Part shown: piece after piece, positions 1 to 44,895 of the stretch
Numbering within the stretch: position 1 is the stretch's first letter
How the letters are laid out: each line of letters begins with the position of its first letter
Sequence record: NC_047899.1
Reading direction: 5' to 3' (one strand)
Length of the DNA stretch: 44,895 nt
Origin: Escherichia phage VEc3
Notes under the pieces: model-generated
The model's input: only the letters and a program-made list of their open reading frames with translations
The model's database searches: none
Told to the model about the DNA's origin: nothing
Made by a program: the position numbers and the translations under genes

Positions 1-304
1 CTCGCCCTCGCCCTCGCCGGGTTGTCCCCATAGGGTGGCCTGAGGGAATCCGTCGAAGACGGGCAGGGCTGATGTACTCCTTGTACTAGCTTAGTAGTAC
101 ACAAGGGCAGGCCGTACTAGTTAGCTGGTACAGCCTAGTCTTTGCTCATGTACTAGCAAGGTGGAACGCTGGAGAGCGCCTAGGACGGCCTAGGGCACGC
201 CTTAGTGTTGGACAAGGTGAATGCCTTAGTGAAGCCTCTTAGTGCATTCCTGAGGCCATTCAGGGCGTTTATGAGGTATTGACAGGGTGGGCGTGGGTGG
301 GCTA
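1..304. repeat. Left direct terminal repeat (DTR), 304 bp
   Basis: Positions 1-304 are repeated exactly at 44592-44895; begins with a CTCGCC x3 tract and contains GTACTAG and CTTAGTG short repeats. Confidence 0.95.
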
Positions 305-384
305 TCTGTTCGTTTCGCTAGCGCTCCACTCACAAGCCTGACGTGTACCTTAGGTACTACCTTATGCTATTACTTGATGGATAG

Positions 385-486
385 CTTAGGTTAACCTTAG
401 TGGACTACCTTAGTTAAAGCCTTAGTGCTTATCTTAGTAATAGCTTAGTAGTGTACCTTAGTAAGTCTTAGTGTCTTCTCTTAGTG
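385..486. repeat. Phased CTTAGT(G/A) short-repeat array, about 9 copies
   Basis: CTTAG cores at 385,396,409,421,433,444,457,467,480, spaced 10-13 bp (about one helical turn); further copies at 201,225,237 (inside DTR) and 629,663,699. Confidence 0.8.
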
Positions 487-632
487 ATTGCACATGCAAG
501 CATGTAAGATGCCATTAGGTCGCGGTCGGTAGACCGCTAAAGAAAGAGAATAGTAATAAGATGCAGTAGGAGGAACACCAGAAACCTAGCCAACCTAGCC
601 TATCCTAGCTCTGTATCTGTTGCTCTTCCTTA

Positions 633-648
633 GTCTCACATGTTAGAC
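633..648. repeat. Degenerate copy of the 16-bp palindrome (GTCTCACATGTtAGAC)
   Basis: One mismatch to the GTCTCACATGTGAGAC element found at six other sites. Confidence 0.6.
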
Positions 649-715
649 AACCTAGGTTTACCTTAGTAGTTGTGACATGTATCACATAAATAATCTATCT
701 TAGTGAAATTTAGTG

Positions 716-744
716 TTGACATAGGTAATAGCTGGTAGTACATT
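716..744 (+). promoter_or_regulatory. Candidate host sigma70 early promoter (TTGACA-N17-TACATT)
   Basis: Perfect -35 TTGACA at 716-721, 17-bp spacer, -10 TACATT at 739-744; same architecture as 1348-1376. Confidence 0.55.
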
Positions 745-777
745 ACAGTCATCGGGAGGCAACATAGCCAAACGGTA

Positions 778-807
778 GGTAACTAAGTTACCTTGCTCTT
801 TAACAAT
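778..807 (+). promoter_or_regulatory. Hairpin plus rrn-type boxA (GCTCTTTAACAAT), candidate Nus antitermination site 1
   Basis: Hairpin GGTAAC-TAA-GTTACC at 778-792 followed by GCTCTTTAACAAT at 795-807; matches the E. coli rrn boxA core. Confidence 0.6.
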
Positions 808-865
808 TTGCTTAGTGTAACCTGTGTATGCCGTGGTTAATTACTTATTGAATGAGGAATTAACT

Positions 866-964
866 ATGAATTACGAAAAACTGTATAAAGCCTATTACTA
901 TAACGCATTAGTGAGAGGAGAAGAGCCTTTGTCTTATGCTGAGTTTGTGGAGGCTTTATCATGA
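866..964 (+). CDS. Small early ORF (32 aa), hypothetical
   Basis: ATG at 866 preceded by GAGG; stop overlaps next start (ATGA); not in the supplied track (below length cutoff). Confidence 0.3.
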   Translation: MNYEKLYKAYYYNALVRGEEPLSYAEFVEALS

Positions 965-1137
965 CTCTAACTAACCGTGAACTATCCGTTCTCTTCACCT
1001 TGTTATGCTACATGATTCGTAACAACGAATTGCTTACAGATGACGAGTTAGCCTTGTATCACCGCTTTCTGAACGAAGGTTGGACCGATACAGTTAACCA
1101 GAAACGTGACCTGATGAAGGAGCTAACCAATGTTTAA
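961..1137 (+). CDS. Small early ORF (58 aa), hypothetical
   Basis: ATG at 961 overlapping upstream stop; ends overlapping the start of ORF 1130. Confidence 0.35.
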   Translation: MTLTNRELSVLFTLLCYMIRNNELLTDDELALYHRFLNEGWTDTVNQKRDLMKELTNV

Positions 1138-1339
1138 ACATGAGATTTACACGGATTGCAATAAATCGGCTAAAGCTATCTGCGATTTGTACAAGGCAGA
1201 ATGTCAGACGTACAACCTCAACGATGGTACTGAGATGTTTTATCTTCAGTTTGAAAGCAAGTTATCTCACAAACGAGTGATTAACAGCCTGAATCAACAC
1301 TCCTTGGAGTGGGAAGAAGTAAATAGCAATAAAGTTTAA
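1130..1339 (+). CDS. Hypothetical early protein (69 aa)
   Basis: Track ORF; translationally coupled to the upstream small ORF. Confidence 0.5.
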   Translation: MFKHEIYTDCNKSAKAICDLYKAECQTYNLNDGTEMFYLQFESKLSHKRVINSLNQHSLEWEEVNSNKV

Positions 1340-1347
1340 ATTAACTA

Positions 1348-1376
1348 TTGACAGCCACGGCATACAAGGTTACATT
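1348..1376 (+). promoter_or_regulatory. Candidate host sigma70 early promoter (TTGACA-N17-TACATT)
   Basis: -35 TTGACA at 1348-1353, 17-bp spacer, -10 TACATT at 1371-1376. Confidence 0.55.
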
Positions 1377-1383
1377 AAGCATC

Positions 1384-1422
1384 AAGACGGCGACGTCTTT
1401 AAACATCCCGCTCTTTAACAAT
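1384..1422 (+). promoter_or_regulatory. Hairpin plus rrn-type boxA, candidate antitermination site 2
   Basis: Hairpin AAGACG-GCGA-CGTCTT at 1384-1399, then GCTCTTTAACAAT at 1410-1422. Confidence 0.6.
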
Positions 1423-1464
1423 AAGGTTTGTGTCTTGATAGGCTAACTAACTAAGGTAATTATC

Positions 1465-1575
1465 ATGAAAGGTTTAATTTGTGTAGAACGTATGGTCAAT
1501 GGTAAACTTGAAATATTACCACTGGAAAACCAATCTAGCTTCAAAGAGTGGTATGGCTGTTTCTCACTGATTTAA
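1465..1575 (+). CDS. Small early ORF (36 aa), hypothetical
   Basis: ATG at 1465 with AAGG upstream; below track cutoff. Confidence 0.3.
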   Translation: MKGLICVERMVNGKLEILPLENQSSFKEWYGCFSLI

Positions 1576-1581
1576 GGTAAA

Positions 1582-1630
1582 GGCTGGCACTAGTCAGCCT
1601 ATCAAGGCGCAAACCAAGCTCTTTAACAAT
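1582..1630 (+). promoter_or_regulatory. Hairpin plus rrn-type boxA, candidate antitermination site 3
   Basis: Hairpin GGCTGGC-ACTAGT-CAGCC at 1582-1599, then GCTCTTTAACAAT at 1618-1630. Confidence 0.6.
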
Positions 1631-1726
1631 TTGGATGGTAGCTTCTTAGTCTGGATAGGTTAAACCTAGGGGATTCTCTTGAGTCTCCTATAATGTAACC
1701 TAACTAACTAAATGAGGATTAACAAC

Positions 1727-2080
1727 ATGGCTATGTCTAATATGACTTACTCTCAGGTTTACAACACTGCTCATGCTGCACTGGTTGAACGCGTATGGGA
1801 TGATGCCATTGATTGTATTGATAACGCACATGATGCAATCCATGAGGTAGCGGACAGTGCTGTACCAATCTATTATGCTGACATCTTCTCAGTGATGGCC
1901 AGTGAAGGCATCGACCACTTCTTCGAGGATTCTGGCTTAATGCCAGACACTAAGGATGTGACGGTCGTACTACAAGCCCGTATTTATGAACAACTCACCA
2001 TTGATTTATGGGAACGTGTTCAAGATATGATTGATGCGTACATCGATTCCGCTGAGGATTCAGAAGAAGAAGAGGAATAA
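1727..2080 (+). CDS. ocr: Ocr-like DNA mimic (T7 gp0.3 homolog), anti-restriction
   Basis: 117 aa from ATG 1727 (GAGGA RBS); begins MAMSNMTY and contains [15 protein letters not shown] and [13 protein letters not shown]...[15 protein letters not shown] blocks recalled from T7 Ocr; acidic tail DSEEEEE; track ORF start at 1712 is probably too early. Confidence 0.85.
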
Positions 2081-2082
2081 GA

Positions 2083-2196
2083 ATGGAAAAGCTATACAAC
2101 TTCATCTTTTCAGACGGTGTAACCCTGAAGTGTTCCCTACGATTCGCTCAGATTCGTGAGGAAGTGCTAGGTACTACATACAAACTATTTAGCTGA
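2083..2196 (+). CDS. Small early ORF (37 aa), hypothetical
   Basis: ATG 3 nt after the ocr stop; below track cutoff. Confidence 0.3.
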   Translation: MEKLYNFIFSDGVTLKCSLRFAQIREEVLGTTYKLFS

Positions 2197-2210
2197 CACT
2201 ATAAGAGAAG
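2187..2210 (+). promoter_or_regulatory. Phage-promoter-like element, variant ATTTAGCTGACACTATAAGAGAAG
   Basis: Matches the SP6-type promoter except the conserved +1 G is A. Confidence 0.35.
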
Positions 2211-2272
2211 GCTTAACAAGGCGTTGCTACGGTAGCGCCTGATTAAACTTTCACTTACTAGAGGTTAAAATT

Positions 2273-2398
2273 ATGAAACTATCGCCATCCGCTAAAGGCC
2301 TCATTGCAGAACTTAAAGACTCTTTGAGGAATCCAATCATTTGGGCACTTATCTACATACCTTATGGTATCTACCTATTTCACCTCATCACTGAGTAA
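2273..2398 (+). CDS. Small hydrophobic early protein (41 aa)
   Basis: ATG 2273 with GAGG upstream; hydrophobic C-terminal segment IIWALIYIPYGIYLFHLI. Confidence 0.35.
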   Translation: MKLSPSAKGLIAELKDSLRNPIIWALIYIPYGIYLFHLITE

Positions 2399-2430
2399 AT
2401 AGCCTATAGCCTACCTATGTGGGCTATGTG

Positions 2431-2453
2431 ATATTTACTTACACTATAAGGTG
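2431..2453 (+). promoter_or_regulatory. Phage-promoter-like element, variant ATATTTACTTACACTATAAGGTG
   Basis: Resembles the phage promoter but with A at +1 and TTAC for TGGA. Confidence 0.35.
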
Positions 2454-2459
2454 ATTAAT

Positions 2460-3383
2460 ATGACTACTGAAAACACCCTTCTGTCTGTTCGTGAAGCTGC
2501 AACCGCTGAAATCAAGCAGCACTTAGACAATATCGGCACTTCTTACATCAAAGTTGGCGCTTGTCTGAATGAATTACGCGGTGATTTCGAAGGTCAAAAA
2601 GACTTTTTAGCTTATGTAGAATCAGAGTTCGGCATCAAGAAAGCACAATGCTACAAGCTGATGAGTGTAGCCCGTGTCTTTGAAGGAGACGAACGCTTTA
2701 AAGGTGTGGCTATGCGTGTAATGCTGGCGCTTGTTCCTTTCGCTGATGAAAATATAATCATGGAGAAGGCCGCAGAACTCGCCGCAGAGGGCAAGCTGGA
2801 CACTAACGCCGTAAACGCCCTGATTGATCCTAAGAAAGAGACAAAGGCCGAGACGGTACAATCTAAGGTTGAGTCGGTAAAACCGCAGGAGAACGCGACT
2901 GAGGCCGCAGAAACTATGCAAGGACATGCAACCTTTGAGGATTTCATATTAGAGAAGGCGAAAGAGGAGCTACAAAGTGTGCCGCCAGCAAGTGAGTCTG
3001 GTAACGACGAATCCGCACCGTGGGAAGACAAAAGCAAGCAGGAAGACACAAAGGCAGCGCCACGGGATAACACGGCTAACACCGAGAGTGCCGCTATTGC
3101 TGGCCTTCTGGCACAAATTAAAGCACTGACCGAGCAATTACAGGCAGCTAATGACCGCATTGCCTCCTTAAGCAGCGCACGCGAAAGCAAGAAAGCAGCC
3201 GCGCCTATGCTGCCGCAATTCAAATCTTCCTGCTTCTATGCTCGCTTAGGTTTAAGCGCTGAGGAGGCAACGAAGAAAACAGCAGTTAACAAGGCACGCC
3301 GCGAACTGGTTAAGCTAGGCTACGGCGAAGGCCATGAAGCATGGCCCTTAATCTCTGAGGCAGTAGAAGAATTAACTAAGTAA
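2460..3383 (+). CDS. Early protein (307 aa): conserved N-terminal domain, acidic low-complexity linker, coiled-coil, C-terminal domain
   Basis: Track ORF 2451-3383; ATG 2460 preferred (AAGG 8 nt upstream); occupies the slot of T7 gp0.7 but has no kinase motifs; N-terminal domain resembles a DUF3102-type phage domain (by recall). Confidence 0.7.
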   Translation: MTTENTLLSVREAATAEIKQHLDNIGTSYIKVGACLNELRGDFEGQKDFLAYVESEFGIKKAQCYKLMSVARVFEGDERFKGVAMRVMLALVPFADENIIMEKAAELAAEGKLDTNAVNALIDPKKETKAETVQSKVESVKPQENATEAAETMQGHATFEDFILEKAKEELQSVPPASESGNDESAPWEDKSKQEDTKAAPRDNTANTESAAIAGLLAQIKALTEQLQAANDRIASLSSARESKKAAAPMLPQFKSSCFYARLGLSAEEATKKTAVNKARRELVKLGYGEGHEAWPLISEAVEELTK

Positions 3384-3446
3384 CCTTATCGGTGGCATCT
3401 TCTTAGGTGTCACCTATTAAGGTTTCTTTCACTAGGAGTAAACAAG

Positions 3447-6074
3447 ATGCAAGACCTACACGCTATTCAACTTCAACTTGAAGAAGAAATGTTTAACGGC
3501 GGTATCCGTCGCTTTGAAGCGGACCAACAACGCCAGATTGCATCCGGTAATGAATCAGACACGGCATGGAATCGCCGCTTATTGTCCGAGTTAATCGCGC
3601 CAATGGCTGAAGGCATTCAGGCATACAAGGAAGAGTATGAAGGTAAAAGAGGCCGTGCACCGCGTGCATTAGCTTTCATTAACTGCGTAGAAAACGAAGT
3701 GGCAGCATATATCACGATGAAAATCGTTATGGATATGCTGAACACGGATGTAACCTTGCAGGCTATAGCCATGAATGTAGCTGACCGCATTGAGGACCAA
3801 GTACGTTTTAGCAAGCTGGAAGGTCACGCCGCCAAATACTTTGAGAAAGTTAAGAAGTCACTTAAGGCAAGTAAGACTAAATCATATCGCCATGCGCACA
3901 ACGTAGCGGTCGTGGCTGAGAAGTCAGTAGCTGACCGTGACGCTGATTTCTCTCGCTGGGAGGCGTGGCCTAAAGATACCTTGCTACAAATTGGTATGAC
4001 CTTGCTAGAAATACTGGAAAATAGTGTATTCTTCAATGGTCAGCCTGTCTTTCTTCGCACCTTGCGCACTAATGGTGGCAAGCATGGCGTTTACTACTTA
4101 CAGACTAGCGAACACGTGGGTGAATGGATAACTGCATTTAAAGAGCACGTAGCTCAGCTGAGTCCAGCCTATGCGCCTTGCGTTATTCCTCCTCGTCCGT
4201 GGGTTTCTCCGTTTAATGGTGGCTTCCATACTGAGAAAGTAGCAAGCCGTATTCGTCTAGTAAAAGGCAATCGTGAGCACGTCCGCAAGCTGACCAAAAA
4301 GCAAATGCCAGCGGTTTACAAGGCTGTTAACGCTTTGCAGGCGACTAAGTGGCAGGTTAATAAAGAGGTTTTGCAGGTAGTAGAGGACGTTATTCATCTC
4401 GACCTTGGTTATGGTGTGCCTTCCTTTAAACCACTCATCGACCGTGAGAACAAGCCAGCTAATCCAGTGCCGTTAGAGTTCCAGCACCTGCGAGGCCGTG
4501 AATTGAAAGAGATGCTAACACCGGAGCAATGGCAGGCCTTCATCAACTGGAAGGGTGAATGTACTAAGCTGTATACCGCTGAGACTAAGCGCGGCAGCAA
4601 GTCGGCGGCGACCGTCCGCATGGTAGGACAGGCCCGTAAATACAGCCAGTTTGACGCTATTTATTTTGTATATGCACTGGATAGCCGTTCACGCGTTTAT
4701 GCGCAATCTAGCACGCTCTCGCCGCAATCAAACGACTTAGGCAAGGCATTGCTCCGTTTTACCGAAGGGCAGCGTCTTGATAGCGCTGAGGCGCTTAAGT
4801 GGTTTTTGGTGAACGGGGCGAATAACTGGGGTTGGGATAAGAAAACTTTTGACGTGCGCACCTCTAACGTGCTGGATGGCGAATTTCAAGACATGTGCCG
4901 CGACATTGCAGCCGATCCGCTGACCTTCACTCAATGGGTAAATGCTGATTCCCCTTACGGCTTCCTTGCATGGTGCTTTGAATATGCGCGTTATCTGGAT
5001 GCACTGGATGAAGGCACGCAAGACCAATTCATGACGCATCTACCCGTCCATCAAGACGGTAGTTGCTCTGGTATCCAGCACTATAGCGCGATGTTACGCG
5101 ATGAAGTAGGTGCGAAAGCAGTAAACCTTAAGCCTTCTGACTTCCCTCAAGATATTTATGGCGCAGTCGCGCAGGTTGTTATCCAGAAGAATTACGCCTA
5201 CATGAATGCAGACGATGCAGTGACTTTCACATCTGGAAGCGTCACACTTACAGGTGCAGAACTGCGTAGCATGGCTAGTGCGTGGGATATGATAGGAATC
5301 ACTCGCGGATTGACCAAAAAGCCCGTAATGACACTACCTTATGGCAGCACACGTCTAACCTGCCGTGAATCAGTGATTGATTATATCGTTGATTTGGAAG
5401 AAAAAGAGGCCCAACGAGCTATTGCGGAAGGGCGTACCGCCAATCCTGTACATCCTTTTGATAATGACCGTAAGGACAGCCTGACACCTAGTGCAGCTTA
5501 TAACTATATGACGGCTTTAATCTGGCCTTCTATTTCGGAAGTGGTTAAAGCTCCTATAGTGGCAATGAAAATGATTCGTCAGCTTGCCCGTTTCGCAGCT
5601 AAAAGGAATGAAGGCTTAGAGTATACCTTGCCTACTGGCTTCATCTTGCAACAAAAGATTATGGCTACCGACATGCTACGCGTATCCACTTGCTTGATGG
5701 GTGAAATCAAGATGAGTCTACAGATTGAGACTGATGTAGTGGATGAAACGGCTATGATGGGCGCTGCTGCTCCTAACTTTGTTCACGGGCATGATGCTAG
5801 TCATCTCATCCTGACTGTATGTGACCTCGTTGACAAGGGCATTACATCCATCGCAGTCATCCATGATTCTTTCGGTACTCACGCAGGCCGTACAGCCGAT
5901 CTACGTGATAGTCTAAGGGCAGAAATGGTGAAGATGTATCAAGGCCGTAATGCCCTGCAAAGCCTGTTAGATGAGCATGAAGAACGCTGGTTAGTAGACA
6001 CCGGAATCCAAGTGCCAGAGCAAGGAGAGTTTGACCTTAACGAAATCTTAGTATCTGACTATTGCTTCGCATAA
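3447..6074 (+). CDS. DNA-directed RNA polymerase, single-subunit, SP6-type
   Basis: 875 aa; begins [32 protein letters not shown] and contains [27 protein letters not shown] and IHDSFGTH motifs; ends ...DYCFA like T7-family RNAPs. Confidence 0.95.
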
Positions 6075-6082
6075 TATTAATA

Positions 6083-6116
6083 GGCCATTCCTTCGGGAGT
6101 GGCCTTTTCTTTTACC
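6083..6116 (+). terminator. Rho-independent terminator after the RNAP gene
   Basis: GGCCATTCC-TTCG-GGAGTGGCC stem-loop (UUCG tetraloop) followed by TTTTCTTTT. Confidence 0.7.
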
Positions 6117-6147
6117 TACTACCGGTAACATTTCATTAACATAAAGT

Positions 6148-6163
6148 GTCTCACATGTGAGAC
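6148..6163. repeat. 16-bp perfect palindrome GTCTCACATGTGAGAC (copy 1)
   Basis: Exact palindrome immediately upstream of the phage promoter at 6166. Confidence 0.8.
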
Positions 6164-6165
6164 TT

Positions 6166-6188
6166 ATTTACCGGACACTATAGGATAG
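6166..6188 (+). promoter_or_regulatory. Phage RNAP promoter (ATTTACCGGACACTATAGGATAG)
   Basis: Matches the ATTTACyGGACACTATAG core; predicted +1 G at 6183. Confidence 0.6.
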
Positions 6189-6329
6189 CCGTCGGAGACG
6201 GGAAAGAAAGGGAAGATAAAGGATATAAAAGGAAGTAATAGGTATTAAAGGCTATATAGGTTATCTAGGAATACCTATTACCTTCTTCCTTCCTCTTATT
6301 ACTACTTAGAGGAAGGGCAGATCTAGGTT

Positions 6330-6345
6330 GTCTCACATGTGAGAC
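6330..6345. repeat. 16-bp perfect palindrome GTCTCACATGTGAGAC (copy 2)
   Basis: Exact palindrome immediately upstream of the promoter at 6351. Confidence 0.8.
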
Positions 6346-6350
6346 TTCGT

Positions 6351-6373
6351 ATTTACCGGACAGTATAGATAAG
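6351..6373 (+). promoter_or_regulatory. Phage RNAP promoter variant (ATTTACCGGACAGTATAGATAAG)
   Basis: Consensus-like with C to G at -5; precedes the HNH gene. Confidence 0.5.
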
Positions 6374-6395
6374 ACTAACTTACTTTGGAGGTTAC

Positions 6396-6812
6396 ATGCG
6401 TAAATCATTAGCTCAAAGAGTAGAGCAAGCAGGTTATACTATACAAGACGACGGTACTATCAAAGGTAAGCGAGGTAACATCTTGAAACCTTGGCTTCAA
6501 TCTTCAGGTTATCCAGTTGTAAATATAGTATTCAAGAAAGGTACAAAGACAACTACCCTTGTGCATCGCATAATTGCTAGTAAGTATTGTCCTTGCTCTG
6601 ACCCGTTGGCTAATGATGTAAACCACAAAGACGGAATCAAGACTAATAATGCAGCTTCTAATCTTGAATGGATTACACGTAGGCAGAACCGTAATCACTA
6701 TTTAGGTTTTGAGGACTATATGACACTTACGGCAGAGGATGCCCGTAAGAAGAATAATGAGCGCACTATTGCTCGACGTAAATTACTTAAACAGTTGAAT
6801 AATAAGGACTAA
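6396..6812 (+). CDS. HNH homing endonuclease
   Basis: 138 aa; VNHKDGIKTNNAASNLEWITRRQNRNH motif; AT-rich relative to neighbours. Confidence 0.85.
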   Translation: MRKSLAQRVEQAGYTIQDDGTIKGKRGNILKPWLQSSGYPVVNIVFKKGTKTTTLVHRIIASKYCPCSDPLANDVNHKDGIKTNNAASNLEWITRRQNRNHYLGFEDYMTLTAEDARKKNNERTIARRKLLKQLNNKD

Positions 6813-6814
6813 TT

Positions 6815-6946
6815 ATGCGTACTAACTTCGAAAAGATGACCCGTAAAGCTAACCGTTTTGACATGGAAGAAGGGCAGAAGAAAGGCAAGAAGCTGAATGT
6901 ACCTGTCCGTGACCGTGCATCTAAACGCGCTGCGTGGGAGTTCTAA
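6815..6946 (+). CDS. gp1.1-like small basic protein (43 aa)
   Basis: MRTNFEKMTRKANRFDMEEGQKKGKKLNVPVRDRASKRAAWEF resembles recalled T7 gp1.1 (MRNFEKMTKRSNRNARDFEATKGRKLNKTKRDRSHKRSWEGQ); AAGGA RBS. Confidence 0.5.
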   Translation: MRTNFEKMTRKANRFDMEEGQKKGKKLNVPVRDRASKRAAWEF

Positions 6947-6949
6947 GTT

Positions 6950-8938
6950 ATGGCTATTATTCAGAATGTACCGTGTCCTGCCTGTCAAAAGAATGGACAT
7001 GATATTACTGGCAACCATCTTATGATATTTGAGGATGGCGCTGGTTACTGTAACCGTGGTCACTTCCATGATAACGGTAAACCTTATTACCACAAGCCGG
7101 AAGGTGGCATCGAGATAACCGAGTTACCTATTACTGGCAATATCAAATATACACCTTCTCAATTCAAAGAAATGGAGAAGGAAGGGAAGATAAGCGACCC
7201 TAAGCTACGCGCCATCGCACTTGGTGGTATGCGTATGAAAGACCGTTGGGAGGTTATGAATGAGCAAGAAAGGGCAGACCAAGAAGCAGAGTGGAAACTT
7301 GATGTTGAATGGTTCCTCACGCTTAAGCGTAAGAACCTTGTATCCCGTCACATTCGAGGTGACATCGCAGCAATGTACGATGTGCGCGTTGGACACGATG
7401 AAGAGGGAAGAGTCAACCGTCACTATTATCCACGATATGAAAAGGGTGTGCTTGTTGGAGCAAAATGCCGGACGTTGCCGAAGGATTTTAAGTTCGGACA
7501 CCTAGGTAAACTCTTTGGTATGCAAGATCTTTTCGGTATGAACACTTTGTCTCACGTGTTAGACAAGGGGAGACGAAAGGATTGCTTGCTTATTGTAGGC
7601 GGTGAACTTGATGCACTAGCAGCGCAGCAGATGCTCCTTGATTCTGCCAAGGGTACTAAGTGGGAAGGCCAGCCATACCATGTATGGTCTGTCAACAAAG
7701 GTGAGTCTTGCCTTGAAGAGATAGTGCAGAACCGTGAGCATATCGCCCAATTCAAGAAGATTATTTGGGGCTTTGATGGGGATGGGGTTGGGCAGAAGCA
7801 GAACCAGCAAGCGGCTCGCCTGTTTCCCGGCAAATCCTATATCCTTGAATATCCTTCTGGTTGCAAAGATGCCAACAAGGCATTGATGGCTGGCAAGGCT
7901 AAAGAATTTGTGGATGCTTGGTTTAATGCAAAGTCATCTGATGAAGTCTTTGGTAGCCAGATTAAATCTATCGCATCTCAAAGAGATAAGCTCAAGGCTG
8001 CACGTCCAGAACAAGGGCTGTCATGGCCTTGGCCTAAGCTAAACAAGGTAACACTGGGTATCCGTAAGAACCAGCTTATCATTATAGGTGCAGGCTCTGG
8101 TGTAGGTAAGACTGAGTTCCTCCGTGAAGTAGTTAAGCATCTCATTGAAGAACACGGTGAATCTGTAGGCATCATTTCTACAGAAGACCCGATGGTCAAG
8201 GTGTCCCGTGCTTTTATCGGTAAGTGGATTGATAAGCGTATTGAGTTACCTCCAACCAATGACCCGAAAGAAGACGGATACCGTGAGGTGTTCGACTACA
8301 CCGAGGAAGAAGCTAACGCCGCCATTGATTATGTAGCTGATACAGGTAAGCTGTTTGTAGCTGACCTAGAAGGTGACTATTCGATGGAGAAGGTAGAGCA
8401 AACTTGCCTAGAGTTTGAGGCCATGGGTATTTCTAATATCATCATTGATAACTTAACGGGGATTAAATTAGATGAGCGTGCTTTTGGTGGGAAGGTTGGT
8501 GCACTTGATGAATGCGTCAAGCGGATTGGTACTATCAAAGACAGACACCCAGTTACTATATTCCTTGTATCACACCTTACACGTCCTCCGGCAAACCGTA
8601 CCCAACACGAAGAAGGTGGCGAGGTTATCCTTTCTGACTTCCGAGGCTCAGGAGCTATCGGATTCTGGGCATCTTACGCCTTGGGGATTGAGCGTAATAC
8701 AAGAGCTGAAACGCTTGACGAAAGGACTACCACGTATATCTCATGTGTCAAAGATCGCGACCAAGGTATCTTCACCGGAACCAAGATTATGCTTAAGGGT
8801 GATATTCAAACCGGACGTTTGAGAGAACCACAGGCTAGAACAAGGTCATTTGATACAGGTGAAGCAAGGCAACAAGAAGTGCCGGATTTACCGGACACTA
8901 TAGAAGAGACAACTTTTGACGATGAACAGGAGTTTTAA
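6950..8938 (+). CDS. DNA primase/helicase (gp4-like)
   Basis: 662 aa; N-terminal Cys4 zinc ribbon (CPACQ...CNRGHFH); Walker A GAGSGVGKT; acidic C-terminus ending ...DDEQEF. Confidence 0.9.
   Translation: MAIIQNVPCPACQKNGHDITGNHLMIFEDGAGYCNRGHFHDNGKPYYHKPEGGIEITELPITGNIKYTPSQFKEMEKEGKISDPKLRAIALGGMRMKDRWEVMNEQERADQEAEWKLDVEWFLTLKRKNLVSRHIRGDIAAMYDVRVGHDEEGRVNRHYYPRYEKGVLVGAKCRTLPKDFKFGHLGKLFGMQDLFGMNTLSHVLDKGRRKDCLLIVGGELDALAAQQMLLDSAKGTKWEGQPYHVWSVNKGESCLEEIVQNREHIAQFKKIIWGFDGDGVGQKQNQQAARLFPGKSYILEYPSGCKDANKALMAGKAKEFVDAWFNAKSSDEVFGSQIKSIASQRDKLKAARPEQGLSWPWPKLNKVTLGIRKNQLIIIGAGSGVGKTEFLREVVKHLIEEHGESVGIISTEDPMVKVSRAFIGKWIDKRIELPPTNDPKEDGYREVFDYTEEEANAAIDYVADTGKLFVADLEGDYSMEKVEQTCLEFEAMGISNIIIDNLTGIKLDERAFGGKVGALDECVKRIGTIKDRHPVTIFLVSHLTRPPANRTQHEEGGEVILSDFRGSGAIGFWASYALGIERNTRAETLDERTTTYISCVKDRDQGIFTGTKIMLKGDIQTGRLREPQARTRSFDTGEARQQEVPDLPDTIEETTFDDEQEF
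8886..8908 (+). promoter_or_regulatory. Phage RNAP promoter embedded in the primase/helicase 3' coding sequence
   Basis: ATTTACCGGACACTATAGAAGAG, full consensus; +1 G at 8903; encodes ...DLPDTIEE... Confidence 0.65.
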
Positions 8939-9099
8939 TGGAAATTATTAAACCAGTATTGAATATCGGTATTGAGATCCTATTCATGCTTGTGATCGCA
9001 GATTATGCTGCACGATATGGCTTCAAGAAAGCAGTGAAACTTATCGTTGCATCTGGTTTTATGATGTCAATGTTCTTTATTGTAACACGCCTTATCTAG
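8938..9099 (+). CDS. Small membrane protein (53 aa)
   Basis: ATG overlaps the primase stop (TAATG); two hydrophobic segments. Confidence 0.4.
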   Translation: MEIIKPVLNIGIEILFMLVIADYAARYGFKKAVKLIVASGFMMSMFFIVTRLI

Positions 9100-9116
9100 T
9101 GTATTTATCAGGGCTT

Positions 9117-9132
9117 GTCTCACATGTGAGAC
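9117..9132. repeat. 16-bp perfect palindrome GTCTCACATGTGAGAC (copy 3)
   Basis: Extended stem GCTTGTCTCACA/TGTGAGACAGGC, followed by TCTTATT. Confidence 0.8.
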
Positions 9133-9171
9133 AGGCTCTTATTAAGTACATTAAATAACTGGAGATTGATT

Positions 9172-9855
9172 ATGTATAAATTAGTATTGAATGTAGGTGA
9201 TTATGTTCGTAACATCAATGAAGCCTCACGTCGTTATCGTTGCCGTGGTGTAGTGGCTCGTGTAAGTGAGAACATGTATCATGTAGAATATGATGAGGGT
9301 ATTAAGGCTTCTTATCACAAGAAAACCGCACATAAATATCTTGAAAAGGTTGTAGAGGTAAGCAATCAATGTAAGTGCATACATGATGAGGTTTGCGATA
9401 AATGTGCTCGCCAGATGCTTAAGAATTTCCTAGCCCCTCTTTATTATGGTGCTGGTCCTCAAACACTAGCAGAGTACATGGCAGAAAAGAAAACCACACT
9501 CAAGAAAGAGCGTCGCAATGTAATCACTGGTAAGACTCAGAGTGAGATGATTAAGCAATGTGGCACTGCATTAGGTGTTACACAGTTCAATACTCGTGCA
9601 TTGGGTAAATCCACAGGACAAGCTATGGTGAAAATTGGTGAAGCTATGATGCACCCAAATGTGCCTGTGCGAATCTTGGATGTTGACCATGCAATCACAG
9701 AGCATGGCACACCACGGCGTGTAGCTAATGATCATTTCGCCGACACTATAGAAGGTATTATTCGTAAGCAAGGGTTGAAAGGTCTTCACATCTTGAATGA
9801 TGAAGAGTTACTGTACCTCCCTATTGTTACTGAAGAAACATACGTGAATATCTAA
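9172..9855 (+). CDS. Hypothetical protein (227 aa), Cys-containing
   Basis: Track ORF 9166-9855 (TTG); ATG 9172 preferred (GGAG 7 nt upstream); no family recognised. Confidence 0.6.
   Translation: MYKLVLNVGDYVRNINEASRRYRCRGVVARVSENMYHVEYDEGIKASYHKKTAHKYLEKVVEVSNQCKCIHDEVCDKCARQMLKNFLAPLYYGAGPQTLAEYMAEKKTTLKKERRNVITGKTQSEMIKQCGTALGVTQFNTRALGKSTGQAMVKIGEAMMHPNVPVRILDVDHAITEHGTPRRVANDHFADTIEGIIRKQGLKGLHILNDEELLYLPIVTEETYVNI
9734..9756 (+). promoter_or_regulatory. Candidate phage promoter inside CDS (ATTTCGCCGACACTATAGAAGGT)
   Basis: Conserved -12 to +5 core GACACTATAGAAG, upstream half diverged. Confidence 0.35.
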
Positions 9856-9865
9856 GGAGTTAATC

Positions 9866-10084
9866 ATGACTAAGGTATTAATTTATATGCGTGGACCTCA
9901 TAAATGCTATGCAGTTGTAGCACCAAATGGTGTTAAGCCTTATAGTACTTCAAAAGGATTGGCATTAATAGGTGCTAGTAGTAGTGCAAGTTTCCAAATG
10001 GAACTTTTTGGTCATTGGACTGAAAGGCAATTCCGTGAGGATTTTAAAGTCATTGGCAGCTTCATGGTGAAATATGCAGAATAA
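9866..10084 (+). CDS. Hypothetical protein (72 aa)
   Basis: Track ORF; AAGGAG RBS. Confidence 0.5.
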   Translation: MTKVLIYMRGPHKCYAVVAPNGVKPYSTSKGLALIGASSSASFQMELFGHWTERQFREDFKVIGSFMVKYAE

Positions 10085-10250
10085 ACATAGTCTTAGAATG
10101 TTCGATGGTCATGAAGACCTGCAAGCCAAGATTACTAACCAAGCCTTCCTGTTCGCACAGTTAACTATGGCTGAGGCCAAGAAGAATAGTCTCACTCGTG
10201 AACAGGTTATCAAGGAAAGTGAAGTGAAACGTAAGATTCGCAGTCGATAA
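10074..10250 (+). CDS. Small ORF (58 aa), hypothetical
   Basis: ATG 10074 overlapping upstream gene end; no clear RBS. Confidence 0.3.
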   Translation: MQNKHSLRMFDGHEDLQAKITNQAFLFAQLTMAEAKKNSLTREQVIKESEVKRKIRSR

Positions 10251-10260
10251 GTCAAGGGTT

Positions 10261-10276
10261 GTCTCACGTGTGAGAC
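10261..10276. repeat. Palindrome variant GTCTCACGTGTGAGAC (copy 4)
   Basis: One central change; extended stem GGTTGTCTCAC/GTGAGACAGCC then TTTTAT. Confidence 0.7.
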
Positions 10277-10307
10277 AGCCTTTTATCATGTTGATTGGAG
10301 GTGCATT

Positions 10308-10415
10308 ATGCCACGTGATTATGATTCTGATTGGGACTATTATGACTCAATGAATCCAAAACCCGAACGTTCAGATGATTACTACGAAACAGAGGTAATG
10401 TATGAAGACTATTGA
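10308..10415 (+). CDS. Small acidic ORF (35 aa), hypothetical
   Basis: GGAGG RBS 6 nt upstream; overlaps DNAP start by 14 nt. Confidence 0.35.
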   Translation: MPRDYDSDWDYYDSMNPKPERSDDYYETEVMYEDY

Positions 10416-12948
10416 TTGGAAGAAGGAGGCAGAAGGTCGTATCCTCGTGATGGATGCGGAAGCTAAAGGACTCCTTGACGCTATCCGATATGGACACCGT
10501 GAAGATGTGCATATCATTTGCTGCATGGACTTGCTTACTACCGAGGAGTTTCTCTTCTTCGACCCGTATGAGATGCGTGACCCTGAAGCAAGAGAACGCC
10601 TGAAGGAATGGGAAGGTCATCAAGACGGAACCTTGGTTGATGGTGTTAACTTCCTGAAGCATTGTGAAGCTATTGTGTCACAGAACTTCCTAGGGTATGA
10701 CGGACTTCTCTTTGAGAAAGCATTCCCTGATATTTGGAAAGGCTTTAACTATACCGAGAAGCGCGGTAAGGGCAGACTCCGTGCTGACCTGTGCCCGGTG
10801 CGAGTCATGGATACGCTGGTGATGAGTCGCCTGTTAAACCCCGATAGACGCCTTCCTCCGCAAGCATATGCCAAAGGTATGGGTAACGTCGCCCCTCACT
10901 CAATTGAGGCGCACGGCATCCGTATAGGTCGCTATAAACCGGAGAACGAGGACTGGTCTAAACTAACTGACCACATGGTTCACCGTGTACGTGAGGACGT
11001 GGCGATTGGTCGTGACCTATTCCTCTGGCTATTTAACGGAGAATGGACGGAGCACAAACGCCGTGGCGTGAATAAACGCACTGGCCTAGGTATTGAGACA
11101 GCCTTCCACATGGAGTCCATTGTGGCGCTGGAGATGAGCCGTCAGGCCGAGCGCGGGTTCCGTCTGGACATCGACAAGGCTTTGGCCCGATGCGAAGAAT
11201 TGGACGCTAAGATTGATGAGACAGTCGCAGCGTTCCGCCCTCACATGCCTATGCGTATCAAGTCTAAACCTTTTAAACCGGAAGAAAAGAATGAAGTATG
11301 CCAACGCGCAAATGAGTATGGAGCTAGCAACAATATACCTACTGTCCTTGACCCCTCACACTTTCTTCATGCCGAGAGACGAGGAGATCGCAAGACAGTA
11401 TGGAGTGTCACTACTAAGTCTGGTGATTGGTCGGCTAGTGTCAAGAAAGACTTTCCTCACCTTAGAGGAAACCGTAATGACACGCCAAGCATCAAGTGGA
11501 TTGGCGCTTACTCGCCTGTTACTTTCGAAGAGATCCCCTTGGGTAACAGGGGTACAGTTAAGCAAGTGCTCTATGAGTATGGATGGAAAGGTGTTGAATT
11601 TAACGATACCGAGCAAGCTCATCTCGATGAGCACGGAGTGTTACCAAAACCTTGGAGTGGTAAGATAAATGAAAAGTCCCTCACTTTATGGCAAGAAAGA
11701 GCCGCACGTGAAGGTAAAACAGTCCCTGATTGGTGCTTGGGTATCGCTGCATGGTACATATTCGTATCCCGTCGTGGTCAGATACTCAACCGTGGTGACG
11801 TTGAAGCCTTCAACGAGAAGGGAACGTGGCCCTCGCAGGCTGGTGTACGAAAGTGTCGCGGCCTTGTACCTGTAGCATTCAACAAGGAGCTAGGAATCAA
11901 TGCGCAGCAATACTACGAGAGGTACGGATGTTGGCCTACGTCTGACAAAGATGACGGAGAGTGGCGTGTTCCAGCTGTTGCTATTAGTATTGGCACTTCT
12001 ACGTTCCGTATGCGTCATCGTAACGTGGTTAATATTCCTGCCCGTGGCTTGTATCCTTTACGTGATTTATTCATAGCAGGGAAAGGCAAGCTAATCCTTG
12101 GTTGTGACGGTGCAGGTCTTGAACTGCGTGTCCTGTCTCACTTCATGAATGACCCTGAGTACCAAGAGATTGTACTGCACGGTGATATTCATACGCATAA
12201 CCAGATGAAGGCTGGTCTTCCTAAGCGTGATATGGCGAAGACGTTTATATACGCCTTCCTCTATGGTTCTGGTATAGCCAACCTTGCAGCAGTCTGCGGT
12301 GTTACTGAGGAAGAAATGAAGGAAGTTGTGGCAAGATTCGAGATTGAACTACCGTCTCTTGCACGTCTTCGTGAGAATGTTATCGCACAAGGTAACAAGT
12401 TTGGCTACCTGCAAGCACCTGATGGGCATTGGGGTCGCATCCGCATGTCTGGTGGTGAACTTAAAGAGCACACGATGCTTAACGTATTACTCCAGATGAC
12501 TGGCTCTTTGTGTATGAAATATGCATTAGTCAAGGCATTTGCAGTAATGCGCAAGGAAGGTGTAGCTTTGGATGCTATGGGAAATCCTTGTGGTGTGGCT
12601 AACGTGCATGATGAAATCCAGATGGAAGTTCCTGAAGAGGAGGTCTTGTATCTTAACTACGACCTACCTTTCACCTTAGATGGGTTCGAAACAGAGAAGG
12701 CTGCTGTGAAAGCAGTTTTCGATGCAGAGGAGAAACGTGTTCATGTGGATTCTGAAGGACGTATGTGGTCTGCTGCAAACCTCGTTAGCGTTGATGCTGA
12801 TGCTGGTGTATTGCATTGCCAGCGCCGTTATCACCGTGCAGGTCATATCATTGCCGAAGCCATGACTTGGGCAGGGCAGTATCTGAAGATGCGTTGCCCG
12901 ATGGCAGGAGAATATAAGATTGGCGCAAGCTGGAAGGAAACACACTGA
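10402..12948 (+). CDS. DNA polymerase (family A, T7 gp5-like)
   Basis: 848 aa; exonuclease and polymerase blocks (GxDGAGLELRVLSHF, HGDIHTHNQ, KTFIYAFLYGSG, VHDEIQ). Confidence 0.93.
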   Translation: MKTIDWKKEAEGRILVMDAEAKGLLDAIRYGHREDVHIICCMDLLTTEEFLFFDPYEMRDPEARERLKEWEGHQDGTLVDGVNFLKHCEAIVSQNFLGYDGLLFEKAFPDIWKGFNYTEKRGKGRLRADLCPVRVMDTLVMSRLLNPDRRLPPQAYAKGMGNVAPHSIEAHGIRIGRYKPENEDWSKLTDHMVHRVREDVAIGRDLFLWLFNGEWTEHKRRGVNKRTGLGIETAFHMESIVALEMSRQAERGFRLDIDKALARCEELDAKIDETVAAFRPHMPMRIKSKPFKPEEKNEVCQRANEYGASNNIPTVLDPSHFLHAERRGDRKTVWSVTTKSGDWSASVKKDFPHLRGNRNDTPSIKWIGAYSPVTFEEIPLGNRGTVKQVLYEYGWKGVEFNDTEQAHLDEHGVLPKPWSGKINEKSLTLWQERAAREGKTVPDWCLGIAAWYIFVSRRGQILNRGDVEAFNEKGTWPSQAGVRKCRGLVPVAFNKELGINAQQYYERYGCWPTSDKDDGEWRVPAVAISIGTSTFRMRHRNVVNIPARGLYPLRDLFIAGKGKLILGCDGAGLELRVLSHFMNDPEYQEIVLHGDIHTHNQMKAGLPKRDMAKTFIYAFLYGSGIANLAAVCGVTEEEMKEVVARFEIELPSLARLRENVIAQGNKFGYLQAPDGHWGRIRMSGGELKEHTMLNVLLQMTGSLCMKYALVKAFAVMRKEGVALDAMGNPCGVANVHDEIQMEVPEEEVLYLNYDLPFTLDGFETEKAAVKAVFDAEEKRVHVDSEGRMWSAANLVSVDADAGVLHCQRRYHRAGHIIAEAMTWAGQYLKMRCPMAGEYKIGASWKETH

Positions 12949-13064
12949 TGGATAGGCTTGACATTATTTGCCTATTCTTCACTCTCTTTCTTACACTCCT
13001 TATGCTTGCTTGTTATGGGAGTATGAGACTAGATATACCTGATGAAGAAGAGGGTTACGACTAA
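12948..13064 (+). CDS. Small membrane protein (38 aa)
   Basis: ATG overlaps DNAP stop (TGATG); hydrophobic core LFFTLFLTLLMLACY. Confidence 0.35.
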   Translation: MDRLDIICLFFTLFLTLLMLACYGSMRLDIPDEEEGYD

Positions 13065-13162
13065 TGCAAACTGCTTTTATTATTCTTGGTATCATATTAT
13101 TTATGGTAGTACTCTGGGCCTTCTCTGGCATTGACCCGGATTGTGATGGTAACTACGACTGA
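13064..13162 (+). CDS. Small membrane protein (32 aa)
   Basis: TAATG overlap with upstream ORF; hydrophobic ILGIILFMVVLWAF. Confidence 0.35.
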   Translation: MQTAFIILGIILFMVVLWAFSGIDPDCDGNYD

Positions 13163-13230
13163 GTTATACTCAAGGTCACTTACGAGTGGCCTTTATGGAT
13201 AACTTATCCCTACTTATTTTGTCTAACATG

Positions 13231-13253
13231 ATTTACTGGACACTATAGAAGGA
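13231..13253 (+). promoter_or_regulatory. Phage RNAP promoter (ATTTACTGGACACTATAGAAGGA)
   Basis: Full consensus; +1 G at 13248. Confidence 0.7.
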
Positions 13254-13317
13254 AAGCCTAGACAATCTAGGTTTATAAGGTAGTATAGGTAATTAAGTAA
13301 ATATAGGAGATATAAAC

Positions 13318-13695
13318 ATGTCTATGGTAACTACTCTGGTATTTGTAGCTCAATACTTTCGTGGTCTGGCTAATAAGTTCAAGTCCAAGGCTATCAAAGC
13401 TATTGAGTCTCGCATCGAGGCAGTACAGGCAGAGCAAGTTAAAGTTGAAGAACATCGTAGTTCTAAAATGATTGACTGCCATAACCGCTACTATGCATCT
13501 CGTGATAACCTTAATGCACGCCAAGTCAAAGAGGTTGAAGAGATGCTGGCACGTCACCAGCAAGAGCGCGACAGTCTGAAAGCTGAATTTGAAGAGAACA
13601 AGGCATCCATCGCCCTTGTACATCAAGCCGCATCTGACAGCCTGAAGAAAGAGATTGTTATGCTGGAAATTGAGTTAGACAACCTGACCAAATAA
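13318..13695 (+). CDS. Hypothetical coiled-coil protein (125 aa), N-terminal hydrophobic segment
   Basis: Track ORF; AGGAG RBS. Confidence 0.55.
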   Translation: MSMVTTLVFVAQYFRGLANKFKSKAIKAIESRIEAVQAEQVKVEEHRSSKMIDCHNRYYASRDNLNARQVKEVEEMLARHQQERDSLKAEFEENKASIALVHQAASDSLKKEIVMLEIELDNLTK

Positions 13696-13716
13696 TTACT
13701 GGACACTATAGAACAA
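13694..13716 (+). promoter_or_regulatory. Phage RNAP promoter (AATTACTGGACACTATAGAACAA)
   Basis: Consensus core; +1 G at 13711. Confidence 0.65.
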
Positions 13717-13857
13717 TAGGTCGGCTTAGTTCGGCCTATGATTGTAAAGTGTTGAACCTTATTGTGCATCTTGCACAACCCGATGCTATATCGGGCTTTC
13801 TAGTGAGTACATGCTTGTGCTCAGTACAAAACTAACTGACAATAGGAGACTAAATAA

Positions 13858-14664
13858 ATGGCACGTGGTGATTTTGATTTTGGTGCTCAGGTTACTAAGG
13901 CTGAAGGTAAAGTATTTAAGAACCCTGAAGTTGGTGATCATGAAGCAGTAATCTCTGGCATCATTCATGTTGGTTCCTTCCAAGATATTTTTAAGAAAGG
14001 TAATACCACTGAGGTTAAGAAGCCAGCAAACTTTGTTCTTGTTAAGATTATCCTGATGGGTGACGACGACAAGAATGAAGATGATTCTCGCATGGAACAG
14101 TGGATGGCTGTGTCTCTGAAGTCTGGTGACAAGGCAACCTTGACTAAGTTCCTGAATGCAGTTGACCCGAAAGAATTACTTGGTGGGTTCGATGATTTTA
14201 TCGGGGAATGCCTGACTGCAACTATGGTTGGCTCTGGTGACAAGAACGATGATGGGTCATTCAAGTATGTTAACTGGAAGGGCTTTGGTGGTATGCCGGA
14301 CAAGCTGAAGAAACTTGTCATTGCTCAGGTTGAAGAGGAAGGTCTGTCTATGACAGGTCATATCACCTTCGACAAGCTGACCAAAGAAATCCTTGATGAC
14401 ATCCCAGCTAACTTGGTGCGTCAATACTTCCTTAATGAAACACCTCGTGGTAAGAACCTGTCTGTTGCTGGTTCTCACGTAGAAGCAATCATTAAAGCTG
14501 CTCGTGAAGAAGACCCAGAGTGGAAGAAAGCCAAGAAGAAAGATGACGAGGATGCTACTCCAGCTAATCGTAAATCTCTGGATACTGGTGAGTCTGTTCC
14601 ACAGGAAGTACCTGAAGCAGAAGATACTCCTGCACCGGAGATGGATGAGGACGCGGAATATTAA
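13858..14664 (+). CDS. Candidate ssDNA-binding protein (gp2.5-like)
   Basis: 268 aa; long acidic C-terminal tail ending ...MDEDAEY with a terminal aromatic, as in T7 gp2.5; strong RBS; assignment by architecture only. Confidence 0.45.
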   Translation: MARGDFDFGAQVTKAEGKVFKNPEVGDHEAVISGIIHVGSFQDIFKKGNTTEVKKPANFVLVKIILMGDDDKNEDDSRMEQWMAVSLKSGDKATLTKFLNAVDPKELLGGFDDFIGECLTATMVGSGDKNDDGSFKYVNWKGFGGMPDKLKKLVIAQVEEEGLSMTGHITFDKLTKEILDDIPANLVRQYFLNETPRGKNLSVAGSHVEAIIKAAREEDPEWKKAKKKDDEDATPANRKSLDTGESVPQEVPEAEDTPAPEMDEDAEY

Positions 14665-14673
14665 GGAGAAAGG

Positions 14674-14892
14674 ATGAAAGTACAAATCGTAACCCTGCAC
14701 TGCAAGAAAGGTATCACAACGCTCGGAGGTAGCACTTTCCACTCTTTCTCCGAAGGGGAGATTTATGCTGACCTGCACTACATCTGGCGCGACGGACAGC
14801 ACGTGGTGAACTACAGCGACCCAGCTACGGGGAAACGCCACGGCGTATCGCTTCCTGCGCATGACATTGCTCAGGTGAACACAGTTTTATAA
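14674..14892 (+). CDS. Hypothetical protein (72 aa)
   Basis: Track ORF; AAGGAG RBS. Confidence 0.5.
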   Translation: MKVQIVTLHCKKGITTLGGSTFHSFSEGEIYADLHYIWRDGQHVVNYSDPATGKRHGVSLPAHDIAQVNTVL

Positions 14893-14893
14893 A

Positions 14894-14909
14894 GTCTCAC
14901 ATGTGAGAC
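14894..14909. repeat. 16-bp perfect palindrome GTCTCACATGTGAGAC (copy 5)
   Basis: Two nt after the upstream stop and 15 nt before the promoter at 14925. Confidence 0.8.
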
Positions 14910-14924
14910 AAATCGGTGTCCGGT

Positions 14925-14947
14925 ATTTACTGGACACTATAGAAGAG
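14925..14947 (+). promoter_or_regulatory. Phage RNAP promoter (ATTTACTGGACACTATAGAAGAG)
   Basis: Full consensus; +1 G at 14942. Confidence 0.7.
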
Positions 14948-14996
14948 AAGAATTTTAATCGGCGATAATGCCACAACTAACAAAGGAGAATTTAAT

Positions 14997-15371
14997 ATGT
15001 TCAAGATTGAAACTATCGTAAACCGTGTTGTTAAAGGTGCTGCTCTGGTATCCGTTGAGTCTTTCATTATCGTCGATGAAGCTGATCAACTGGTAGCTGG
15101 TACTAAGGCTTACGATACCCGTGAAGAAGCTCAGGCTAAGATTGACAGCATGGGTAACTTCGCTGCTGGTCTGGAGTTCGCTCGCGCTTGCTTCCCTGAG
15201 CAGGCTGACAAAGCTCAGATTGGTAAGGCTAATATCGTAGCTGAATATCTGGATTGGATTGCTGCTGGTAAGCCGGTGAAAGAAGTTAAGTCTGCTGAAG
15301 AAGCTGAAGCTCCAGTAGAAGAAGTAGCTGCACCGGTAGATGCTCCGGTAAGCGAAGAAGAAGAGTTTTAA
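14997..15371 (+). CDS. Small acidic-tailed protein (124 aa), own promoter and terminator
   Basis: Track ORF; Ala/Glu-rich; C-terminus ...VSEEEEF; flanked by promoter 14925 and terminator 15378. Confidence 0.6.
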   Translation: MFKIETIVNRVVKGAALVSVESFIIVDEADQLVAGTKAYDTREEAQAKIDSMGNFAAGLEFARACFPEQADKAQIGKANIVAEYLDWIAAGKPVKEVKSAEEAEAPVEEVAAPVDAPVSEEEEF

Positions 15372-15377
15372 TTGATG

Positions 15378-15410
15378 CCCTGTCTGCCTTAGTGTAGGCA
15401 GGGTCTTTTG
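15378..15410 (+). terminator. Terminator hairpin plus U-run
   Basis: CCCTGTCTGCC-TTAGTG-TAGGCAGGG then TCTTTT; same design as 24688. Confidence 0.65.
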
Positions 15411-15435
15411 CGTAATAGTTATTGGAGAATGAATT

Positions 15436-15741
15436 ATGCCGACTATTAAATCTCGTTTAGTAGCAGACTATGTGTATGGTCGTGACTTAAAGTTAATGCA
15501 AGATTACTTTAAAGTAATCATCCTGCTGGATGGAGAAGTGTTTCACACTAAAACATTCACCCTTCCTGAATTGTTTGATTTAGGTTATTGGGGTTATACA
15601 TATCAGGCCATAGCAGACAAGGTGCTACTCAGTGTATTAGAGGAGTGGCCTACATGCGACCAAACTTCGACTTCGGAGCTACAGTATCGGAAGACAATAA
15701 TCTCATCTTGTGGCCAACTGAAGGTAATAGAATCGCTTTAA
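15436..15741 (+). CDS. Hypothetical protein (101 aa), 3' end overlaps the exonuclease start
   Basis: Track ORF; GGAGA RBS; 88-nt overlap with the preferred exonuclease start makes extent uncertain. Confidence 0.4.
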   Translation: MPTIKSRLVADYVYGRDLKLMQDYFKVIILLDGEVFHTKTFTLPELFDLGYWGYTYQAIADKVLLSVLEEWPTCDQTSTSELQYRKTIISSCGQLKVIESL

Positions 15742-16682
15742 TAGATGCTGATATGTTACCTTACATCGTAGGATGTACAATCAGTGACATGACTTATGTA
15801 CGAGCTACAACTCGTGTTAAGTCAGGACAAGTCCCATCAATCAAAGATACACCTGAGTGTAAGCAAGCGTGTGACCGTGTGAACTCCTTGCTCAACTCTT
15901 GGGTGTATGCAGCAGAGTGTGATGCAGCTAAATTATTCATGACGAAATCAGAAGCTAACTTCCGTGTTCGCCTAGCCTTCACCAAGCCTTATAAGGGTCA
16001 ACGTAAGACCGAGAAGCCTCCGTTCTTCTATGAATTGCGAGAGCATCTCTTAGAGGTTCATGGTGCAATCTTGGCAGATGGAGAAGAGGCTGATGACCTC
16101 ATGAGCATTGCACAATGGGACAGCCACCGCCGCTTCCAGCAAGATACAGGTAACGAGTTTCCTATCGGTAGTCCAGAGCATAAAGCATTCTCTGATACTT
16201 GCATCGTTTCCTTGGATAAGGATTTGATGATTGTTCCCGGTTGGCACCTTCAGCCGGGACAAGAGAAGAAATGGGTAGAGCCTATGGGTTGGCTTGAGTT
16301 ACGCCGTAAGGCTAATGGTCAGGTTAAAGACCTTAAAGGTGCTGGCCTCATGTTTCATTATGCACAGATGATTATCGGTGATGATATTGATAACTATGCT
16401 GGCATACCTGGACGTGGTGCTAAATACGCCTATGATCTTCTCAAAGATTGTAAGACAGAGAAAGAGTTGTACATGGCAGTGCTTGGTGCTTACAAGGCTA
16501 AGTTCGGACATGGACAAGTTAAGATTAAGAATTACCGAGGTGGTTATCGTATCGGCAAGGCTTTTGACCTGATGCTCGAATGTGGTCGCCTAGCTCACAT
16601 GGCAAGATTCAAAGGTGATATATGGCGAGCCGATAAGAACCCAATCTTGTGGGGAGATGATGCGGAATGGTTAGCAAATTAA
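15654..16682 (+). CDS. 5'-3' exonuclease (gp6-like, FEN family)
   Basis: 342 aa from ATG 15654 (AGGAG RBS); acidic active-site blocks IALIDADML, ADGEEADDLM, LDKDLMIV, GDDIDNYAGIPG; track ORF 15588 is an N-terminal over-extension. Confidence 0.8.
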   Translation: MRPNFDFGATVSEDNNLILWPTEGNRIALIDADMLPYIVGCTISDMTYVRATTRVKSGQVPSIKDTPECKQACDRVNSLLNSWVYAAECDAAKLFMTKSEANFRVRLAFTKPYKGQRKTEKPPFFYELREHLLEVHGAILADGEEADDLMSIAQWDSHRRFQQDTGNEFPIGSPEHKAFSDTCIVSLDKDLMIVPGWHLQPGQEKKWVEPMGWLELRRKANGQVKDLKGAGLMFHYAQMIIGDDIDNYAGIPGRGAKYAYDLLKDCKTEKELYMAVLGAYKAKFGHGQVKIKNYRGGYRIGKAFDLMLECGRLAHMARFKGDIWRADKNPILWGDDAEWLAN

Positions 16683-17077
16683 AATCATCGGAGGTAGCAG
16701 CTTATAAGAGGGAATTACTAGAGAAGCAAGGATGGAAGTGCCCCCTATGTGGCGGCAGTCTCAAGGCTGTTACTCCTATAAACCGTGTACTTGACCATGA
16801 CCATGAGACAGGATTCTGCCGTGCTGTTGTATGCCGAGGTTGCAATGGTGCAGAAGGAAAGATTAAGGGTGTTATCTCTGGTTATGGTAAGGCTGGTAAC
16901 AACCGTTACTTCCAGCTTCAATGGTTAGAGCGACTATATGAATACTGGAAGTTACATAGTACGCCTCAGACAGATAAGTTATATCACAAACATCAAACGG
17001 AGGCAGAGAAGCGCGAGGCTAAGAACCGTAAGGCACGCCTTGCTTATGCAAGAAAGAAGGAGGTTAAAGTTGGGTAA
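16667..17077 (+). CDS. Endonuclease VII-like Holliday junction resolvase
   Basis: 136 aa; CPLCG...DHDH...CRGCN zinc-binding pattern as in T4 endonuclease VII. Confidence 0.75.
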   Translation: MVSKLKSSEVAAYKRELLEKQGWKCPLCGGSLKAVTPINRVLDHDHETGFCRAVVCRGCNGAEGKIKGVISGYGKAGNNRYFQLQWLERLYEYWKLHSTPQTDKLYHKHQTEAEKREAKNRKARLAYARKKEVKVG

Positions 17078-18077
17078 GCTTCGCAGCTTGTACAAAGACT
17101 CCGAGGTACTTGATGCAATCGAGCAAGCTACCGACGAGAAAGGTAATGTTAATTACAATGAGATGGCACGTGTATTATCGTGTCACCCTGTGGGTAAGAA
17201 GATTACCCGCCAGTTGGCTCGATACTGGCATGGTCAATTCAAGAAGACCAAGAAGAATGGTGATTATTACCAGACCCTTCTGCAAGAAGATAAGCGTATC
17301 AAAGAAGAGCGTAAGCTCAGGACTCCTGACCGCTACGAGGATTTGGCTATTGTACCATTGCCTGACTCACCTCATCGAAGTGTACTGGTAATCCCAGATA
17401 CTCATGCACCTTATGAGCATCCAGATACCTTAGAGTTCCTTGCAGCAGTCGCGGCACGTTACCGTCCAGATACAGTGGTTCACTTAGGGGATGAGGCAGA
17501 TAAACACGCCCTCTCCTTCCATGACTCTGACCCGAATCTGGATAGTGCTGGCATGGAGCTAGAGAAGGCTCGTGTCTTCATGCACAAGTTGCACAAGATG
17601 TTCCCTGTGATGCGCCTGTGTCATTCTAATCATGGCTCTATGCACTTCCGTAAGGCAAGCGCCAAGGGTATTCCAGTGCAATATCTTCGCACCTACCGTG
17701 AAGTCTTCTTCCCAAATGGAGGTGGCGACCAGTGGGATTGGCAGCATACACATGTTCTTGAGTTGCCGAATGGTGAACAAGTGGCATTCAAGCATCAACC
17801 TGCTGGCTCTGTCCTAGCAGATGCAGCGCATGAGCGTATGAACCTTGTGTGTGGTCACTTGCACGGTAAGATGTCTGTGGAGTACGCACGTAATACACAT
17901 GAACAGTATTGGGCTGTGCAAGGTGGCTGCTTAATTGATGAGTCATCCCGTGCATTTGCCTATGGGCGTGAGTCTAAATACAAGCCAGCATTAGGTTGTG
18001 TGGTTATTCTGGAGGGTGTACCTCATATTGTCCCGATGCAAACCAATAGCGACAACCGTTGGATTGGCAAGATTTAG
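17070..18077 (+). CDS. Calcineurin-like metallophosphoesterase
   Basis: Motifs IPDTHAPYEH, LGDEADKH, CHSNHG, GHLHG; TTG start 17070 with AAGGAGG RBS preferred over track start 16938, which overlaps the endo VII gene; in-frame ATG at 17163 is an alternative. Confidence 0.6.
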   Translation: MGKLRSLYKDSEVLDAIEQATDEKGNVNYNEMARVLSCHPVGKKITRQLARYWHGQFKKTKKNGDYYQTLLQEDKRIKEERKLRTPDRYEDLAIVPLPDSPHRSVLVIPDTHAPYEHPDTLEFLAAVAARYRPDTVVHLGDEADKHALSFHDSDPNLDSAGMELEKARVFMHKLHKMFPVMRLCHSNHGSMHFRKASAKGIPVQYLRTYREVFFPNGGGDQWDWQHTHVLELPNGEQVAFKHQPAGSVLADAAHERMNLVCGHLHGKMSVEYARNTHEQYWAVQGGCLIDESSRAFAYGRESKYKPALGCVVILEGVPHIVPMQTNSDNRWIGKI

Positions 18078-18094
18078 TTGACACTATAGAACAA
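18072..18094 (+). promoter_or_regulatory. Phage RNAP promoter (ATTTAGTTGACACTATAGAACAA)
   Basis: Closest of all copies to the classical SP6 promoter; +1 G at 18089. Confidence 0.65.
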
Positions 18095-18177
18095 AGGGCT
18101 AGGTAAGACTTTATCGGCTGGCGTATCCAAATGATATTGCACTAGCCCTTGATTGTATAGCGAATGGAGGATTCAAT

Positions 18178-18681
18178 ATGTCACACTATGAATGTAAGAA
18201 GTATCATAAGCGTTATGATTACTGTACTTGTGGTCAAGAGAAAACATCTTTTAAAGTTGGAGACAAGGTATTTCGTAATGAAAAAGATTCTATTCCTTGG
18301 AATCAATTCTGCAAAGAAGCTGGTATTGACCCTGATAGTCCTGTAACCATAGATGATATTGATGGCATTAACTTGTGCTTTCGTGAGGTGAGGGGTGCAG
18401 GTTGGGATTCCAAAAAATTCAAACTTGCATCTGATAAGTTAGACAACAATATGGTAACTCAGCCTAAGCACTACGAGTTCTTTGATGGTGTAGAGGCAAT
18501 CACTATCATTGCCCGCAGTATGACTGAAAAGCAATTCGCTGGGTACTGCATGGGTAATGCCCTTAAGTATCGCCTGCGTGCAGGTAAGAAGTTCAATACT
18601 GAAGAAGACTTGAAGAAGGCAGACTATTATAAAGAGTTATTCCAGAAGCATCGTCACGAATGTATTGATGAGGATATTTAA
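18178..18681 (+). CDS. Zinc-ribbon protein with DUF3310-like C-terminal domain
   Basis: 167 aa; N-terminal CKKYHKRYDYCTCG; C-terminal PKHY...GNALKYRLRAGKK pattern recalled as DUF3310. Confidence 0.45.
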   Translation: MSHYECKKYHKRYDYCTCGQEKTSFKVGDKVFRNEKDSIPWNQFCKEAGIDPDSPVTIDDIDGINLCFREVRGAGWDSKKFKLASDKLDNNMVTQPKHYEFFDGVEAITIIARSMTEKQFAGYCMGNALKYRLRAGKKFNTEEDLKKADYYKELFQKHRHECIDEDI

Positions 18682-18682
18682 T

Positions 18683-18856
18683 ATGGAAGGTAAACTGTAT
18701 AGAGGGTACTTCGGTAACTTATATAAAGTAAGCTCTCGCGGTTTTGTATTGACCTCTGATGATGAAGGTGCAATGTGGCACCTAAGTGCATATGGTTCTA
18801 ACTTAGCACACTTTAAAGAGGCAATAGTCAAAGGTGTGATGAAGGAGGTGAAATGA
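18683..18856 (+). CDS. Hypothetical protein (57 aa)
   Basis: ATG 18683 two nt after the upstream stop; track ORF 18665. Confidence 0.4.
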   Translation: MEGKLYRGYFGNLYKVSSRGFVLTSDDEGAMWHLSAYGSNLAHFKEAIVKGVMKEVK

Positions 18857-19800
18857 ACATCTTCCAATTCCTAGGTCTTCCAGAAGACCACCGCAATCAT
18901 CCATTCATGCTGGTGAAGCATCGCGGTGAAGTTCCTGAGAAGAAACTTACTTTTCCATGTTATGCACAGGTGAAACGAGATGGAATATTCAGTGCTGTTG
19001 TGGTGCGCAATGATGGTGCTGTTGCCGTCTTTGGTCGTACTGGTAAGAAGCTCGCAAATGTTGAAGCCTTGGAAAAGGCATTTAGTGTATTTCCTGTCGG
19101 GTTGTATCTTGGTGAGTTGCAATCTATGGCTGTTGATGTTTATCTTGAAGCTCTGTCAGGAGTGGTAAACCCTAATCGTACAGAGCCACTTGACTTTATA
19201 GGCCAGCAGATTAAAGACAACCTGTATATCGACTTCTTTGATATGTTAACCATTAAGGCATTCCATGATGGATTCACTGATGTTTCTTATCTCAAACGTT
19301 ACGATGCTTTACATCGTCGCATCGGCACTCATCTTAGCGGGTACAACGCTATCCTTCCTATTACTCCTTGCCATAATGAGCGAGAAGTTGAAGCGTTTGC
19401 GCAAGAGCAAATAGATGCAGGCCGAGAGGGTGCTGTGTTTAAACTTGACGTGGAGTATGAAAGTGGGCACAAGGGCTATCGTCAAACGAAGATCGTTCGT
19501 ATGGTGTCTTACGACCTAACCTGTATTGGGTGGGAGGAAGGAAAAGGTAAGTATAAAGGTAAAGTAGCTAACCTCATTTTCAAATGGAAAGGAGGCAAGT
19601 CTGTTAAGGCTATGCTGGGTCGTGGCTGGTCACATGAGGATGCAGCCCAAATGTATCACGATATTAAGCACGGTGGCGAACTGAACGTCATTGGGAAGAT
19701 CTTCGCTGTCAAGGCGTTGCAGGAATCTAGCAAGGGAGTCCTGAGACTTCCCAAGGTTTCTGAATTACGCCACGATAAGGAGGTTCCTGATGTTTATTGA
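18853..19800 (+). CDS. ATP-dependent DNA ligase
   Basis: 315 aa; KxDG adenylation motif in YAQVKRDGIF; overlapping ATGA start. Confidence 0.8.
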   Translation: MNIFQFLGLPEDHRNHPFMLVKHRGEVPEKKLTFPCYAQVKRDGIFSAVVVRNDGAVAVFGRTGKKLANVEALEKAFSVFPVGLYLGELQSMAVDVYLEALSGVVNPNRTEPLDFIGQQIKDNLYIDFFDMLTIKAFHDGFTDVSYLKRYDALHRRIGTHLSGYNAILPITPCHNEREVEAFAQEQIDAGREGAVFKLDVEYESGHKGYRQTKIVRMVSYDLTCIGWEEGKGKYKGKVANLIFKWKGGKSVKAMLGRGWSHEDAAQMYHDIKHGGELNVIGKIFAVKALQESSKGVLRLPKVSELRHDKEVPDVY

Positions 19801-19915
19801 TTTGAACGAAAAACAGCTTGAATTGTTAATAGAAGCCATTGAGCAATACTATTATATGTGGGGCTATCAGTCAGAAGAATTAGACTCCTTATATTCACAA
19901 CTAAAAGGAGGTTAA
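19790..19915 (+). CDS. Small ORF (41 aa), hypothetical
   Basis: AAGGAGG RBS 6 nt upstream of ATG 19790. Confidence 0.4.
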   Translation: MFIDLNEKQLELLIEAIEQYYYMWGYQSEELDSLYSQLKGG

Positions 19916-19917
19916 TT

Positions 19918-20115
19918 ATGTCTTTTGATTCTATGAAGGCAACTCGTGCTGTTGAGGTAGCAGAGGCCATCTTCGAAACTCTATCCTGTGGCATGGAAGT
20001 GCCATATACTTTACTGGCTGATGCAGAAGAACTTGGTCTTTCTGTAGAAGCTATCCAAGAGAAGGTTGACGAATTATATGGTACAGACGAAGAAGAAACC
20101 GACGATTTCATTTGA
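19918..20115 (+). CDS. Small acidic protein (65 aa)
   Basis: ATG 19918 with AAGGAGG RBS; acidic C-terminus EEETDDFI; track ORF 19858 is over-extended. Confidence 0.5.
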   Translation: MSFDSMKATRAVEVAEAIFETLSCGMEVPYTLLADAEELGLSVEAIQEKVDELYGTDEEETDDFI

Positions 20116-20125
20116 AGGAATGGAG

Positions 20126-20248
20126 ATGCTTGAGATGATTCTCAAGCCTTCTTCCCCGAAGGTGACTAAGACTCATGAAGAGTTAATCGTTGATGAAGTG
20201 AAGCGTTACATCATGGATTGTGTCAGAGCACAACTGGTGGTCCAATGA
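20126..20248 (+). CDS. Small ORF (40 aa), hypothetical
   Basis: ATG 20126 with AAGGA 6 nt upstream; ends with ATGA overlap into the next gene. Confidence 0.35.
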   Translation: MLEMILKPSSPKVTKTHEELIVDEVKRYIMDCVRAQLVVQ

Positions 20249-20706
20249 TACGTCCAGCTTCCTTCCTAGATATTCCTGAGATTATAAACCTTGGGAATAA
20301 ATATGTGGAAGAGGAAGTCAAGGTTGTAGCCCACCACTCAGCCTCATGGAATGCAGAACAAAGCGCACATAACCTTTGCGCATCTCTTAGTAGAGAAGAT
20401 TTATTCCTATGGGTTGCTGTAGATGAAGGGCGGATTGTAGGGTTCCTGTGGGCTGGCTATCACGAGTTGGCCCCTTGGACACCTGTAAGGGTTGCCTCTG
20501 ACATTCTCTTTTATATTATACCAGAGAAGCGAGGAACCTTACTTGGTATGCGTCTCATCAAAGCCCTAAAGCAATGGGCTAGTGATAATGAATGCTCTGA
20601 GGTTCGCCTGTCTATCGCCTCTGGTATTAATGAAGAACGTGTCGGACGTATGTATAAGCGACTTGGCTTTGAACCGTTTGGCACTGTGTACAACCTGAAG
20701 TTCTAA
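20245..20706 (+). CDS. GNAT-family N-acetyltransferase
   Basis: 153 aa; acetyl-CoA-binding signature in EKRGTLLGMRLIKALKQWA, preceded by GRIVGF strand. Confidence 0.7.
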   Translation: MIRPASFLDIPEIINLGNKYVEEEVKVVAHHSASWNAEQSAHNLCASLSREDLFLWVAVDEGRIVGFLWAGYHELAPWTPVRVASDILFYIIPEKRGTLLGMRLIKALKQWASDNECSEVRLSIASGINEERVGRMYKRLGFEPFGTVYNLKF

Positions 20707-20715
20707 GGAGATAAC

Positions 20716-20925
20716 ATGGGTGTTGTAAAGAAAGCATTTAAGGCTATCGGTCTTGCTCAAGATGCACCACGTATTGAAGCCAAAGTCCCAGCACAGCAGC
20801 TTGAGCGTAAGCCTGAGACTGAAGCTGAAGATATTCAAATTGGTGCAGGTGGTGATGATGCGACTGCATCTGCAAAAGGTAAGCGCGGCCTTGTCCGTCC
20901 GGTAGCTTCTAGCTTGAAGGTGTAA
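20716..20925 (+). CDS. Small protein upstream of portal (69 aa), possible virion protein
   Basis: Track ORF; AAGGAG RBS; position analogous to T7 gp6.7/7.3. Confidence 0.4.
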   Translation: MGVVKKAFKAIGLAQDAPRIEAKVPAQQLERKPETEAEDIQIGAGGDDATASAKGKRGLVRPVASSLKV

Positions 20926-20926
20926 T

Positions 20927-22477
20927 ATGAAACAGAGCACAGATTTGGAGTATGGAGGTAAGCGGTCTAAGATACCTAAGCTATGGGAGAAGTTCTCCAC
21001 TAAACGTAGCTCTTTCCTTGATAGGGCGAAGCATTACTCCAAATTAACCTTGCCCTATCTGATGAATGACAAAGGTGATAACGAGACTTCGCAGAATGGA
21101 TGGCAAGGTGTAGGTGCTCAGGCAACTAATCATCTAGCCAACAAGCTAGCGCAAGTACTATTCCCTGCACAGCGTTCCTTCTTCCGTGTAGACTTAACTG
21201 CACAAGGTGAGAAGGTTCTTAATCAGCGTGGCCTGAAGAAGACAGAGCTAGCTACCATCTTCGCTCAAGTGGAAACACGGGCAATGAAAGAGTTAGAGCA
21301 ACGTCAATTCCGGCCTGCTGTAGTGGAAGCATTCAAGCATCTTATTGTTGCTGGTAGTTGTATGCTATACAAGCCGAGCAAAGGTGCAATCAGTGCTATC
21401 CCAATGCATCACTATGTAGTTAACCGTGATACCAATGGCGACCTGTTAGACATTATCTTACTGCAAGAGAAAGCCTTACGCACCTTTGACCCAGCTACAC
21501 GTGCTGTAGTAGAGGTTGGCCTGAAAGGTAAGAAGTGCAAGGAGGATGACAGCGTTAAGCTGTACACACATGCTAAGTATCTTGGTGATGGATTTTGGGA
21601 ACTCAAGCAATCTGCTGATGATATCCCTGTGGGTAAGGTGAGTAAAATCAAATCAGAAAAGCTACCTTTCATCCCATTAACTTGGAAGCGAAGCTATGGT
21701 GAGGATTGGGGTCGCCCTCTTGCAGAGGATTACTCCGGTGATTTATTCGTTATCCAATTCTTATCTGAAGCGGTTGCCCGTGGTGCTGCGCTGATGGCAG
21801 ATATCAAGTACCTGATTCGTCCGGGTGCTCAAACTGATGTTGACCACTTTGTTAACTCTGGCACTGGTGAGGTTGTCACTGGTGTAGAAGAAGACATCCA
21901 TATTGTACAGTTAGGTAAATACGCAGACCTCACACCTATTAGCGCGGTTCTAGAGGTATACACTCGCCGTATCGGTGTTGTCTTCATGATGGAGACAATG
22001 ACACGCCGTGACGCCGAACGTGTTACTGCTGTAGAAATCCAGCGAGATGCGTTAGAGATTGAGCAGAACATGGGTGGTGTATACTCCCTCTTTGCTACTA
22101 CTATGCAATCGCCAGTAGCGATGTGGGGTCTGCTGGAGGCAGGGGAGTCCTTCACTAGTGACTTAGTGGACCCTGTGATTATCACAGGTATTGAAGCTTT
22201 AGGACGCATGGCTGAGTTGGATAAACTGGCTAACTTTGCTCAGTATATGTCACTGCCATTACAATGGCCTGAGCCTGTACTAGCTGCTGTGAAATGGCCT
22301 GACTATATGGATTGGGTGCGTGGTCAAATCTCTGCTGAACTGCCGTTCCTTAAATCGGCTGAAGAGATGGCACAAGAACAGGAAGCACAGATGCAAGCAC
22401 AGCAAGCACAGATGCTTGAAGAAGGTGTGGCTAAGGCCGTGCCGGGTGTAATTCAACAAGAACTTAAGGAGGCGTAA
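20927..22477 (+). CDS. Portal (head-to-tail connector) protein
   Basis: 516 aa; N-terminal block GWQGVGAQATNHLANKLAQVLFP resembles T7 gp8. Confidence 0.85.
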   Translation: MKQSTDLEYGGKRSKIPKLWEKFSTKRSSFLDRAKHYSKLTLPYLMNDKGDNETSQNGWQGVGAQATNHLANKLAQVLFPAQRSFFRVDLTAQGEKVLNQRGLKKTELATIFAQVETRAMKELEQRQFRPAVVEAFKHLIVAGSCMLYKPSKGAISAIPMHHYVVNRDTNGDLLDIILLQEKALRTFDPATRAVVEVGLKGKKCKEDDSVKLYTHAKYLGDGFWELKQSADDIPVGKVSKIKSEKLPFIPLTWKRSYGEDWGRPLAEDYSGDLFVIQFLSEAVARGAALMADIKYLIRPGAQTDVDHFVNSGTGEVVTGVEEDIHIVQLGKYADLTPISAVLEVYTRRIGVVFMMETMTRRDAERVTAVEIQRDALEIEQNMGGVYSLFATTMQSPVAMWGLLEAGESFTSDLVDPVIITGIEALGRMAELDKLANFAQYMSLPLQWPEPVLAAVKWPDYMDWVRGQISAELPFLKSAEEMAQEQEAQMQAQQAQMLEEGVAKAVPGVIQQELKEA

Positions 22478-23397
22478 TGTCTTTCTCATTTACTGAACCG
22501 TCAACCACTCACCCTACTGCTGAAGAGGGTCCGGTAGAAACCAAGGAGGTAACAACTGATGCTGCTACTACTGATGCTCCTGCTGACGCTGGCACTGCTG
22601 TACAAGATGACAATGCTGGTGCACAACCTACTGAAGACACCGGAGGAGAAGCCTCTGGACAGCCTTCAGAAAAAAGAGACAATGGCGGAGAGAATGGTGA
22701 ACCTAAGCCAGATGATACCGCGACCGACACTGAGGAAGTGCAATACTTCTTTGGAGAACATGAAGTAACAGTAGACATCCCACAGGATGTAACTGACAGC
22801 CTTAAAGAGAAAGGCATTGATGCCAAGCAGGTTGCCAAGGAACTCTATTCCAAAGGTGGCAAGTTTGAACTGTCAGATGCAACCAAGCAGAAATTGTATG
22901 ATGCTTTTGGCAAGTTTGCGGTAGATGCTTACCTGTCAGGTCTTAAGGCTCAAAATGAAGCCTTCTTCCTGAAAGAAGCCAACGCAGCTAAAGAGTTGGA
23001 AGCAGCTAACACCCAACGCTTCTCTGATGTTTCTAAGGAAATTGGTGGCGAAGAAGGTTGGTCCCGTCTTGAGGAGTGGGCGCTTGAAACGCTATCAGAT
23101 GACGAACTCACGGCATTCAATGCGGTGATGGAGTCTGGCAACCAATACCTTCAGCAATATGCTGTGCGTGAACTAGAAAGCCGCCGTAAGGCTGCACAGG
23201 GTGATGACAAACCAAACCTGATTGAACCCTCTGCACCTGCTGCTGCATCTGAAGATAATGGCCCACTCTCTCGTGAGCAGTACCTGCGTGAGATGATGAC
23301 TCTTAGCTCTCGCTTCGGTACAGACAAGAAGGCTGCTGCTGAGTATCAGGCTAAACTGGATGCTCGCCGTCGTGCTGGTATGGCTCGCGGTCTGTAA
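22477..23397 (+). CDS. Capsid assembly scaffolding protein
   Basis: 306 aa; acidic, Ala/Glu-rich; between portal and capsid; TAATG coupling. Confidence 0.7.
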   Translation: MSFSFTEPSTTHPTAEEGPVETKEVTTDAATTDAPADAGTAVQDDNAGAQPTEDTGGEASGQPSEKRDNGGENGEPKPDDTATDTEEVQYFFGEHEVTVDIPQDVTDSLKEKGIDAKQVAKELYSKGGKFELSDATKQKLYDAFGKFAVDAYLSGLKAQNEAFFLKEANAAKELEAANTQRFSDVSKEIGGEEGWSRLEEWALETLSDDELTAFNAVMESGNQYLQQYAVRELESRRKAAQGDDKPNLIEPSAPAAASEDNGPLSREQYLREMMTLSSRFGTDKKAAAEYQAKLDARRRAGMARGL

Positions 23398-23402
23398 TCA
23401 GT

Positions 23403-23425
23403 ATTTACTGGACACTATAGAAGGG
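23403..23425 (+). promoter_or_regulatory. Phage RNAP promoter for the capsid gene
   Basis: ATTTACTGGACACTATAGAAGGG; +1 G at 23420; transcript begins with hairpin GGGAGA-AATG-TCTCCC, then TAAGGAGG RBS. Confidence 0.75.
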
Positions 23426-23473
23426 AGAAATGTCTCCCTAAATTATCAATTTGATTTATAAGGAGGTTTATTA

Positions 23474-24679
23474 ATGAGCACCCCGAATAACCTGACCAAC
23501 GTTGCAGTCTCCGCTTCCGGCGAGGTAGACAGCCTTCTCATTGAGAAATTCAATGGCAAGGTAAATGAGCAGTACCTGAAAGGTGAGAACATCATGTCCT
23601 ACTTTGATGTTCAGACTGTTACTGGTACTAACACTGTAAGCAACAAATATTTGGGTGAAACCGAGTTGCAGGTTCTGGCACCGGGCCAGTCTCCGGCTGC
23701 AACCTCTACTCAGGCCGATAAAAACCAACTGGTAATCGATGCCACTGTTATTGCTCGTAACACGGTTGCTCACCTGCATGATGTACAGGGTGACATTGAT
23801 AGCCTGAAGCCGAAGCTGGCTACTAACCAAGCGAAGCAGCTGAAGAAGATGGAAGATGAAATGCTGATTCAGCAGATGCTGCTGGGCGGTATTGTCAACA
23901 CTCAGGTTAAGCGTATTAAGCCGCGTGTTAAAGGTCATGGCTTCTCTGTCAACGTAGAAGTTACAGAAAGGGAAGCACTGGTCAACCCGCAGTATGTAAT
24001 GGCGGCTGTAGAGTTTGCTCTGGAGCAGCAGCTTGAGCAGGAAGTAGACATCTCTGATGTAGCTATCCTGATGCCGTGGCGATACTTCAACGTACTGCGT
24101 GATGCAGACCGTATCGTTGACAAGAGCTACACAATTAGCCAGTCTGGTGCAACCATTCAGGGTTTTGTTCTGTCTTCTTACAACTGCCCTGTTATCCCGT
24201 CTAACCGCTTCCCTAAATTCTCTGCTGGTCAGAAACATCACCTGCTGTCAAATAAAGACAACGGTTATCGTTATGACCCGACTGCAGAAATGAATGGCGC
24301 TATCGCTGTACTGTTCACTGCTGATGCGCTGCTGGTTGGTCGTTCTATTGATGTTACTGGCGATATCTTCTATGAGAAGAAAGAGAAGACCTACTACATT
24401 GATACTTTCATGTCTGAAGGTGCAATCCCTGATCGTTGGGAAGCAGTGTCTGTTGTGACAACTAAGCGTAAATCATCTACTGGTGATGCTGATGGTACTG
24501 ATGGAGCACAGCACACTCAAGTTCTTAACCGTGCACAGCGCAAAGCTGTATACGTCAAGAATGCTGCTCCGGCAGGTGCTGCCGTTGCTGCTAGTCTGTC
24601 TGCTGAAGACTTAGTTGCTGCTGTCCGTTCTGTCATGGCAAATGACATTAAGCAGACTGCAATGAAACCTGCTGAGTAA
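23474..24679 (+). CDS. Major capsid protein
   Basis: 401 aa; strong promoter and RBS, highly biased codon usage, followed by a terminator. Confidence 0.85.
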   Translation: MSTPNNLTNVAVSASGEVDSLLIEKFNGKVNEQYLKGENIMSYFDVQTVTGTNTVSNKYLGETELQVLAPGQSPAATSTQADKNQLVIDATVIARNTVAHLHDVQGDIDSLKPKLATNQAKQLKKMEDEMLIQQMLLGGIVNTQVKRIKPRVKGHGFSVNVEVTEREALVNPQYVMAAVEFALEQQLEQEVDISDVAILMPWRYFNVLRDADRIVDKSYTISQSGATIQGFVLSSYNCPVIPSNRFPKFSAGQKHHLLSNKDNGYRYDPTAEMNGAIAVLFTADALLVGRSIDVTGDIFYEKKEKTYYIDTFMSEGAIPDRWEAVSVVTTKRKSSTGDADGTDGAQHTQVLNRAQRKAVYVKNAAPAGAAVAASLSAEDLVAAVRSVMANDIKQTAMKPAE

Positions 24680-24687
24680 TACCTATG

Positions 24688-24723
24688 CCCTATCTACCTT
24701 GCGTAGGTAGGGTTCTTTTTGTT
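24688..24723 (+). terminator. Terminator after the capsid gene
   Basis: CCCTATCTACC-TTGCG-TAGGTAGGG then TTCTTTTTGTT. Confidence 0.75.
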
Positions 24724-24733
24724 AGGAGGATTC

Positions 24734-25471
24734 ATGCCTGTAATTAAACAAACCAGTAAAGTAGGACACATGATGGAAGATGTGGCCTTCCAGATTATTG
24801 ATAGCAAGCTTGAAGCGGTCAACTTGTGTATGCGAGCTATTGGTCGTGAGGGTGTGGATTCTCTCGACTCAGGCGATCTTGATGCAGAAGATGCAAGTAA
24901 GATGATTGATATTGTATCCCAGCGCTTCCAGTATAACAAAGGCGGTGGCTGGTGGTTCAATCGTGAACCTAACTGGCAGCTTGCACCAGACACGAACGGT
25001 GAGATTAACTTGCCTAATAACTGCCTAGCTGTATTGCAGTGCTACGCATTGGGTGAGAAGAAAGTGCCTATGACTATGCGTGCAGGTAAGCTTTACTCCA
25101 CATGGAGTCACACCTTTGATATGCGCAAGCATGTTAATGCTAATGGCATGATTCGTCTTACCTTACTCACCTTACTACCCTACGAGCATCTACCTACAAG
25201 TGTAATGCAGGCTATTGCCTATCAAGCTGCTGTAGAGTTTATTGTGTCTAAGGATGCAGATCAGACTAAGCTAGCCACTGCGCAGCAGATAGCCACTCAG
25301 CTTCTTATGGATGTACAATCTGAGCAAATGTCACAGAAGCGATTAAACATGCTGGTACATAATCCCACTCAGCGTCAATTTGGTATCATGGCTGGTGGCT
25401 CTCAGAATGTACCTGCTTACTCTCATTCACCTTATGATAGTTGGGCACTCCGTCCTTGGGAGGATCGTTAA
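24734..25471 (+). CDS. Tail tubular protein A (gp11-like)
   Basis: 245 aa from ATG 24734 (AGGAGGA RBS); track ORF 24719 slightly over-extended. Confidence 0.65.
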   Translation: MPVIKQTSKVGHMMEDVAFQIIDSKLEAVNLCMRAIGREGVDSLDSGDLDAEDASKMIDIVSQRFQYNKGGGWWFNREPNWQLAPDTNGEINLPNNCLAVLQCYALGEKKVPMTMRAGKLYSTWSHTFDMRKHVNANGMIRLTLLTLLPYEHLPTSVMQAIAYQAAVEFIVSKDADQTKLATAQQIATQLLMDVQSEQMSQKRLNMLVHNPTQRQFGIMAGGSQNVPAYSHSPYDSWALRPWEDR

Positions 25472-27873
25472 TGGAAGTACAAGGTTCATTAGGCAGACAA
25501 ATCCAAGGGATTAGCCAGCAACCGCCAACGGTGCGCTTGGATGGTCAGTGCACAGCTATGGTTAATATGATGCCTGATGTAGTGAATGGTACTCAATCAC
25601 GCATGGGTACAACTCATATTGCAAAGATACTTGATGCGGGGACTGATGACATGGCTACTCATCATTATCGCAGAGGTGATGGTGATGAAGAGTATTTCTT
25701 CACGTTGAAGAAAGGACAAGTTCCTGAGATATTTGATAAGTATGGGCGCAAATGTAATGTGACTTCACAAGATGCACCTATGGCTTACTTGGCTGAGGTG
25801 ATAAACCCAAGAGAAGATGTGCAATTTATGACGATAGCTGATGTTACTTTCATGCTTAACCGCAGGAAGGTAGTTAAAGCTAGTAACAGAAAGTCACCCA
25901 AAGTTGGAAACAAAGCCATTGTGTTTTGTGCATATGGTCAATACGGTACATCTTATTCCATTGTAATTAATGGGGCCAACGCTGCTAGTTTTAAAACACC
26001 GGATGGTGGAAGTGCAGACCATGTTGAACAAATTCGAACTGAACGTATCACTTCTGAATTGTACTCTAAGTTACAGCAATGGAGCGGTGTGAGTGACTAT
26101 GAAATACAAAGAGATGGTACTAGTATATTTATCGAGAGACGGGATGGTGCTAGCTTTACAATAACAACCACCGATGGTGCAAAAGGTAAGGATTTAGTGG
26201 CTATCAAGAATAAAGTTAGCTCTACTGACCTACTCCCTTCTCGTGCGCCTGCGGGTTATAAAGTGCAAGTGTGGCCTACTGGCAGCAAACCTGAGTCTCG
26301 TTACTGGCTGCAAGCTGAGCCTAAAGAGGGAAACCTTGTATCTTGGAAAGAAACAATAGCTGCCGATGTATTACTTGGGTTTGATAAAGGCACAATGCCT
26401 TATATCATTGAACGTACAGGTATCGTAGACGGCATAGCTCAATTCAAGATAAGACAAGGCGATTGGGAAGATCGTAAAGTAGGAGATGACCTGACTAACC
26501 CTATGCCTTCTTTTATTGATGAAGAAGTACCTCAGACAATAGGTGGGATGTTCATGGTGCAGAACCGCCTATGCTTTACAGCAGGTGAAGCTGTTATTGC
26601 TTCTCGTACATCATACTTCTTCGATTTCTTTCGTTATACGGTTATCTCTGCATTGGCAACTGACCCATTTGATATTTTCTCAGATGCTAGTGAAGTCTAC
26701 CAGCTAAAACATGCAGTGACCTTAGATGGCGCTACCGTGTTGTTCTCTGATAAGTCACAATTCATACTGCCAGGAGATAAGCCTTTAGAGAAGTCAAATG
26801 CATTGCTTAAGCCTGTTACAACATTTGAAGTGAACAATAAAGTGAAGCCAGTAGTAACTGGTGAATCGGTAATGTTTGCCACTAATGATGGTTCTTACTC
26901 TGGTGTACGAGAGTTCTATACAGACTCTTATAGTGACACTAAGAAGGCACAAGCAATCACAAGTCATGTGAATAAACTCATCGAAGGTAACATTACCAAC
27001 ATGGCAGCAAGCACCAATGTCAACAGGTTACTTGTCACTACCGATAAGTATCGTAACATAATCTACTGCTACGATTGGTTATGGCAAGGAACAGACCGTG
27101 TACAATCAGCATGGCATGTATGGAAGTGGCCTATAGGTACAAAGGTGCGAGGTATGTTTTATTCTGGCGAATTACTTTACCTGCTCCTTGAGAGAGGCAA
27201 TGGTGTCTATCTGGAGAAGATGGATATGGGTGATGCATTAACCTATGGTTTAAATGATCGTATCCGAATGGATAGACAGGCAGAGTTAATCTTCCAGCAT
27301 TTCAAAGCAGAAGATGAGTGGGTATCTGAACCGCTACCTTGGGTTCCTACTAACCCAGAACTTTTAGATTGCATCTTAATCGAGGGTTGGGATTCATATA
27401 TTGGTGGTTCTTTCCTATTCAAATACAACCCCGGTGATAACACCTTGTCTACAACCTTTGATATGCATGATGATAGCCACGTAAAAGCGAAGGTTATTGT
27501 TGGTCAGATTTACCCTCAAGAGTTTGAACCAACACCTGTAGTTATCAGAGATAGGCAAGACCGTGTATCCTATATTGATGTACCTGTTGTGGGATTAGTT
27601 CACCTTAATCTTGATATGTATCCTGATTTCTCCGTGGAGGTTAAGAATGTGAAGAGTGGTAAAGTACGCAGGGTGCTGGCGTCAAACCGTATAGGTGGTG
27701 CTCTCAACAATACAGTAGGTTATGTTGAACCAAGAGAGGGTGTCTTCAGATTCCCACTGAGGGCTAAGAGTACGGATGCTGTTTATCGTATTATTGTAGA
27801 ATCACCTCACACATTCCAGCTCCGCGATATTGAGTGGGAAGGGAGCTACAATCCAACCAAAAGGAGGGTCTAA
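25471..27873 (+). CDS. Tail tubular protein B (gp12-like)
   Basis: 800 aa from ATG 25471 (TAATG coupling, GGAGGA RBS); size and position match gp12. Confidence 0.75.
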   Translation: MEVQGSLGRQIQGISQQPPTVRLDGQCTAMVNMMPDVVNGTQSRMGTTHIAKILDAGTDDMATHHYRRGDGDEEYFFTLKKGQVPEIFDKYGRKCNVTSQDAPMAYLAEVINPREDVQFMTIADVTFMLNRRKVVKASNRKSPKVGNKAIVFCAYGQYGTSYSIVINGANAASFKTPDGGSADHVEQIRTERITSELYSKLQQWSGVSDYEIQRDGTSIFIERRDGASFTITTTDGAKGKDLVAIKNKVSSTDLLPSRAPAGYKVQVWPTGSKPESRYWLQAEPKEGNLVSWKETIAADVLLGFDKGTMPYIIERTGIVDGIAQFKIRQGDWEDRKVGDDLTNPMPSFIDEEVPQTIGGMFMVQNRLCFTAGEAVIASRTSYFFDFFRYTVISALATDPFDIFSDASEVYQLKHAVTLDGATVLFSDKSQFILPGDKPLEKSNALLKPVTTFEVNNKVKPVVTGESVMFATNDGSYSGVREFYTDSYSDTKKAQAITSHVNKLIEGNITNMAASTNVNRLLVTTDKYRNIIYCYDWLWQGTDRVQSAWHVWKWPIGTKVRGMFYSGELLYLLLERGNGVYLEKMDMGDALTYGLNDRIRMDRQAELIFQHFKAEDEWVSEPLPWVPTNPELLDCILIEGWDSYIGGSFLFKYNPGDNTLSTTFDMHDDSHVKAKVIVGQIYPQEFEPTPVVIRDRQDRVSYIDVPVVGLVHLNLDMYPDFSVEVKNVKSGKVRRVLASNRIGGALNNTVGYVEPREGVFRFPLRAKSTDAVYRIIVESPHTFQLRDIEWEGSYNPTKRRV

Positions 27874-28595
27874 TGGCTATAGGTTCTGCCGTTATGGCTG
27901 GTATGTCTTCTATTGGTAGTATGTTTACAGGCAGCGGTGCAGCAGCCGCTGCTGGAGATGCTGCCGCAGGTGGCGGAGGCTTGCTAGGTTCTCTAGGTGG
28001 CTTCCTAAGCGGCTCTACTGCTGGCTTCTCTAATGCTGGGCTTCTTGGTGCTGGCCTTCAAGGTTTAGGCTTGATTGGTGATCTCTTTGGTGGAAGTGAT
28101 GAAGCCAAGGCAATGAAGAAAGCACAAGAAGAACAGTGGCGGCAGCAACTTATTGCTACACAAGAAGCATACAAAACAGTAGCAGATGCAGAGCGTTCTG
28201 CTGCTAAACAATATCATGCAGATGCAATAAGCAATCAGGCTTCACTACTACAGCAGCGAGCACAGGTTGCATTACTAGCAGGTGCTACTGGTACTGGTGG
28301 TAACTCTGTATCTTCTATGCTGAATGACTTAGCAGCAGAGGGCGGGAGGAACCAGAGTACAATTATTGATAACTATGAGAATCAGAAGATTAACTTCACC
28401 AATCAGCTTAAGTCTATCCAGCGAGGTGGACAGATGCAGATGCGTGAGTTTAAGAAGCCTTCTGCCGTGAGCACCTTGGTGCAAGGTATACCGAGTCTGG
28501 CATCTGCCTATGTAACAGGTAGTAAGTCCGGCATGGCTTTAGGTAAAGCTTTAACTGATTCTCGTACATATTCATCTGGAACAAGAGGTATTTAA
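27873..28595 (+). CDS. Internal virion protein, Gly/Ala-rich (gp13/14-like)
   Basis: 240 aa from ATG 27873 (AGGAGGG RBS); N-terminal glycine-rich hydrophobic region. Confidence 0.5.
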   Translation: MAIGSAVMAGMSSIGSMFTGSGAAAAAGDAAAGGGGLLGSLGGFLSGSTAGFSNAGLLGAGLQGLGLIGDLFGGSDEAKAMKKAQEEQWRQQLIATQEAYKTVADAERSAAKQYHADAISNQASLLQQRAQVALLAGATGTGGNSVSSMLNDLAAEGGRNQSTIIDNYENQKINFTNQLKSIQRGGQMQMREFKKPSAVSTLVQGIPSLASAYVTGSKSGMALGKALTDSRTYSSGTRGI

Positions 28596-31543
28596 TGGCA
28601 ATTGAGCGACAAGCAGTACAAGGCCTGCCACAAGTGCAGGCCACTTCTCCTAATGTCATGACCTTTGCACCTCAGCGAGTTGGAGGTGTGGAGGCTGGCG
28701 TAGCTTCTACCTCCGGTAGTCGATTTATCGAAGACCTTATTCGAGCAGCCAGTAGTGTAGCTGATGTAACCACTGGTATCCTTAATCAAAAGATTGAGGA
28801 AGATAAGGTTGTTCAAATGGAACGGGCATATAACGGATTAATGCCTTCTGAGGATGCAACTCGTGGTGGCGCTCGTGCTAACATGCTTGTCAAAGCTCAA
28901 CTGCTAGCTAATGATGAAGCAGCACGAATGAAAGACATGGCTACTCGTTTCCAAGGAACGGATGACGAGTGGACACAACTTATGGTTGACTCTCGTAATG
29001 AGATGCAGAATAAGCTGTTCCAGCAATACCCTGAGTTGCAAGGTGACAAAGATATTATGCGTATGGTCACTAATGTCTTCCAAGAACAGCAGCCTCAGAT
29101 TTGGGCTACACGAACCCAGCATAAACTTGACCGTGAACAAGCAGACCGTGAGGATACCTTTGACGGGCGAGTGGCTTCTACTTGGGATTCTAGTATTGAC
29201 CCTGAAGCCTCTGGCTATGCTTTACAGGAACGAATCCGCGAAGGTCTTACTCAAGGATTACTACCTGAACAGATGCACAAGAAGTTAGTCCAGCGAGCAA
29301 TTTCACTTGCACAAGGCGGTGATGTTAGCATGGCTGAAGCCCTGAAGTATGTGAAGGATGATAAGGGTGTTTCTGTTTATGCTAAGAATCCACAGCTTAT
29401 CACAGCCATCACTAGTGGTAATGCAGTTTGGGCTAGGAATAATGTAGCTGATGTAACTCGTATGTCTTTCGAAGTTAAAGAATCCTACCTTGCAGGTGAT
29501 TTAACTGATGAAGAATTGTTGGAACGAGCACAGCACATTAATAATCTGACAGGTAACTCTGTCTTCTCTAATCCAGAGCTAGAGGCACTGATGCGCCAAC
29601 GGGCTAAGCAGAATGCAGAGCTAGGTGCAATGCAGGATATGCGACGTGAGCTTTACTCCGACCGCCTGACTGGCTTCCAAGGTAAGACTGATAAAGAGAA
29701 GAAGGCTTACATTGATGTTATCAAACAGGATAGCCAACTTTATGCAGACCAGCAAATCAAACAACGTGGCTTGGACCCTTACAGTCAAGAGGCTGAAGCT
29801 ATTCGTGGTGCAGTGGAAGTGCAGCGCCTGCAATTCATGAACTCCAAAGGCTTAGTGGATGATACCTTTGAGTCTCGTATCAAAGCCATGGAATCTATGC
29901 TATCGCCTGAGCACTTTGCCAAGGGCGAACCACAGGAGTTGATGACTATTCGCCAGTTGTGGGAACAGTTGCCAGAAGAGAGCCGAGGTGTCTTTGGTGA
30001 CACGGTGAATGGCTATATGGATAACTACAACACTGCACTACAAATGGGAGAGACACCTCTGCAGGCTGCAAGGTTTGCGCGTGAAGCACAGCAGAAATTC
30101 TCTCGTACTGAGAAGGAAACCAAGAAGTTCAACTCAGCTATTGGAGATGCACTGGATGAGGTATCTGGTGCTGGCTGGTTTGATGGTAAAACCGAAGTGT
30201 CAGACTTAGGTAAAGCTATTGCGGAAGAAGAGTTACGAGCTAAGGCCAATATGTTGTGGTCTAGTGGTATGCGTAACATGGATTCTATCAAGAAGGCTTT
30301 AATTACTTGGGGCAATAAACGCTACACTCAAACAGAGGATGCAAAGACTTCCGGTGGCTATTTCATTAAAGGTGATTACACTTCTGCATCTGATATGCTT
30401 ATGTCAGTTGGGAAAGGCGTAAACCCTACCGATGTACCTCTGGCGCTTGGTAGGTATGTAGAAACACAGATGCCAGAATTGAAGAAGGAGCTTCAAGAGT
30501 GGGAAACTAAAGATGATATATACATTGATTACAATGAACAGAAAGGAACTTTTGTGATTCGTGCTGGTGCAGCAGGTCGCCCTCTTTCTGGAGTAATCCC
30601 TGTAACCTCTTTAGATACTACTTCACTACTAGATTCTGCCTATCAGAAGAAAGTAGAGGAACGAGATAAAGGCGAGTATGTCCACCCGTATCGTACAGAT
30701 ATTGGTGCACAAGAGCCTATGCCAGCTAAACCAACTGCCAAAGATATTGGTAAATTTGGACTAGCTAACTTCCTCATGTCTTCTGCTTTTGCTTCTGGTG
30801 AGAATCTGCCTTCTAACTTCGAGATTAACTATCGAGGTAATATGCAACAATTCTATGACAAGCTAGCTATGGATGAGAATAAAGATAAAGTTGGCTTTAA
30901 TAAGGCAACTGGAACCTTTACTCCATATAAAGACGCTCGCGGTGAGTCTATCGGTTACGGTCATTTCTTAACGGAAGAAGAGAAGCGAAACGGGTATATT
31001 AAGATTGGTGATGAACTAGTTCCCTATCGAGGGTCTATGTCTCAGCTTACAGAGAGCAAGGCTCGCGCTCTTATGGAGCAAGATGCCAAGAAGCATGTGC
31101 CTCCTACTCGTGACTGGAAGATTCCGTTTGACCAGATGCATCCTGCACAGCAACGTGGCTTGATGGATTTAACCTACAATTTAGGTAAAGGTGGAATCCA
31201 GAACTCACCGCGTGCTCTTGCTGCATTCAAAGCTGGTAAGCTTACGGAAGGCTTTATCGAAATGCTGGGCACTGCATCAAGTGAAGGTAAGCGTATCCCT
31301 GGTCTACTGAAGCGACGCGCTGAGGCATACAATATGGCATCTGCTGGTGGTGTGCCTAAGATTACCGAAGTGGAGACTCGTGAAGATGGCTCCATGTGGG
31401 TTAGGTTTGGTGGACCTATGCCAGCAGGTTCTGTCTCGGCATGGACTCATAAACGTATTGGCGCGGATGGTTGGTATCAGGTTTATGAGGCTGCACCTAC
31501 CAAGTTGGCTAAAGGTTCTAAGGTAGGTAAATTTAAGTTGTAG
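28595..31543 (+). CDS. Internal virion protein with C-terminal lysozyme-like domain
   Basis: 982 aa; C-terminal YKDARGESIGYGH and LMDLTYNLG blocks resemble T4-type lysozyme (YKDTEGYYTIGIGH). Confidence 0.7.
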   Translation: MAIERQAVQGLPQVQATSPNVMTFAPQRVGGVEAGVASTSGSRFIEDLIRAASSVADVTTGILNQKIEEDKVVQMERAYNGLMPSEDATRGGARANMLVKAQLLANDEAARMKDMATRFQGTDDEWTQLMVDSRNEMQNKLFQQYPELQGDKDIMRMVTNVFQEQQPQIWATRTQHKLDREQADREDTFDGRVASTWDSSIDPEASGYALQERIREGLTQGLLPEQMHKKLVQRAISLAQGGDVSMAEALKYVKDDKGVSVYAKNPQLITAITSGNAVWARNNVADVTRMSFEVKESYLAGDLTDEELLERAQHINNLTGNSVFSNPELEALMRQRAKQNAELGAMQDMRRELYSDRLTGFQGKTDKEKKAYIDVIKQDSQLYADQQIKQRGLDPYSQEAEAIRGAVEVQRLQFMNSKGLVDDTFESRIKAMESMLSPEHFAKGEPQELMTIRQLWEQLPEESRGVFGDTVNGYMDNYNTALQMGETPLQAARFAREAQQKFSRTEKETKKFNSAIGDALDEVSGAGWFDGKTEVSDLGKAIAEEELRAKANMLWSSGMRNMDSIKKALITWGNKRYTQTEDAKTSGGYFIKGDYTSASDMLMSVGKGVNPTDVPLALGRYVETQMPELKKELQEWETKDDIYIDYNEQKGTFVIRAGAAGRPLSGVIPVTSLDTTSLLDSAYQKKVEERDKGEYVHPYRTDIGAQEPMPAKPTAKDIGKFGLANFLMSSAFASGENLPSNFEINYRGNMQQFYDKLAMDENKDKVGFNKATGTFTPYKDARGESIGYGHFLTEEEKRNGYIKIGDELVPYRGSMSQLTESKARALMEQDAKKHVPPTRDWKIPFDQMHPAQQRGLMDLTYNLGKGGIQNSPRALAAFKAGKLTEGFIEMLGTASSEGKRIPGLLKRRAEAYNMASAGGVPKITEVETREDGSMWVRFGGPMPAGSVSAWTHKRIGADGWYQVYEAAPTKLAKGSKVGKFKL

Positions 31544-31560
31544 TATCTAACTCAAGGCTT

Positions 31561-31576
31561 GTCTCACATGTGAGAC
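31561..31576. repeat. 16-bp perfect palindrome GTCTCACATGTGAGAC (copy 6)
   Basis: Between the two large internal virion protein genes; extended stem then TCTTTAT. Confidence 0.8.
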
Positions 31577-31607
31577 AGGTCTTTATGATAGGCACTATGG
31601 AGGAATT

Positions 31608-34600
31608 ATGGAACAAGACATTAAGACTAATTGGGCTGGATATGTCCAGTCTACTCCTGAGCCGTTTTCTATTGAGGCGGCTCCGGTATCGGCTCCTACG
31701 ATACGCCAGCGTAATGAGTTACAAGAGCAAGTTCTTGAAGCTAAAGCTGATGCTGATATCTTAGGTGCTGTAGGTGCTGCCTTCCAGAAGGAGTGGTTGG
31801 CATTCGGAGGCAAGCGGTGGTATGACCGTGCCACTGCTGATTTCACACCTCAACCAGACTTCGAGATACAACCTGAGCAACGTGAAGCACTACGTTTCAA
31901 ATATGGTACAGATATGATGCAGACAATCACTGAGGGTGTTCGTTCTGAGGATGAATTGAACTTCCGTATTCAGAATGCTGATGAAGACCTTGAGCGCAAT
32001 AAGCGCATTGCTCAGGCTGGCTGGGTTGGCTCTGTGGCGACGATTGGCGCTGCTGTGCTTGACCCTGTGGGATGGGTTGCCTCTATTCCAACCGGTGGTG
32101 CCGCTAAAGTTGGACTCGTAGGCCGTGCTGTGCGTGGCGCTATCGCCGCTGGCGTAAGTAATGCCGCTATTGAATCCGTATTGGTCCAAGGTGACATGAC
32201 TCGTGATTTAGATGACATTATGGTAGCACTAGGCTCCGGTATGGCTATGGGTGGCGTTATTGGAGCTGTAGCGCGTGGTAGGGCCACTAAGCTCAGTGAG
32301 CAAGGAGATGACAGGGCTGCGAGCATTGTGCGCAGTGCAGACGCAGGGGACCGCTATGTGCGTGCTGTTGCTGATGATAGTATCGGTGCGATGCGTGTTA
32401 AGGGTGAAGAGTTACTCACTGAGGGTGCATTTGATATCTCTAGCAAAGGTGAAGATTTGCTGAAAACCCTACAGCGGGAAGGTAATGCAATTGATATGAC
32501 CCCTCGCCGCTGGGCCGGAACTCTGTCTGCCCTTGGTACTGTCGTACATTCCTCTCAGGATGCAAGTGTACGCGGCCTTGGTGCTCGCCTGTTTGAGTCC
32601 CCCCAAGGCTTAGGTATGCAGAAGGCATCTGCTAGTCTCATGCAGAATACTAACTTGAACCGTCTGAAATCTGCTGATATGAATCGTTTCAACGATGGGT
32701 TCGATTTATGGCTCAAAGAGAATAATATCAACCCGGTTGCAGGTCATACTAACTCTCACTATGTGCAGCAATATAATGAGAAGGTATGGGAAGCTGTACG
32801 CATCGGTATGGATGAGTCTACGCCTAAGTCTATCCGTATGGCAGCAGAGGGGCAGCAAGCTATGTATCGTGAAGCATTAGCATTACGTCAACGCTCTGGT
32901 GAAGCTGGGTTTGAAAAGGTTAAAGCAGATGATAAGTACATGCCTGATATTTTTGACAGTATGAAGGCTCGTCGTCAATTCAGTATGCACGATAAAGAGG
33001 ACATCATTGAGTTATTCTCTCGTGCATACCAGAATGGTTCTCGTAAGGTTCCAAAGGAAGTGGCTGATGATATTGCACGAGCACAAGTAAACCGCGTTGC
33101 TGATGCCACCTTGACCGGACAGCTTAGCTTTGAAAAGGCTATGTCTGGTCAAACCAAAGCAGAATATGAAGCACTAATGCGCAAAGCAGGCTTTAGTGAT
33201 GAAGAGATTGAAAAGATGGTAGAAGCTCTGGATAATAAAGAAACCAGAGATAATATCTCTAACCGAGCTAAGATGAGTTTAGGCTTAGATGTTACTCAAG
33301 AGTACAATGGCATTCGTATGCGTGACTTTATGAACACTAACGTGGAAGAGTTAACAGATAACTACATGAAGGAAGCGGCAGGTGGTGCTGCCTTGGCTCG
33401 TCAAGGTTTCTCTACCTATCAGGCTGCACTTAATGCAATTGATCTTGTAGAGCGAAATGCACGAAATGCAGCTAAAGATACAAAAGCACACGCACAATTT
33501 GAAGCGGAGTCGGCTAAGATCCGTCAATCAGAGCCTGATTACAAGAAGGCACAAGAGAAGATTGAAGAGTTAAAGAAGCGACTTAAATTGAAAGAGAAAG
33601 ATGAAGCAGCTGGTCTGGCTATTGATGAAGAAATCCGTCAGATGCGAGAAGGGCTTCGCTTGATTATGGGTAAATCTATCGATTCAAACCCACAAGATTT
33701 GTCTACTAAAATGCTGCGTCGTGGGCGTGACATTACAGGTGTACTTCGCTTAGGTCAGATGGGCTTCGCACAGCTAGGTGAACTTGCTAACTTCATGGGT
33801 GAGTTTGGTATTGCTGCCACCACTATGGCTTTAGGTAAGCAATTCCGCTTCACCTCTAAGGCGTTGCGTAATGGCGATGGCTTCTTTCGAGATAAGAATT
33901 TAGCTGAGGTTGAGCGAATGGTAGGTTACATTGGTGAAGACAACTGGCTGACAACTAAGGGTGCGCGTCCCGATGAGTTTGGTGATGTAACCACAGTGCG
34001 AGGTATGATGGCCCATTTTGACCAGTCCATGAACTCTATACGACGTGCTCAGACAAACCTATCCCTCTTCCGCATGGCACAGGGTTCTCTGGAGCGAATG
34101 ACCAATAGGCAAATAGCTTTGTCTTTCATTGACCACCTTGAAGGCAAGAAGATTATTCCTCAGAAGAAACTGGAGGAACTTGGTCTTACTCAGGAGTTCA
34201 TGACTAACCTACAGAAGCACTATGATGCTAACTCTAAAGGTTCTGGCTTGCTTGGCTTTGATACAATGCCTTATGCCATGGGTGAAACTTTAGCTAATGC
34301 TATTCGTCGTAAGTCAGGTCTAATTATCCAACGTAACTTCATTGGTGATGAAGGTATCTGGATGAACAAAGCACTAGGTAAGACATTTGCACAGCTTAAG
34401 TCATTCTCTCTTGTATCTGGTGAGAAGCAATTTGGTCGAGGGATTCGCCACGATAAAATTGGTCTTGCTAAGAAGACAGCTTATGGTTTTGCTTTGGGTT
34501 CAATAGTGTATGCGGCAAAAGCCTATGTGAACTCTATTGGTCGAGAAGACCAAGATGAATATTTGGAAGAGAAGTTATCGCCTAAAGGGTTGGCCTTTGG

Positions 34601-34916
34601 TGCAATGGGTATGATGAGTACAACTGCTGTATTTAGTCTAGGTGGAGATTTCTTAGGTGGCCTAGGTGTTCTACCTTCTGAGTTAGTACAATCCCGTTAT
34701 GAGGCTGGCTTTCAGACTAAGGGTTTGATAGACCAAATACCACTAGTAGGTGTTGGTCAAGATGCATATCGTTTAGCAGATTCTATAACTAAATACGCAG
34801 AGGGTGATACAGAAGGTGTAGATGTGGCACGTAGGGTTTTACGCTTAGTGCCTCTAGCTAATGTAATAGGAATCCAGAACGCATTGCGTTATGGCTTAGA
34901 TGAACTGGAGGATTAA
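31608..34916 (+). CDS. Large internal virion/ejection protein (gp16-like)
   Basis: 1102 aa; position and size. Confidence 0.7.
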   Translation: MEQDIKTNWAGYVQSTPEPFSIEAAPVSAPTIRQRNELQEQVLEAKADADILGAVGAAFQKEWLAFGGKRWYDRATADFTPQPDFEIQPEQREALRFKYGTDMMQTITEGVRSEDELNFRIQNADEDLERNKRIAQAGWVGSVATIGAAVLDPVGWVASIPTGGAAKVGLVGRAVRGAIAAGVSNAAIESVLVQGDMTRDLDDIMVALGSGMAMGGVIGAVARGRATKLSEQGDDRAASIVRSADAGDRYVRAVADDSIGAMRVKGEELLTEGAFDISSKGEDLLKTLQREGNAIDMTPRRWAGTLSALGTVVHSSQDASVRGLGARLFESPQGLGMQKASASLMQNTNLNRLKSADMNRFNDGFDLWLKENNINPVAGHTNSHYVQQYNEKVWEAVRIGMDESTPKSIRMAAEGQQAMYREALALRQRSGEAGFEKVKADDKYMPDIFDSMKARRQFSMHDKEDIIELFSRAYQNGSRKVPKEVADDIARAQVNRVADATLTGQLSFEKAMSGQTKAEYEALMRKAGFSDEEIEKMVEALDNKETRDNISNRAKMSLGLDVTQEYNGIRMRDFMNTNVEELTDNYMKEAAGGAALARQGFSTYQAALNAIDLVERNARNAAKDTKAHAQFEAESAKIRQSEPDYKKAQEKIEELKKRLKLKEKDEAAGLAIDEEIRQMREGLRLIMGKSIDSNPQDLSTKMLRRGRDITGVLRLGQMGFAQLGELANFMGEFGIAATTMALGKQFRFTSKALRNGDGFFRDKNLAEVERMVGYIGEDNWLTTKGARPDEFGDVTTVRGMMAHFDQSMNSIRRAQTNLSLFRMAQGSLERMTNRQIALSFIDHLEGKKIIPQKKLEELGLTQEFMTNLQKHYDANSKGSGLLGFDTMPYAMGETLANAIRRKSGLIIQRNFIGDEGIWMNKALGKTFAQLKSFSLVSGEKQFGRGIRHDKIGLAKKTAYGFALGSIVYAAKAYVNSIGREDQDEYLEEKLSPKGLAFGAMGMMSTTAVFSLGGDFLGGLGVLPSELVQSRYEAGFQTKGLIDQIPLVGVGQDAYRLADSITKYAEGDTEGVDVARRVLRLVPLANVIGIQNALRYGLDELED

Positions 34917-35878
34917 TGAGTTATACTTTCACAGAACATATAGCCAACGGTACGCAAGTAACCTATCCCTTTAGCTTTGCTGGTAGGGATAAAGGTTATC
35001 TTCGTGCCTCAGATGTGATAGTGGAGTCTCTTCAAGGTAACACTTGGATTGAGGTTACATCTGGCTGGCAACTAACTGGCACGCACCAGATTACTTTTGA
35101 TGTAGCACCAGTTGCAGGTTTGAAGTTCCGTATTCGAAGGGAAGTACAAAAGGAGTATCCATACGCTGAGTTTGACCGTGGTGTTACCTTGGATATGAAG
35201 TCTTTAAATGGTTCTTTCATTCATATACTGGAGATTACACAGGAGTTACTTGACGGGTTTTATCCAGAAGGATACTTCATTAAACAGAATGTAAGCTGGG
35301 GCGGCAATAAGATTACTGATTTGGCTGATGGCACAAATCCTGGAGATGCAGTAAATAAAGGGCAGCTTGATGCCATCGACAAGAAGCATACAGATTGGAA
35401 CGCCAAACAGGACATTGAGATTGCTGGCCTTAAGGCTGGTATGACTTCTGGTATTGCGCACAGTTCTATTCCTTGGTACACGATAGCCAAAGGTGGTGAG
35501 GTTTCCGTAAAACCACCTTATGAATTTCAAGATGCACTAGTTTCCCTTAATGGGGTATTGCAGCACCAAATTGTAGGCGCATACTCTATAAGCAACAACA
35601 CTATCACTTTCGCAGAGCCGCTTGTGGCGGGTACAGAGGTGTATGTGGTGATTGGTAGTCGTGTGGCTACATCTGAACCTACTATTCAGTCAGAGTTGAA
35701 CTTTGACTTAATAGAAGGCCAACAAGTAGTACAGATTGGCTCTGCATTTAAGTACATTGAGGTCTACCTTGATGGATTATTACAACCTAAACTTGCTTAT
35801 CAGGTAGACGGTGACATTGTTACTTTCTCAGAAAGAGTACCAGAATGCCGGATGACTGCTAAGATTATCACAGCATAA
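34916..35878 (+). CDS. Tail fiber/tailspike adaptor protein (gp17 N-domain-like)
   Basis: 320 aa; N-terminal region resembles the T7 gp17 tail-attachment domain. Confidence 0.7.
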   Translation: MSYTFTEHIANGTQVTYPFSFAGRDKGYLRASDVIVESLQGNTWIEVTSGWQLTGTHQITFDVAPVAGLKFRIRREVQKEYPYAEFDRGVTLDMKSLNGSFIHILEITQELLDGFYPEGYFIKQNVSWGGNKITDLADGTNPGDAVNKGQLDAIDKKHTDWNAKQDIEIAGLKAGMTSGIAHSSIPWYTIAKGGEVSVKPPYEFQDALVSLNGVLQHQIVGAYSISNNTITFAEPLVAGTEVYVVIGSRVATSEPTIQSELNFDLIEGQQVVQIGSAFKYIEVYLDGLLQPKLAYQVDGDIVTFSERVPECRMTAKIITA

Positions 35879-35887
35879 GGAGGTGGG

Positions 35888-36082
35888 ATGATTAACTCCG
35901 AACTGGTAGATAGTGGTGTGAAGCTTGCGCCACCTGCACTCGTATCAGGTGGGTACTTCCTCGGTATCAGTTGGGATAATTGGGTGTTAATAGCAACATT
36001 CATTTATACCGTGTTGCAAATTGGGGACTGGTTTTATAATAAGTTCAAGATTTGGAGGGAGAAGCGTGAGCGTACACAATAA
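35888..36082 (+). CDS. Holin (class II-like)
   Basis: 64 aa; two hydrophobic segments and charged C-terminus KIWREKRERTQ; AAGGAGG RBS. Confidence 0.55.
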   Translation: MINSELVDSGVKLAPPALVSGGYFLGISWDNWVLIATFIYTVLQIGDWFYNKFKIWREKRERTQ

Positions 36083-36365
36083 ACATGCAGCTACAGAGGA
36101 CGAGGTTGGCATTCTGCATGGTGCTATTACCAAAATCTTCAATAAGAAAGCACAGGCAATACTGGACACTATAGAAGAAGACCCTGATGCAGCATTACAT
36201 TTAGTGTCTGGTAAGGATATTGGTGCGATGTGTAAGTGGGTTCTTGATAACGGCATTACCGCCACACCTGCTGCACAGCAGGAAGAGTCCAAGTTATCTA
36301 AGCGCCTCAAGGCTATCCGAGAGGCATCCAGTGGTAAGATAATTCAGTTTACAAAAGAGGAGTGA
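36066..36365 (+). CDS. Terminase small subunit (gp18-like), start uncertain
   Basis: GTG 36066 with GGAGGG RBS preferred; track ATG 36021 is the alternative; position between holin and terminase large subunit. Confidence 0.45.
   Translation: MSVHNKHAATEDEVGILHGAITKIFNKKAQAILDTIEEDPDAALHLVSGKDIGAMCKWVLDNGITATPAAQQEESKLSKRLKAIREASSGKIIQFTKEE
36157..36179 (+). promoter_or_regulatory. Phage RNAP promoter embedded in the terminase small subunit CDS
   Basis: GGCAATACTGGACACTATAGAAGAAG; +1 G at 36174; encodes ...AILDTIEED. Confidence 0.55.
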
Positions 36366-36366
36366 T

Positions 36367-36810
36367 ATGCATAGATGGTGTGAATCTCAAGGTTATACCA
36401 TCTTACCTTCTGGTGTCATCCTTTCAAAGGGTGGCACCCCTCTCAAACCATTCAAGGCGGGTAGGGGTTATTTAGCAGTTAAAATTAAAAATAAAGAAGG
36501 TAAATGGCGTAATGTCTATGTTCATCAATTAGTGGCTTATAAGTATTTACCTAAAACTAATAATGAAGTAAACCACAAAGACGGCGATAAGCACAACAAT
36601 GATGTTAGCAACTTGGAGTGGGTAACAAGAAGCGAGAATAACTATTTAAAATGCAATGGAAATGATAGGAGTGCCTTAAATAGCTATTTAGCAAGATTAA
36701 AAGATTGCTTCTTGCAAGGTAAGGGTGTAGCAGAAACCGCTAGACTTACTGGTAAAAGTGAACCAAGAGTTTCTTCTCTCTTTAAGGAGTGGCGAAATGG
36801 CAAAGGCTAG
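36367..36810 (+). CDS. HNH homing endonuclease inserted between the terminase genes
   Basis: 147 aa; VNHKDGDKHNNDVSNLEWVTRSENN motif; strongly AT-rich; paralogous in design to the HNH at 6396. Confidence 0.85.
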   Translation: MHRWCESQGYTILPSGVILSKGGTPLKPFKAGRGYLAVKIKNKEGKWRNVYVHQLVAYKYLPKTNNEVNHKDGDKHNNDVSNLEWVTRSENNYLKCNGNDRSALNSYLARLKDCFLQGKGVAETARLTGKSEPRVSSLFKEWRNGKG

Positions 36811-38695
36811 AGAATCACAGGCAGAGGCATTAAAGCGGTGGGAAAACCTTAAAGAACTACAAGACACTTTTAAATATACAGCGGAAGGTTTGCTTCTCTT
36901 TGCAGATACAGTTATTCATAACTTAATTGCAGGCAACCCTCATCTGATTCGTATGCAGGCGGATATCTTGAAGTTCCTATTTTACGGACACAAGTACCGC
37001 CTCATCGAAGCGCCTCGTGGTATCGCTAAGACAACACTATCAGCAATCTATACGGTATTCCGTATTATTCATGAACCGCATAAGCGTATCATGGTTGTGT
37101 CCCAAAACGCCAAGCGAGCAGAGGAAATCGCAGGTTGGGTAGTTAAAATCTTCCGTGGCTTAGACTTTCTTGAGTTTATGCTGCCGGATATCTACGCTGG
37201 GGACCGTGCATCCGTTAAGGCGTTTGAGATTCATTACACCCTACGTGGTAGTGATAAGTCTCCTTCTGTATCCTGTTACTCAATCGAAGCAGGTATGCAG
37301 GGTGCTCGTGCTGATATTATTCTAGCGGATGACGTAGAGTCGATGCAGAATGCTCGTACGGCAGCGGGCCGTGCCTTGCTTGAGGAACTGACTAAGGAGT
37401 TTGAATCTATCAACCAGTTTGGGGATATCATTTACCTTGGTACACCTCAGAACGTAAACTCTATCTACAACAACCTACCTGCTCGTGGTTACTCTGTTCG
37501 TATCTGGACTGCGCGTTACCCTTCAGTAGAGCAAGAGCAATGTTATGGCGACTTCCTTGCACCTATGATTGTTCAAGATATGAAGGACAACCCAGCACTT
37601 CGCTCAGGGTACGGGTTGGATGGTAATAGTGGTGCACCTTGTGCCCCTGAAATGTATGATGATGAAGTCCTGATTGAGAAGGAAATCTCTCAGGGTGCTG
37701 CTAAGTTCCAGCTTCAGTTCATGCTTAACACTCGCATGATGGATGCTGACAGATACCCATTACGCCTGAACAATCTAATCTTCACCTCGTTTGGTACAGA
37801 GGAAGTCCCTGTGATGCCTACGTGGAGTAATGATTCCATAAACATCATTGGTGATGCACCTAAGTACGGTAACAAGCCTACGGATTTCATGTACAGACCT
37901 GTAGCTCGCCCATACGAATGGGGTGCTGTCTCCCGCAAGATTATGTATATTGACCCTGCGGGTGGTGGTAAGAACGGAGATGAGACGGGTGTAGCCATCG
38001 TATTCCTGCACGGCACATTCATTTATGTGTATCAGTGCTTTGGTGTACCTGGCGGATACCGAGAGTCGTCCCTGAATCGCATTGTGCAGGCCGCAAAGCA
38101 GGCGGGTGTTAAAGAGGTATTCATTGAGAAGAACTTTGGTCATGGCGCGTTTGAGGCGGTAATTAAGCCGTACTTTGAACGAGAGTGGCCTGTAACTCTG
38201 GAAGAAGATTACGCCACCGGACAGAAAGAATTGCGTATCATTGAGACGCTGGAGCCGCTCATGGCAGCCCATAGGCTTATCTTCAATGCAGAGATGGTGA
38301 AGTCAGACTTTGAGTCGGTACAGCACTATCCGCTTGAACTACGCATGTCCTACAGTCTTTTCAATCAAATGTCGAACATAACGATTGAGAAGAACAGCCT
38401 ACGGCACGATGACCGCCTAGACGCCCTGTATGGTGCTATACGGCAATTAACTTCTCAGATAGACTATGACGAGGTTACACGGATTAATCGCCTCAGAGCG
38501 CAGGAGATGCGAGATTACATCCATGCTATGAACACACCTCATCTACGCAGGGCAATGCTATATGGGGATTACGGTACTGAGCGAAGAGTGACCAACACTT
38601 CCGTAGCGATGCAGCAGCGAGTTTACGGGCAGAGCTACCGAAATAAATCGGCAAGCAGAAATACACTTTCTGCAAGGATTTCAAGGACTTATTAA
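36797..38695 (+). CDS. Terminase large subunit (gp19-like)
   Basis: Walker A-like GIAKTT, YLGTPQ, FMLN, HDDRLDAL blocks as in T7 gp19; ATG 36797 with AAGGAG RBS preferred over track start 36758. Confidence 0.92.
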   Translation: MAKARESQAEALKRWENLKELQDTFKYTAEGLLLFADTVIHNLIAGNPHLIRMQADILKFLFYGHKYRLIEAPRGIAKTTLSAIYTVFRIIHEPHKRIMVVSQNAKRAEEIAGWVVKIFRGLDFLEFMLPDIYAGDRASVKAFEIHYTLRGSDKSPSVSCYSIEAGMQGARADIILADDVESMQNARTAAGRALLEELTKEFESINQFGDIIYLGTPQNVNSIYNNLPARGYSVRIWTARYPSVEQEQCYGDFLAPMIVQDMKDNPALRSGYGLDGNSGAPCAPEMYDDEVLIEKEISQGAAKFQLQFMLNTRMMDADRYPLRLNNLIFTSFGTEEVPVMPTWSNDSINIIGDAPKYGNKPTDFMYRPVARPYEWGAVSRKIMYIDPAGGGKNGDETGVAIVFLHGTFIYVYQCFGVPGGYRESSLNRIVQAAKQAGVKEVFIEKNFGHGAFEAVIKPYFEREWPVTLEEDYATGQKELRIIETLEPLMAAHRLIFNAEMVKSDFESVQHYPLELRMSYSLFNQMSNITIEKNSLRHDDRLDALYGAIRQLTSQIDYDEVTRINRLRAQEMRDYIHAMNTPHLRRAMLYGDYGTERRVTNTSVAMQQRVYGQSYRNKSASRNTLSARISRTY

Positions 38696-38716
38696 TTACT
38701 GGACACTATAGAAGGA
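38694..38716 (+). promoter_or_regulatory. Phage RNAP promoter (AATTACTGGACACTATAGAAGGA)
   Basis: Consensus core; +1 G at 38711; leader contains hairpin GGGTGTAC-TCCT-GTACACCC. Confidence 0.7.
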
Positions 38717-38860
38717 AGGCCCAGATAATAAGAGAAAATAATAGGTAATATATAGGTTAACCTAGGTTATATAGGTATGCCTTAGTATGGGTGTACTCCT
38801 GTACACCCTATTCATTACTACCTTACTACCTTACTATATTTACATAATAGGAGAGAGACA

Positions 38861-39139
38861 ATGGCTAATGATTATAGTAGTCAACCATTAACAGGTAAGT
38901 CTAAGAGAAAGCAGGTACAACTTGTAAGTGAAGAACTAATGCTTCCGGTAATCAAAAAAGAGGAAGCTAGTAAGAAAAGCAATGTCATTAATGATGCCAC
39001 CAAATCAGGTAAACAGAAAGGGGCCATGGTGTGCCTTGAAGCGGAAGGTGGTGTATTGAAGATTGCTATCGCGGTTGATGGCAAAGAAGATTCAGAGTGG
39101 AAGTTAGTAACAGTGGGAACCACTGTTACCCCAGTTTAA
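38861..39139 (+). CDS. Small protein, paralog A (92 aa)
   Basis: Shares SGKQKGAMV-LE...IA-A...W...TP with the adjacent ORF; strong RBS. Confidence 0.6.
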   Translation: MANDYSSQPLTGKSKRKQVQLVSEELMLPVIKKEEASKKSNVINDATKSGKQKGAMVCLEAEGGVLKIAIAVDGKEDSEWKLVTVGTTVTPV

Positions 39140-39157
39140 GAGAAGGAGGAAGATTAC

Positions 39158-39448
39158 ATGGCTGAATATGGTACTACAGGTTCTGTTACGGGTCAGGCTT
39201 TTAGAGTGAAAGCAGTACAAACTGTTGCAACGGCAATCCCGATGCCTGTTGTTAAAGAAGAAGACCTTAAGAGTAAAGATCACCCTATCAACATCAAACA
39301 TTTATCAGGTAAACAGAAAGGTGCAATGGTTGCTCTTGAGAAAAAGAACACAACCTTACATATTGCTGTTGCACATGGTAGTGAACCAACAGACCCTTGG
39401 TATGTAACTAGCATGGAATCGCTCGCTGTCACTCCAGCAGGTGGATAA
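39158..39448 (+). CDS. Small protein, paralog B (96 aa)
   Basis: Paralogous to 38861-39139; AAGGAGG RBS. Confidence 0.6.
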   Translation: MAEYGTTGSVTGQAFRVKAVQTVATAIPMPVVKEEDLKSKDHPINIKHLSGKQKGAMVALEKKNTTLHIAVAHGSEPTDPWYVTSMESLAVTPAGG

Positions 39449-39450
39449 TA

Positions 39451-39795
39451 ATGCTTAACAAATACTTCAAGCGCCGGGAGTTCGCTTGCCGTTGTGGGTG
39501 CGGTACATCCACTGTTGATGCTGAATTACTACAGGTAGTCACAGATGTGCGTGAGCACTTTGGTTCTCCTGTAGTTATCACTTCGGGGCACCGCTGTGCT
39601 AAGCATAATGCTAATGTAGGAGGGGCTAAGAACTCCATGCATCTTACTGGTAAGGCTGCTGACATTAAGGTGTCTGGTGTTGGCCCAATGGAGGTACGTG
39701 CATACCTCTGCAATAAATACCATGATAAGTACGGTATTGGTGCTTATCCTACTTTTACCCATATCGACGTTAGAGATAACAAAGCAAGATGGTAA
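39451..39795 (+). CDS. Endolysin, zinc peptidase M15 family
   Basis: 114 aa; SGHRCAKHN...SMHLTGKAADI...H-D pattern typical of M15 zinc peptidases. Confidence 0.8.
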   Translation: MLNKYFKRREFACRCGCGTSTVDAELLQVVTDVREHFGSPVVITSGHRCAKHNANVGGAKNSMHLTGKAADIKVSGVGPMEVRAYLCNKYHDKYGIGAYPTFTHIDVRDNKARW

Positions 39796-39903
39796 GATGC
39801 ATTGAATGGTGTGAACGCATGGTTGCTAAGGCTTCAGAGGAAGGTAATTATGAAGATTGGCAGAACTACTCAACTTTATTAGCACAATGGAAAGGGAGGT
39901 GCA

Positions 39904-40053
39904 ATGAAAAAGCTGTTCAAATCTAAGAAGGTTGTAGGTGCACTAGTTGCATTGGCAATTGCTCTTGTTTCTGTAGGTCTTGGTGTAGACCTTGGCTCTG
40001 GCACGGAATCCTCTGTGACAGATGTGGTCTGCCAAGTGATCACCTGTGAATAA
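39904..40053 (+). CDS. Small membrane protein (49 aa)
   Basis: AAGGGAGG RBS; N-terminal TM helix VVGALVALAIALVSVGLGV; C-terminal CxxxxC. Confidence 0.45.
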   Translation: MKKLFKSKKVVGALVALAIALVSVGLGVDLGSGTESSVTDVVCQVITCE

Positions 40054-40267
40054 GTTTCTAGAAGTTCTGGCAGGTCTTATTGGCCTGCTTGTCTCTGCTA
40101 AGAAGAAACAAGAAGAGAAGGAGGCACAAAGTGAAGCGAATCATGTTAGTGACAACCCTTCTGATTGGTTCGCTGACCACTTCCGGGTGTCAGCAGGCGT
40201 TACCAGAGAAAGCAATGGTGAAACCTCTGAGGCCGACGCTGACGGAAGTTTACGAGGTAGACGATAA
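40046..40267 (+). CDS. Candidate i-spanin (Rz-like), GTG start
   Basis: Track ORF; N-terminal TM segment FLEVLAGLIGLLVSA; contains the lipoprotein ORF in another frame. Confidence 0.35.
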   Translation: MNKFLEVLAGLIGLLVSAKKKQEEKEAQSEANHVSDNPSDWFADHFRVSAGVTRESNGETSEADADGSLRGRR

Positions 40268-40340
40268 GGTCTGCTTTAGTAAGCCTGACGCTACAAAATT
40301 AGGTTTGTATATTCTTTCGCTGGAACGCGGATATAATTAA
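40143..40340 (+). CDS. Candidate o-spanin (Rz1-like lipoprotein)
   Basis: MLVTTLLIGSLTTSGC lipobox-like signal, Pro-rich mature part, C-terminal Cys; nested in the 40046 ORF. Confidence 0.4.
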   Translation: MLVTTLLIGSLTTSGCQQALPEKAMVKPLRPTLTEVYEVDDKVCFSKPDATKLGLYILSLERGYN

Positions 40341-40369
40341 TACATAGCTTTATGTATCAGTGTCTTACG

Positions 40370-40392
40370 ATTTACTGGACAATATAGAAGAG
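40370..40392 (+). promoter_or_regulatory. Phage RNAP promoter variant (ATTTACTGGACAATATAGAAGAG)
   Basis: Single C to A change at -5; +1 G at 40387; upstream of tailspike 1. Confidence 0.55.
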
Positions 40393-40471
40393 ATAAGATA
40401 GCGCCGTTCTTTTGAGCGGCCTATTACTAGCCAATCTTCATAGGGAGGGTTGGAAAGTAATAGGAGATAGC

Positions 40472-42370
40472 ATGGCTAAATTAACCAAACCTAATACTGA
40501 AGGAATCTTGCATAAAGGACAATCTTTGTATGAGTACCTTGATGCGAGAGTTTTAACATCAAAGCCGTTTGGTGCTGCAGGTGACGCCACTACTGATGAT
40601 ACGAAGGTTATAGCTGCTTCATTAAACTCTCAGAAAGCTGTCACAGTCTCAGATGGTGTATTCTCTAGCTCTGGTATTAATAGTAATTACTGTAACTTAG
40701 ACGGTAGAGGTAGTGGCGTGCTAAGTCACCGTTCCAGTACAGGTAACTACTTAGTATTTAACAATCTACGTGCAGGTCGCTTAAGTAATATTACGGTAGA
40801 AAGTAATAAGGCGACTGATACAACTCAGGGACAGCAGGTATCTCTTGCTGGTGGAAGTGATGTTACTGTAAGTGACGTTAACTTCTCAAACGTTAAAGGT
40901 ACTGGTTTCAGTTTAATCGCATACCCTAATGATGCGCCACCTGATGGACTTATGATTAAAGGCATTCGAGGTAGCTATTCAGGCTATGCTACTAATAAGG
41001 CAGCCGGATGCGTACTTGCTGACTCCTCAGTTAACTCCCTCATAGATAACGTCATTGCTAAGAACTACCCTCGGTTCGGAGCAGTAGAGTTGAAAGGTAC
41101 AGCCAGTTACAACATAGTCAGTAATGTTATAGGGGCAGATTGCCAGCATGTAACTTACAACGGCACTGAAGGGCCAATAGCTCCTTCTAATAACCTTATC
41201 AAGGGGGTGATGGCTAATAACCCTAAGTATGCAGCGGTTGTTGCAGGCAAAGGAAGTACGAACTTAATCTCAGACGTGCTAGTAGATTACTCAACTTCTG
41301 ATGCTAGGCAGGCTCATGGTGTTACCGTAGAAGGGTCTGATAACGTCATAAATAATGTGCTTATGTCAGGATGTGATGGTACTAACTCTTTAGGACAAGT
41401 GCAGACTGCTACAATTGCACGCTTTATAGGTACAGCTAATAACAACTATGCGTCTGTATTTCCTAGCTACAGTGCTACAGGTGTTATTACTTTCGAATCC
41501 GGCTCTACCCGTAACTTCGTAGAGGTAAAGCACCCTGGCAGGAGAAACGACCTTCTCAGTTCTGCTAGTACTATTGACGGTGCAGCTACTATTGACGGCA
41601 CTAGTAATAGTAACGTAGTGCACGCACCTGCCTTAGGGCAGTACATAGGTAGTATGTCAGGTAGGTTCGAATGGCGGATTAAGTCCATGTCACTCCCTTC
41701 AGGCGTTCTTACTTCTGCTGATAAGTACAGAATGCTTGGAGATGGTGCTGTGTCATTAGCTGTAGGTGGGGGCACTTCTTCTCAAGTTCGCCTATTTACT
41801 TCTGGTGGTACTTCTCGGACAGTGTCCCTCACCAACGGTAACGTGCGTCTTTCTACCAGTAGCACAGGCTTTTTGCAGTTAGGTGCTGATGCAATGACCC
41901 CAGACAGTACTGGTACATACGCATTAGGTTCCGCCAGTCGAGCATGGTCTGGCGGTTTTACTCAAGCAGCATTCACTGTTACCTCAGATGCTCGGTGTAA
42001 AACAGAACCTCTTACTATCTCAGATGCCTTACTGGATGCTTGGTCTGAAGTTGACTTTGTGCAGTTTCAGTATTTGGATCGTGTTGAGGAGAAGGGTGCA
42101 GACTCAGCTAGATGGCACTTTGGCATCATCGCTCAGCGAGCTAAGGAGGCTTTCGAACGTCACGGTATAGATGCACATCGCTATGGCTTCTTGTGCTTCG
42201 ACAGTTGGGATGATGTATACGAGGAAGATGCCAATGGCTCTCGTAAACTGATTACACCAGCAGGTTCCCGCTACGGTATTCGTTACGAGGAAGTACTGAT
42301 ATTAGAGGCTGCGTTGATGCGGCGGACTATTAAGCGTATGCAGGAAGCACTAGCTGCCCTTCCTAAGTAA
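40472..42370 (+). CDS. Tailspike 1 with C-terminal intramolecular chaperone domain; probable capsule depolymerase
   Basis: 632 aa from ATG 40472 (AGGAG RBS); Ser/Thr/Gly/Asn-rich beta-helix-like body; C-terminal SDARCK...WHFGIIAQRAKEAF...GIRYEEVLILEA matches the self-cleaving chaperone module of endosialidase/K5-lyase tailspikes (by recall). Confidence 0.8.
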   Translation: MAKLTKPNTEGILHKGQSLYEYLDARVLTSKPFGAAGDATTDDTKVIAASLNSQKAVTVSDGVFSSSGINSNYCNLDGRGSGVLSHRSSTGNYLVFNNLRAGRLSNITVESNKATDTTQGQQVSLAGGSDVTVSDVNFSNVKGTGFSLIAYPNDAPPDGLMIKGIRGSYSGYATNKAAGCVLADSSVNSLIDNVIAKNYPRFGAVELKGTASYNIVSNVIGADCQHVTYNGTEGPIAPSNNLIKGVMANNPKYAAVVAGKGSTNLISDVLVDYSTSDARQAHGVTVEGSDNVINNVLMSGCDGTNSLGQVQTATIARFIGTANNNYASVFPSYSATGVITFESGSTRNFVEVKHPGRRNDLLSSASTIDGAATIDGTSNSNVVHAPALGQYIGSMSGRFEWRIKSMSLPSGVLTSADKYRMLGDGAVSLAVGGGTSSQVRLFTSGGTSRTVSLTNGNVRLSTSSTGFLQLGADAMTPDSTGTYALGSASRAWSGGFTQAAFTVTSDARCKTEPLTISDALLDAWSEVDFVQFQYLDRVEEKGADSARWHFGIIAQRAKEAFERHGIDAHRYGFLCFDSWDDVYEEDANGSRKLITPAGSRYGIRYEEVLILEAALMRRTIKRMQEALAALPK

Positions 42371-42377
42371 GCAACAG

Positions 42378-42400
42378 GCAGTGCGTAAGCACTGCTTTTC
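42378..42400 (+). terminator. Hairpin plus T-run between the two tailspike genes
   Basis: GCAGTGC-GTAA-GCACTGC followed by TTTTC. Confidence 0.55.
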
Positions 42401-42455
42401 ACGCAACTTTTCTTAAAGGTTATCATGGTGGTAGCCTTTCAGAAAAGGAGGTTAC

Positions 42456-44159
42456 ATGCTTCAAAGATTAGGCTCCAAATTAGTCTCATCTAAAGTTTCA
42501 CACTATGGTGTTTCTAGGGTACTATCAGATAAACTAGATGAAATAGTTACACCATTAGATATTAATAGTGGCAATTCATTAGTTCAAGCTATGGCTGCAT
42601 CTGGTAATAGGTTCTCCGTGTTTAACTCAACAGATACCTTCAAGATTACAGTAGGCGATGGTGGAGACTATTCAACTTTGTACGAAGCCATAGAGGGTGC
42701 TTGCAAAATGCGACCTACCTATAAAGAAGGTAAGAGCTATTGTGAAATCTCTCTTAAAAGAGGCTTTATATTAAGAGAGCAATTGGAGTTCACGGGAGGT
42801 TTTGACTTATCTTGGATTAAGATAACATCTGAAGATGAAGTAGTGTATGCAGATACTTCGTCCTTTACAAAGAAAGTAAGACATTACTATGAGTATAAGT
42901 ACCTGTTCCTATTTACAGAAGGTACAAAGAGTCCTATCTTCTCTATATTGATTCAAGAAAACAGAGATGATAGTGATGTTTGTGCCTTTATGATTACAAG
43001 GTTTGCAGAGCTTAATTTCTGGCCTGGATCTGGTGCACGTAAGTTTTATGTGGGTGTAGATTCTCAGTTTGGATGCTGGATTAAAGGCTACCACACTGGG
43101 TCTGCACCGGACAAGACTGCTGTAGATAAATATCAACCACCGGGGTACTTCCTCTGCGACTTTTCTGATAGCAGATATAATGCCATCATGGCTTACTCTA
43201 GTTATGTACACCTTCCTTGTAGTAAGTTTGATAGAAGTGGTAATAGTTTTAATCAACCCTCTGTTACATGTATTTATAATACAGTTGCACACTTTCAAGG
43301 ATCTTCTGCCAAAGATTGCTACATAGGTTGGAATATACGATATGGAGCACATGTTAACATGCGAGATCATCAAACTACCAACTGTACATACAGAGGTCTT
43401 ACTTGTATACATGGAGTCTTTGTAGATGCAAGACGTCACGATGTGGAAGGGACAGACATACCGACAAGCGGTAAGGTATTAAATCCAGAAGAGCAGAATG
43501 GCTTCTATGGGTGTTTAACAGGTGTGCAAGTAGACGGTGCAACTATTGTAGATCTAGCAGGGAATGATATGCGAAACTGTGGTACTACTATTAAATGCGA
43601 TAACGGTGCTGTGGTTTCAGCTAAAGGATTGGACGTATCTGGAGCTAAGACTATGGTTTTCCAATGCCAAGGTGGCTCAACTGTAGCTTGTCCTAGGTTA
43701 TGGGCAGACAACATCAAACAATTATGTGTGTTACGTTATGACTCAAAAGTAACAAGCCGTTGGGCTACAATAACTACACATACTAAGTTTGAGCAGCTTA
43801 GTCGTTTCTGTGATGCAGATATGTCAAGTCATTTAACTCTATCTGACTCCAAGATAGATGGAGATATAGCATTCTTTGCTGGTAACTCATCTACTATCTC
43901 TATCTCTGGTTCAAGTACGGTTAAAGTAAGAGCCTTTAGATCATTTACTGGTTCTAAGGTTACTCTATCTGGTATTACTTATAACCCTGAGTATGCTAAG
44001 GCTGTATCACCAGAAGAACTACAATTTAGGATTTCTCAAGGAGGGATTATAGCAATGAACCCTATCACCATCTCCGATGGGTCTGTGCCTATCTTGTCTA
44101 AACCACGTAATACCTTATCAGATGCAGGTATTATCTTCTCTGCGGTAGGTAATATCTGA
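42456..44159 (+). CDS. Tailspike 2 / second receptor-binding protein, Cys-rich, AT-rich
   Basis: 567 aa; AAGGAGG RBS; terminal position as in two-tailspike SP6/K1-5-like phages; no domain recognised. Confidence 0.55.
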   Translation: MLQRLGSKLVSSKVSHYGVSRVLSDKLDEIVTPLDINSGNSLVQAMAASGNRFSVFNSTDTFKITVGDGGDYSTLYEAIEGACKMRPTYKEGKSYCEISLKRGFILREQLEFTGGFDLSWIKITSEDEVVYADTSSFTKKVRHYYEYKYLFLFTEGTKSPIFSILIQENRDDSDVCAFMITRFAELNFWPGSGARKFYVGVDSQFGCWIKGYHTGSAPDKTAVDKYQPPGYFLCDFSDSRYNAIMAYSSYVHLPCSKFDRSGNSFNQPSVTCIYNTVAHFQGSSAKDCYIGWNIRYGAHVNMRDHQTTNCTYRGLTCIHGVFVDARRHDVEGTDIPTSGKVLNPEEQNGFYGCLTGVQVDGATIVDLAGNDMRNCGTTIKCDNGAVVSAKGLDVSGAKTMVFQCQGGSTVACPRLWADNIKQLCVLRYDSKVTSRWATITTHTKFEQLSRFCDADMSSHLTLSDSKIDGDIAFFAGNSSTISISGSSTVKVRAFRSFTGSKVTLSGITYNPEYAKAVSPEELQFRISQGGIIAMNPITISDGSVPILSKPRNTLSDAGIIFSAVGNI

Positions 44160-44308
44160 TGCCACTGATCAAGTCAGTTAAGCAAAGTGCTGTACGCCAG
44201 AACACAGAAGAGCTTATTCAATCAGGACGTGACCCTAAGCAGGCTTATGCCATTGCCAAGGATGTACAACGTCGTGCCATGAAGAAACCTTCTGCATCTT
44301 CTGCGTAA
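44159..44308 (+). CDS. Small basic protein (49 aa)
   Basis: ATG overlaps the tailspike 2 stop (TGATG); below track cutoff. Confidence 0.35.
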   Translation: MPLIKSVKQSAVRQNTEELIQSGRDPKQAYAIAKDVQRRAMKKPSASSA

Positions 44309-44376
44309 GCAGGTTAATATCTTAGTGTACACAAGGGCAGACTTAGGTTTGCTCTTAGTGTACCAAAGGAGGTCAC

Positions 44377-44532
44377 ATGATTTGGATTCATACGTATGGT
44401 GTAGGGCCGTTCCAGAAGAATGTACTCAGGAAGATTCATGAGTCCGAGGAATCAGCCTTAGCCAGCCAGAAGGTTCTCGGTGGAACCGTTCAGTGTTACA
44501 TGAAGAAACCACAAGGTTTCGACTTAGTGTAA
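44377..44532 (+). CDS. Small ORF (51 aa), hypothetical
   Basis: AAGGAGG RBS upstream of ATG 44377; last ORF before the right DTR. Confidence 0.35.
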   Translation: MIWIHTYGVGPFQKNVLRKIHESEESALASQKVLGGTVQCYMKKPQGFDLV

Positions 44533-44591
44533 CCATAGGTGATCACAAAGTAACCAAAGTCAAAATTTTGATGTAGGCGTGTGTGAGCTCT

Positions 44592-44895
44592 CTCGCCCTC
44601 GCCCTCGCCGGGTTGTCCCCATAGGGTGGCCTGAGGGAATCCGTCGAAGACGGGCAGGGCTGATGTACTCCTTGTACTAGCTTAGTAGTACACAAGGGCA
44701 GGCCGTACTAGTTAGCTGGTACAGCCTAGTCTTTGCTCATGTACTAGCAAGGTGGAACGCTGGAGAGCGCCTAGGACGGCCTAGGGCACGCCTTAGTGTT
44801 GGACAAGGTGAATGCCTTAGTGAAGCCTCTTAGTGCATTCCTGAGGCCATTCAGGGCGTTTATGAGGTATTGACAGGGTGGGCGTGGGTGGGCTA
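44592..44895. repeat. Right direct terminal repeat (DTR), 304 bp
   Basis: Exact copy of 1-304 at the window end; typical of T7-like linear genomes. Confidence 0.95.

Follow-up and report, generated by a model that had tools for sequence, protein, structure and literature searches.

A short-tailed phage entering its host needs a wall-cutting enzyme for its trans-envelope DNA channel, the fold of that enzyme and the ejection protein carrying it being interchangeable, and the question raised by this locus is which enzyme Escherichia phage VEc3 uses and on which protein it travels. The original prediction had placed a T4-lysozyme-like domain at the C-terminus of a 982-residue internal virion protein. 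The window analyzed here, a stretch of 44,895 nucleotides (NC_047899.1), is a complete Vectrevirus genome (K1-5/K1E-like, SP6-related), and the protein in question has a calculated mass of 109.45 kDa; its gene, its segments, and the relevant neighboring genes are collected in Table 1. No minus-strand open reading frame of at least 80 aa overlaps the gene in the ORF list, and a scan of positions 27500-36500 for sigma-70 promoters and terminators gave a yield not above that of shuffled sequence. We confirm that the protein contains a domain of the GH24/T4-lysozyme type. A virion lysozyme is already annotated and described for the K1-5/SP6-like phage group, so that no new biology for the group is at stake.

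Table 1. Positions in the window of the lysozyme-bearing gene, its segments and predicted catalytic codons, and associated genes.
Feature	Position	Strand	Extent	Basis
Nozzle gene	25471-27873			PF25675
gp14-family ejection protein gene, upstream partner	27873..28595	+	240 aa from ATG	PF24072 T7_gp14, E = 1.1e-32; phrog_805
gp15-type ejection protein gene with C-terminal lysozyme	28595..31543	+	982 aa, 109.5 kDa	ORF list
N-terminal segment, predicted disordered	28595..28777	+	residues 1-61	pLDDT <50 in full-length model
Body, mostly alpha-helical, predicted T7 gp15-like fold (periplasmic tunnel module)	28778..30694	+	residues 62-700	predicted secondary structure, pLDDT 75-92, Foldseek
Linker between body and enzyme domain, partly low confidence	30695..30829	+	residues 701-745	pLDDT dip
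GH24/T4-lysozyme-like catalytic domain	30830..31339	+	residues 746-915	PF00959, hhalign, AF2, Foldseek
E761 codon, predicted catalytic Glu (T4L E11), C-terminal end of helix 746-762	30875..30877	+		hhalign, AF2 helix, invariance
Insertion relative to T4L (DKVGFNKATG), between catalytic Glu and first beta-strand	30884..30913	+	residues 764-773, 10 aa	hhalign gap
D780 codon, predicted equivalent of T4L D20	30932..30934	+		hhalign, conservation
S785 codon, predicted equivalent of T4L T26	30947..30949	+		hhalign, conservation
Tail domain, small conserved alpha/beta	31340..31540	+	residues 916-982	pLDDT 87-97 (AF2 model), alignment
gp16-like ejection protein gene	31608..34916	+	1102 aa	phrog_342
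Endolysin, Peptidase_M15_3	39451-39795		114 aa	Pfam

The identity of the domain is carried by sequence, profile, and structural comparisons. In a Pfam search, residues 776-910 matched Phage_lysozyme (PF00959; E=2.2e-10) with a score of 41.3 bits, above the curated gathering threshold of 22.3, phmmer against the PDB matched T4 lysozyme chains only (best E=5.5e-4), and hhalign aligned a 106-sequence profile to T4 lysozyme (T4L) over residues 751-911 with a probability of 98.4% and E=8.7e-15. The AF2 model of residues 735-982 (pLDDT 91.1, pTM 0.84) adopts the predicted two-lobed alpha+beta lysozyme fold, and Foldseek matched it to the R21, DLP12, and T4 lysozymes at target-normalised TM-scores of 0.55-0.63 with probability 1.00; 3hde, 4zpu, and numerous T4L structures are among the matches, as is 8b2s, a GH24 muramidase (probability 1.00). 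The resemblance to T4 lysozyme claimed at the outset is thus borne out, its two signature stretches, YKDARGESIGYGH and LMDLTYNLG, corresponding to residues 778-790 (nt 30926-30964) and 856-864 (nt 31160-31186), respectively. The range originally proposed, 30870-31350, spans residues 759-919 and opens with M759-D760-E761, so that the predicted catalytic glutamate falls inside it; the range takes in almost all of the domain, whose helix 1 begins slightly 5′, at residue 746 (nt 30830). As for the C-terminal placement, the lysozyme does lie in the C-terminal part of the protein, but its position is sub-terminal, since another conserved domain, some 65 residues long (916-982), lies beyond its end near residue 915.

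The catalytic residues, whose absence would have spoken against the domain, were looked for by alignment and are present: E761, D780, and S785 align with the T4L catalytic triad E11, D20, and T26 and are their probable equivalents. Conservation was followed in 29 full-length homologues of 38-98% identity. Homologues were sought with the full-length query and by an exhaustive search of representatives, a word-indexed search with the C-terminal 242 residues as query having returned four fragments only. E761 is kept in every one of these homologues and in all 103 related domains without a gap at that position. D780 is Asp in 27 of the 29, and across the wider subfamily of 106 domains Asp occupies the position in 60 and Ser in 38; position 785 is Ser, Thr, or Asn in all 29 and Ser or Thr in 82 of the 106 domains, the Ser found here in place of Thr at the T26 equivalent being a conservative change.

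Against T4L, the alignments produced by Pfam, phmmer, and the family HMM all begin at T4L residue 16-17, too late to include the catalytic glutamate. The 10-residue insertion explains why, in VEc3, the Pfam and phmmer alignments do not begin before residues 776-777; it belongs to an “EN..GF” motif that members of this lysozyme subfamily typically share and that is kept in distant relatives. E761 was reached by profile-profile alignment (hhalign) with a deeper alignment; since Pfam and phmmer stop short of it, its assignment draws on that alignment, on its invariance, and on its predicted position in the helix.

GH24 also includes lytic transglycosylases, such as lambda R, so the label “muramidase” is a putative one. 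An enzyme of this kind would cut the same glycosidic bond, leaving a 1,6-anhydro-MurNAc end, with role and placement unchanged, and several observations lean that way: R21 and DLP12 endolysins score about as well as T4L in the structural search, the insertion adjoins the catalytic glutamate, the functional counterpart in T7 is itself a transglycosylase, and the D20 equivalent is so often Ser in the wider subfamily that the exact catalytic arrangement may differ from that of T4L. We nonetheless consider transglycosylase chemistry improbable, given that the D20 and T26 equivalents of a T4L-type hydrolytic site are kept here and in 27 of the 29 close homologues; reviews, too, class the SP6 and K1-5 proteins as “lysozyme,” though the zymogram cannot separate the two chemistries.

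The same insertion, together with the attached tail, could in principle occlude the cleft, and T7 gp15 functions without any lysozyme domain, so that one might picture the domain as an inactive structural relic, left only with a spacing or docking function within the core stack or tunnel. The invariance of the glutamate across the related domains argues against this, as do the conserved G-x-G-H and Q-D motifs, the standing of the lysozyme region as the best-conserved part of the protein (identity 60% vs 33% in the body), and the muralytic virion proteins reported for near-identical and 42%-identical orthologues, which together make a relic very unlikely. For an active enzyme, E761, D780, and S785 are now pinned as mutagenesis targets, and a virion-derived lysin could be expressed using the boundaries now set at 746-915 for the domain and 916-982 for the tail; the practical value of these results is modest.

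The protein that carries the domain was originally taken to be an internal virion protein, and both gene order and predicted fold agree. Its gene follows those of the nozzle and of a gp14-family protein and precedes that of a gp16-like protein, and a Foldseek comparison of the full-length model with the PDB ranked T7 gp15 chains highest (9jyy_G, E=1.6e-7; 7eyb_A, E=2e-4; 6ysz_A, TM 0.59), whose identity as gp15 was verified. Global TM-scores of this predicted structure to gp15 are low, at 0.17-0.25, plausibly from differing conformations. At the sequence level, a whole-protein profile of 67 sequences, compared with T7 gp15 by hhalign, yielded a probability of 0.2% and no sign of homology, so that the kinship is seen by fold only; gp15 homologues are described as extremely divergent in sequence (PMC8954989). 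The family phrog_4290, “lysozyme domain-containing protein,” matches the VEc3 protein end to end; in the full-length model, pLDDT dips around residues 692-714, a stretch devoid of regular secondary structure. Together, gene order and modeled fold support a gp15-type ejection protein.

The gp16-like protein of VEc3 lacks the N-terminal lytic transglycosylase of T7 gp16. It matches phrog_342 from profile position 162 only, and its BLASTP alignment with T7 gp16 begins at T7 residue 275. Pfam detected no SLT domain in the gp14-, gp15-, or gp16-like proteins, nor any lysozyme match in the last of these, and a transglycosylase of the T7 gp16 type was accordingly rejected as a candidate for the wall-cutting enzyme among the three ejection proteins. 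The original prediction was therefore also right in holding that the type and placement of the domain depart from T7, and its overall interpretation, that a muralytic domain enters along with the ejection proteins, is supported.

By sequence comparison, the VEc3 protein is assigned as the orthologue of K1-5 YP_654136.1, K1E gp35, and SP6 gp36 (Molineuxvirinae). The K1-5 protein, annotated as “lysozyme domain-containing protein,” is 99% identical, has the same length of 982 residues, and occupies the same gene position; the 11 substitutions between the two spare the catalytic residues and make no difference of substance. SP6 gp36 (978 aa), likewise encoded at that position, is 42% identical overall and 61.5% identical in the lysozyme and tail region. 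In 2017, a review listed SP6 gp36 (107 kDa) and K1-5 YP_654136.1 (109 kDa) as virion lysozymes by zymogram, citing Moak & Molineux 2004 (PMC5380687), and a 2022 review stated that gp35 of K1E and K1-5 bears the lysozyme activity that in T7 resides on gp16 (PMC8954989). The name gp35 is the one given to K1-5 YP_654136.1 in this ejection-protein review (PMC8954989).

The VEc3 protein is thus very probably a gp15-type ejection protein in which a helical body is joined through a flexible linker to a peptidoglycan-cleaving GH24 domain and its tail. In the mechanism that we propose, the protein would form part of the internal core packaged in the capsid and, once the phage has adsorbed, would follow the gp14-like protein out through the nozzle. 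Once in the periplasm, the lysozyme domain would make local cuts in the glycan strands, E761 serving as general acid while the water is held in position by D780 and S785, and the tunnel could thereupon cross the cell wall to join the gp16-like protein at the inner membrane. The domain would in this way do the job of the N-terminal SLT transglycosylase of T7 gp16, and the helical body of about 700 residues would be the counterpart of the T7 module that builds the channel across the periplasm. In this scheme, we infer when each protein is ejected relative to the others, where the domain acts, and that its chemistry is that of a hydrolase and not of a transglycosylase.

Lysis of the host, when infection ends, is left to a separate M15 peptidase endolysin together with holin and spanin, a T7-type holin being present and the holins and spanin being encoded away from the 982-residue protein. 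A main role of the lysozyme domain in host lysis, as an endolysin or auxiliary lysin, would fit the “lysis” category in which PHROG places the family and the labels “putative endolysin” or “baseplate hub” that some records give to homologues. We give this almost no weight: the domain sits in a structural protein of 109 kDa whose gene belongs to the nozzle/gp14/gp15/gp16 block, the ORF shows no evident separate start from which the domain could be made by itself, lysis has its dedicated M15 endolysin, holins, and spanin encoded elsewhere, and the literature puts the protein in the virion (PMC8954989, PMC5380687). A small free endolysin of the lysis cassette was likewise rejected as the identity of the domain, the latter being part of the 982-residue protein and the cassette enzyme being Peptidase_M15_3.

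An ejection protein with a wall-cutting domain has several parallels. Like the VEc3 domain, the SLT domain of T7 gp16 is a virion-borne, ejected enzyme that opens peptidoglycan for a trans-envelope channel, and its presumed height within the ejectosome, once assembled, is similar; the two differ in that T7 uses an SLT fold at the N-terminus of gp16, whereas VEc3 uses a GH24 fold in the C-terminal part of its gp15-like protein. T4 lysozyme (gpe), R21, and DLP12 share the fold and the E11/D20/T26 positions, yet these are free endolysins of about 160 aa that act from within at lysis, unlike the VEc3 domain with its 745-residue N-terminal region, its 10-residue insertion, and its extra tail, and with a beta-hairpin (residues 801-812) that replaces a helix region of T4L.

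Architectural parallels are also found in phiKMV gp36 and Ar-KM gp42, which likewise consist of a gp15-like body with a C-terminal T4-lysozyme-like GH24 domain, at residues 740-881 in the latter, are encoded at the same gene position, and have the same inferred role of breaching peptidoglycan from the periplasmic tunnel. More recently, a 2026 preprint visualised the equivalent C-terminal lysozyme on the gp15-like protein in a phiKMV-like phage and counted this placement in 31 of 127 Autographivirales. At the sequence level, BLASTP aligns phiKMV gp36 (898 aa) with the VEc3 protein only over a 15-residue catalytic motif, YKDA.G.S.G.GH, and finds no match to the VEc3 tail domain; the structural match to the LKA1 homologue is weak (E=0.026). 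The VEc3-type and phiKMV-type fusions may be independent or very old.

The tail domain (residues 916-982) has a strand-strand-helix-strand-strand order in the AF2 model. Pfam returned no match within it, and its profile against the PDB gave only matches to designed “Bagel” propellers, which reached their scores by summing over repeats without any one significant stretch and were judged spurious. In the sequences compared, it is a domain without a detectable relative of known function that travels with this lysozyme subfamily, and in some relatives the lysozyme and tail are found without the gp15-like body. Conversely, 58 relatives consist of the gp15-like body module alone, mostly at 660-750 aa, and in other relatives of the same body the C-terminus bears an SLT domain, or no enzymatic domain was detected. 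This variety of C-terminal modules on one body might reflect the wall-cutting module having been exchanged repeatedly at the body-enzyme junction.

A further arrangement occurs in three uncultured T7-supergroup contigs (L006, L008, and L009), in which lysozyme and tail form a separate gene of 336-436 aa between the gp15-like and gp16-like genes. We tentatively suggest, as a possibility rather short of an even chance, that the lysozyme and its tail of about 65 residues constitute a self-contained transferable unit, the tail being a new kind of domain that might, for example, bind the cell wall or dock to the tunnel. The separate gene would then be a fourth layout beyond the three counted in Autographivirales, and the 982-residue protein could represent a fusion of that layout or, alternatively, the split genes a fission. 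In either direction, the split-gene relatives offer a natural experiment on module attachment.

The open reading frame at 28595-31543 (+) encodes 982 amino acids, and residues 759-919 cover the range 30870-31350, where a region resembling T4 lysozyme had originally been predicted; the opposite strand holds no competing open reading frame of at least 80 aa within that range. Both motifs cited for the resemblance are present, YKDARGESIGYGH at residues 778-790 (nt 30926-30964) and LMDLTYNLG at residues 856-864 (nt 31160-31186), and the resemblance itself was confirmed by a Pfam search, which placed PF00959 (Phage_lysozyme) on residues 776-910 with 41.3 bits and E=2.2e-10, the curated cut-off being 22.3 bits. 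T4 lysozyme chains were the only significant PDB sequence matches (phmmer), and a profile of 106 related domains aligned residues 751-911 with T4 lysozyme (hhalign, probability 98.4%, E=8.7e-15). Residues 735-982 were modelled with AlphaFold2 (mean pLDDT 91.1, pTM 0.84), and Foldseek matched the model to the lysozymes R21, DLP12 and T4 and to a GH24 muramidase from a fungus; among viral proteins, the counterpart in an SP6-like Erwinia phage came closest (TM 0.91). The resemblance to lysozyme thus lies well above chance. The domain occupies the C-terminal region, as claimed, but not the extreme end, since residues 916-982 form a further domain.

Alignments from Pfam, phmmer and single-family HMMs start at T4 lysozyme residue 16-17 and leave the catalytic Glu outside, because the protein carries a 10-residue insertion at residues 764-773 (DKVGFNKATG). 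The deeper-profile hhalign alignment pairs M-D-E761-N with I-D-E11-G of T4 lysozyme, D780 with D20, and S785 with T26. In the model of residues 735-982, helix 746-762 has E761 at its C-terminal end, and the first two strands consist of Y778-K-D780 and G783-E-S785-I, the same arrangement as in T4 lysozyme. Across 28 full-length homologues (38-98% identity; 29 sequences in the conservation count), E761 never varies, 27 of 29 sequences retain D780, and S, T or N occupies position 785. Among the 106 related domains, free-standing lysozymes included, E761 is present in 103 of 103 non-gap domains and an EN..GF motif is shared; the D20 equivalent is Ser in 38 of the 106, so the subfamily is not uniform there. 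The catalytic residues whose absence on alignment was to count against the original prediction are thus found, with E761, D780 and S785 as predicted equivalents of E11, D20 and T26, an assignment that their conservation supports.

It is very improbable that the domain is a structural relic without activity: in a region-by-region comparison of 25 homologues below 50% overall identity, each against the window protein, mean identity was highest in the lysozyme region (60%), against 33% in the helical body and 46% in the tail. SP6 gp36 likewise shares 61.5% identity in the C-terminal region and 42% overall. This regional pattern argues against a decayed, inactive domain.

Directly upstream of the carrier gene are the genes for the nozzle (PF25675) and a T7_gp14-family protein (PF24072), and after it comes a gene for a 1102-aa gp16-like protein (phrog_342). 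ATG starts at 25471 for the nozzle gene (longest-ORF TTG at 25441 upstream) and 27873 for the gp14-like gene (GTG at 27834) reproduce the gene lengths annotated in relatives and yield tight start/stop junctions, as in AAPEc6 and K1-5. The top PDB matches of the full-length AlphaFold2 model (pLDDT 82, pTM 0.51) were T7 gp15, namely 9jyy_G (E=1.6e-7) and 7eyb_A (E=2e-4), with 6ysz_A at TM 0.59 normalised to target; all three chains were confirmed as gp15. No sequence homology to T7 gp15 was detectable by hhalign, in agreement with reviews of the gp15 family (PMC8954989 among them). Very probably, the product is a gp15-type tunnel protein that would be packaged in the virion and then ejected, its predicted GH24 enzyme locally opening peptidoglycan during genome delivery. 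That the chemistry is that of a transglycosylase rather than a hydrolase, the role being the same, is unlikely.

In T7, a transglycosylase lies at the gp16 N-terminus, whereas here a GH24 domain lies on the neighbouring gp15-like protein, bearing out the anticipated difference in domain type and placement. The gp16-like protein matches the phrog_342 profile only from position 162 and T7 gp16 only from T7 residue 275 onward, and a Pfam search of the three ejection proteins found no SLT domain; therefore, the phage lacks a T7-type N-terminal transglycosylase. A main function of the GH24 domain in end-of-infection lysis is very improbable; lysis genes lie apart from the lysozyme-bearing gene, comprising a 114-aa Peptidase_M15_3 endolysin (39451-39795) and a T7-type holin, and in AAPEc6 the matching positions are annotated with another holin and a spanin.

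The virion lysozyme is already known, and the original prediction is correct in both observation and interpretation. RefSeq labels the AAPEc6, K1-5 and SP6 orthologues "lysozyme domain-containing protein", as does PHROG 4290. In 2017, a review (PMC5380687) listed K1-5 YP_654136.1 (109 kDa; 99% identical to the window protein, whose calculated mass is 109.45 kDa) and SP6 gp36 (107 kDa) as virion-associated lysozymes, on the basis, as cited there, of zymograms by Moak & Molineux 2004. A 2016 genome paper (PMC4837284), with reference to Dobbins 2004 and Scholl 2004, noted that SP6 gp36 resembles lysozyme at its C-terminus, and a 2022 review (PMC8954989) assigned to the gp15-like gp35 of K1E/K1-5 the lysozyme activity that T7 puts on gp16. 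By analogy with the near-identical orthologues in this literature, enzymatic activity and virion presence would extend to the window protein. More recently, a 2026 preprint on a phiKMV-like phage resolved the equivalent domain, again on the gp15-like protein. Of 127 Autographivirales genomes in which it could identify the domain, 86 have it N-terminally on the gp16-like protein, 31 C-terminally on the gp15-like protein and 10 in a central position.

Residues 916-982 are confidently predicted by AlphaFold2 as a strand-strand-helix-strand-strand domain, which is conserved among relatives and has no sequence relative in Pfam or the PDB. An exhaustive homologue search gave 286 matches; architectures among 180 of these proteins were body alone in 58 (mostly 660-750 aa), body, lysozyme and tail in 35, body and lysozyme in 16, and lysozyme and tail without body in 15, pointing to modular parts. 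In three homologues of the body, SLT takes the place of GH24 as the C-terminal domain, so this junction has seen its wall-cutting module exchanged between folds. In three metagenomic T7-supergroup contigs (L006, L008, L009), gp14, a gp15-like gene (716-763 aa), a separate lysozyme-plus-tail gene (336-436 aa) and a gp16-like gene follow one another, each piece matching its counterpart region in the window's proteins. A nozzle gene heads this order in L006 and L008, the corresponding L009 gene having no family on record, and in L008 the gp16-like protein, too, is divided, into products of 459 aa and 850 aa. The split lysozyme protein had no full-length match in any cultured phage of a 50,697-record collection. 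Given such separate genes, "body alone" does not imply that a virion lysozyme is lacking. The window protein resembles a fused version of a two-gene layout; alternatively, the split genes would have arisen by fission of the single gene. At the sequence level, phiKMV gp36 has only the catalytic motif in common with the window protein, so the similar architecture of that fusion may have arisen separately. Further work is potentially worthwhile only on the split-gene relatives and the tail domain.

Features of the window protein, its relatives and the window
Feature	Location	Remark
Disordered segment	residues 1-61	full-length AlphaFold2 model
Mostly helical body	up to ~residue 700	full-length AlphaFold2 model
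Linker, then lysozyme and tail domains	after body	full-length AlphaFold2 model
SLT domain	homologue P0127, 675-770 of 820	C-terminal to gp15-like body
SLT domain	homologue P0150, 720-809 of 858	C-terminal to gp15-like body
SLT domain	homologue P0169, 761-845 of 874	C-terminal to gp15-like body
Separate lysozyme-plus-tail gene	L006 10001-11311	between gp15-like and gp16-like genes
Separate lysozyme-plus-tail gene	L008 10001-11011	between gp15-like and gp16-like genes
Separate lysozyme-plus-tail gene	L009 4723-5784	between gp15-like and gp16-like genes
SP6-type promoter matches	2187, 6166, 8886, 9734, 13231, 14925, 18072, 23403, 32206 (+)	<=3 mismatches
SP6-type promoter match	1688 (-)	<=3 mismatches

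The window (44,895 bp) has an exact 304-bp direct repeat at both termini (1-304 and 44592-44895), and its lysozyme-bearing gene has 99.6% DNA identity with sequenced Vectrevirus genomes, the K1-5/K1E group of the Molineuxvirinae (Autographiviridae). Together, these features identify the window as the whole linear genome of an SP6-related coliphage, terminal redundancy included. The SP6-type promoter consensus has ten matches at <=3 mismatches, against a chance expectation of 0.04, with ATTTACYGGACACTATAG as local consensus; the closest upstream of the ejection-protein genes (23403) precedes the capsid gene, and a weaker, atypical one (32206) lies within the gp16-like gene. The intergenic gap between the lysozyme-bearing and gp16-like genes (31544-31607) contains a 13-bp perfect hairpin followed by UUUAU (31554-31583; dG -18.3 kcal/mol, z = -2.5 vs shuffles), which could act as an attenuator, as an RNase III site or in stabilising the mRNA.

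An HNH endonuclease ORF (PF13392; 36367-36810, +) separates the small-terminase gene from the large-terminase gene. AAPEc6 has this ORF as well, but K1-5 does not, its terminase genes being directly adjacent, and the ORF has the look of an insertion polymorphism due to a mobile homing endonuclease. The first tailspike (40472-42370, +; 632 aa) includes an intramolecular chaperone domain, Peptidase_S74 (residues 505-565), and is part of a region ~97.7% identical to K1-5, whose K5 lyase is annotated there. The second (42456-44159, +; 567 aa), without a Pfam match, occupies the position of K1-5's K1 endosialidase; among 50,697 phage records it had no close relative and no Vectrevirus match, its top match, at 47% identity, being tailspikes of the unrelated E. 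coli phages 92CQ, HEMP4, JEP4 and HZ41, and it looks like a swapped putative receptor-binding or depolymerase module.

What the first reader, a model, noticed from the sequence alone, without database searches (positions are those of the whole stretch)
36367..36810. HNH endonuclease inserted between the terminase small and large subunit genes, with a promoter inside the small subunit gene
An AT-rich 147-aa HNH gene sits exactly between the two terminase genes and overlaps the large subunit start by 14 nt. A phage promoter (36157-36179) is embedded in the small subunit coding sequence just upstream. HNH proteins adjacent to terminase genes are in some phages required for packaging, and in others are selfish homing elements; the composition shift favours a mobile origin, but a co-opted function is possible.
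Basis: partly seen in the sequence, partly recalled or inferred. Interest (0 to 1): 0.55.

Follow-up and report, generated by a model that had tools for sequence, protein, structure and literature searches.

The report
Mobile HNH homing-endonuclease cassette between terminase genes
A selfish, I-HmuI-like HNH homing-endonuclease gene sits between the two DNA-packaging genes of this K1-5-like coliphage and travels with a recoded start of the large terminase gene; it is an ordinary kind of element, though a clean natural example.

Summary
A 147-aa HNH_3 gene (36367-36810) lies between TerS (36066-36365) and TerL (36797-38695), overlaps TerL by 14 nt, and has 38% GC against 45% for the genome.

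The window is a complete Vectrevirus (K1-5-like) genome with 304-bp terminal repeats. Only 16 of 80 related phage records carry this HNH. K1-5 itself has an empty site where the TerS stop and TerL start overlap (TGATG). The gene is therefore dispensable for packaging.

Near this site, the window differs from K1-5 by a 432-nt insertion, 5 substitutions at the TerS 3' end, and a dense recoded patch in TerL (29 changes in 36802-36880). The whole cassette is 100% identical in phages whose flanking TerL is 7-9% diverged, which indicates recent horizontal spread. The protein models as I-HmuI-like, keeps its catalytic residues, and is under purifying selection (dN/dS 0.12-0.18).

A 59%-identical orthologue in another clade sits at the same junction and also has a recoded TerL 5' end. 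Both patches destroy a covarying hairpin found at the TerL 5' end of HNH-less phages.

The promoter match is real, but it is identical in HNH-less K1-5, so it is ancestral and not part of the insert.

Verdict: a free-standing homing endonuclease cassette, a new member of a known kind. Cleavage and its target site are inferred, not shown.

The parts
36066..36365 (+). Terminase small subunit gene (99 aa, GTG start). Its TGA stop lies 1 nt before the HNH start.
   Evidence: PF11123 E 5.9e-16 and phrog_891. Coordinates follow the annotated K1-5 and KMB47 genes.
36157..36179 (+). SP6/K1-5-type phage RNA polymerase promoter-like site inside TerS. It is ancestral and not part of the insert.
   Evidence: Matches the window's own promoter consensus. 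It is identical in HNH-less K1-5 and present in about 12 of 14 Vectrevirus loci while neighbouring codons vary. It is absent in more distant relatives that encode the same peptide.
36347..36362 (+). Left edge of the converted tract: 5 substitutions in the last 6 TerS codons (4 synonymous, plus D99E). This stretch also provides the GAGGAG ribosome-binding site for the HNH.
   Evidence: In 35900-37300 the only other difference from K1-5 to the left of the insert is 35942. These changes are not strictly linked to the HNH: PhiNW-E1 keeps K1-5-like bases at four of the positions.
36367..36810 (+). Free-standing HNH_3 (I-HmuI-like) homing endonuclease gene, 147 aa. Relative to K1-5 it is a net insertion of 432 nt.
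   Evidence: Pfam and PHROG matches. PDB I-HmuI 1u3e by sequence, E 5.4e-6. AF2 model with pLDDT 93.5, whose only significant Foldseek hit is 1u3e (E 2.5e-6). dN/dS 0.12-0.18.
36514..36642 (+). HNH (beta-beta-alpha-metal) catalytic core, residues 50-92. It includes H70, N82 and N91.
   Evidence: Family-invariant residues H53, H70, D72, N77, N82, L83, E84 and W85 are retained. N91 aligns with the I-HmuI residue that I recall as metal ligand N96, and H70 with I-HmuI H75 (for the alignment; residue roles are from memory).
36667..36795 (+). C-terminal helical DNA-binding region (helix-turn-helix, residues about 101-143).
   Evidence: Helices H101-116, H121-128 and H132-143 in the model. There are weak sigma-70 region 4 and HTH similarities (6dxo; HTH folds; HTH Pfam hits for the orthologues).
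36784..36789 (+). AAGGAG ribosome-binding site for TerL, encoded inside the HNH 3' end. It replaces the AAGGAGG that lies in the TerS 3' end of HNH-less phages.
   Evidence: Direct reading of the junctions.
36797..38695 (+). Terminase large subunit gene (632 aa). Its first 14 nt overlap the HNH.
   Evidence: PF22530 and phrog_17672 / phrog_15524. The start is conserved in all relatives.
36802..36880 (+). Recoded patch in the TerL 5' end. It differs from K1-5 at 29 nt, with 20 of 27 codons changed (15 synonymous and 5 replacements: A13K, M17N, Q19K, Q23D, P26K). GC is 38% against 51% in K1-5. It is the inferred cleavage-resistant allele of the endonuclease target, and it abolishes the TerL 5' hairpin of HNH-less phages.
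   Evidence: The patch is found in exactly the 16 phage records that carry the HNH and in none of the others. Loss of the hairpin is shown.

Best explanation
The ORF is a free-standing homing endonuclease gene of the I-HmuI-like HNH_3 family. It has an N-terminal beta region, an HNH catalytic core and a C-terminal helix-turn-helix.

It forms a roughly 530-nt mobile cassette (window 36347-36880) made of three parts: 5 recoded positions at the TerS 3' end, the HNH ORF, and a recoded first 85 nt or so of TerL. The cassette sits exactly where the TerS stop and TerL start overlap (TGATG) in HNH-less Vectrevirus phages such as K1-5.

Inferred mechanism. The gene is transcribed late with the terminase genes and translated from its own GAGGAG site 1 nt after the TerS stop. 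During mixed infection the enzyme nicks or cuts the HNH-less allele in or near the conserved 5' end of TerL. Recombinational repair from the HNH-carrying genome then copies the cassette, and variable lengths of flank, into the cut genome. The carrier is protected because its own TerL 5' end is recoded. The cassette also carries a new ribosome-binding site for TerL and removes a 5' hairpin, so TerL can still be made. The gene is not needed for packaging.

Shown: presence/absence polymorphism, exact boundaries, identity of the cassette across diverged backbones, the fold, the catalytic residues, and purifying selection.

Inferred: nuclease activity, nick versus double-strand break, location of the target in TerL, and the protective role of the patch.
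For: 1. **Polymorphic and dispensable.** 80 phage records match the region and 16 carry this HNH. The rest, K1-5 included, have TerS and TerL directly abutting.

2. **Near-isogenic filled and empty pair.** Between 35900 and 37300, window and K1-5 differ only at 35942, at 5 positions in 36347-36362, by the 432-nt insertion, and at 29 positions in 36802-36880. Outside the patch, TerL shows 3 differences in about 1060 nt.

3. **Horizontal spread.** Mt1B1_P10 has no mismatch to the window from 36264 to 36915, while its flanks differ by 7-9% (14 differences in 163 nt on the left, 87 in 1140 nt of TerL). T147P9, PDP21P6, LI10P5 and ten further contigs show similar patterns with mosaic flanks, and breakpoints often fall at 36881-36916. 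Both TerL haplotypes also occur without the cassette.

4. **Enzyme looks functional.** HNH_3 match. I-HmuI is the only significant PDB match, both by sequence (E 5.4e-6) and by fold (E 2.5e-6 over 164 columns, model pLDDT 93.5). Family-invariant catalytic residues are retained. dN/dS among variants is 0.12-0.18.

5. **Orthologue with the same feature.** A 59%-identical HNH (P0002, loci L033 and L034) in a different clade occupies the same junction. It likewise carries a recoded first 90 nt or so of TerL: 27-28 differences in 90 nt, then about 1 per 30 nt, compared with its HNH-less relatives. Most of those changes are synonymous.

6. **A hot spot for selfish nucleases.** The packaging module carries a third HNH lineage at the same junction (L005, mutPK1A2), another HNH between holin and TerS in EC120, and a group I intron with a GIY-YIG-like ORF in TerL of relatives. 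This fits published surveys showing that homing endonuclease genes cluster at terminase genes (PMC10448857).
Against: - No cleavage assay exists, so activity and target site are inferred.
- The perfect linkage of HNH and patch (16 of 16 carriers, none of the rest) would arise under any model. The two are contiguous, with no shared homology between them for a crossover.
- The patch could simply be donor TerL sequence that came in with the first transfer. Its AT-rich composition matches the HNH, and its divergence of about 37% is similar to divergence between genera.
- The patch also removes a conserved mRNA hairpin, so part of the recoding may serve TerL expression rather than immunity.
- General recombination is very active in these mosaic phages and could spread the cassette without any endonuclease.
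- A near-invariant family His (alignment position 94) is Leu in this protein and in its orthologue.
- Frameshifted copies exist in mutPK1A2 and L035, showing that decay happens, unless these are sequencing errors.
- The third HNH lineage at the same site has no recoded TerL patch.
Confidence: 0.75

Rival explanations
1. Domesticated packaging helper. The HNH assists the terminase in cutting or maturing DNA, as HK97 gp74-type HNH proteins do next to terminase genes in cos phages.
For: The position is immediately between TerS and TerL, it is co-transcribed and overlaps TerL, and it is under purifying selection. The literature notes that HNH genes next to terminases can act in cos cleavage, and that homing and helper roles need not exclude each other (PMC10448857).
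Against: - 64 of 80 relatives, including near-identical K1-5, lack it.
- The genome has exact 304-bp direct terminal repeats, meaning T7-type packaging rather than cos ends.
- The family is HNH_3 / I-HmuI-like with an HTH domain. No PF01844 match was returned at E <= 0.01.
- At least three divergent HNH lineages occupy the same site.
Confidence: 0.03
2. Passive passenger. The HNH is a formerly mobile gene that no longer homes. The cassette spreads only through the ordinary high-frequency homologous recombination of T7/SP6-like phages, and the recoded TerL patch is just donor sequence carried along.
For: - Flanks are heavily mosaic everywhere in these genomes.
- The patch resembles the HNH in composition, and its divergence is comparable to divergence between genera.
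- HNH-patch linkage is expected from contiguity alone.
- A family-conserved His94 is replaced by Leu.
- Frameshifted copies exist.
Against: - dN/dS of 0.12-0.18 indicates the protein is maintained.
- The main catalytic residues are intact and the I-HmuI-like model is confident.
- The cassette is 100% identical over about 570-650 nt in backbones that are 7-9% diverged, with breakpoints close against its edges.
- The orthologous cassette in another clade has the same boundaries and its own recoded patch.
Confidence: 0.15
3. The recoded TerL patch is mainly an expression adaptation, not an immunity determinant. HNH-less phages have a hairpin at TerL nt 9-39 and a TGATG stop/start overlap, which would couple TerL translation to TerS. 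With an HNH placed in between, the hairpin had to be removed so that TerL can initiate on its own.
For: - The hairpin is supported by covariation: 90% of cells are paired, 3 pairs show compensatory changes, 0 of 500 shuffles reach the observed value, and slid controls give 31-58%.
- It is predicted in K1-5, L017 and the type-B carrier L005, whose HNH stop overlaps the TerL ATG as TGATG.
- It is absent in both recoded alleles, where the start region is unusually unstructured (z = +1.7).
Against: - The hairpin covers only nt 9-39 of TerL, but recoding runs to nt 84-90 in both lineages.
- Breaking an 8-bp stem needs one or two changes, not 29.
- Coupling and hairpin function are untested.
- This reading is compatible with the main explanation rather than exclusive of it.
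Confidence: 0.25

Closest known systems
I-HmuI / I-HmuII (HNH homing endonucleases of Bacillus phages SPO1 and SP82; PDB 1u3e)
   Same: Same Pfam family (HNH_3). It is the only significant PDB match by sequence and by fold across the whole length. The layout is shared: N-terminal beta region, HNH core, C-terminal helix-turn-helix. The equivalent catalytic His and Asn are present. From my own knowledge, I-HmuI and I-HmuII nick one strand, and competition between them excludes flanking markers of the rival phage. That parallels the several HNH lineages competing for one site here.
   Different: I-HmuI is encoded inside a group I intron in a DNA polymerase gene. This gene is free-standing between two genes, is shorter (147 against 174 aa), and shares only 24% identity. 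The His preceding residue is Asn rather than Asp. Nicking and target specificity are untested here.
Free-standing homing endonucleases of T4-like phages (SegF, SegG, MobE) and 'intronless homing'
   Same: The gene is intergenic and next to an essential conserved gene. It is polymorphic among close relatives and carries co-converted flanking sequence. The carrier's allele of the neighbouring gene differs from the HEG-less allele. The comparison with Seg and Mob systems rests on my own knowledge.
   Different: Seg proteins are GIY-YIG enzymes. MobE is an HNH enzyme, but I did not compare it here. The host is an SP6/K1-5-like podovirus. The divergent stretch is unusually dense (20 of 27 codons) and starts right at the insertion point.
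Homing endonuclease genes clustered at terminase genes and 'HEG islands' (Barth, Dunham and Seed 2023, PMC10448857)
   Same: HEGs, HNH_3 types included, lie near or within terminase genes. Cognate sites are occupied by different HEG homologues in related phages, and nuclease genes mark recombination boundaries. All of this is seen here.
   Different: That work centres on ICP1, T4 and other lineages. I found no published treatment of this Vectrevirus junction. GenBank records only label the gene 'HNH homing endonuclease' or 'hypothetical protein'.
HK97 gp74-type terminase-associated HNH endonucleases
   Same: A small HNH protein encoded next to terminase genes.
   Different: The Pfam family differs. 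The gene is not conserved among relatives. The phage has terminal repeats rather than cos ends. The gene sits between TerS and TerL rather than upstream of TerS at the cos end. The features of gp74 are taken from my own knowledge and from PMC10448857.

Membership tests
HNH_3 / I-HmuI-like HNH endonucleases | Significant match to the HNH_3 profile above Pfam's gathering threshold | tested here: met
   PF13392, 43.4 bits against a cut-off of 24.8, E 2.6e-11, residues 50-92.
HNH_3 / I-HmuI-like HNH endonucleases | Catalytic His, structural Asn and metal-binding Asn of the beta-beta-alpha-metal motif are present | tested here: met
   H70, N82 and N91 are retained, and H70 and N82 are invariant in a 38-sequence family alignment. 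H70 and N91 align with I-HmuI H75 and N96. One near-invariant His (position 94) is Leu.
HNH_3 / I-HmuI-like HNH endonucleases | I-HmuI-like fold with a C-terminal helix-turn-helix DNA-binding module | tested here: met
   AF2 model with pLDDT 93.5 and pTM 0.78. Foldseek against PDB gives 1u3e at E 2.5e-6, probability 1.00, 164 aligned columns. The next hits, all above E 0.5, are HTH domains.
Free-standing homing endonuclease gene (mobile, selfish) | Presence/absence polymorphism at a fixed site among close relatives, with an intact empty site | tested here: met
   16 of 80 records carry it. K1-5 has the empty TGATG junction on a near-identical backbone.
Free-standing homing endonuclease gene (mobile, selfish) | Evidence of horizontal movement: the element's history is discordant with that of its flanks | tested here: met
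   The cassette has no mismatch over 36264-36915 while the flanks are 7-9% diverged. Flanks are mosaic in ten further contigs. Both flank haplotypes are found with and without the cassette.
Free-standing homing endonuclease gene (mobile, selfish) | Site-specific cleavage of the element-less allele, and resistance of the carrier allele | not testable with these tools
   The only evidence is indirect: dense recoding of the TerL 5' end in carriers, and in the orthologous cassette of another clade.
Free-standing homing endonuclease gene (mobile, selfish) | Super-Mendelian inheritance in mixed infection that depends on the nuclease | not testable with these tools
   This needs co-infection crosses, for example this phage against K1-5, with wild-type and H70A versions.
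HK97 gp74-like terminase-associated HNH (packaging helper) | Conserved in all related phages as part of the packaging module | tested here: not met
   Absent from 64 of 80 related records.
HK97 gp74-like terminase-associated HNH (packaging helper) | Phage with cohesive (cos) ends whose cleavage needs the HNH | tested here: not met
   The window has exact 304-bp direct terminal repeats and a T7-type terminase (PF22530).
SP6/K1-5-type phage RNA polymerase promoter (the site at 36157-36179) | Match to the genome's own promoter consensus on the transcribed strand | tested here: met
   18 of 21 positions match ATTTACTGGACACTATAGAAG, and the core is identical to 9 other + strand sites.
SP6/K1-5-type phage RNA polymerase promoter (the site at 36157-36179) | Conserved as a DNA element beyond what the coding sequence requires | tested here: inconclusive
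   The core is unchanged in about 12 of 14 Vectrevirus loci while adjacent codons vary. Two loci have a core substitution. More distant relatives encode the same peptide without the motif. Transcription initiation is untested, and the K1-5 and SP6 genome papers could not be read.

The most novel reading that the evidence does not exclude
The cassette is more than an endonuclease gene. It is a self-contained replacement module that carries its own recoded copy of the first 85 nt or so of the essential TerL gene. That copy would do two jobs at once. It would protect the carrier against cleavage. It would also rewire TerL translation, by deleting a conserved, covarying 5' hairpin that couples TerL to TerS in HNH-less phages and supplying a new ribosome-binding site inside the HNH. 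The hairpin-forming, doubly constrained sequence (protein and RNA structure) would then be the endonuclease's recognition site, which would explain why two diverged HNH lineages both carry recoded versions of it.
Probability: 0.3. Interest if true: 0.45.

Novelty: new member of a known kind. Interest (0 to 1): 0.3.

Why it matters
Free-standing homing endonucleases next to terminase genes are well known, so the finding itself is ordinary. The locus does have practical value.

- **An experimental system.** K1-5 (empty site) and this phage (filled site) are almost identical around the junction. That gives a ready-made pair for testing intronless homing, co-conversion and marker exclusion in SP6/K1-5-like podoviruses, which are used for phage therapy and engineering.
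- **Mixing of therapeutic phages.** The element could bias inheritance of the adjacent terminase and tail-fibre or tailspike regions when such phages are combined.
- **Annotation.** The recoded TerL 5' end and the loss of a conserved hairpin show how a selfish insert can be accommodated in a tightly overlapped essential operon. Annotators should note three points. The HNH is not a packaging component. The promoter in TerS is ancestral. The TerL start is ATG 36797, not the upstream in-frame GTG at 36758.

Tried and rejected
- **Packaging-helper reading.** Rejected on distribution, genome ends and protein family.
- **Promoter brought in by the insert.** Rejected, because the site is identical in K1-5.
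- **Klebsiella phage cp4.** It has a 46%-identical HNH at record position 345-752, which I suspected was the same junction because the record might start at TerS. The neighbouring ORFs are small early-type genes, not TerL, so it is a different site.
- **'Type C' lineage.** The IMG/VR locus L005 first looked like a separate lineage. It is the intact form of the mutPK1A2 HNH, which is frameshifted in that record.
- **Positions changed in both recoded patches.** I looked for positions invariant in all HNH-less alleles but changed in both patches, hoping to pin down the recognition site. Only 3 such positions were found, too few to define a site.
- **Patch without the HNH.** I found no genome that has the recoded patch without the HNH. 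There were no such records among the phage records, and a degenerate exact-pattern scan of JGI metagenome contigs found nothing at all.
- **SD-sequestering hairpin at the HNH start.** None stood out (z = -0.7).
- **Sigma-70 promoters and terminators.** Nothing above chance in 35500-39000.
- **Literature.** I found no paper discussing this HNH. The SP6 genome paper is not held.

Full report
**What the window is.** The 44,895-nt window is a complete genome of a K1-5-like coliphage (genus Vectrevirus, Autographiviridae). Its first 304 nt are repeated exactly at its end. It aligns with K1-5 along its whole length at 81-96% identity, apart from a few indels and a replaced tailspike region. The region of the finding matches 80 phage records, nearly all Vectrevirus.

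**Checking the observation.**
- The ORF 36367-36810 encodes 147 aa. It matches Pfam HNH_3 (PF13392, E 2.6e-11, above threshold) and PHROG HNH families.
- Upstream is the small terminase subunit (PF11123, phrog_891). By comparison with annotated relatives it runs from GTG 36066 to 36365.
- Downstream is the large subunit, starting at ATG 36797 (MAKARES..., conserved in every relative). The 14-nt overlap with the HNH stop (36808-36810) is exact.
- The HNH has 38% GC against 45% for the genome (z = -1.9). Only 3% of equally long windows are as AT-rich.
- The site at 36157-36179 is a genuine match to the phage's own SP6-type promoter consensus ATTTACTGGACACTATAGAAG. About a dozen copies lie on the + strand, against 0.39 expected by chance.

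**The promoter is not part of the insert.** The same 34 nt around the site are identical in K1-5, which has no HNH. The core is present in about 12 of 14 Vectrevirus loci regardless of HNH status, while neighbouring codons vary. More distant relatives encode the same peptide with other codons and lack the motif. It is therefore an ancestral, probably functional, late promoter that would drive TerL, and the HNH when present. It deviates from consensus at three upstream positions and may be weak. Initiation was not tested, and I could not read the original SP6 and K1-5 papers.

**Filled and empty sites.**
- Only 16 of the 80 records carry this HNH, always at this junction. Ten further contigs that encode the identical protein place it in the same position.
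- In K1-5 and the other HNH-less phages, the TerS stop and the TerL start overlap as TGATG or TAATG.
- K1-5 is almost isogenic with the window here. Between 35900 and 37300 the two differ only at 35942, at five positions in 36347-36362 (the last TerS codons), by a net 432-nt insertion, and at 29 positions in 36802-36880.
- Beyond the patch, TerL has 3 differences in about 1060 nt.
- The unit that differs is therefore a cassette of about 530 nt (36347-36880), not just the ORF.

**The recoded TerL patch.**
- 20 of TerL codons 2-28 are changed: 15 synonymously and 5 with replacements (A13K, M17N, Q19K, Q23D, P26K). GC falls from 51% to 38%.
- The HNH-less sequence of this stretch is conserved at protein level even in other genera.
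- The patch occurs in exactly the 16 records that carry the HNH and in no other.
- This perfect linkage is expected under any model, because patch and HNH are contiguous with no homology between them. The informative facts are the density of the recoding and its recurrence.
- A 59%-identical orthologue (P0002; loci L033 and L034) in a different clade sits at the same junction with the same boundaries. It too has a recoded first 90 nt or so of TerL: 27-28 differences in 90 nt, then about 1 per 30 nt, compared with its HNH-less relatives, and nearly all synonymous.
- Whether the two patches arose independently or descend from one ancestral cassette cannot be decided.
- A third lineage at the same site has no TerL patch. 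It is intact in L005, frameshifted in mutPK1A2, and 36-46% identical to the window's protein.

**Evidence of movement.** The cassette is identical to the window's in phages whose flanks are diverged.
- Mt1B1_P10 has no mismatch from 36264 to 36915, but 14 differences in the 163 nt to the left and 87 in the first 1140 nt of TerL.
- T147P9, PDP21P6, LI10P5 and several metagenomic contigs show the same pattern with mosaic flanks, and right-hand breakpoints often lie just past the patch at 36881-36916.
- Both TerL haplotypes exist with and without the cassette.
- Older variants of the cassette also exist: AAPEc6 at 96.5% and PhiNW-E1 at 91% identity. In PhiNW-E1 four of the five left-edge changes are absent. 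This points to the TerL side, not the TerS side, as the part that matters.

**The protein.**
- I-HmuI (PDB 1u3e) is the only significant solved relative, both by sequence (E 5.4e-6) and by fold.
- A confident AlphaFold model (pLDDT 93.5) matches 1u3e over 164 columns at E 2.5e-6. The next, non-significant hits are helix-turn-helix domains.
- Family-invariant residues, including H70 and N82, are kept, as is the near-invariant N91. One near-invariant His (position 94) is Leu here and in the orthologue.
- Among type-A variants dN/dS is 0.12-0.18, so the protein is maintained by selection.

**A feature found on the way.**
- In HNH-less phages, TerL nt 9-16 pair with nt 32-39 (GGCAAGAG...CTCTTGCC). 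The fold is more stable than shuffles (z = -2.6).
- Across 18 distinct HNH-less sequences, 90% of cells are paired. Three pairs show compensatory changes, 0 of 500 shuffles reach the observed value, and slid controls give 31-58%.
- The hairpin is predicted in K1-5, L017 and the type-B carrier L005. It is destroyed in the window, in PhiNW-E1 and in L033. In the window the TerL start region is also unusually unstructured (z = +1.7); PhiNW-E1 and L033 are close to their shuffles (z = -0.24 and +0.57).
- The cassette also supplies a new AAGGAG for TerL inside the HNH 3' end.
- Part of the recoding may therefore keep TerL translatable once the TerS-TerL coupling is broken.
- This explains nt 9-39 but not the recoding out to nt 84-90.

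**Most likely explanation.** The element is a free-standing I-HmuI-like homing endonuclease cassette that spreads among co-infecting Vectrevirus phages. It would cut or nick the HNH-less allele in or near the conserved TerL 5' end and be copied in during repair, with the recoded TerL 5' end protecting the carrier. Polymorphism, boundaries, horizontal spread, fold and selection are shown. Cleavage, its position and the protective role of the patch are inferred.

**Rivals.**
- **Packaging helper of the HK97 gp74 type.** Excluded for practical purposes by distribution, terminal repeats and family.
- **Passive passenger spread by general recombination.** Possible, but disfavoured by purifying selection and by conversion tracts that hug the cassette tightly.
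- **Patch as an expression adaptation.** A partial explanation that is compatible with the main one.

**Comparison with what is known.**
- The protein meets the tested criteria for the HNH_3 / I-HmuI family.
- As a mobile element, it meets the comparative criteria (polymorphism, empty site, discordant history). The biochemical and genetic criteria cannot be tested here.
- It resembles the intronless homing systems of T4-like phages, and fits the published pattern of endonuclease genes clustering at terminase genes, with different homologues at cognate sites (PMC10448857).
- GenBank records already label the gene 'HNH homing endonuclease' in some phages. I found no paper analysing it.
- It is a new member of a known kind, of modest interest. 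Its main value is as a clean natural system: K1-5 against this phage.

Noticed in passing
window 6396-6812 (+): A second HNH_3 gene (138 aa, PF13392 E 2.6e-8, GC 38.6%) lies between the RNA polymerase and primase/helicase genes. It corresponds to a 430-nt insertion absent from K1-5. It shares the N-terminal GYTI...G.I motif with the terminase-junction HNH, and it resembles the HNH that follows the RNA polymerase gene in Proteus phage PM 93 (P0010).
   Followed up: partly
HNH-less relatives, TerL nt 9-39 (e.g. L001 1994-2024; L017 4314-4344); equivalent to window 36805-36835: A conserved 8-bp hairpin sits just after the TerL start codon in HNH-less SP6/K1-5-like phages. It has compensatory changes in 3 pairs (90% paired; 0 of 500 shuffles). 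It is destroyed in the two HNH lineages that carry a recoded TerL 5' end. It may couple TerL translation to TerS.
   Followed up: partly
L008 3368-3575 and ORF 3620-4153; same arrangement in L017-L020 and L034: In several relatives TerL is split after about codon 389-405 by a group I intron (Rfam RF00028, 64.8 bits, above the gathering score of 50). It is followed by a 177-aa ORF with weak GIY-YIG and I-HmuI NUMOD-like matches. The window has no such intron.
   Followed up: partly
L003 (Escherichia phage EC120) 1697-2128: EC120 carries a further HNH-type gene (143 aa, with VNHKD...NLEW motifs and a C-terminal HTH-like end) between the holin and TerS genes. TerS is thus flanked by two endonuclease genes, and the holin C-terminus differs.
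   Followed up: no
L004 (mutPK1A2) 1990-2420; L035 4300-4743: Some HNH copies are frameshifted. The mutPK1A2 copy of the type-B HNH is split into 110- and 37-aa ORFs. A metagenomic type-A copy has lost one A from an A5 run (window 36488-36492). This is either decay of the element or homopolymer sequencing error.
   Followed up: partly
window 1-304 and 44592-44895: Exact 304-bp direct terminal repeats show that the window is a complete linear genome.
   Followed up: yes
window 8934-9097, 18685-18849, 19736-19918, 33480-33609, 42484-44159: These are further segments with no K1-5 counterpart in the whole-genome comparison. The last one replaces the second tailspike region, so host capsule specificity probably differs.
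   Followed up: no
window 36758 (GTG) versus 36797 (ATG): The mechanical ORF list extends TerL to an in-frame GTG at 36758 (645 aa). Comparison with relatives shows the true start is ATG 36797 (632 aa). Likewise TerS starts at GTG 36066, not TTG 36021.
   Followed up: yes

Follow-up and report, generated by a model that had tools for sequence, protein, structure and literature searches.

Two small late genes of Escherichia phage VEc3, listed in databases as acetyl-CoA acetyltransferases, probably encode virion proteins of the capsid exterior

Two adjacent genes lying between the large terminase and the endolysin genes of Escherichia phage VEc3 probably encode small late structural proteins of the virion, with the outside of the capsid as their most likely place, and the enzyme name under which such proteins are stored in the databases does not fit them. 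The sequence strongly supports late transcription of the pair from a phage-polymerase promoter of its own, as for the major capsid and tailspike genes. The DNA that was analysed, referred to here as the window, is the whole stretch of 44,895 nucleotides (NC_047899.1), and it covers nearly the whole genome of a coliphage of the K1-5/K1E type (genus Vectrevirus, SP6 supergroup). Over the 900 bases surrounding the gene pair, identity to many K1-5/K1E-type phages, K1-5 included, is 93-96%, and the pair itself is 94% identical in DNA to K1-5 gp41/gp42, which identifies the two sets as orthologues. The features of the locus are the following:

36758-38695: large terminase gene, upstream of the pair
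38698..38716, + strand: SP6/K1-5-type phage RNA polymerase late promoter, an exact match to ACTGGACACTATAGAAGGA
38772..38785, + strand: leader motif TAGGTATGCCTTAG, whose exact match is unique in the window
38789..38808, + strand: leader stem-loop GGGTGTAC-TCCT-GTACACCC, with an 8-bp stem and a 4-nt loop, followed by a pyrimidine-rich tract
38849..38853, + strand: ribosome-binding site for the first gene (AGGAG), separated by 7 nt from its ATG at 38861
38861..39139, + strand: class A paralogue of 92 aa, one copy of a module of about 85 aa; orthologue of K1-5 gp41, Kp7 gp45 and SP6 gp42
39143..39149, + strand: ribosome-binding site for the second gene (AAGGAGG), separated by 8 nt from its ATG at 39158
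39158..39448, + strand: class B paralogue of 96 aa, one copy of the same module; orthologue of K1-5 gp42, PK1A2 gp50 and SP6 gp43
39451-39795: Peptidase_M15_3 endolysin gene (E=5e-33), downstream of the pair, starting 2 nt beyond the stop codon of the second gene

The original prediction had described a tandem pair of open reading frames of 92 and 96 aa, placed between terminase and endolysin, each with a strong ribosome-binding site, and the coordinates, neighbours and ribosome-binding sites given above all agree with it. It had also proposed that the two proteins are paralogues with a common core, and this was confirmed by BLASTP of one against the other, which gave 38% identity over the full length (E=3e-16). 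The shared core reads SGKQKGAMV...IA.A...W...TP, and an alignment of 40 members, drawn from the two classes of paralogue, has 14 invariant columns, among them T-G, R, K, P, N, S-G-K-Q, A and W. A six-frame profile scan of the whole window found no third copy or remnant of the module beyond these two.

Some neighbouring genes of the window are recorded here in their own right. Immediately upstream of the large terminase, and running into the start of that gene, is an HNH endonuclease ORF of 147 aa (36367-36810; PHROG 59, E=1e-29), with a phage promoter ahead of it at 36161; the annotated stretch of K1-5 shows no gene at this place. On the other side, two tailspike genes were located at 40412-42370 and 42456-44159. 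The first is matched to the K5-lyase-type spike of K1-5 and LL11 by inference only. The second, of 567 aa (PHROG 5662), is far shorter than the gene of K1-5 gp47 (2436 nt), and thus the second receptor-binding protein of VEc3 is probably unlike that of K1-5.

The promoter of the pair, which had been placed at 38694, is real, with an exact copy of the consensus at 38698-38716. Eight such sites occur in the window, compared with 0.02 expected by chance, and those at 23407, 38698 and 40374 stand directly ahead of the major capsid gene, the gene pair and the first tailspike gene, respectively. If the promoter works like that of SP6, transcripts would begin near G38711. A promoter of the same type, in a lineage-specific form, is found at the same place in K1-5, LL11, PK1A2, SP6, PP1, Kp7 and the contig L007; where a relative has a polymerase of distinct specificity, the promoter at this position is that relative's own version.

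Between promoter and first gene, a motif nearly identical to that of VEc3, TAGGTAT(G/T)CC(C/T)TAG, stands directly upstream of the hairpin in K1-5, Kp7, L006, L007, SP6 and PP1. It is kept across genera despite diverged flanking leader sequence (L001, L006, L007, L008, L011 and L013). A perfect short stem-loop is found at the same leader position in K1-5, Kp7, L007, PP1 and SP6, and the stem sequences differ. In a small alignment of six sequences, compensatory changes affect 4 of the 8 pairs and 78.6% of the cells are paired, compared with at most 54% in slid controls. A structured leader hairpin had been predicted, and the hairpin itself is a conserved element; the leader as a whole, however, folds no better than shuffled sequence (z=0.15), and an Rfam search of the leader gave nothing near the gathering score. 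Transcript processing, stabilisation and partial termination are candidate roles of the hairpin.

According to the original prediction, no family was recognisable for the two proteins. This was not borne out, since PHROG 2725 matches both, under a wrong name (E=3.7e-37 for the 92-aa and E=1.8e-44 for the 96-aa protein); the A2 family profile matches them too (E=1.2e-25 and 5e-32), and about 100 homologues were found for each. Many RefSeq records, as well as PHROG 2725, name these proteins acetyl-CoA acetyltransferase, and the gene table of UAB_Phi78 applies this label to a 95-aa orthologue with no evidence stated (PMC4837284). That the window proteins are in fact acetyl-CoA acetyltransferases (thiolases) is vanishingly improbable, the database label being the one argument for it. 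Thiolases have about 390 residues, and the window proteins only 92 and 96; Pfam returned no family at E<=1 for either of them, and the sequence search against the PDB gave no match better than E=1.5. Because of this length, and the lack of both a Pfam family and a PDB sequence relative, the two proteins cannot be thiolases, and this identity was ruled out for practical purposes. The relatives and fusion partners of the proteins, moreover, are structural. The window does contain a real GNAT-type acetyltransferase-like ORF, at 20218-20706 upstream of the portal gene (PHROG 1249, E=5e-54), which is unrelated to the misnamed pair.

The most direct evidence for a place in the virion comes from Klebsiella phage Kp7, which carries three paralogues, gp45, gp46 and gp47, in the same terminase-to-endolysin slot. 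The virion evidence for Kp7 consists of a GenBank label and of one sentence in a preprint (bioRxiv 10.1101/2024.05.19.594906), in which "minor capsid proteins (gp32, gp45, gp46, and gp47)" are named among the SDS-PAGE bands of purified virions that mass spectrometry identified. In GenBank, gp45-47 are named "minor capsid protein" (twice) and "minor capsid protein with Ig-domain". The Ig domain of Kp7 gp47 shares 44% identity with that of T5 pb10 (E=2e-21). In the collection of papers that was searched, nothing on virion proteomics of SP6, K1E or K1-5 turned up, nor was any experiment on VEc3 or K1-5 found.

The capsid structure 7y3t in the PDB was taken as that of Kp7 because of a match to the major capsid protein of Kp7 along all 363 residues (E=2e-239). 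It contains seven major-capsid chains, none of them matching gp45-47, and no chain elsewhere in the PDB matches these proteins either. Should they sit on the lattice, they were left out of the model. Their absence from 7y3t would fit a symmetry-mismatched or flexible site on the lattice, and equally a site elsewhere. With respect to the major capsid protein itself, it was observed that the window ORF (23474-24679) has 401 aa and aligns with residues 1-362 of the 363-aa protein of 7y3t; its C-terminal extension of about 39 aa may belong to a longer, minor form of the capsid protein comparable to 10B of T7.

The wider family gives a second line of evidence. Its module of about 85 aa has an extended arm at the N-terminus, a pair of short helices and a small beta unit of four strands, and bears the invariant signature N...SGK..G...A.G...W...TP. 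A search of 1.8 billion representative proteins, with a profile built from the two paralogues, retrieved 223 relatives. In a set of 144 representative relatives, 84 are single modules of 80-105 aa, and among the 44 multi-repeat proteins 42 have exactly three tandem repeats, two have two and none has more than three; in about 20 relatives the module or modules are N-terminal to another domain. Four arrangements of the module are thus seen: a lone copy, two or three genes in tandem in the slot, three repeats in one protein, and the module in front of another domain. The partners include an Ig domain (P0274, P0345), a knob of the Sf6 tail-needle type, PF16532 (P0270), and a collagen-like Gly-X-Y run (L009), and in gp63 of Aeromonas phage Tola the module (E=5.5e-20) is followed by a head-fibre segment of the phi29/crAss001 type. 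One contig carries a three-repeat protein followed by a collagen-tailed copy, and another carries two successive three-repeat proteins; most of the metagenomic contigs with three-repeat proteins are shorter than 3 kb, so their gene context is limited. A word-indexed protein search with a divergent alignment returned only 15 proteins, three of them on useful contigs. The protein P0328 (794 aa, eight Big_7 Ig repeats) owed its score of E=7e-8 against the family profile to weak matches in eight repeats and was set aside as a false positive. In the T4-like phage RB43 (L010, 4929-5630), a lone + strand gene for an Sf6-type knob protein (ORF128w) is found among - strand genes; the N-terminal part of ORF128w aligns to part of the anchor region by tblastn, below the profile threshold.

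The number of module genes between terminase and endolysin ranges from one to three in SP6-like genomes and contigs. Two are present in VEc3 (A and B); a third, whose product often bears an Ig or other domain at its C-terminus, is found in Kp7, PK1A2, PP1 and SP6 and in several metagenomic relatives. The lengths of the products, in gene order, are:

L005: 92 / 87 / 178 aa
L006 and Kp7: 88 / 88 / 178 aa
L007: 93 / 94 / 236 aa
PP1: 96 / 92 / 93 aa
PK1A2 (same genus as VEc3): 92 / 95 / 225 aa
SP6: 99 / 99 / 81 aa

In a rough neighbour-joining tree, the first genes of all slot phages, including gp41, form class A, and most second genes, including gp42, form class B. Since the classes group across phages, the duplication is old and both copies have been retained, and the clustering of each class across genera argues for non-redundant roles. 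The third gene of SP6, gp44 (L011, 2998-3433; 81 aa), covers the first two thirds of the module only and is followed by a 55-aa ORF, gp45; together they look like a truncated or frameshifted class C gene. In the slot of the Gajwadongvirus type, one bare module is accompanied by a separate accessory protein, which in ECBP5 (L015, 1836-2738) is a knob protein lacking the module and in Tola (L018, 1471-2779) a head-fibre-like protein that carries it. As the accessory proteins of ECBP5 and Tola differ, the slot can be regarded as a swappable accessory cassette.

Structure prediction was informative for the fused form of the module. AlphaFold2 gave a poor model of a single copy, gp42 (pLDDT 65), for which Foldseek against the PDB returned nothing below E=0.7. 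For a three-repeat member, modelled from an alignment of 38 relatives, the pLDDT was 86.6 and the pTM 0.78, with 187 residues above 90 and with two short helices and four short strands predicted in each repeat. Because of the pTM of 0.78, the mutual arrangement of the three domains is predicted with confidence, and pTM is the sole basis for calling this arrangement compact. The compact model has no fold match in the PDB, and Foldseek against viral models returned uncharacterised family members only. Nor did the family profile or Kp7 gp45, used as queries for PDB sequences, retrieve anything meaningful. The profile and structure search suggested with the original prediction has thus been run, with PHROG 2725 as the family found and no fold relative in the PDB; judging from the model, the anchor fold of this family appears to have no solved relative.

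Taken with the Kp7 data, these observations suggest how the proteins may work. The module would act as a three-fold unit, forming a trimer when encoded by separate genes and a single-chain pseudo-trimer when three copies are fused; hints of three-fold organisation are also seen in the three tandem genes of SP6-like contigs and in the fusion to trimeric modules. It would dock to the virion surface, and the outward domains of the relatives (Ig, knob, collagen-like fibre or head-fibre segment) would ride on it. Since VEc3 has the bare classes A and B but lacks a class C gene that carries a display domain, the homo- or heterotrimers formed by its proteins would decorate the head with nothing displayed on them. 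As the number of gene copies varies between one, two and three, an obligate heterotrimer is not required. In a more specific form, which is possible and put forward tentatively, the module would be an obligately three-fold capsid docking socket of SP6-type phages, of which K1-5-type phages keep a bare A/B heterotrimer at a symmetry-mismatched site, for instance the hexamer centre. A socket at such a site would explain why these proteins are not seen in the icosahedrally averaged capsid model of Kp7.

Several known systems can be compared with this proposal. Kp7 gp45-47, K1-5/K1E gp41/gp42 and SP6 gp42-44 belong to the same family and have the same slot and the same arrangement of promoter and leader as the VEc3 pair. 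In the third paralogue of relatives, and in that one only, an N-terminal anchor is combined with a C-terminal Ig domain, similarly to the decoration proteins of the T5 pb10 and T4 Hoc type; unlike these, the window proteins have no Ig domain and consist of the anchor module alone. This module has no detectable homology to the N-terminal capsid-binding domain of pb10 (hhalign against T5-type pb10, probability 0.1%). Furthermore, pb10 binds hexamer centres as a monomer, whereas the family of the window proteins bears a three-fold signature. Small late trimers on the capsid exterior, as proposed for the window pair, are represented by phi29 gp8.5, crAss001 gp21, the collagen-like SPP1 gp12, lambda gpD, T4 Soc and phage L Dec, and relatives of the window proteins carry head-fibre segments of the phi29/crAss001 type or collagen-like repeats. 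The window family shares no fold with a solved member of the gpD, Soc, Dec or phi29 gp8.5 groups.

The capsid is not the only part of the virion on which such proteins could sit. Tails and necks also bear knob, Ig and collagen-like domains: the pb10-type Ig domain is present in neck-whisker and tail proteins, and some of the Ig relatives are neck whiskers or tail-tube proteins. In this family the module is fused to a tail-needle knob and precedes collagen repeats that resemble those of tail fibres, its structural neighbours in BFVD include entries labelled tail fibre, pectate lyase and SGNH esterase, the gene pair is close to the tailspike genes, and the Kp7 capsid model has no such chain. That the proteins are whisker-like or tailspike-associated parts of the neck or tail, off the capsid lattice, is nevertheless rather unlikely, given that the laboratory behind the Kp7 capsid and tail-fibre structures labels these proteins as capsid and not as tail, that one fusion partner is specifically a head-fibre segment, and that, among the Ig relatives whose structure is solved and whose site is known, the capsid decoration protein of T5 is the nearest.

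It is very unlikely that the pair encodes non-structural late proteins acting in lysis timing or in a block of superinfection or host defence. Orthologues were found in purified virions, and fusions to Ig, knob, collagen-like and head-fibre domains would make no sense for a cytoplasmic regulator. Holins, antiholins and spanins have a transmembrane segment or a lipoprotein signal, and neither window protein has a transmembrane segment, a signal peptide or a lipobox; for this reason the link to lysis comes down to position, directly upstream of the endolysin gene. Even this neighbourhood is variable, since module genes are retained in the slot beside other endolysin types, namely a lysozyme in L005 and a transglycosylase in Tola and Reminis. 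Among the roles offered by the original prediction, those of lysis regulator and superinfection-exclusion factor therefore find no support, and that of virion decoration protein gains it from the presence of Kp7 gp45/46/47 in purified virions and from the fusions to decoration and head-fibre domains.

The gene pair has long been catalogued, as gp41/42 in K1-5 and with its duplication noted in the LL11 record, and one group calls the relatives minor capsid proteins. What is new here is the correction of the label, the pattern of exactly three repeats, the ancient A and B classes, the plug-in domains, and a confident model with no known fold relative. A wrong enzyme name has spread through RefSeq and PHROG for SP6/K1-5-type phages, many of which are in therapy development, and the evidence supports renaming these products small virion (minor capsid) proteins. 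As surface proteins of this kind can affect the stability of the particle and its adhesion to mucus and cell surfaces, they bear on the behaviour of phages in their hosts. Its natural combinations with Ig, knob, collagen-like and head-fibre modules make the anchor a candidate site for display on these phages. If the module is indeed a three-fold docking socket of the capsid, it would constitute a new family of decoration anchors and would offer a ready display platform on therapeutic K1/K5 coliphages.

Follow-up and report, generated by a model that had tools for sequence, protein, structure and literature searches.

Descriptions of the chaperone domain at the C-terminus of phage tailspikes, of how it works and of its occurrence in K5 lyases date back to 2007-2010. 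This intramolecular chaperone (CIMCD), in which a Ser-Lys dyad is essential, is carried by four phage families, the K5 lyases among them (PMC8326128), and for T5 both structure and mechanism have been described (PMC4690869). The C-terminal helix of the domain is assigned a coiled-coil role (PMC4690869; PMC8326128), and an arginine from the stalk of the neighbouring chain, 14 residues before the serine, has been proposed as folding sensor or oxyanion hole (R897 in endoNF, R1250 in T5). For phage K1-5, a review table lists ORF46 as a trimeric protein of 67 kDa that measures 52 kDa when mature (PMC5380687), and the adaptor-docking heptapeptide MAKLTKP of K1-5 gp46 has been described (PMC6872550). 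Related Vectreviruses that carry the K5 lyase gene replicate on K5 strains (PMC8541614).

The window analysed here, a stretch of 44,895 nucleotides, matches Escherichia phage VEc3 of the genus Vectrevirus, and on its plus strand (40472..42370) it carries a kflA-type gene for a K5 lyase precursor, which we term tailspike 1. At a probability of roughly 0.96, the phage is a K1-5-like podophage and the product of this gene is KflA, its lyase for the K5 (heparosan) capsule, complete with a releasable intramolecular chaperone. The reading frame, as read from the sequence, opens with ATG and runs for 632 codons plus a stop, giving a protein of calculated mass 66.7 kDa that is identical to YP_009796119.1 of Escherichia phage VEc3 and is covered along its whole length (residues 1-632 of 632) by phrog_14895, 'tail spike protein'. 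Eighty nucleotides upstream of the ATG lies a phage RNA-polymerase promoter-like 23-mer, ATTTACTGGACAATATAGAAGAG (40370..40392, plus strand), which occurs in five copies on the plus strand of the window when up to three mismatches are allowed, against none expected by chance, and which resembles the SP6 promoter consensus. The 23-mer overlaps the 'promoter' annotation of the K5A record Y10025.2, and the same record annotates a ribosome-binding site at the place equivalent to the AGGAG read from the sequence 5 nt before the tailspike 1 start (40462..40466, plus strand). Since it lacks a ribosome-binding site, and since the K1-5, K5A and Sem1 annotations and the crystallised chain 2x3h all begin with MAKLTKP, an alternative TTG start at 40412, which would give 652 residues, was rejected. 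Open reading frames of 50-102 residues on the opposite strand or in other frames inside the gene were likewise set aside as mechanical, lying as they do within a strongly conserved coding region. Downstream, between the two tailspike genes, the plus strand holds a hairpin (GCAGTGC-GTAA-GCACTGC followed by TTTT; 42378..42399) that is a weak terminator-like element, with only four T after the stem on that strand, which places it below the terminator rule of the scan.

Along all 1899 nt the gene is 98.9% identical to that of K1-5 gp46, 'K5 lyase', and 626 of the 632 residues agree (six amino-acid differences), while 623 of 632 agree with KflA of phage K5A (nine differences). The PDB entry 2x3h, 'K5 lyase', aligns to residues 1-505 with 1064 bits and nine differences, and this crystallised chain of mature KflA terminates exactly at Ser505. 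An earlier note on this DNA had suggested, from the 632-residue length and the N-terminus, a K5-lyase-like capsule depolymerase; the suggestion holds and can be sharpened, in that tailspike 1, judged by its sequence, is not merely K5-lyase-like but KflA itself. The encapsulated E. coli host that the note went on to propose follows from this identity, the capsule being K5 (heparosan), and the growth of related Vectreviruses with the gene on K5 strains agrees with it. Both the beta-eliminative cleavage of heparosan, at 98.6-99.1% identity, and the specificity for K5 would be expected from the near-identical and homologous proteins. Identity as an endosialidase was considered and rejected: only residues ~467-632 resemble 3gw6 or the K1F and K1E endosialidases, the remainder of the chain being KflA, and with no sialidase catalytic domain found in tailspike 1, the chaperone module alone is held in common with those enzymes.

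This module comprises 128 residues (505-632; 41984..42367, plus strand; calculated 14.7 kDa) at the extreme C-terminus of the protein, begins with SDARCK (residues 505-510, nt 41984-42001) and includes WHFGIIAQRAKEAF at residues 548-561. It matches PF13884, Peptidase_S74 'chaperone of endosialidase', over residues 505-565 (profile positions 1-57 of 58) with 54.5 bits and E=1.5e-14, the gathering cut-off of the family being 22 bits. Among solved structures, the chaperone of GA-1 gp12 (3gud) aligns with E=1.3e-23 (residues 505-623 of tailspike 1 to residues 1-120 of the structure), its chain beginning SDERHK at the equivalent of residue 505, and that of the K1F endosialidase (3gw6) with E=1.2e-21 in two stretches extending to residue 630; further PDB matches are 7y5s (E=3e-21), 6eu4 (E=2e-19) and T5 pb1, 4uw8 (E=2e-10). 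By tblastn, 607 phage records were found to have the domain at the C-terminal end of a tail protein, and among ten aligned spikes from diverse phages, which include K1F, K1E, T5, RaK2, KMB36, S-CBP4, phiA005 and IL33, S505, K510, H549, G551, Q555, G565, Y571 and R604 are invariant. The alignment to KflA and endosialidase chaperones that the earlier note had proposed as a check gives 100% identity to the C-terminal domain of K5A KflA and ~34-41% to the K1F endosialidase and GA-1 domains. The note's claim that the last ~130 residues, from SDARCK onwards, form this chaperone is thus borne out by the profile, the structures and the retained dyad positions, and by homology these residues are a bona fide intramolecular chaperone related to those of the endosialidases, whose function in tailspike 1 may be expected to be that of its near-identical and homologous counterparts. 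A chance or low-complexity resemblance to the endosialidase chaperone, the one alternative to which we give no weight at all, is refuted by matches to independent profiles and to solved structures whose E-values run from 1e-14 to 1e-23, over 119-165 aligned residues and with the catalytic positions conserved.

In the fold of the family, a helical hairpin and a long beta-hairpin 'tentacle' are accompanied by a C-terminal trimeric coiled coil. A helix at residues ~605-628 (42284..42355, plus strand), which pairs in the alignments with the last helices of 3gud and 3gw6, is predicted to build this coiled coil, the nucleus of trimerisation, and corresponds to helix H139-162 of a single-sequence AF2 model, in a block with pLDDT 71-83. 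The monomer model as a whole (residues 467-632) has a mean pLDDT of 58.8, with just the helices moderately confident, and Foldseek of this low-confidence model against the PDB returned no match with E<1. Neither result speaks for or against the fold, since the prediction was made without an alignment and for a single chain of what is an obligate intertwined trimer.

The predicted scissile and nucleophilic serine is Ser505 (codon 41984..41986, plus strand), whose aligned counterparts are residue 1 of 3gud, the position of S911A in 3gw6 and, in the K1F record, the start of the released part, a mat_peptide named 'gp17-CTD'. Lys510 (codon 41999..42001, plus strand), at Ser+5, would serve the Ser-Lys dyad as general base and is equivalent to K916 of endoNF, K1269 of T5 and K592 of MyRF (PMC8326128; PMC4690869). 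The 2x3h alignment points to residues 1-504 (40472..41983, plus strand) as the mature lyase, a beta-helix body followed by an intertwined C-terminal stalk. Its calculated mass of 52.0 kDa and that of the precursor agree with the 52 and 67 kDa listed for K1-5 ORF46 (PMC5380687). Sources vary by one residue in where they place the scissile bond: the serine is kept in the mature chain in 2x3h and in the T5 GenBank record, and stands on the released domain in the K1F record and in the T5 crystal paper (PMC4690869). From its near-identical and homologous relatives, tailspike 1 is predicted to undergo trimer-dependent autocleavage.

Two other readings of the protein have to be weighed against that of an active KflA with a releasable chaperone. 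It is conceivable, but very improbable, that the C-terminal domain, although a homologue of the chaperone, stays on the mature spike to form its tip, with a structural or receptor-binding role. The sole arginine near the place of the sensor residue, R490 in the motif SRAW, stands at -15, one position away from that of endoNF and T5, most homologues having xRW/F with the arginine at -14; RaK2 gp530, in the 10-sequence alignment, is without an arginine at this position. Furthermore, the entry 9vvr, an 843-residue Kayfunavirus lyase, lists the full-length sequence including the domain, although a SEQRES record is silent on what was ordered. Retention is hard to reconcile with a dyad of Ser505 and Lys510 that is intact and invariant, with complete identity to the K5A KflA domain, whose crystallised chain ends at Ser505, and with the 67 and 52 kDa reported for K1-5 ORF46 and its mature form (PMC5380687); moreover, a chaperone that is left uncleaved in T5 prevents receptor binding (PMC4690869).

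Scarcely more credible is the proposal that substitutions in this KflA homologue have changed or abolished its K5 lyase activity, so that a K5 host would no longer be indicated. E45K, Q201R, G310V and D445G, all in the mature part, are absent from K1-5, K5A and Sem1, and Q201R sits five residues ahead of E206, the nearer of the pair E206 and K208, which are putative catalytic residues, Y229 presumably also having a catalytic role. Against this stand the 98.6-99.1% identity to characterised enzymes, the presence of E206, K208 and Y229, an intact reading frame, the conservation of the gene at 90-99% nucleotide identity in 52 phage records and the growth on K5 strains of related Vectreviruses with the gene (PMC8541614). 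There is a slight chance, somewhat greater than that of either reading, that the KflA lineage runs its autocleavage switch with a slightly different geometry, as R490 and SRAW may hint, and that Q201R, near the proposed active site, and the other substitutions in the mature part modulate activity or substrate range; both ideas stem from the alignment and from nothing else.

Taking tailspike 1 as KflA with a releasable chaperone, the following sequence of events may be proposed. The protein would be made as the 66.7-kDa precursor, the last 128 residues of which are the putative chaperone. The C-terminal helices of three chains would associate and provide a template on which the intertwined stalk, behind the beta-helix lyase domain in the chain, could fold. 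After correct folding of the trimer, Ser505 would attack the Thr504-Ser505 peptide bond, with Lys510 as its activator. The mature spike would then dock through MAKLTKP onto the adaptor, beside a second, unrelated tailspike, and would depolymerise the K5 capsule so that the phage reaches the cell surface. The heptapeptide (40472..40492, plus strand), the predicted docking peptide for the tail adaptor, is identical to that of K1-5 gp46 (PMC6872550). The adaptor, a K1-5 gp37-like protein of 320 residues onto which both tailspikes are predicted to dock, is encoded at 34916..35878 on the plus strand, has the PF03906 Phage_T7_tail N-terminal domain, belongs to phrog_2710 and matches the 'tail adaptor protein' of PDB 7y22_e with E=3e-79. 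Its other predicted partner, tailspike 2 (42456..44159, plus strand; 567 aa), has an N-terminus, MLQRLGSKLVS, that resembles the K1-5 undecapeptide MIQRLGSSLVK. A chaperone domain sought in tailspike 2 gave no Pfam match, no PDB match and no similarity to tailspike 1. Tailspike 2 is a swapped cassette, and a less ordinary feature than tailspike 1.

What tailspike 1 displays is already known, and it adds no new biology. The public record names it only as a 'tail fiber/tail spike protein', whereas the more specific annotation would be that of the precursor of a lyase for the K5 (heparosan) capsule whose chaperone is releasable; by this annotation, the phage would be expected to infect E. coli with a K5 capsule. 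For expression of the depolymerase, the full-length gene should be cloned, because the chaperone is predicted to be needed for folding, and a product of 52 kDa is to be expected.

The closest described systems are KflA of K5A (Y10025.2; 2x3h) and gp46 of K1-5 (AAG59821.1), with which tailspike 1 shares the length of 632 residues, the N-terminus MAKLTKP, the layout of upstream promoter and ribosome-binding site, and the genomic position between the lysis and small genes and tailspike 2. It differs from them only by point substitutions, of which E45K, Q201R, D445G and Val310 are specific to the VEc3 allele; the second tailspike gene of these phages, on the other hand, is not that of VEc3, being an endosialidase in K1-5 and other ORFs in K5A and Sem1. 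Also close are the 843-residue K5 lyase tailspikes of the T7-like Kayfunaviruses (9vvr; PM139, R1), to which residues 31-631, including the chaperone, are ~95% identical; there, however, a T7 gp17-type N-terminal anchor of ~240 residues is fused to the lyase, whereas tailspike 1 relies on the heptapeptide and a separate adaptor. EndoNF of K1F (3gw6) and gp12 of GA-1 (3gud) are likewise trimeric spikes that end in a homologous domain (PF13884; MEROPS S74), with the dyad of Ser and Lys(+5), the conserved H, G, Q, G, Y and R positions and the C-terminal helix; the domains are only about 34-41% identical. The mid-domain insertion of ~30 residues in endoNF is absent from the tailspike 1 chaperone, which also differs in its upstream arginine at -15 rather than -14 and in its cargo, a beta-helix lyase in place of a sialidase beta-propeller. 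Finally, the L-shaped tail fibre protein pb1 of T5 (4uw8) has the same domain and the same proposed mechanism, in which Ser1264 and Lys1269 act and cleavage occurs only after correct folding of the trimer, but at 29% identity, and its cargo is an O-antigen-binding fibre tip rather than an enzyme.

The first tailspike of VEc3 is encoded on the + strand at 40472-42370, a reading frame of 632 codons plus stop that begins with ATG and is preceded by a ribosome-binding AGGAG (40462-40466, +) lying 5 nt 5' of it. A TTG start at 40412, taken from a mechanical list of open reading frames, was rejected as it is used by no homologue. The gene specifies a KflA-type lyase. Megablast against 50,697 phage records matched 52, the best being coliphage K1-5 gp46, annotated 'K5 lyase' (98.9% identity over all 1899 nt), while the kflA record of phage K5 (Y10025.2) is 98.7% identical. 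Six protein differences separate it from K1-5 gp46 (E45K, Q201R, T222A, G310V, D445G and S629A) and nine from KflA of phage K5A. A sequence search of the PDB recovered 2x3h, 'K5 lyase', with 1064 bits across query residues 1-505, and the heptapeptide MAKLTKP is present unchanged. The length and N-terminus, which the earlier note had taken to be consistent with a K5-lyase-like depolymerase, do fit a K5 lyase, and from this kinship the VEc3 allele would be expected to be K5-specific. The identity of the lyase gene, coupled with similarity to other Vectrevirus genomes (95-96.5% over the first 25 kb; 96.5% for the best genome match in the phage collection, whose hits did not include VEc3), indicates that the window is a K1-5-like podophage genome, and VEc3 is cited as a Vectrevirus reference genome, NC_047899.1 (PMC11162368). 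Both spikes exactly match public VEc3 proteins (AUE22280.1 / YP_009796119.1 for the lyase, YP_009796120.1 for tailspike 2); the lyase is named there just 'tail fiber/tail spike protein'.

The last 128 residues of the lyase form the intramolecular chaperone domain, as had been proposed for its final 130 or so residues. Pfam assigns residues 505-565 to PF13884 (Peptidase_S74, 'chaperone of endosialidase') with 54.5 bits (E=1.5e-14) against a gathering cut-off of 22 bits, and the two strings quoted in support, SDARCK and WHFGIIAQRAKEAF, lie where they were placed, at residues 505-510 (nt 41984-42001) and 548-561. Matches among solved chaperone domains are 3gud, the GA-1 neck appendage protein (E=1.3e-23; its chain start SDERHK aligned to residue 505), 3gw6, the S911A mutant of the K1F endosialidase (E=1.2e-21; the mutant Ala opposite Ser505), and further 7y5s, 6eu4 and, from the L-shaped fibre of T5, 4uw8. 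The proposed kinship with the KflA and endosialidase chaperones is likewise borne out, the K5A domain being 100% identical to that of VEc3 by tblastn. When residues 505-632 were used as the tblastn query, the module was found in 607 phage records, C-terminal in spikes and fibres of podo-, sipho- and myoviruses of Escherichia, Klebsiella, Salmonella, Aeromonas and even Synechococcus; K5 lyases are one of four phage protein families described as carrying it (PMC8326128). In an alignment of the VEc3 module with those of K1-5, K1F, K1E, T5, RaK2, KMB36, S-CBP4, phiA005 and IL33, eight positions are invariant (S505, K510, H549, G551, Q555, G565, Y571 and R604). By every test run, tailspike 1 thus belongs to the KflA family and to Peptidase_S74; it is not an endosialidase, with which it has only the chaperone module in common. 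Residues 467-632, modelled by AF2 from the single sequence, gave a poor model (pLDDT 58.8) with moderate confidence in helices only, including residues 605-628, and no significant Foldseek match; for an obligate intertwined trimer both results are uninformative. Collectively, the chaperone assignment is correct and already known, and its worth lies in precise annotation.

Ser505 and Lys510 are the counterparts of a Ser-Lys dyad that mutagenesis has found indispensable in endoNF, the K1F endosialidase (S911/K916), and in MyRF (S587/K592; PMC8326128), and that has been proposed for T5 pb1 (S1264/K1269; PMC4690869). By analogy with these homologues (PMC4690869, PMC8326128), the C-terminal helices of three chains would assemble into a coiled coil, which makes the chains trimerise and serves as template for the intertwined stalk upstream. 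Only correct folding of the stalk would bring in the arginine of a neighbouring chain to complete the oxyanion hole, whereupon the Lys-activated serine would cut the Thr-Ser bond and the chaperone depart; the VEc3 allele probably folds and is cleaved in this way. The calculated masses are 66.7 kDa for the precursor, 52.0 kDa for residues 1-504 and 14.7 kDa for residues 505-632, and K1-5 ORF46 is tabulated in a review as '67 / mature form 52 / trimer' (PMC5380687). Ser505 is the exact last residue of the crystallised mature KflA chain 2x3h, and the K1F GenBank record begins its released 'gp17-CTD, intramolecular triple-beta-helix chaperone domain' at the serine aligned with it. The predicted scissile bond is accordingly uncertain by one residue, since the serine stays on the mature chain in 2x3h and the T5 GenBank record but belongs to the released domain according to the T5 crystal paper and the K1F record. 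The stalk arginine stands at -15 from the serine, in S-R-A-W, both in KflA and in the spike of the Kagunavirus KMB36 (R490 in KflA; the VEc3 motif spans residues 490-492, 41939-41947). It is at -14 (x-R-W/F) in endoNF, K1E, T5, S-CBP4, phiA005 and IL33, and in the same ten-sequence alignment RaK2 gp530 has no Arg at this position.

Upstream of the lyase gene lies a promoter-like 23-mer, ATTTACTGGACAATATAGAAGAG (40370-40392), one of five + strand copies in the window (up to 3 mismatches; 0 expected by chance), the others being at 8886-8908, 13231-13253, 14925-14947 and 23403-23425. The consensus is ATTTACTGGACA(C/A)TATAGAAG(AG), with A at position 13 in the lyase-upstream copy only and C in the other four. 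By their form these are presumably promoters of the phage's own RNA polymerase, and they resemble the SP6 promoter consensus. Elsewhere, an HNH_3 endonuclease frame (36367-36810, +; 147 aa; PF13392, E=2.6e-11) follows the gene for the small DNA-packaging protein (36021-36365, PF11123) and overlaps the start of the large terminase, which is likely to be the ATG at 36797 (giving 632 aa, equal to K1-5 gp40). As gp39 directly adjoins gp40 in K1-5, this frame looks like a homing-endonuclease insertion. Two adjacent + strand frames of 92 and 96 aa (38861-39139 and 39158-39448) have in common an internal SGKQKGAMV.LE motif and a C-terminal VTP. They are joined by a 37-nt blastn cross-match (39004-39039 and 39304-39339), each segment of which matches both K1-5 genes 41 and 42, and have the appearance of a tandemly duplicated pair of small proteins.

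At the nucleotide level, homology with K1-5, Sem1 and K5A extends across the lyase gene and the spacer behind it (85 nt), breaks 15-29 nt inside tailspike 2 (42456-44159, +; 567 aa) at about 42470-42484, right after the docking peptide, and restarts exactly at the last base of that gene, 44159. The adaptor-docking N-terminus is kept (MLQRLGSKLVS, compared with MIQRLGSSLVK in K1-5), and the body is a foreign, swapped cassette. For this body Pfam gave no family, the PDB no relative by sequence and the phage collection no megablast match. The protein is about 47% identical to tail spikes of the ~39-kb coliphages HEMP4, JEP4 and HZ41 and of the 130-kb phage 92CQ. It aligns to phrog_5662 at profile positions 168-728/729, a start which implies about 167 extra N-terminal residues in its relatives. 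Tailspike 2 has no Peptidase_S74 or other chaperone domain and must therefore fold without this chaperone. At 90% identity it falls in a cluster of 22 members; the 15 listed are mostly of metagenomic source, several on contigs of ~43-45 kb. The spacer, conserved in K1-5, K5A and Sem1, carries a hairpin with a perfect 7-bp GC-rich stem and GTAA loop (GCAGTGC-GTAA-GCACTGC, then TTTT; 42378-42399, +). The hairpin falls short of the T-run rule of the terminator scan on the + strand; it may serve as either a weak terminator or a site of RNA processing.

In K1-5, MAKLTKP docks the lyase to the adaptor gp37 (PMC6872550), and VEc3 has a tail adaptor gene at 34916-35878 (PF03906 N-terminal domain; PDB 7y22, 'tail adaptor protein', E=3e-79). 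In Kayfunaviruses (PDB 9vvr, phages PM139/R1), by contrast, spikes of 843 aa join the same lyase and chaperone to an anchor of the T7 gp17 type and are about 95% identical to the VEc3 lyase over residues 31-631, an example of the modular exchange that earlier work had described for these proteins (PMC6872550, PMC5380687). Earlier reports also include Vectreviruses in which the first spike is a K5 lyase and the second varies (PMC11162368), and one that combines the lyase with an endosialidase replicates on K1 as well as K5 strains (PMC8541614).

Follow-up and report, generated by a model that had tools for sequence, protein, structure and literature searches.

The closest described systems to the locus that we examine here are the two-tailspike systems of phages K1-5 and SP6. 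A cassette model was reportedly proposed in 2001 for K1-5, K5 and K1E. The attachment of the spikes to the virion is accounted for by a docking-peptide and adaptor model (PMC6872550, PMC6966330), in which gp37 acts as the adaptor (Leiman 2007, as summarised in PMC6872550) and the peptide that docks on gp37 is of the MIQRLGSSLVK type (PMC6872550). In SP6, gp37 bears two spikes with two LPS serogroup specificities (PMC6966330).

In this work, we focus on the second tailspike gene of Escherichia phage VEc3 (NC_047899.1). The window, meaning the whole stretch of 44,895 nucleotides that was analysed, corresponds to the entire genome of a K1-5-like podophage (Vectrevirus) and has the two-tailspike system of this group. 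The arrangement is thus already known, and tailspike 2 is a new allele of it and not a new kind of system. Very probably, the genome combines a K5 lyase in slot 1 with a beta-helix tailspike in slot 2 that was acquired by recombination between conserved flanks.

Gene Order and Expression of the Two Tailspikes

The VEc3 backbone is 93-98% identical to those of other Vectreviruses across 20 kb, with 94.5% identity to K1-5 over the region 20000-40000. The relevant features are the following:

34916-35878, + strand: adaptor protein at the gp37 position, 320 aa (PF03906 match), the putative carrier of both tailspikes
40369-40392, + strand: last phage (SP6-type) promoter, upstream of tailspike 1 (GATTTACTGGACAATATAGAAGAG; 33.6 bits on the promoter matrix)
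40472-42370, + strand: tailspike 1, the K5 lyase (KflA), whose C-terminal part holds a Peptidase_S74 chaperone domain (K1-5 gp46 identity, PF13884)
42376-42399, + strand: hairpin 1, then TTTT (core stem 42378-42384 / 42389-42395, loop GTAA)
42407-42447, + strand: hairpin 2, two helices of 7 and 11 bp separated by a 1x1 internal loop and closed by a 3-nt loop (fold and covariation)
42447-42451, + strand: Shine-Dalgarno sequence GGAGG, 4 nt 5' of the ATG (read from the sequence; invariant in all aligned junctions)
42456-42488, + strand: docking undecapeptide MLQRLGSKLVS, the 5' edge of the cassette (8/11 match to MIQRLGSSLVK of K1-5 gp47)
42456-44159, + strand: tailspike 2, 567 aa, a predicted right-handed beta-helix (exchanged body from about 42485 to 44158)
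44159-44308, + strand: gp48 homologue, 49 aa, the 3' edge of the cassette (phrog_2423; conserved in 118 records)
44377-44532, + strand: gp49 homologue, 51 aa, with no further gene between it and the terminal repeat (phrog_3955; K1-5 annotation)

The adaptor ORF matches the Pfam family Phage_T7_tail (PF03906) over residues 3-153 with 27.3 bits, for a cut-off of 25.2. Tailspike 1 is identical to K1-5 gp46 at 626 of 632 residues (99%), starts with the gp46 docking heptapeptide MAKLTKP and carries its PF13884 match at residues 505-565. The tailspike 2 gene lies directly between this gp46-position tailspike and gp48, an order that is also found in K1-5, PSK8, PST_H2 and LL11. The ATG of gp48 overlaps the stop codon of tailspike 2 (ATCTGATG), and the gp49 homologue and then a 300-nt terminal repeat follow, so that tailspike 2 is not the terminal ORF that an earlier note, made from the sequence alone, had taken it for.

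The same note had stated that tailspike 2 has no phage promoter of its own, and this was borne out. Indeed, with a weight matrix made from the 13 phage promoters of the genome, which themselves score at least 25 bits, no promoter is found 3' of the one at 40369, the top score in 40401-44560 being 1.8 bits. Tailspike 2 would be co-transcribed with tailspike 1, the phage RNA polymerase starting from the 40369 promoter (or farther upstream) and proceeding across the spacer, and it would be translated from its own GGAGG.

The likeness to K1-5 extends to the genus-level backbone, the slot-1 gene, gp48, gp49 and the 85-nt spacer between the two tailspikes, which contains both hairpins and is 92% identical. 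The difference lies in slot 2. In K1-5, gp47 is an endosialidase of 811 aa with a beta-propeller and a C-terminal Peptidase_S74 chaperone domain, neither of which is present in tailspike 2, and the similarity between the two proteins covers only about the first 35 residues. Searches of tailspike 2 for endosialidase features returned no Pfam match, and tblastn found no endosialidase.

A Cassette Exchanged between Conserved Flanks

The earlier note had placed tailspike 2 at a swap site shared by phages of this type, and a comparison of phage records shows both edges of this site. The 5' flank consists of the 85-nt spacer and the first 5-10 codons of the gene; it is conserved in 109 phage records, with a spacer that is 92-100% identical. 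The 3' flank is gp48, which is 92-96% identical in 118 records, and its conservation begins exactly at the gp48 ATG. The DNA in between varies from record to record: its length spans 1614 to 2498 nt, and at least nine length classes can be told apart among the paired junctions. In the window, nucleotide homology with other Vectreviruses stops at 42470-42484, and the body DNA of tailspike 2 has no match among 50,697 phage records. More than 30 Vectrevirus records have the K5 lyase in slot 1. In particular, K5, LL11 and other Vectreviruses resemble VEc3 in having this lyase, a spacer that is 100% identical over the first 100 nt, and a variable second spike. The slot-2 proteins of K5, LL11, K1-5 and VEc3 are nevertheless mutually unrelated, and only the N-terminal M(L/I)QRL.. 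is common to them: the partial ORF 3' of kflA in the K5 record (Y10025.2) is unrelated to tailspike 2 past MLQRL, for which reason the window was rejected as being K5 itself, and the slot-2 spike of LL11 (570 aa, annotated as 'glycoside hydrolase') shares with it only the N-terminal peptide. The junction architecture is also that of SP6 gp46/gp47, in which the stem of hairpin 1 (GCAGCGC/GCGCTGC) differs by one compensatory pair, but SP6 belongs to another genus (Zindervirus) and its spikes are O-antigen-directed, neither of them being homologous to tailspike 2 at the sequence level.

The same cassette was found in L005, an SP6-like contig from the Salmonella enterica assembly GCA_050564925.1 (protein P0001). 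The two cassettes are 97.6% identical in nucleotides and 96% in amino acids, with an identical spacer, whereas the backbones are only 86-89% identical and slot 1 of L005 holds a 111-aa stub, as in K1E, and not the K5 lyase. The block of high identity (97.4% in nucleotides) extends from the hairpin (42379) to 44379. Between the two genomes, the terminase has a dS of 0.89 and the endolysin one of 0.60, compared with 0.045 in tailspike 2 and 0.06 in gp48. The contrast between tailspike 2 and the terminase shows that tailspike 2 was recently exchanged, and together with the 97.4% block it substantiates the horizontal acquisition that had been proposed in the earlier note. The slot-2 gene would have entered by homologous recombination between the spacer and about ten codons on the 5' side and gp48 on the 3' side. 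Since the near-identical cassette is carried by a phage assembled from Salmonella cultures, the receptor may be common to E. coli and Salmonella.

Composition of the Tailspike 2 Gene

The ORF had been described as markedly AT-rich, with a different codon choice and many cysteines. The GC profile is indeed non-uniform: the tailspike 2 gene has a GC content of 0.393, compared with 0.450 for the genome, and this is the minimum among the 1704-nt windows of the genome (z -2.46; 0.09% of windows are equally low), such low values being met elsewhere only in the early region near 350-800. Its GC3, about 0.295, is also the minimum among ORFs of at least 100 aa. When codons are resampled for its own amino-acid sequence according to the codon usage found elsewhere in the genome, the expected GC3 is 0.402 +/- 0.020, which gives the observed value a z of -5.3. 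In the 16 further genes that have 300 codons or more, z lies between -2.7 and +4.3. From this resampling, about 4.6 of the 5.7 missing GC points are synonymous and do not come from the amino-acid content. The different codon choice thus holds in its direction, that is, towards A/T-ending codons, but its size is only moderate: the codon-usage distance (G per codon) of 0.197 is the highest among genes of more than 480 codons, and the capsid gene (0.413) and certain shorter genes deviate more. As for cysteine, tailspike 2 contains 17 residues (3.0%), the highest count of the genome, against 0-1.2% in the other large virion proteins. This richness is a family trait, with 2.0-3.8% over 21 homologues, in which C96, C353 and C375 are invariant.

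The low GC3 is probably the mark of the donor gene pool, still undrifted toward the composition of the recipient genome. The related modules in P22-like coliphages are even more AT-rich (GC3 0.215), and the GC of the module family goes from 0.37 to 0.535, varying with the carrier phage. Other slot-2 genes are also low in GC (0.416 for K1-5 gp47 and 0.410 for PSK8), and since this is common to several of them, composition alone cannot date the transfer.

A Predicted Beta-Helix behind a Docking Peptide

When four proteins are aligned over the undecapeptide, all of them share its residues M, Q, R, L, S, L and V. The structure prediction that the earlier note had called for returns a right-handed parallel beta-helix with high confidence. 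This predicted fold, the gp47-type docking peptide and the presence of a gp37 adaptor gene are in line with the receptor-binding module that the note had proposed. The product most likely trimerises, and its undecapeptide most likely docks on the adaptor gp37 at the C-terminal site of the latter, next to the K5 lyase. In such virions, tailspike 2 would attach to a second surface polysaccharide and probably also cleave it, which would open a second entry route; by analogy with K1-5 and SP6, we infer that it sets a second host specificity.

Tailspike 2 has no match among Pfam, NCBIfam and PDB sequences, so its catalytic class is not assignable; a remote homologue, P0021, reaches 25.8 bits with PF13229, just under the cut-off of 25.9. 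It belongs to the tail fibre family phrog_5662 (E 4.4e-302), residues 1-567 aligning to positions 168-728 of the 729-position profile, and the N-terminal 167 positions, which correspond to the adaptor part, are absent from tailspike 2. Homologues are found behind five kinds of virion adaptor, those with 37-65% identity having T7 tail-fibre N, P22 head-binding, TSP1/Gp66 N and tail-collar domains, and certain homologues carry an extra GDSL esterase. In particular, the phrog_5662 tailspikes of the P22-like coliphages JEP4, HZ41 and HEMP4 and of phage 92CQ have a homologous beta-helix module that is 47% identical over residues 21-567 and likewise Cys-rich and AT-rich, but they attach by either a P22 head-binding domain or another adaptor (60-400 aa) and not by an 11-residue peptide. 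JEP4 was also considered as a T7-like phage and this was rejected, JEP4 being P22-like; the paper describing it gives the host range by phylogroup only and reports no receptor. The resemblance to the receptor-binding protein gp15 of Staphylococcus phage Andhra (PDB 8egr) is at the level of the fold only: the sequences are 12-14% identical, the host is Gram-positive and the virion context is another one.

At E<=1e-30, just 13 clusters were obtained from 1.84 billion representatives. No relatives turned up in bacterial genomes scanned at one per species, and IMG/VR contained prophage-type relatives only, at 45-56% identity, and no closer cassette. The residues D117, D235, R295, R303, H319, R326 and D371 are invariant in the family, and the invariant Arg and His are stacked on two adjacent rungs of the predicted structure. 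The lack of a database match, the 13 clusters, the stacked Arg/His and the invariant Cys would be compatible with a new enzyme family, a reading that we hold to be rather unlikely.

The Spacer and Its Two Hairpins

The hairpin and T-run that had been noticed between the two tailspikes are indeed present, with GCAGTGC-GTAA-GCACTGC at 42378-42395 and TTTT at 42396-42399. Compensatory changes affect 3 of 6 pairs of this hairpin across relatives (AU>GC, GC>CG, UA>CG/GC), and another stem occupies its place in L007. Efficient termination at hairpin 1 would leave tailspike 2 poorly expressed. Hairpin 2, the larger and stronger of the two, had been overlooked; it ends on the first G of the Shine-Dalgarno sequence. 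Its stem is unchanged in all but one of 10 distinct junctions, the substitutions of close relatives all fall in the 3-nt loop, and L007 shows two double compensatory changes. The spacer with both hairpins folds at -39.3 kcal/mol (z -6.2), and an Rfam search with it gave no family match.

Hairpin 1 was considered as a canonical intrinsic terminator, defined as a GC-rich stem with a U-rich tract directly behind it (at least 5 of 8) that relatives share, and was rejected: the stem qualifies, but the tract fails the rule on the + strand because it has just 4 T, and it is not conserved, relatives having TTTC, TTTA or TTCT and L007 none. The spacer may serve for RNase III processing or for stabilisation and so govern how much of spike 1 is expressed relative to spike 2, and it may also act as the portable joint at which the entire phage group recombines. 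It is conceivable, if on balance doubtful, that the module belongs to an uncharacterised polysaccharide-degrading family, that the two-hairpin spacer is an undescribed cis-acting RNA element, or both.

Alternative Readings of the Locus

The AT-richness of tailspike 2 might be no trace of a foreign origin and result from selection, be it on the rate of translation, on the structure of the mRNA or on the amino acids encoded; it might also be a general property of tailspike genes. The other slot-2 genes cited above also lie below the genome mean, and the tail genes at 25471-34916 have slightly negative GC3 z values (-2.0 to -2.7). Yet the deficit of tailspike 2 is chiefly synonymous and twice that of any other long gene, the fold does not set the composition, since the same module family covers its whole GC range according to the carrier phage, and the dS contrast shows the exchange with no reliance on composition; we hold this explanation to be very improbable. 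Hairpin 1 and its T-run could still be a working terminator of the tailspike 1 message, tailspike 2 being expressed by read-through only and at a far lower level. This would agree with its GC-rich stem of 7-9 bp followed by UUUU, with the annotation of LL11, in which the same element is called a terminator, and with the covariation of the stem, which indicates that the structure is under selection. The shortness of the U-run and its loss in L007 argue against it, as does the failed terminator rule; moreover, no promoter lies downstream, yet K1-5 virions are reported to have six copies of each spike (PMC6966330), and the adjacent hairpin 2 (18 bp, interrupted) is similar in length to RNase III substrates and would suggest processing or stabilisation instead. 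We consider such a terminator rather unlikely.

Tailspike 2 could also be present but decaying or catalytically dead, slot 2 then holding at most a binding-only or structural spike. As the phage lives on K5 hosts via the lyase, slot 2 would be under relaxed constraint. Indeed, D296Y affects a position that is Asp in 21/21 homologues, and E332G, R358Q and N380K affect positions conserved in 17/20. All four substitutions change the charge and are derived in the window lineage only, the 96% identical protein of L005 having kept D296, E332, R358 and N380. In addition, dN/dS against L005 is 0.42 for tailspike 2 and 0.023 for the terminase, although the former is noisy because there are just 41 nucleotide differences. 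On account of the substitutions and of this ratio, the enzyme may be altered or dead. K1E and L005 show that slot 1 is able to decay to a 111-aa stub, and Scholl et al. are said to have found in 2001 that either K1-5 tailspike can be inactivated independently. However, the ORF is intact over its 567 codons, with no frameshift or stop, its dN/dS remains below 1, and charge changes in a binding groove would equally fit a shift in specificity. Decay is unlikely in our view, and we keep to the reading of a second spike recently acquired between conserved flanks.

Significance for Two-Tailspike Phages

The general understanding of two-tailspike systems is unchanged by the case of tailspike 2. It is, however, a clean and quantified case of the cassette model, in which one K5-lyase backbone is combined with many second spikes. 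With the backbone as reference, a relative date is available for the exchange (dS 0.045 versus 0.89), and its edges are placed within a few codons. The conserved flanks, which are the spacer and undecapeptide on one side and gp48 on the other, mark a possible insertion site for retargeting such phages, and tailspike 2 is itself a candidate depolymerase for a surface polysaccharide of E. coli or Salmonella.

The tailspike region

The VEc3 sequence is a complete linear podophage genome, bounded by direct terminal repeats of 300 nt (1-300 being repeated at 44592-44891), with all of its genes on the + strand and 13 SP6-type phage promoters. It is 93-98% identical over 20 kb to Vectrevirus genomes, among them KMB47, KMB14, AAPEc6 and K1-5, and the gene order of its tailspike region is identical to that of K1-5:

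40369, last phage promoter, upstream of tailspike 1
40472-42370, + strand, tailspike 1, K5 capsule lyase (slot 1, the gp46 position)
85-nt spacer between tailspike 1 and tailspike 2
42456-44159, + strand, tailspike 2 (slot 2, the gp47 position)
44159-44308, + strand, gp48
44377-44532, + strand, gp49

Tailspike 1 shares 626 of 632 residues with K1-5 gp46, begins with MAKLTKP and has a Peptidase_S74 chaperone domain at its C-terminal end. Tailspike 2 is the 567-aa ORF that the earlier note had described, but it is not the terminal ORF that the note took it for, as gp48 and gp49 lie downstream.

Several repeats were also observed in this genome. The adjacent small ORFs 38861-39139 (92 aa) and 39158-39448 (96 aa) are paralogues with a common 36-nt repeat (39004 and 39304), which looks like a tandem duplication between the terminase and the endolysin. 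The palindrome TGTCTCACATGTGAGACA is present in 8 copies (632, 6147, 6329, 7548, 9116, 10260, 14893 and 31560), several of them directly 5' of phage promoters (6165, 6350, 14924) and others after genes, with a T-rich tail behind them (9097-9142, 10241-10286, 31541-31586); these are probably terminators or RNA-processing hairpins. Between gp48 and gp49, CTTAGTGTAC occurs twice (44321-44330 and 44354-44363) and TACACAAGGGCAG is found at 44327-44339 and again within the terminal repeat (44687-44699 and 96-108). This gp48-gp49 stretch is near-invariant among relatives and could have a regulatory or packaging-related role.

Composition of tailspike 2

Tailspike 2 is indeed markedly AT-rich: its GC content (0.393 versus 0.450 for the genome) is the lowest of all 1704-nt windows genome-wide (z -2.46), and its GC3 of about 0.295 is the lowest among ORFs that reach 100 aa. 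So that codon choice could be told apart from amino-acid content, the codons of each long gene's own protein were redrawn from the usage of the remaining genome. The GC3 expected for tailspike 2 was 0.402 +/- 0.020 (observed 0.295, z -5.3), whereas the 16 other genes of at least 300 codons gave z values between -2.7 and +4.3, so that the anomaly is real and mostly synonymous. The different codon choice that had also been claimed holds only to a moderate degree, since in general codon-usage distance tailspike 2 comes first among the long genes, yet behind the capsid gene. With 17 Cys (3.0%), it is richer in cysteine than any other protein of the genome, as had been noted; this is a trait of the family, the Cys content of 21 homologues being 2.0-3.8%, with three invariant Cys.

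A swap site with conserved edges

At the DNA level, the body of tailspike 2 has no match among 50,697 phage records, while its two flanking sequences are 92-100% identical in about 100 of these records. On the 5' side, homology continues through the spacer and ends 15-29 nt inside tailspike 2 (42470-42484); on the 3' side, it begins exactly at the gp48 ATG, which overlaps the tailspike 2 stop codon. The distances between paired junctions, among the records listed, form nine classes or more (1614, 1743, 1788 in the window, about 1808, 1862, 1888, 2114, 2246 and 2498 nt). The same K5 lyase occupies slot 1 of more than 30 Vectrevirus records, and in phage K5, LL11, K1-5 and the window it is followed by mutually unrelated slot-2 proteins that have only their first residues, M(L/I)QRL, in common. 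All of this bears out the proposed swap site.

The lyase body (40600-42356; nt 129-1885 of tailspike 1) is itself 96% identical, from codon 43 onward, in T7-like Kayfunavirus genomes (about 39-40 kb). The slot-1 module thus moves between phage subfamilies as well, with only the N-terminal attachment part changing.

Recent exchange and source of the module

The closest relative of tailspike 2 (P0001, 567 aa, 96% identical) is encoded by L005, an SP6-like phage contig of 43 kb that comes from an assembly of Salmonella enterica (GCA_050564925.1) and two sequencing runs. In L005, slot 1 holds a 111-aa stub (5598-5933), as in K1E, and the tailspike 2 cassette lies at 6001-7704. The two backbones are 86-89% identical, versus 97.4% for the block 42379-44379, and synonymous divergence differs accordingly:

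Synonymous divergence (dS) between the window and L005
tailspike 2, 0.045
gp48, 0.06
terminase, 0.89
endolysin, 0.60

The cassette is therefore more than 10 times younger than the genomes carrying it, which confirms its horizontal acquisition.

The family is small: when 1.84 billion representative proteins were searched exhaustively, only 13 had E<=1e-30. In the homologues, a module of about 545 aa follows a T7 tail-fibre N domain, a P22 head-binding domain, a TSP1/Gp66 N domain or a tail-collar domain, with a GDSL esterase appended in some; in the window, this adaptor is replaced by an 11-residue peptide. The GC content of the module is lowest, at 0.37, in P22-like JEP4 and phage 92CQ and highest, at 0.535, in a T7-like contig; that of the window, at 0.39, is near the AT-rich coliphage versions, in agreement with a recent import from this pool. 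L007, an SP6-like contig that is more distant, encodes a homologue (6001-7689, 65% identical, GC 0.49) and has no gene where slot 1 would be; upstream, after the terminase, it has an ORF of 1173 aa (976-4497). The same module is laid out differently there.

The spacer between the tailspikes

The hairpin at 42378-42395 followed by TTTT is present (hairpin 1), and a larger one, absent from the earlier note, lies in the same spacer at 42407-42447 (hairpin 2). The spacer folds as these two hairpins (-39.3 kcal/mol, z -6.2), and no Rfam family matches it. The 10 distinct junctions compared came from Vectrevirus and Zindervirus and from SP6-like contigs that are more distant. The shape of hairpin 1 is kept by double changes at 3 of its 6 pairs (AU>GC, GC>CG, UA>CG or GC), with another stem at this location in L007. 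Hairpin 2 (7 + 11 bp) is invariant in 9 of the 10 junctions, close-relative substitutions all falling in its 3-nt loop, and it has two compensatory pairs in L007.

As had been stated, tailspike 2 has no phage promoter of its own: nothing promoter-like follows 40369 (best score 1.8 bits, versus at least 25 for real sites), and the scan found no promoter for tailspike 2, gp48 and gp49 besides those up to 40369. The U-tract 3' of hairpin 1 is short in the window and not conserved in relatives. Because of this, and because these downstream genes have no other promoter, hairpin 1 was not classed among the canonical terminators, even though the LL11 record annotates it as a terminator. Our best guess is that hairpin 1 would act as a partial terminator or stabiliser and that the adjoining hairpin 2 would be an RNase III-type processing site, while the conserved spacer DNA may double as the 5' recombination joint.

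Predicted fold, attachment and substitutions

AlphaFold (22-sequence alignment; pLDDT 91.5, pTM 0.87) models tailspike 2 as a long series of three-strand rungs, as expected of a beta-helix, with disorder limited to the first 16 residues. D117, D235, R295, R303, H319, R326 and D371 are invariant in the family, and one rung separates the partners in R295/H319, R303/R326 and H305/H328, which may stack into basic ladders that would suit an acidic sugar. No catalytic class is assignable. According to reviews of cryo-EM studies of K1E and K1-5, gp46 docks on the adaptor gp37 via MAKLTKP and gp47 via MIQRLGSSLVK, and SP6 uses the same docking scheme (PMC6872550; PMC6966330). In the window, where the adaptor gene is at 34916-35878, MAKLTKP is exact on tailspike 1, and tailspike 2 carries MLQRLGSKLVS (8/11).

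Tailspike 2 and P0001 differ by 24 amino acids, with a dN/dS of 0.42 (terminase, 0.023). Four of the differences are radical and fall at family-conserved positions: D296Y (codon 296, 43341-43343), in the motif W-N-x-R-D-G, where Asp is found in 21/21 homologues, and, at positions that 17/20 homologues conserve, E332G, R358Q and N380K. In all four cases the window has the derived state and P0001 the consensus. They could reflect a specificity shift, but also a relaxed constraint, if the spike is dispensable on K5 hosts, or else a sequencing error.

A known system with a rare allele

The modular two-spike arrangement of the window is that of K1-5, K5, K1E and SP6. Scholl et al. reportedly proposed the cassette model in 2001, with an 85-base promoterless intergenic region containing two symmetric elements. 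Recent work describes the receptor-binding-protein genes of Vectrevirus as hotspots of genomic variability, and this, with the match to the known cassette system, supports the reading of tailspike 2 as an acquired receptor-binding module. The novelty is limited to the allele, a beta-helix module that is rare and absent from the phage collection searched, and to the quantified recent exchange. The presence of the same cassette in L005 suggests that it circulates between E. coli- and Salmonella-associated phages.
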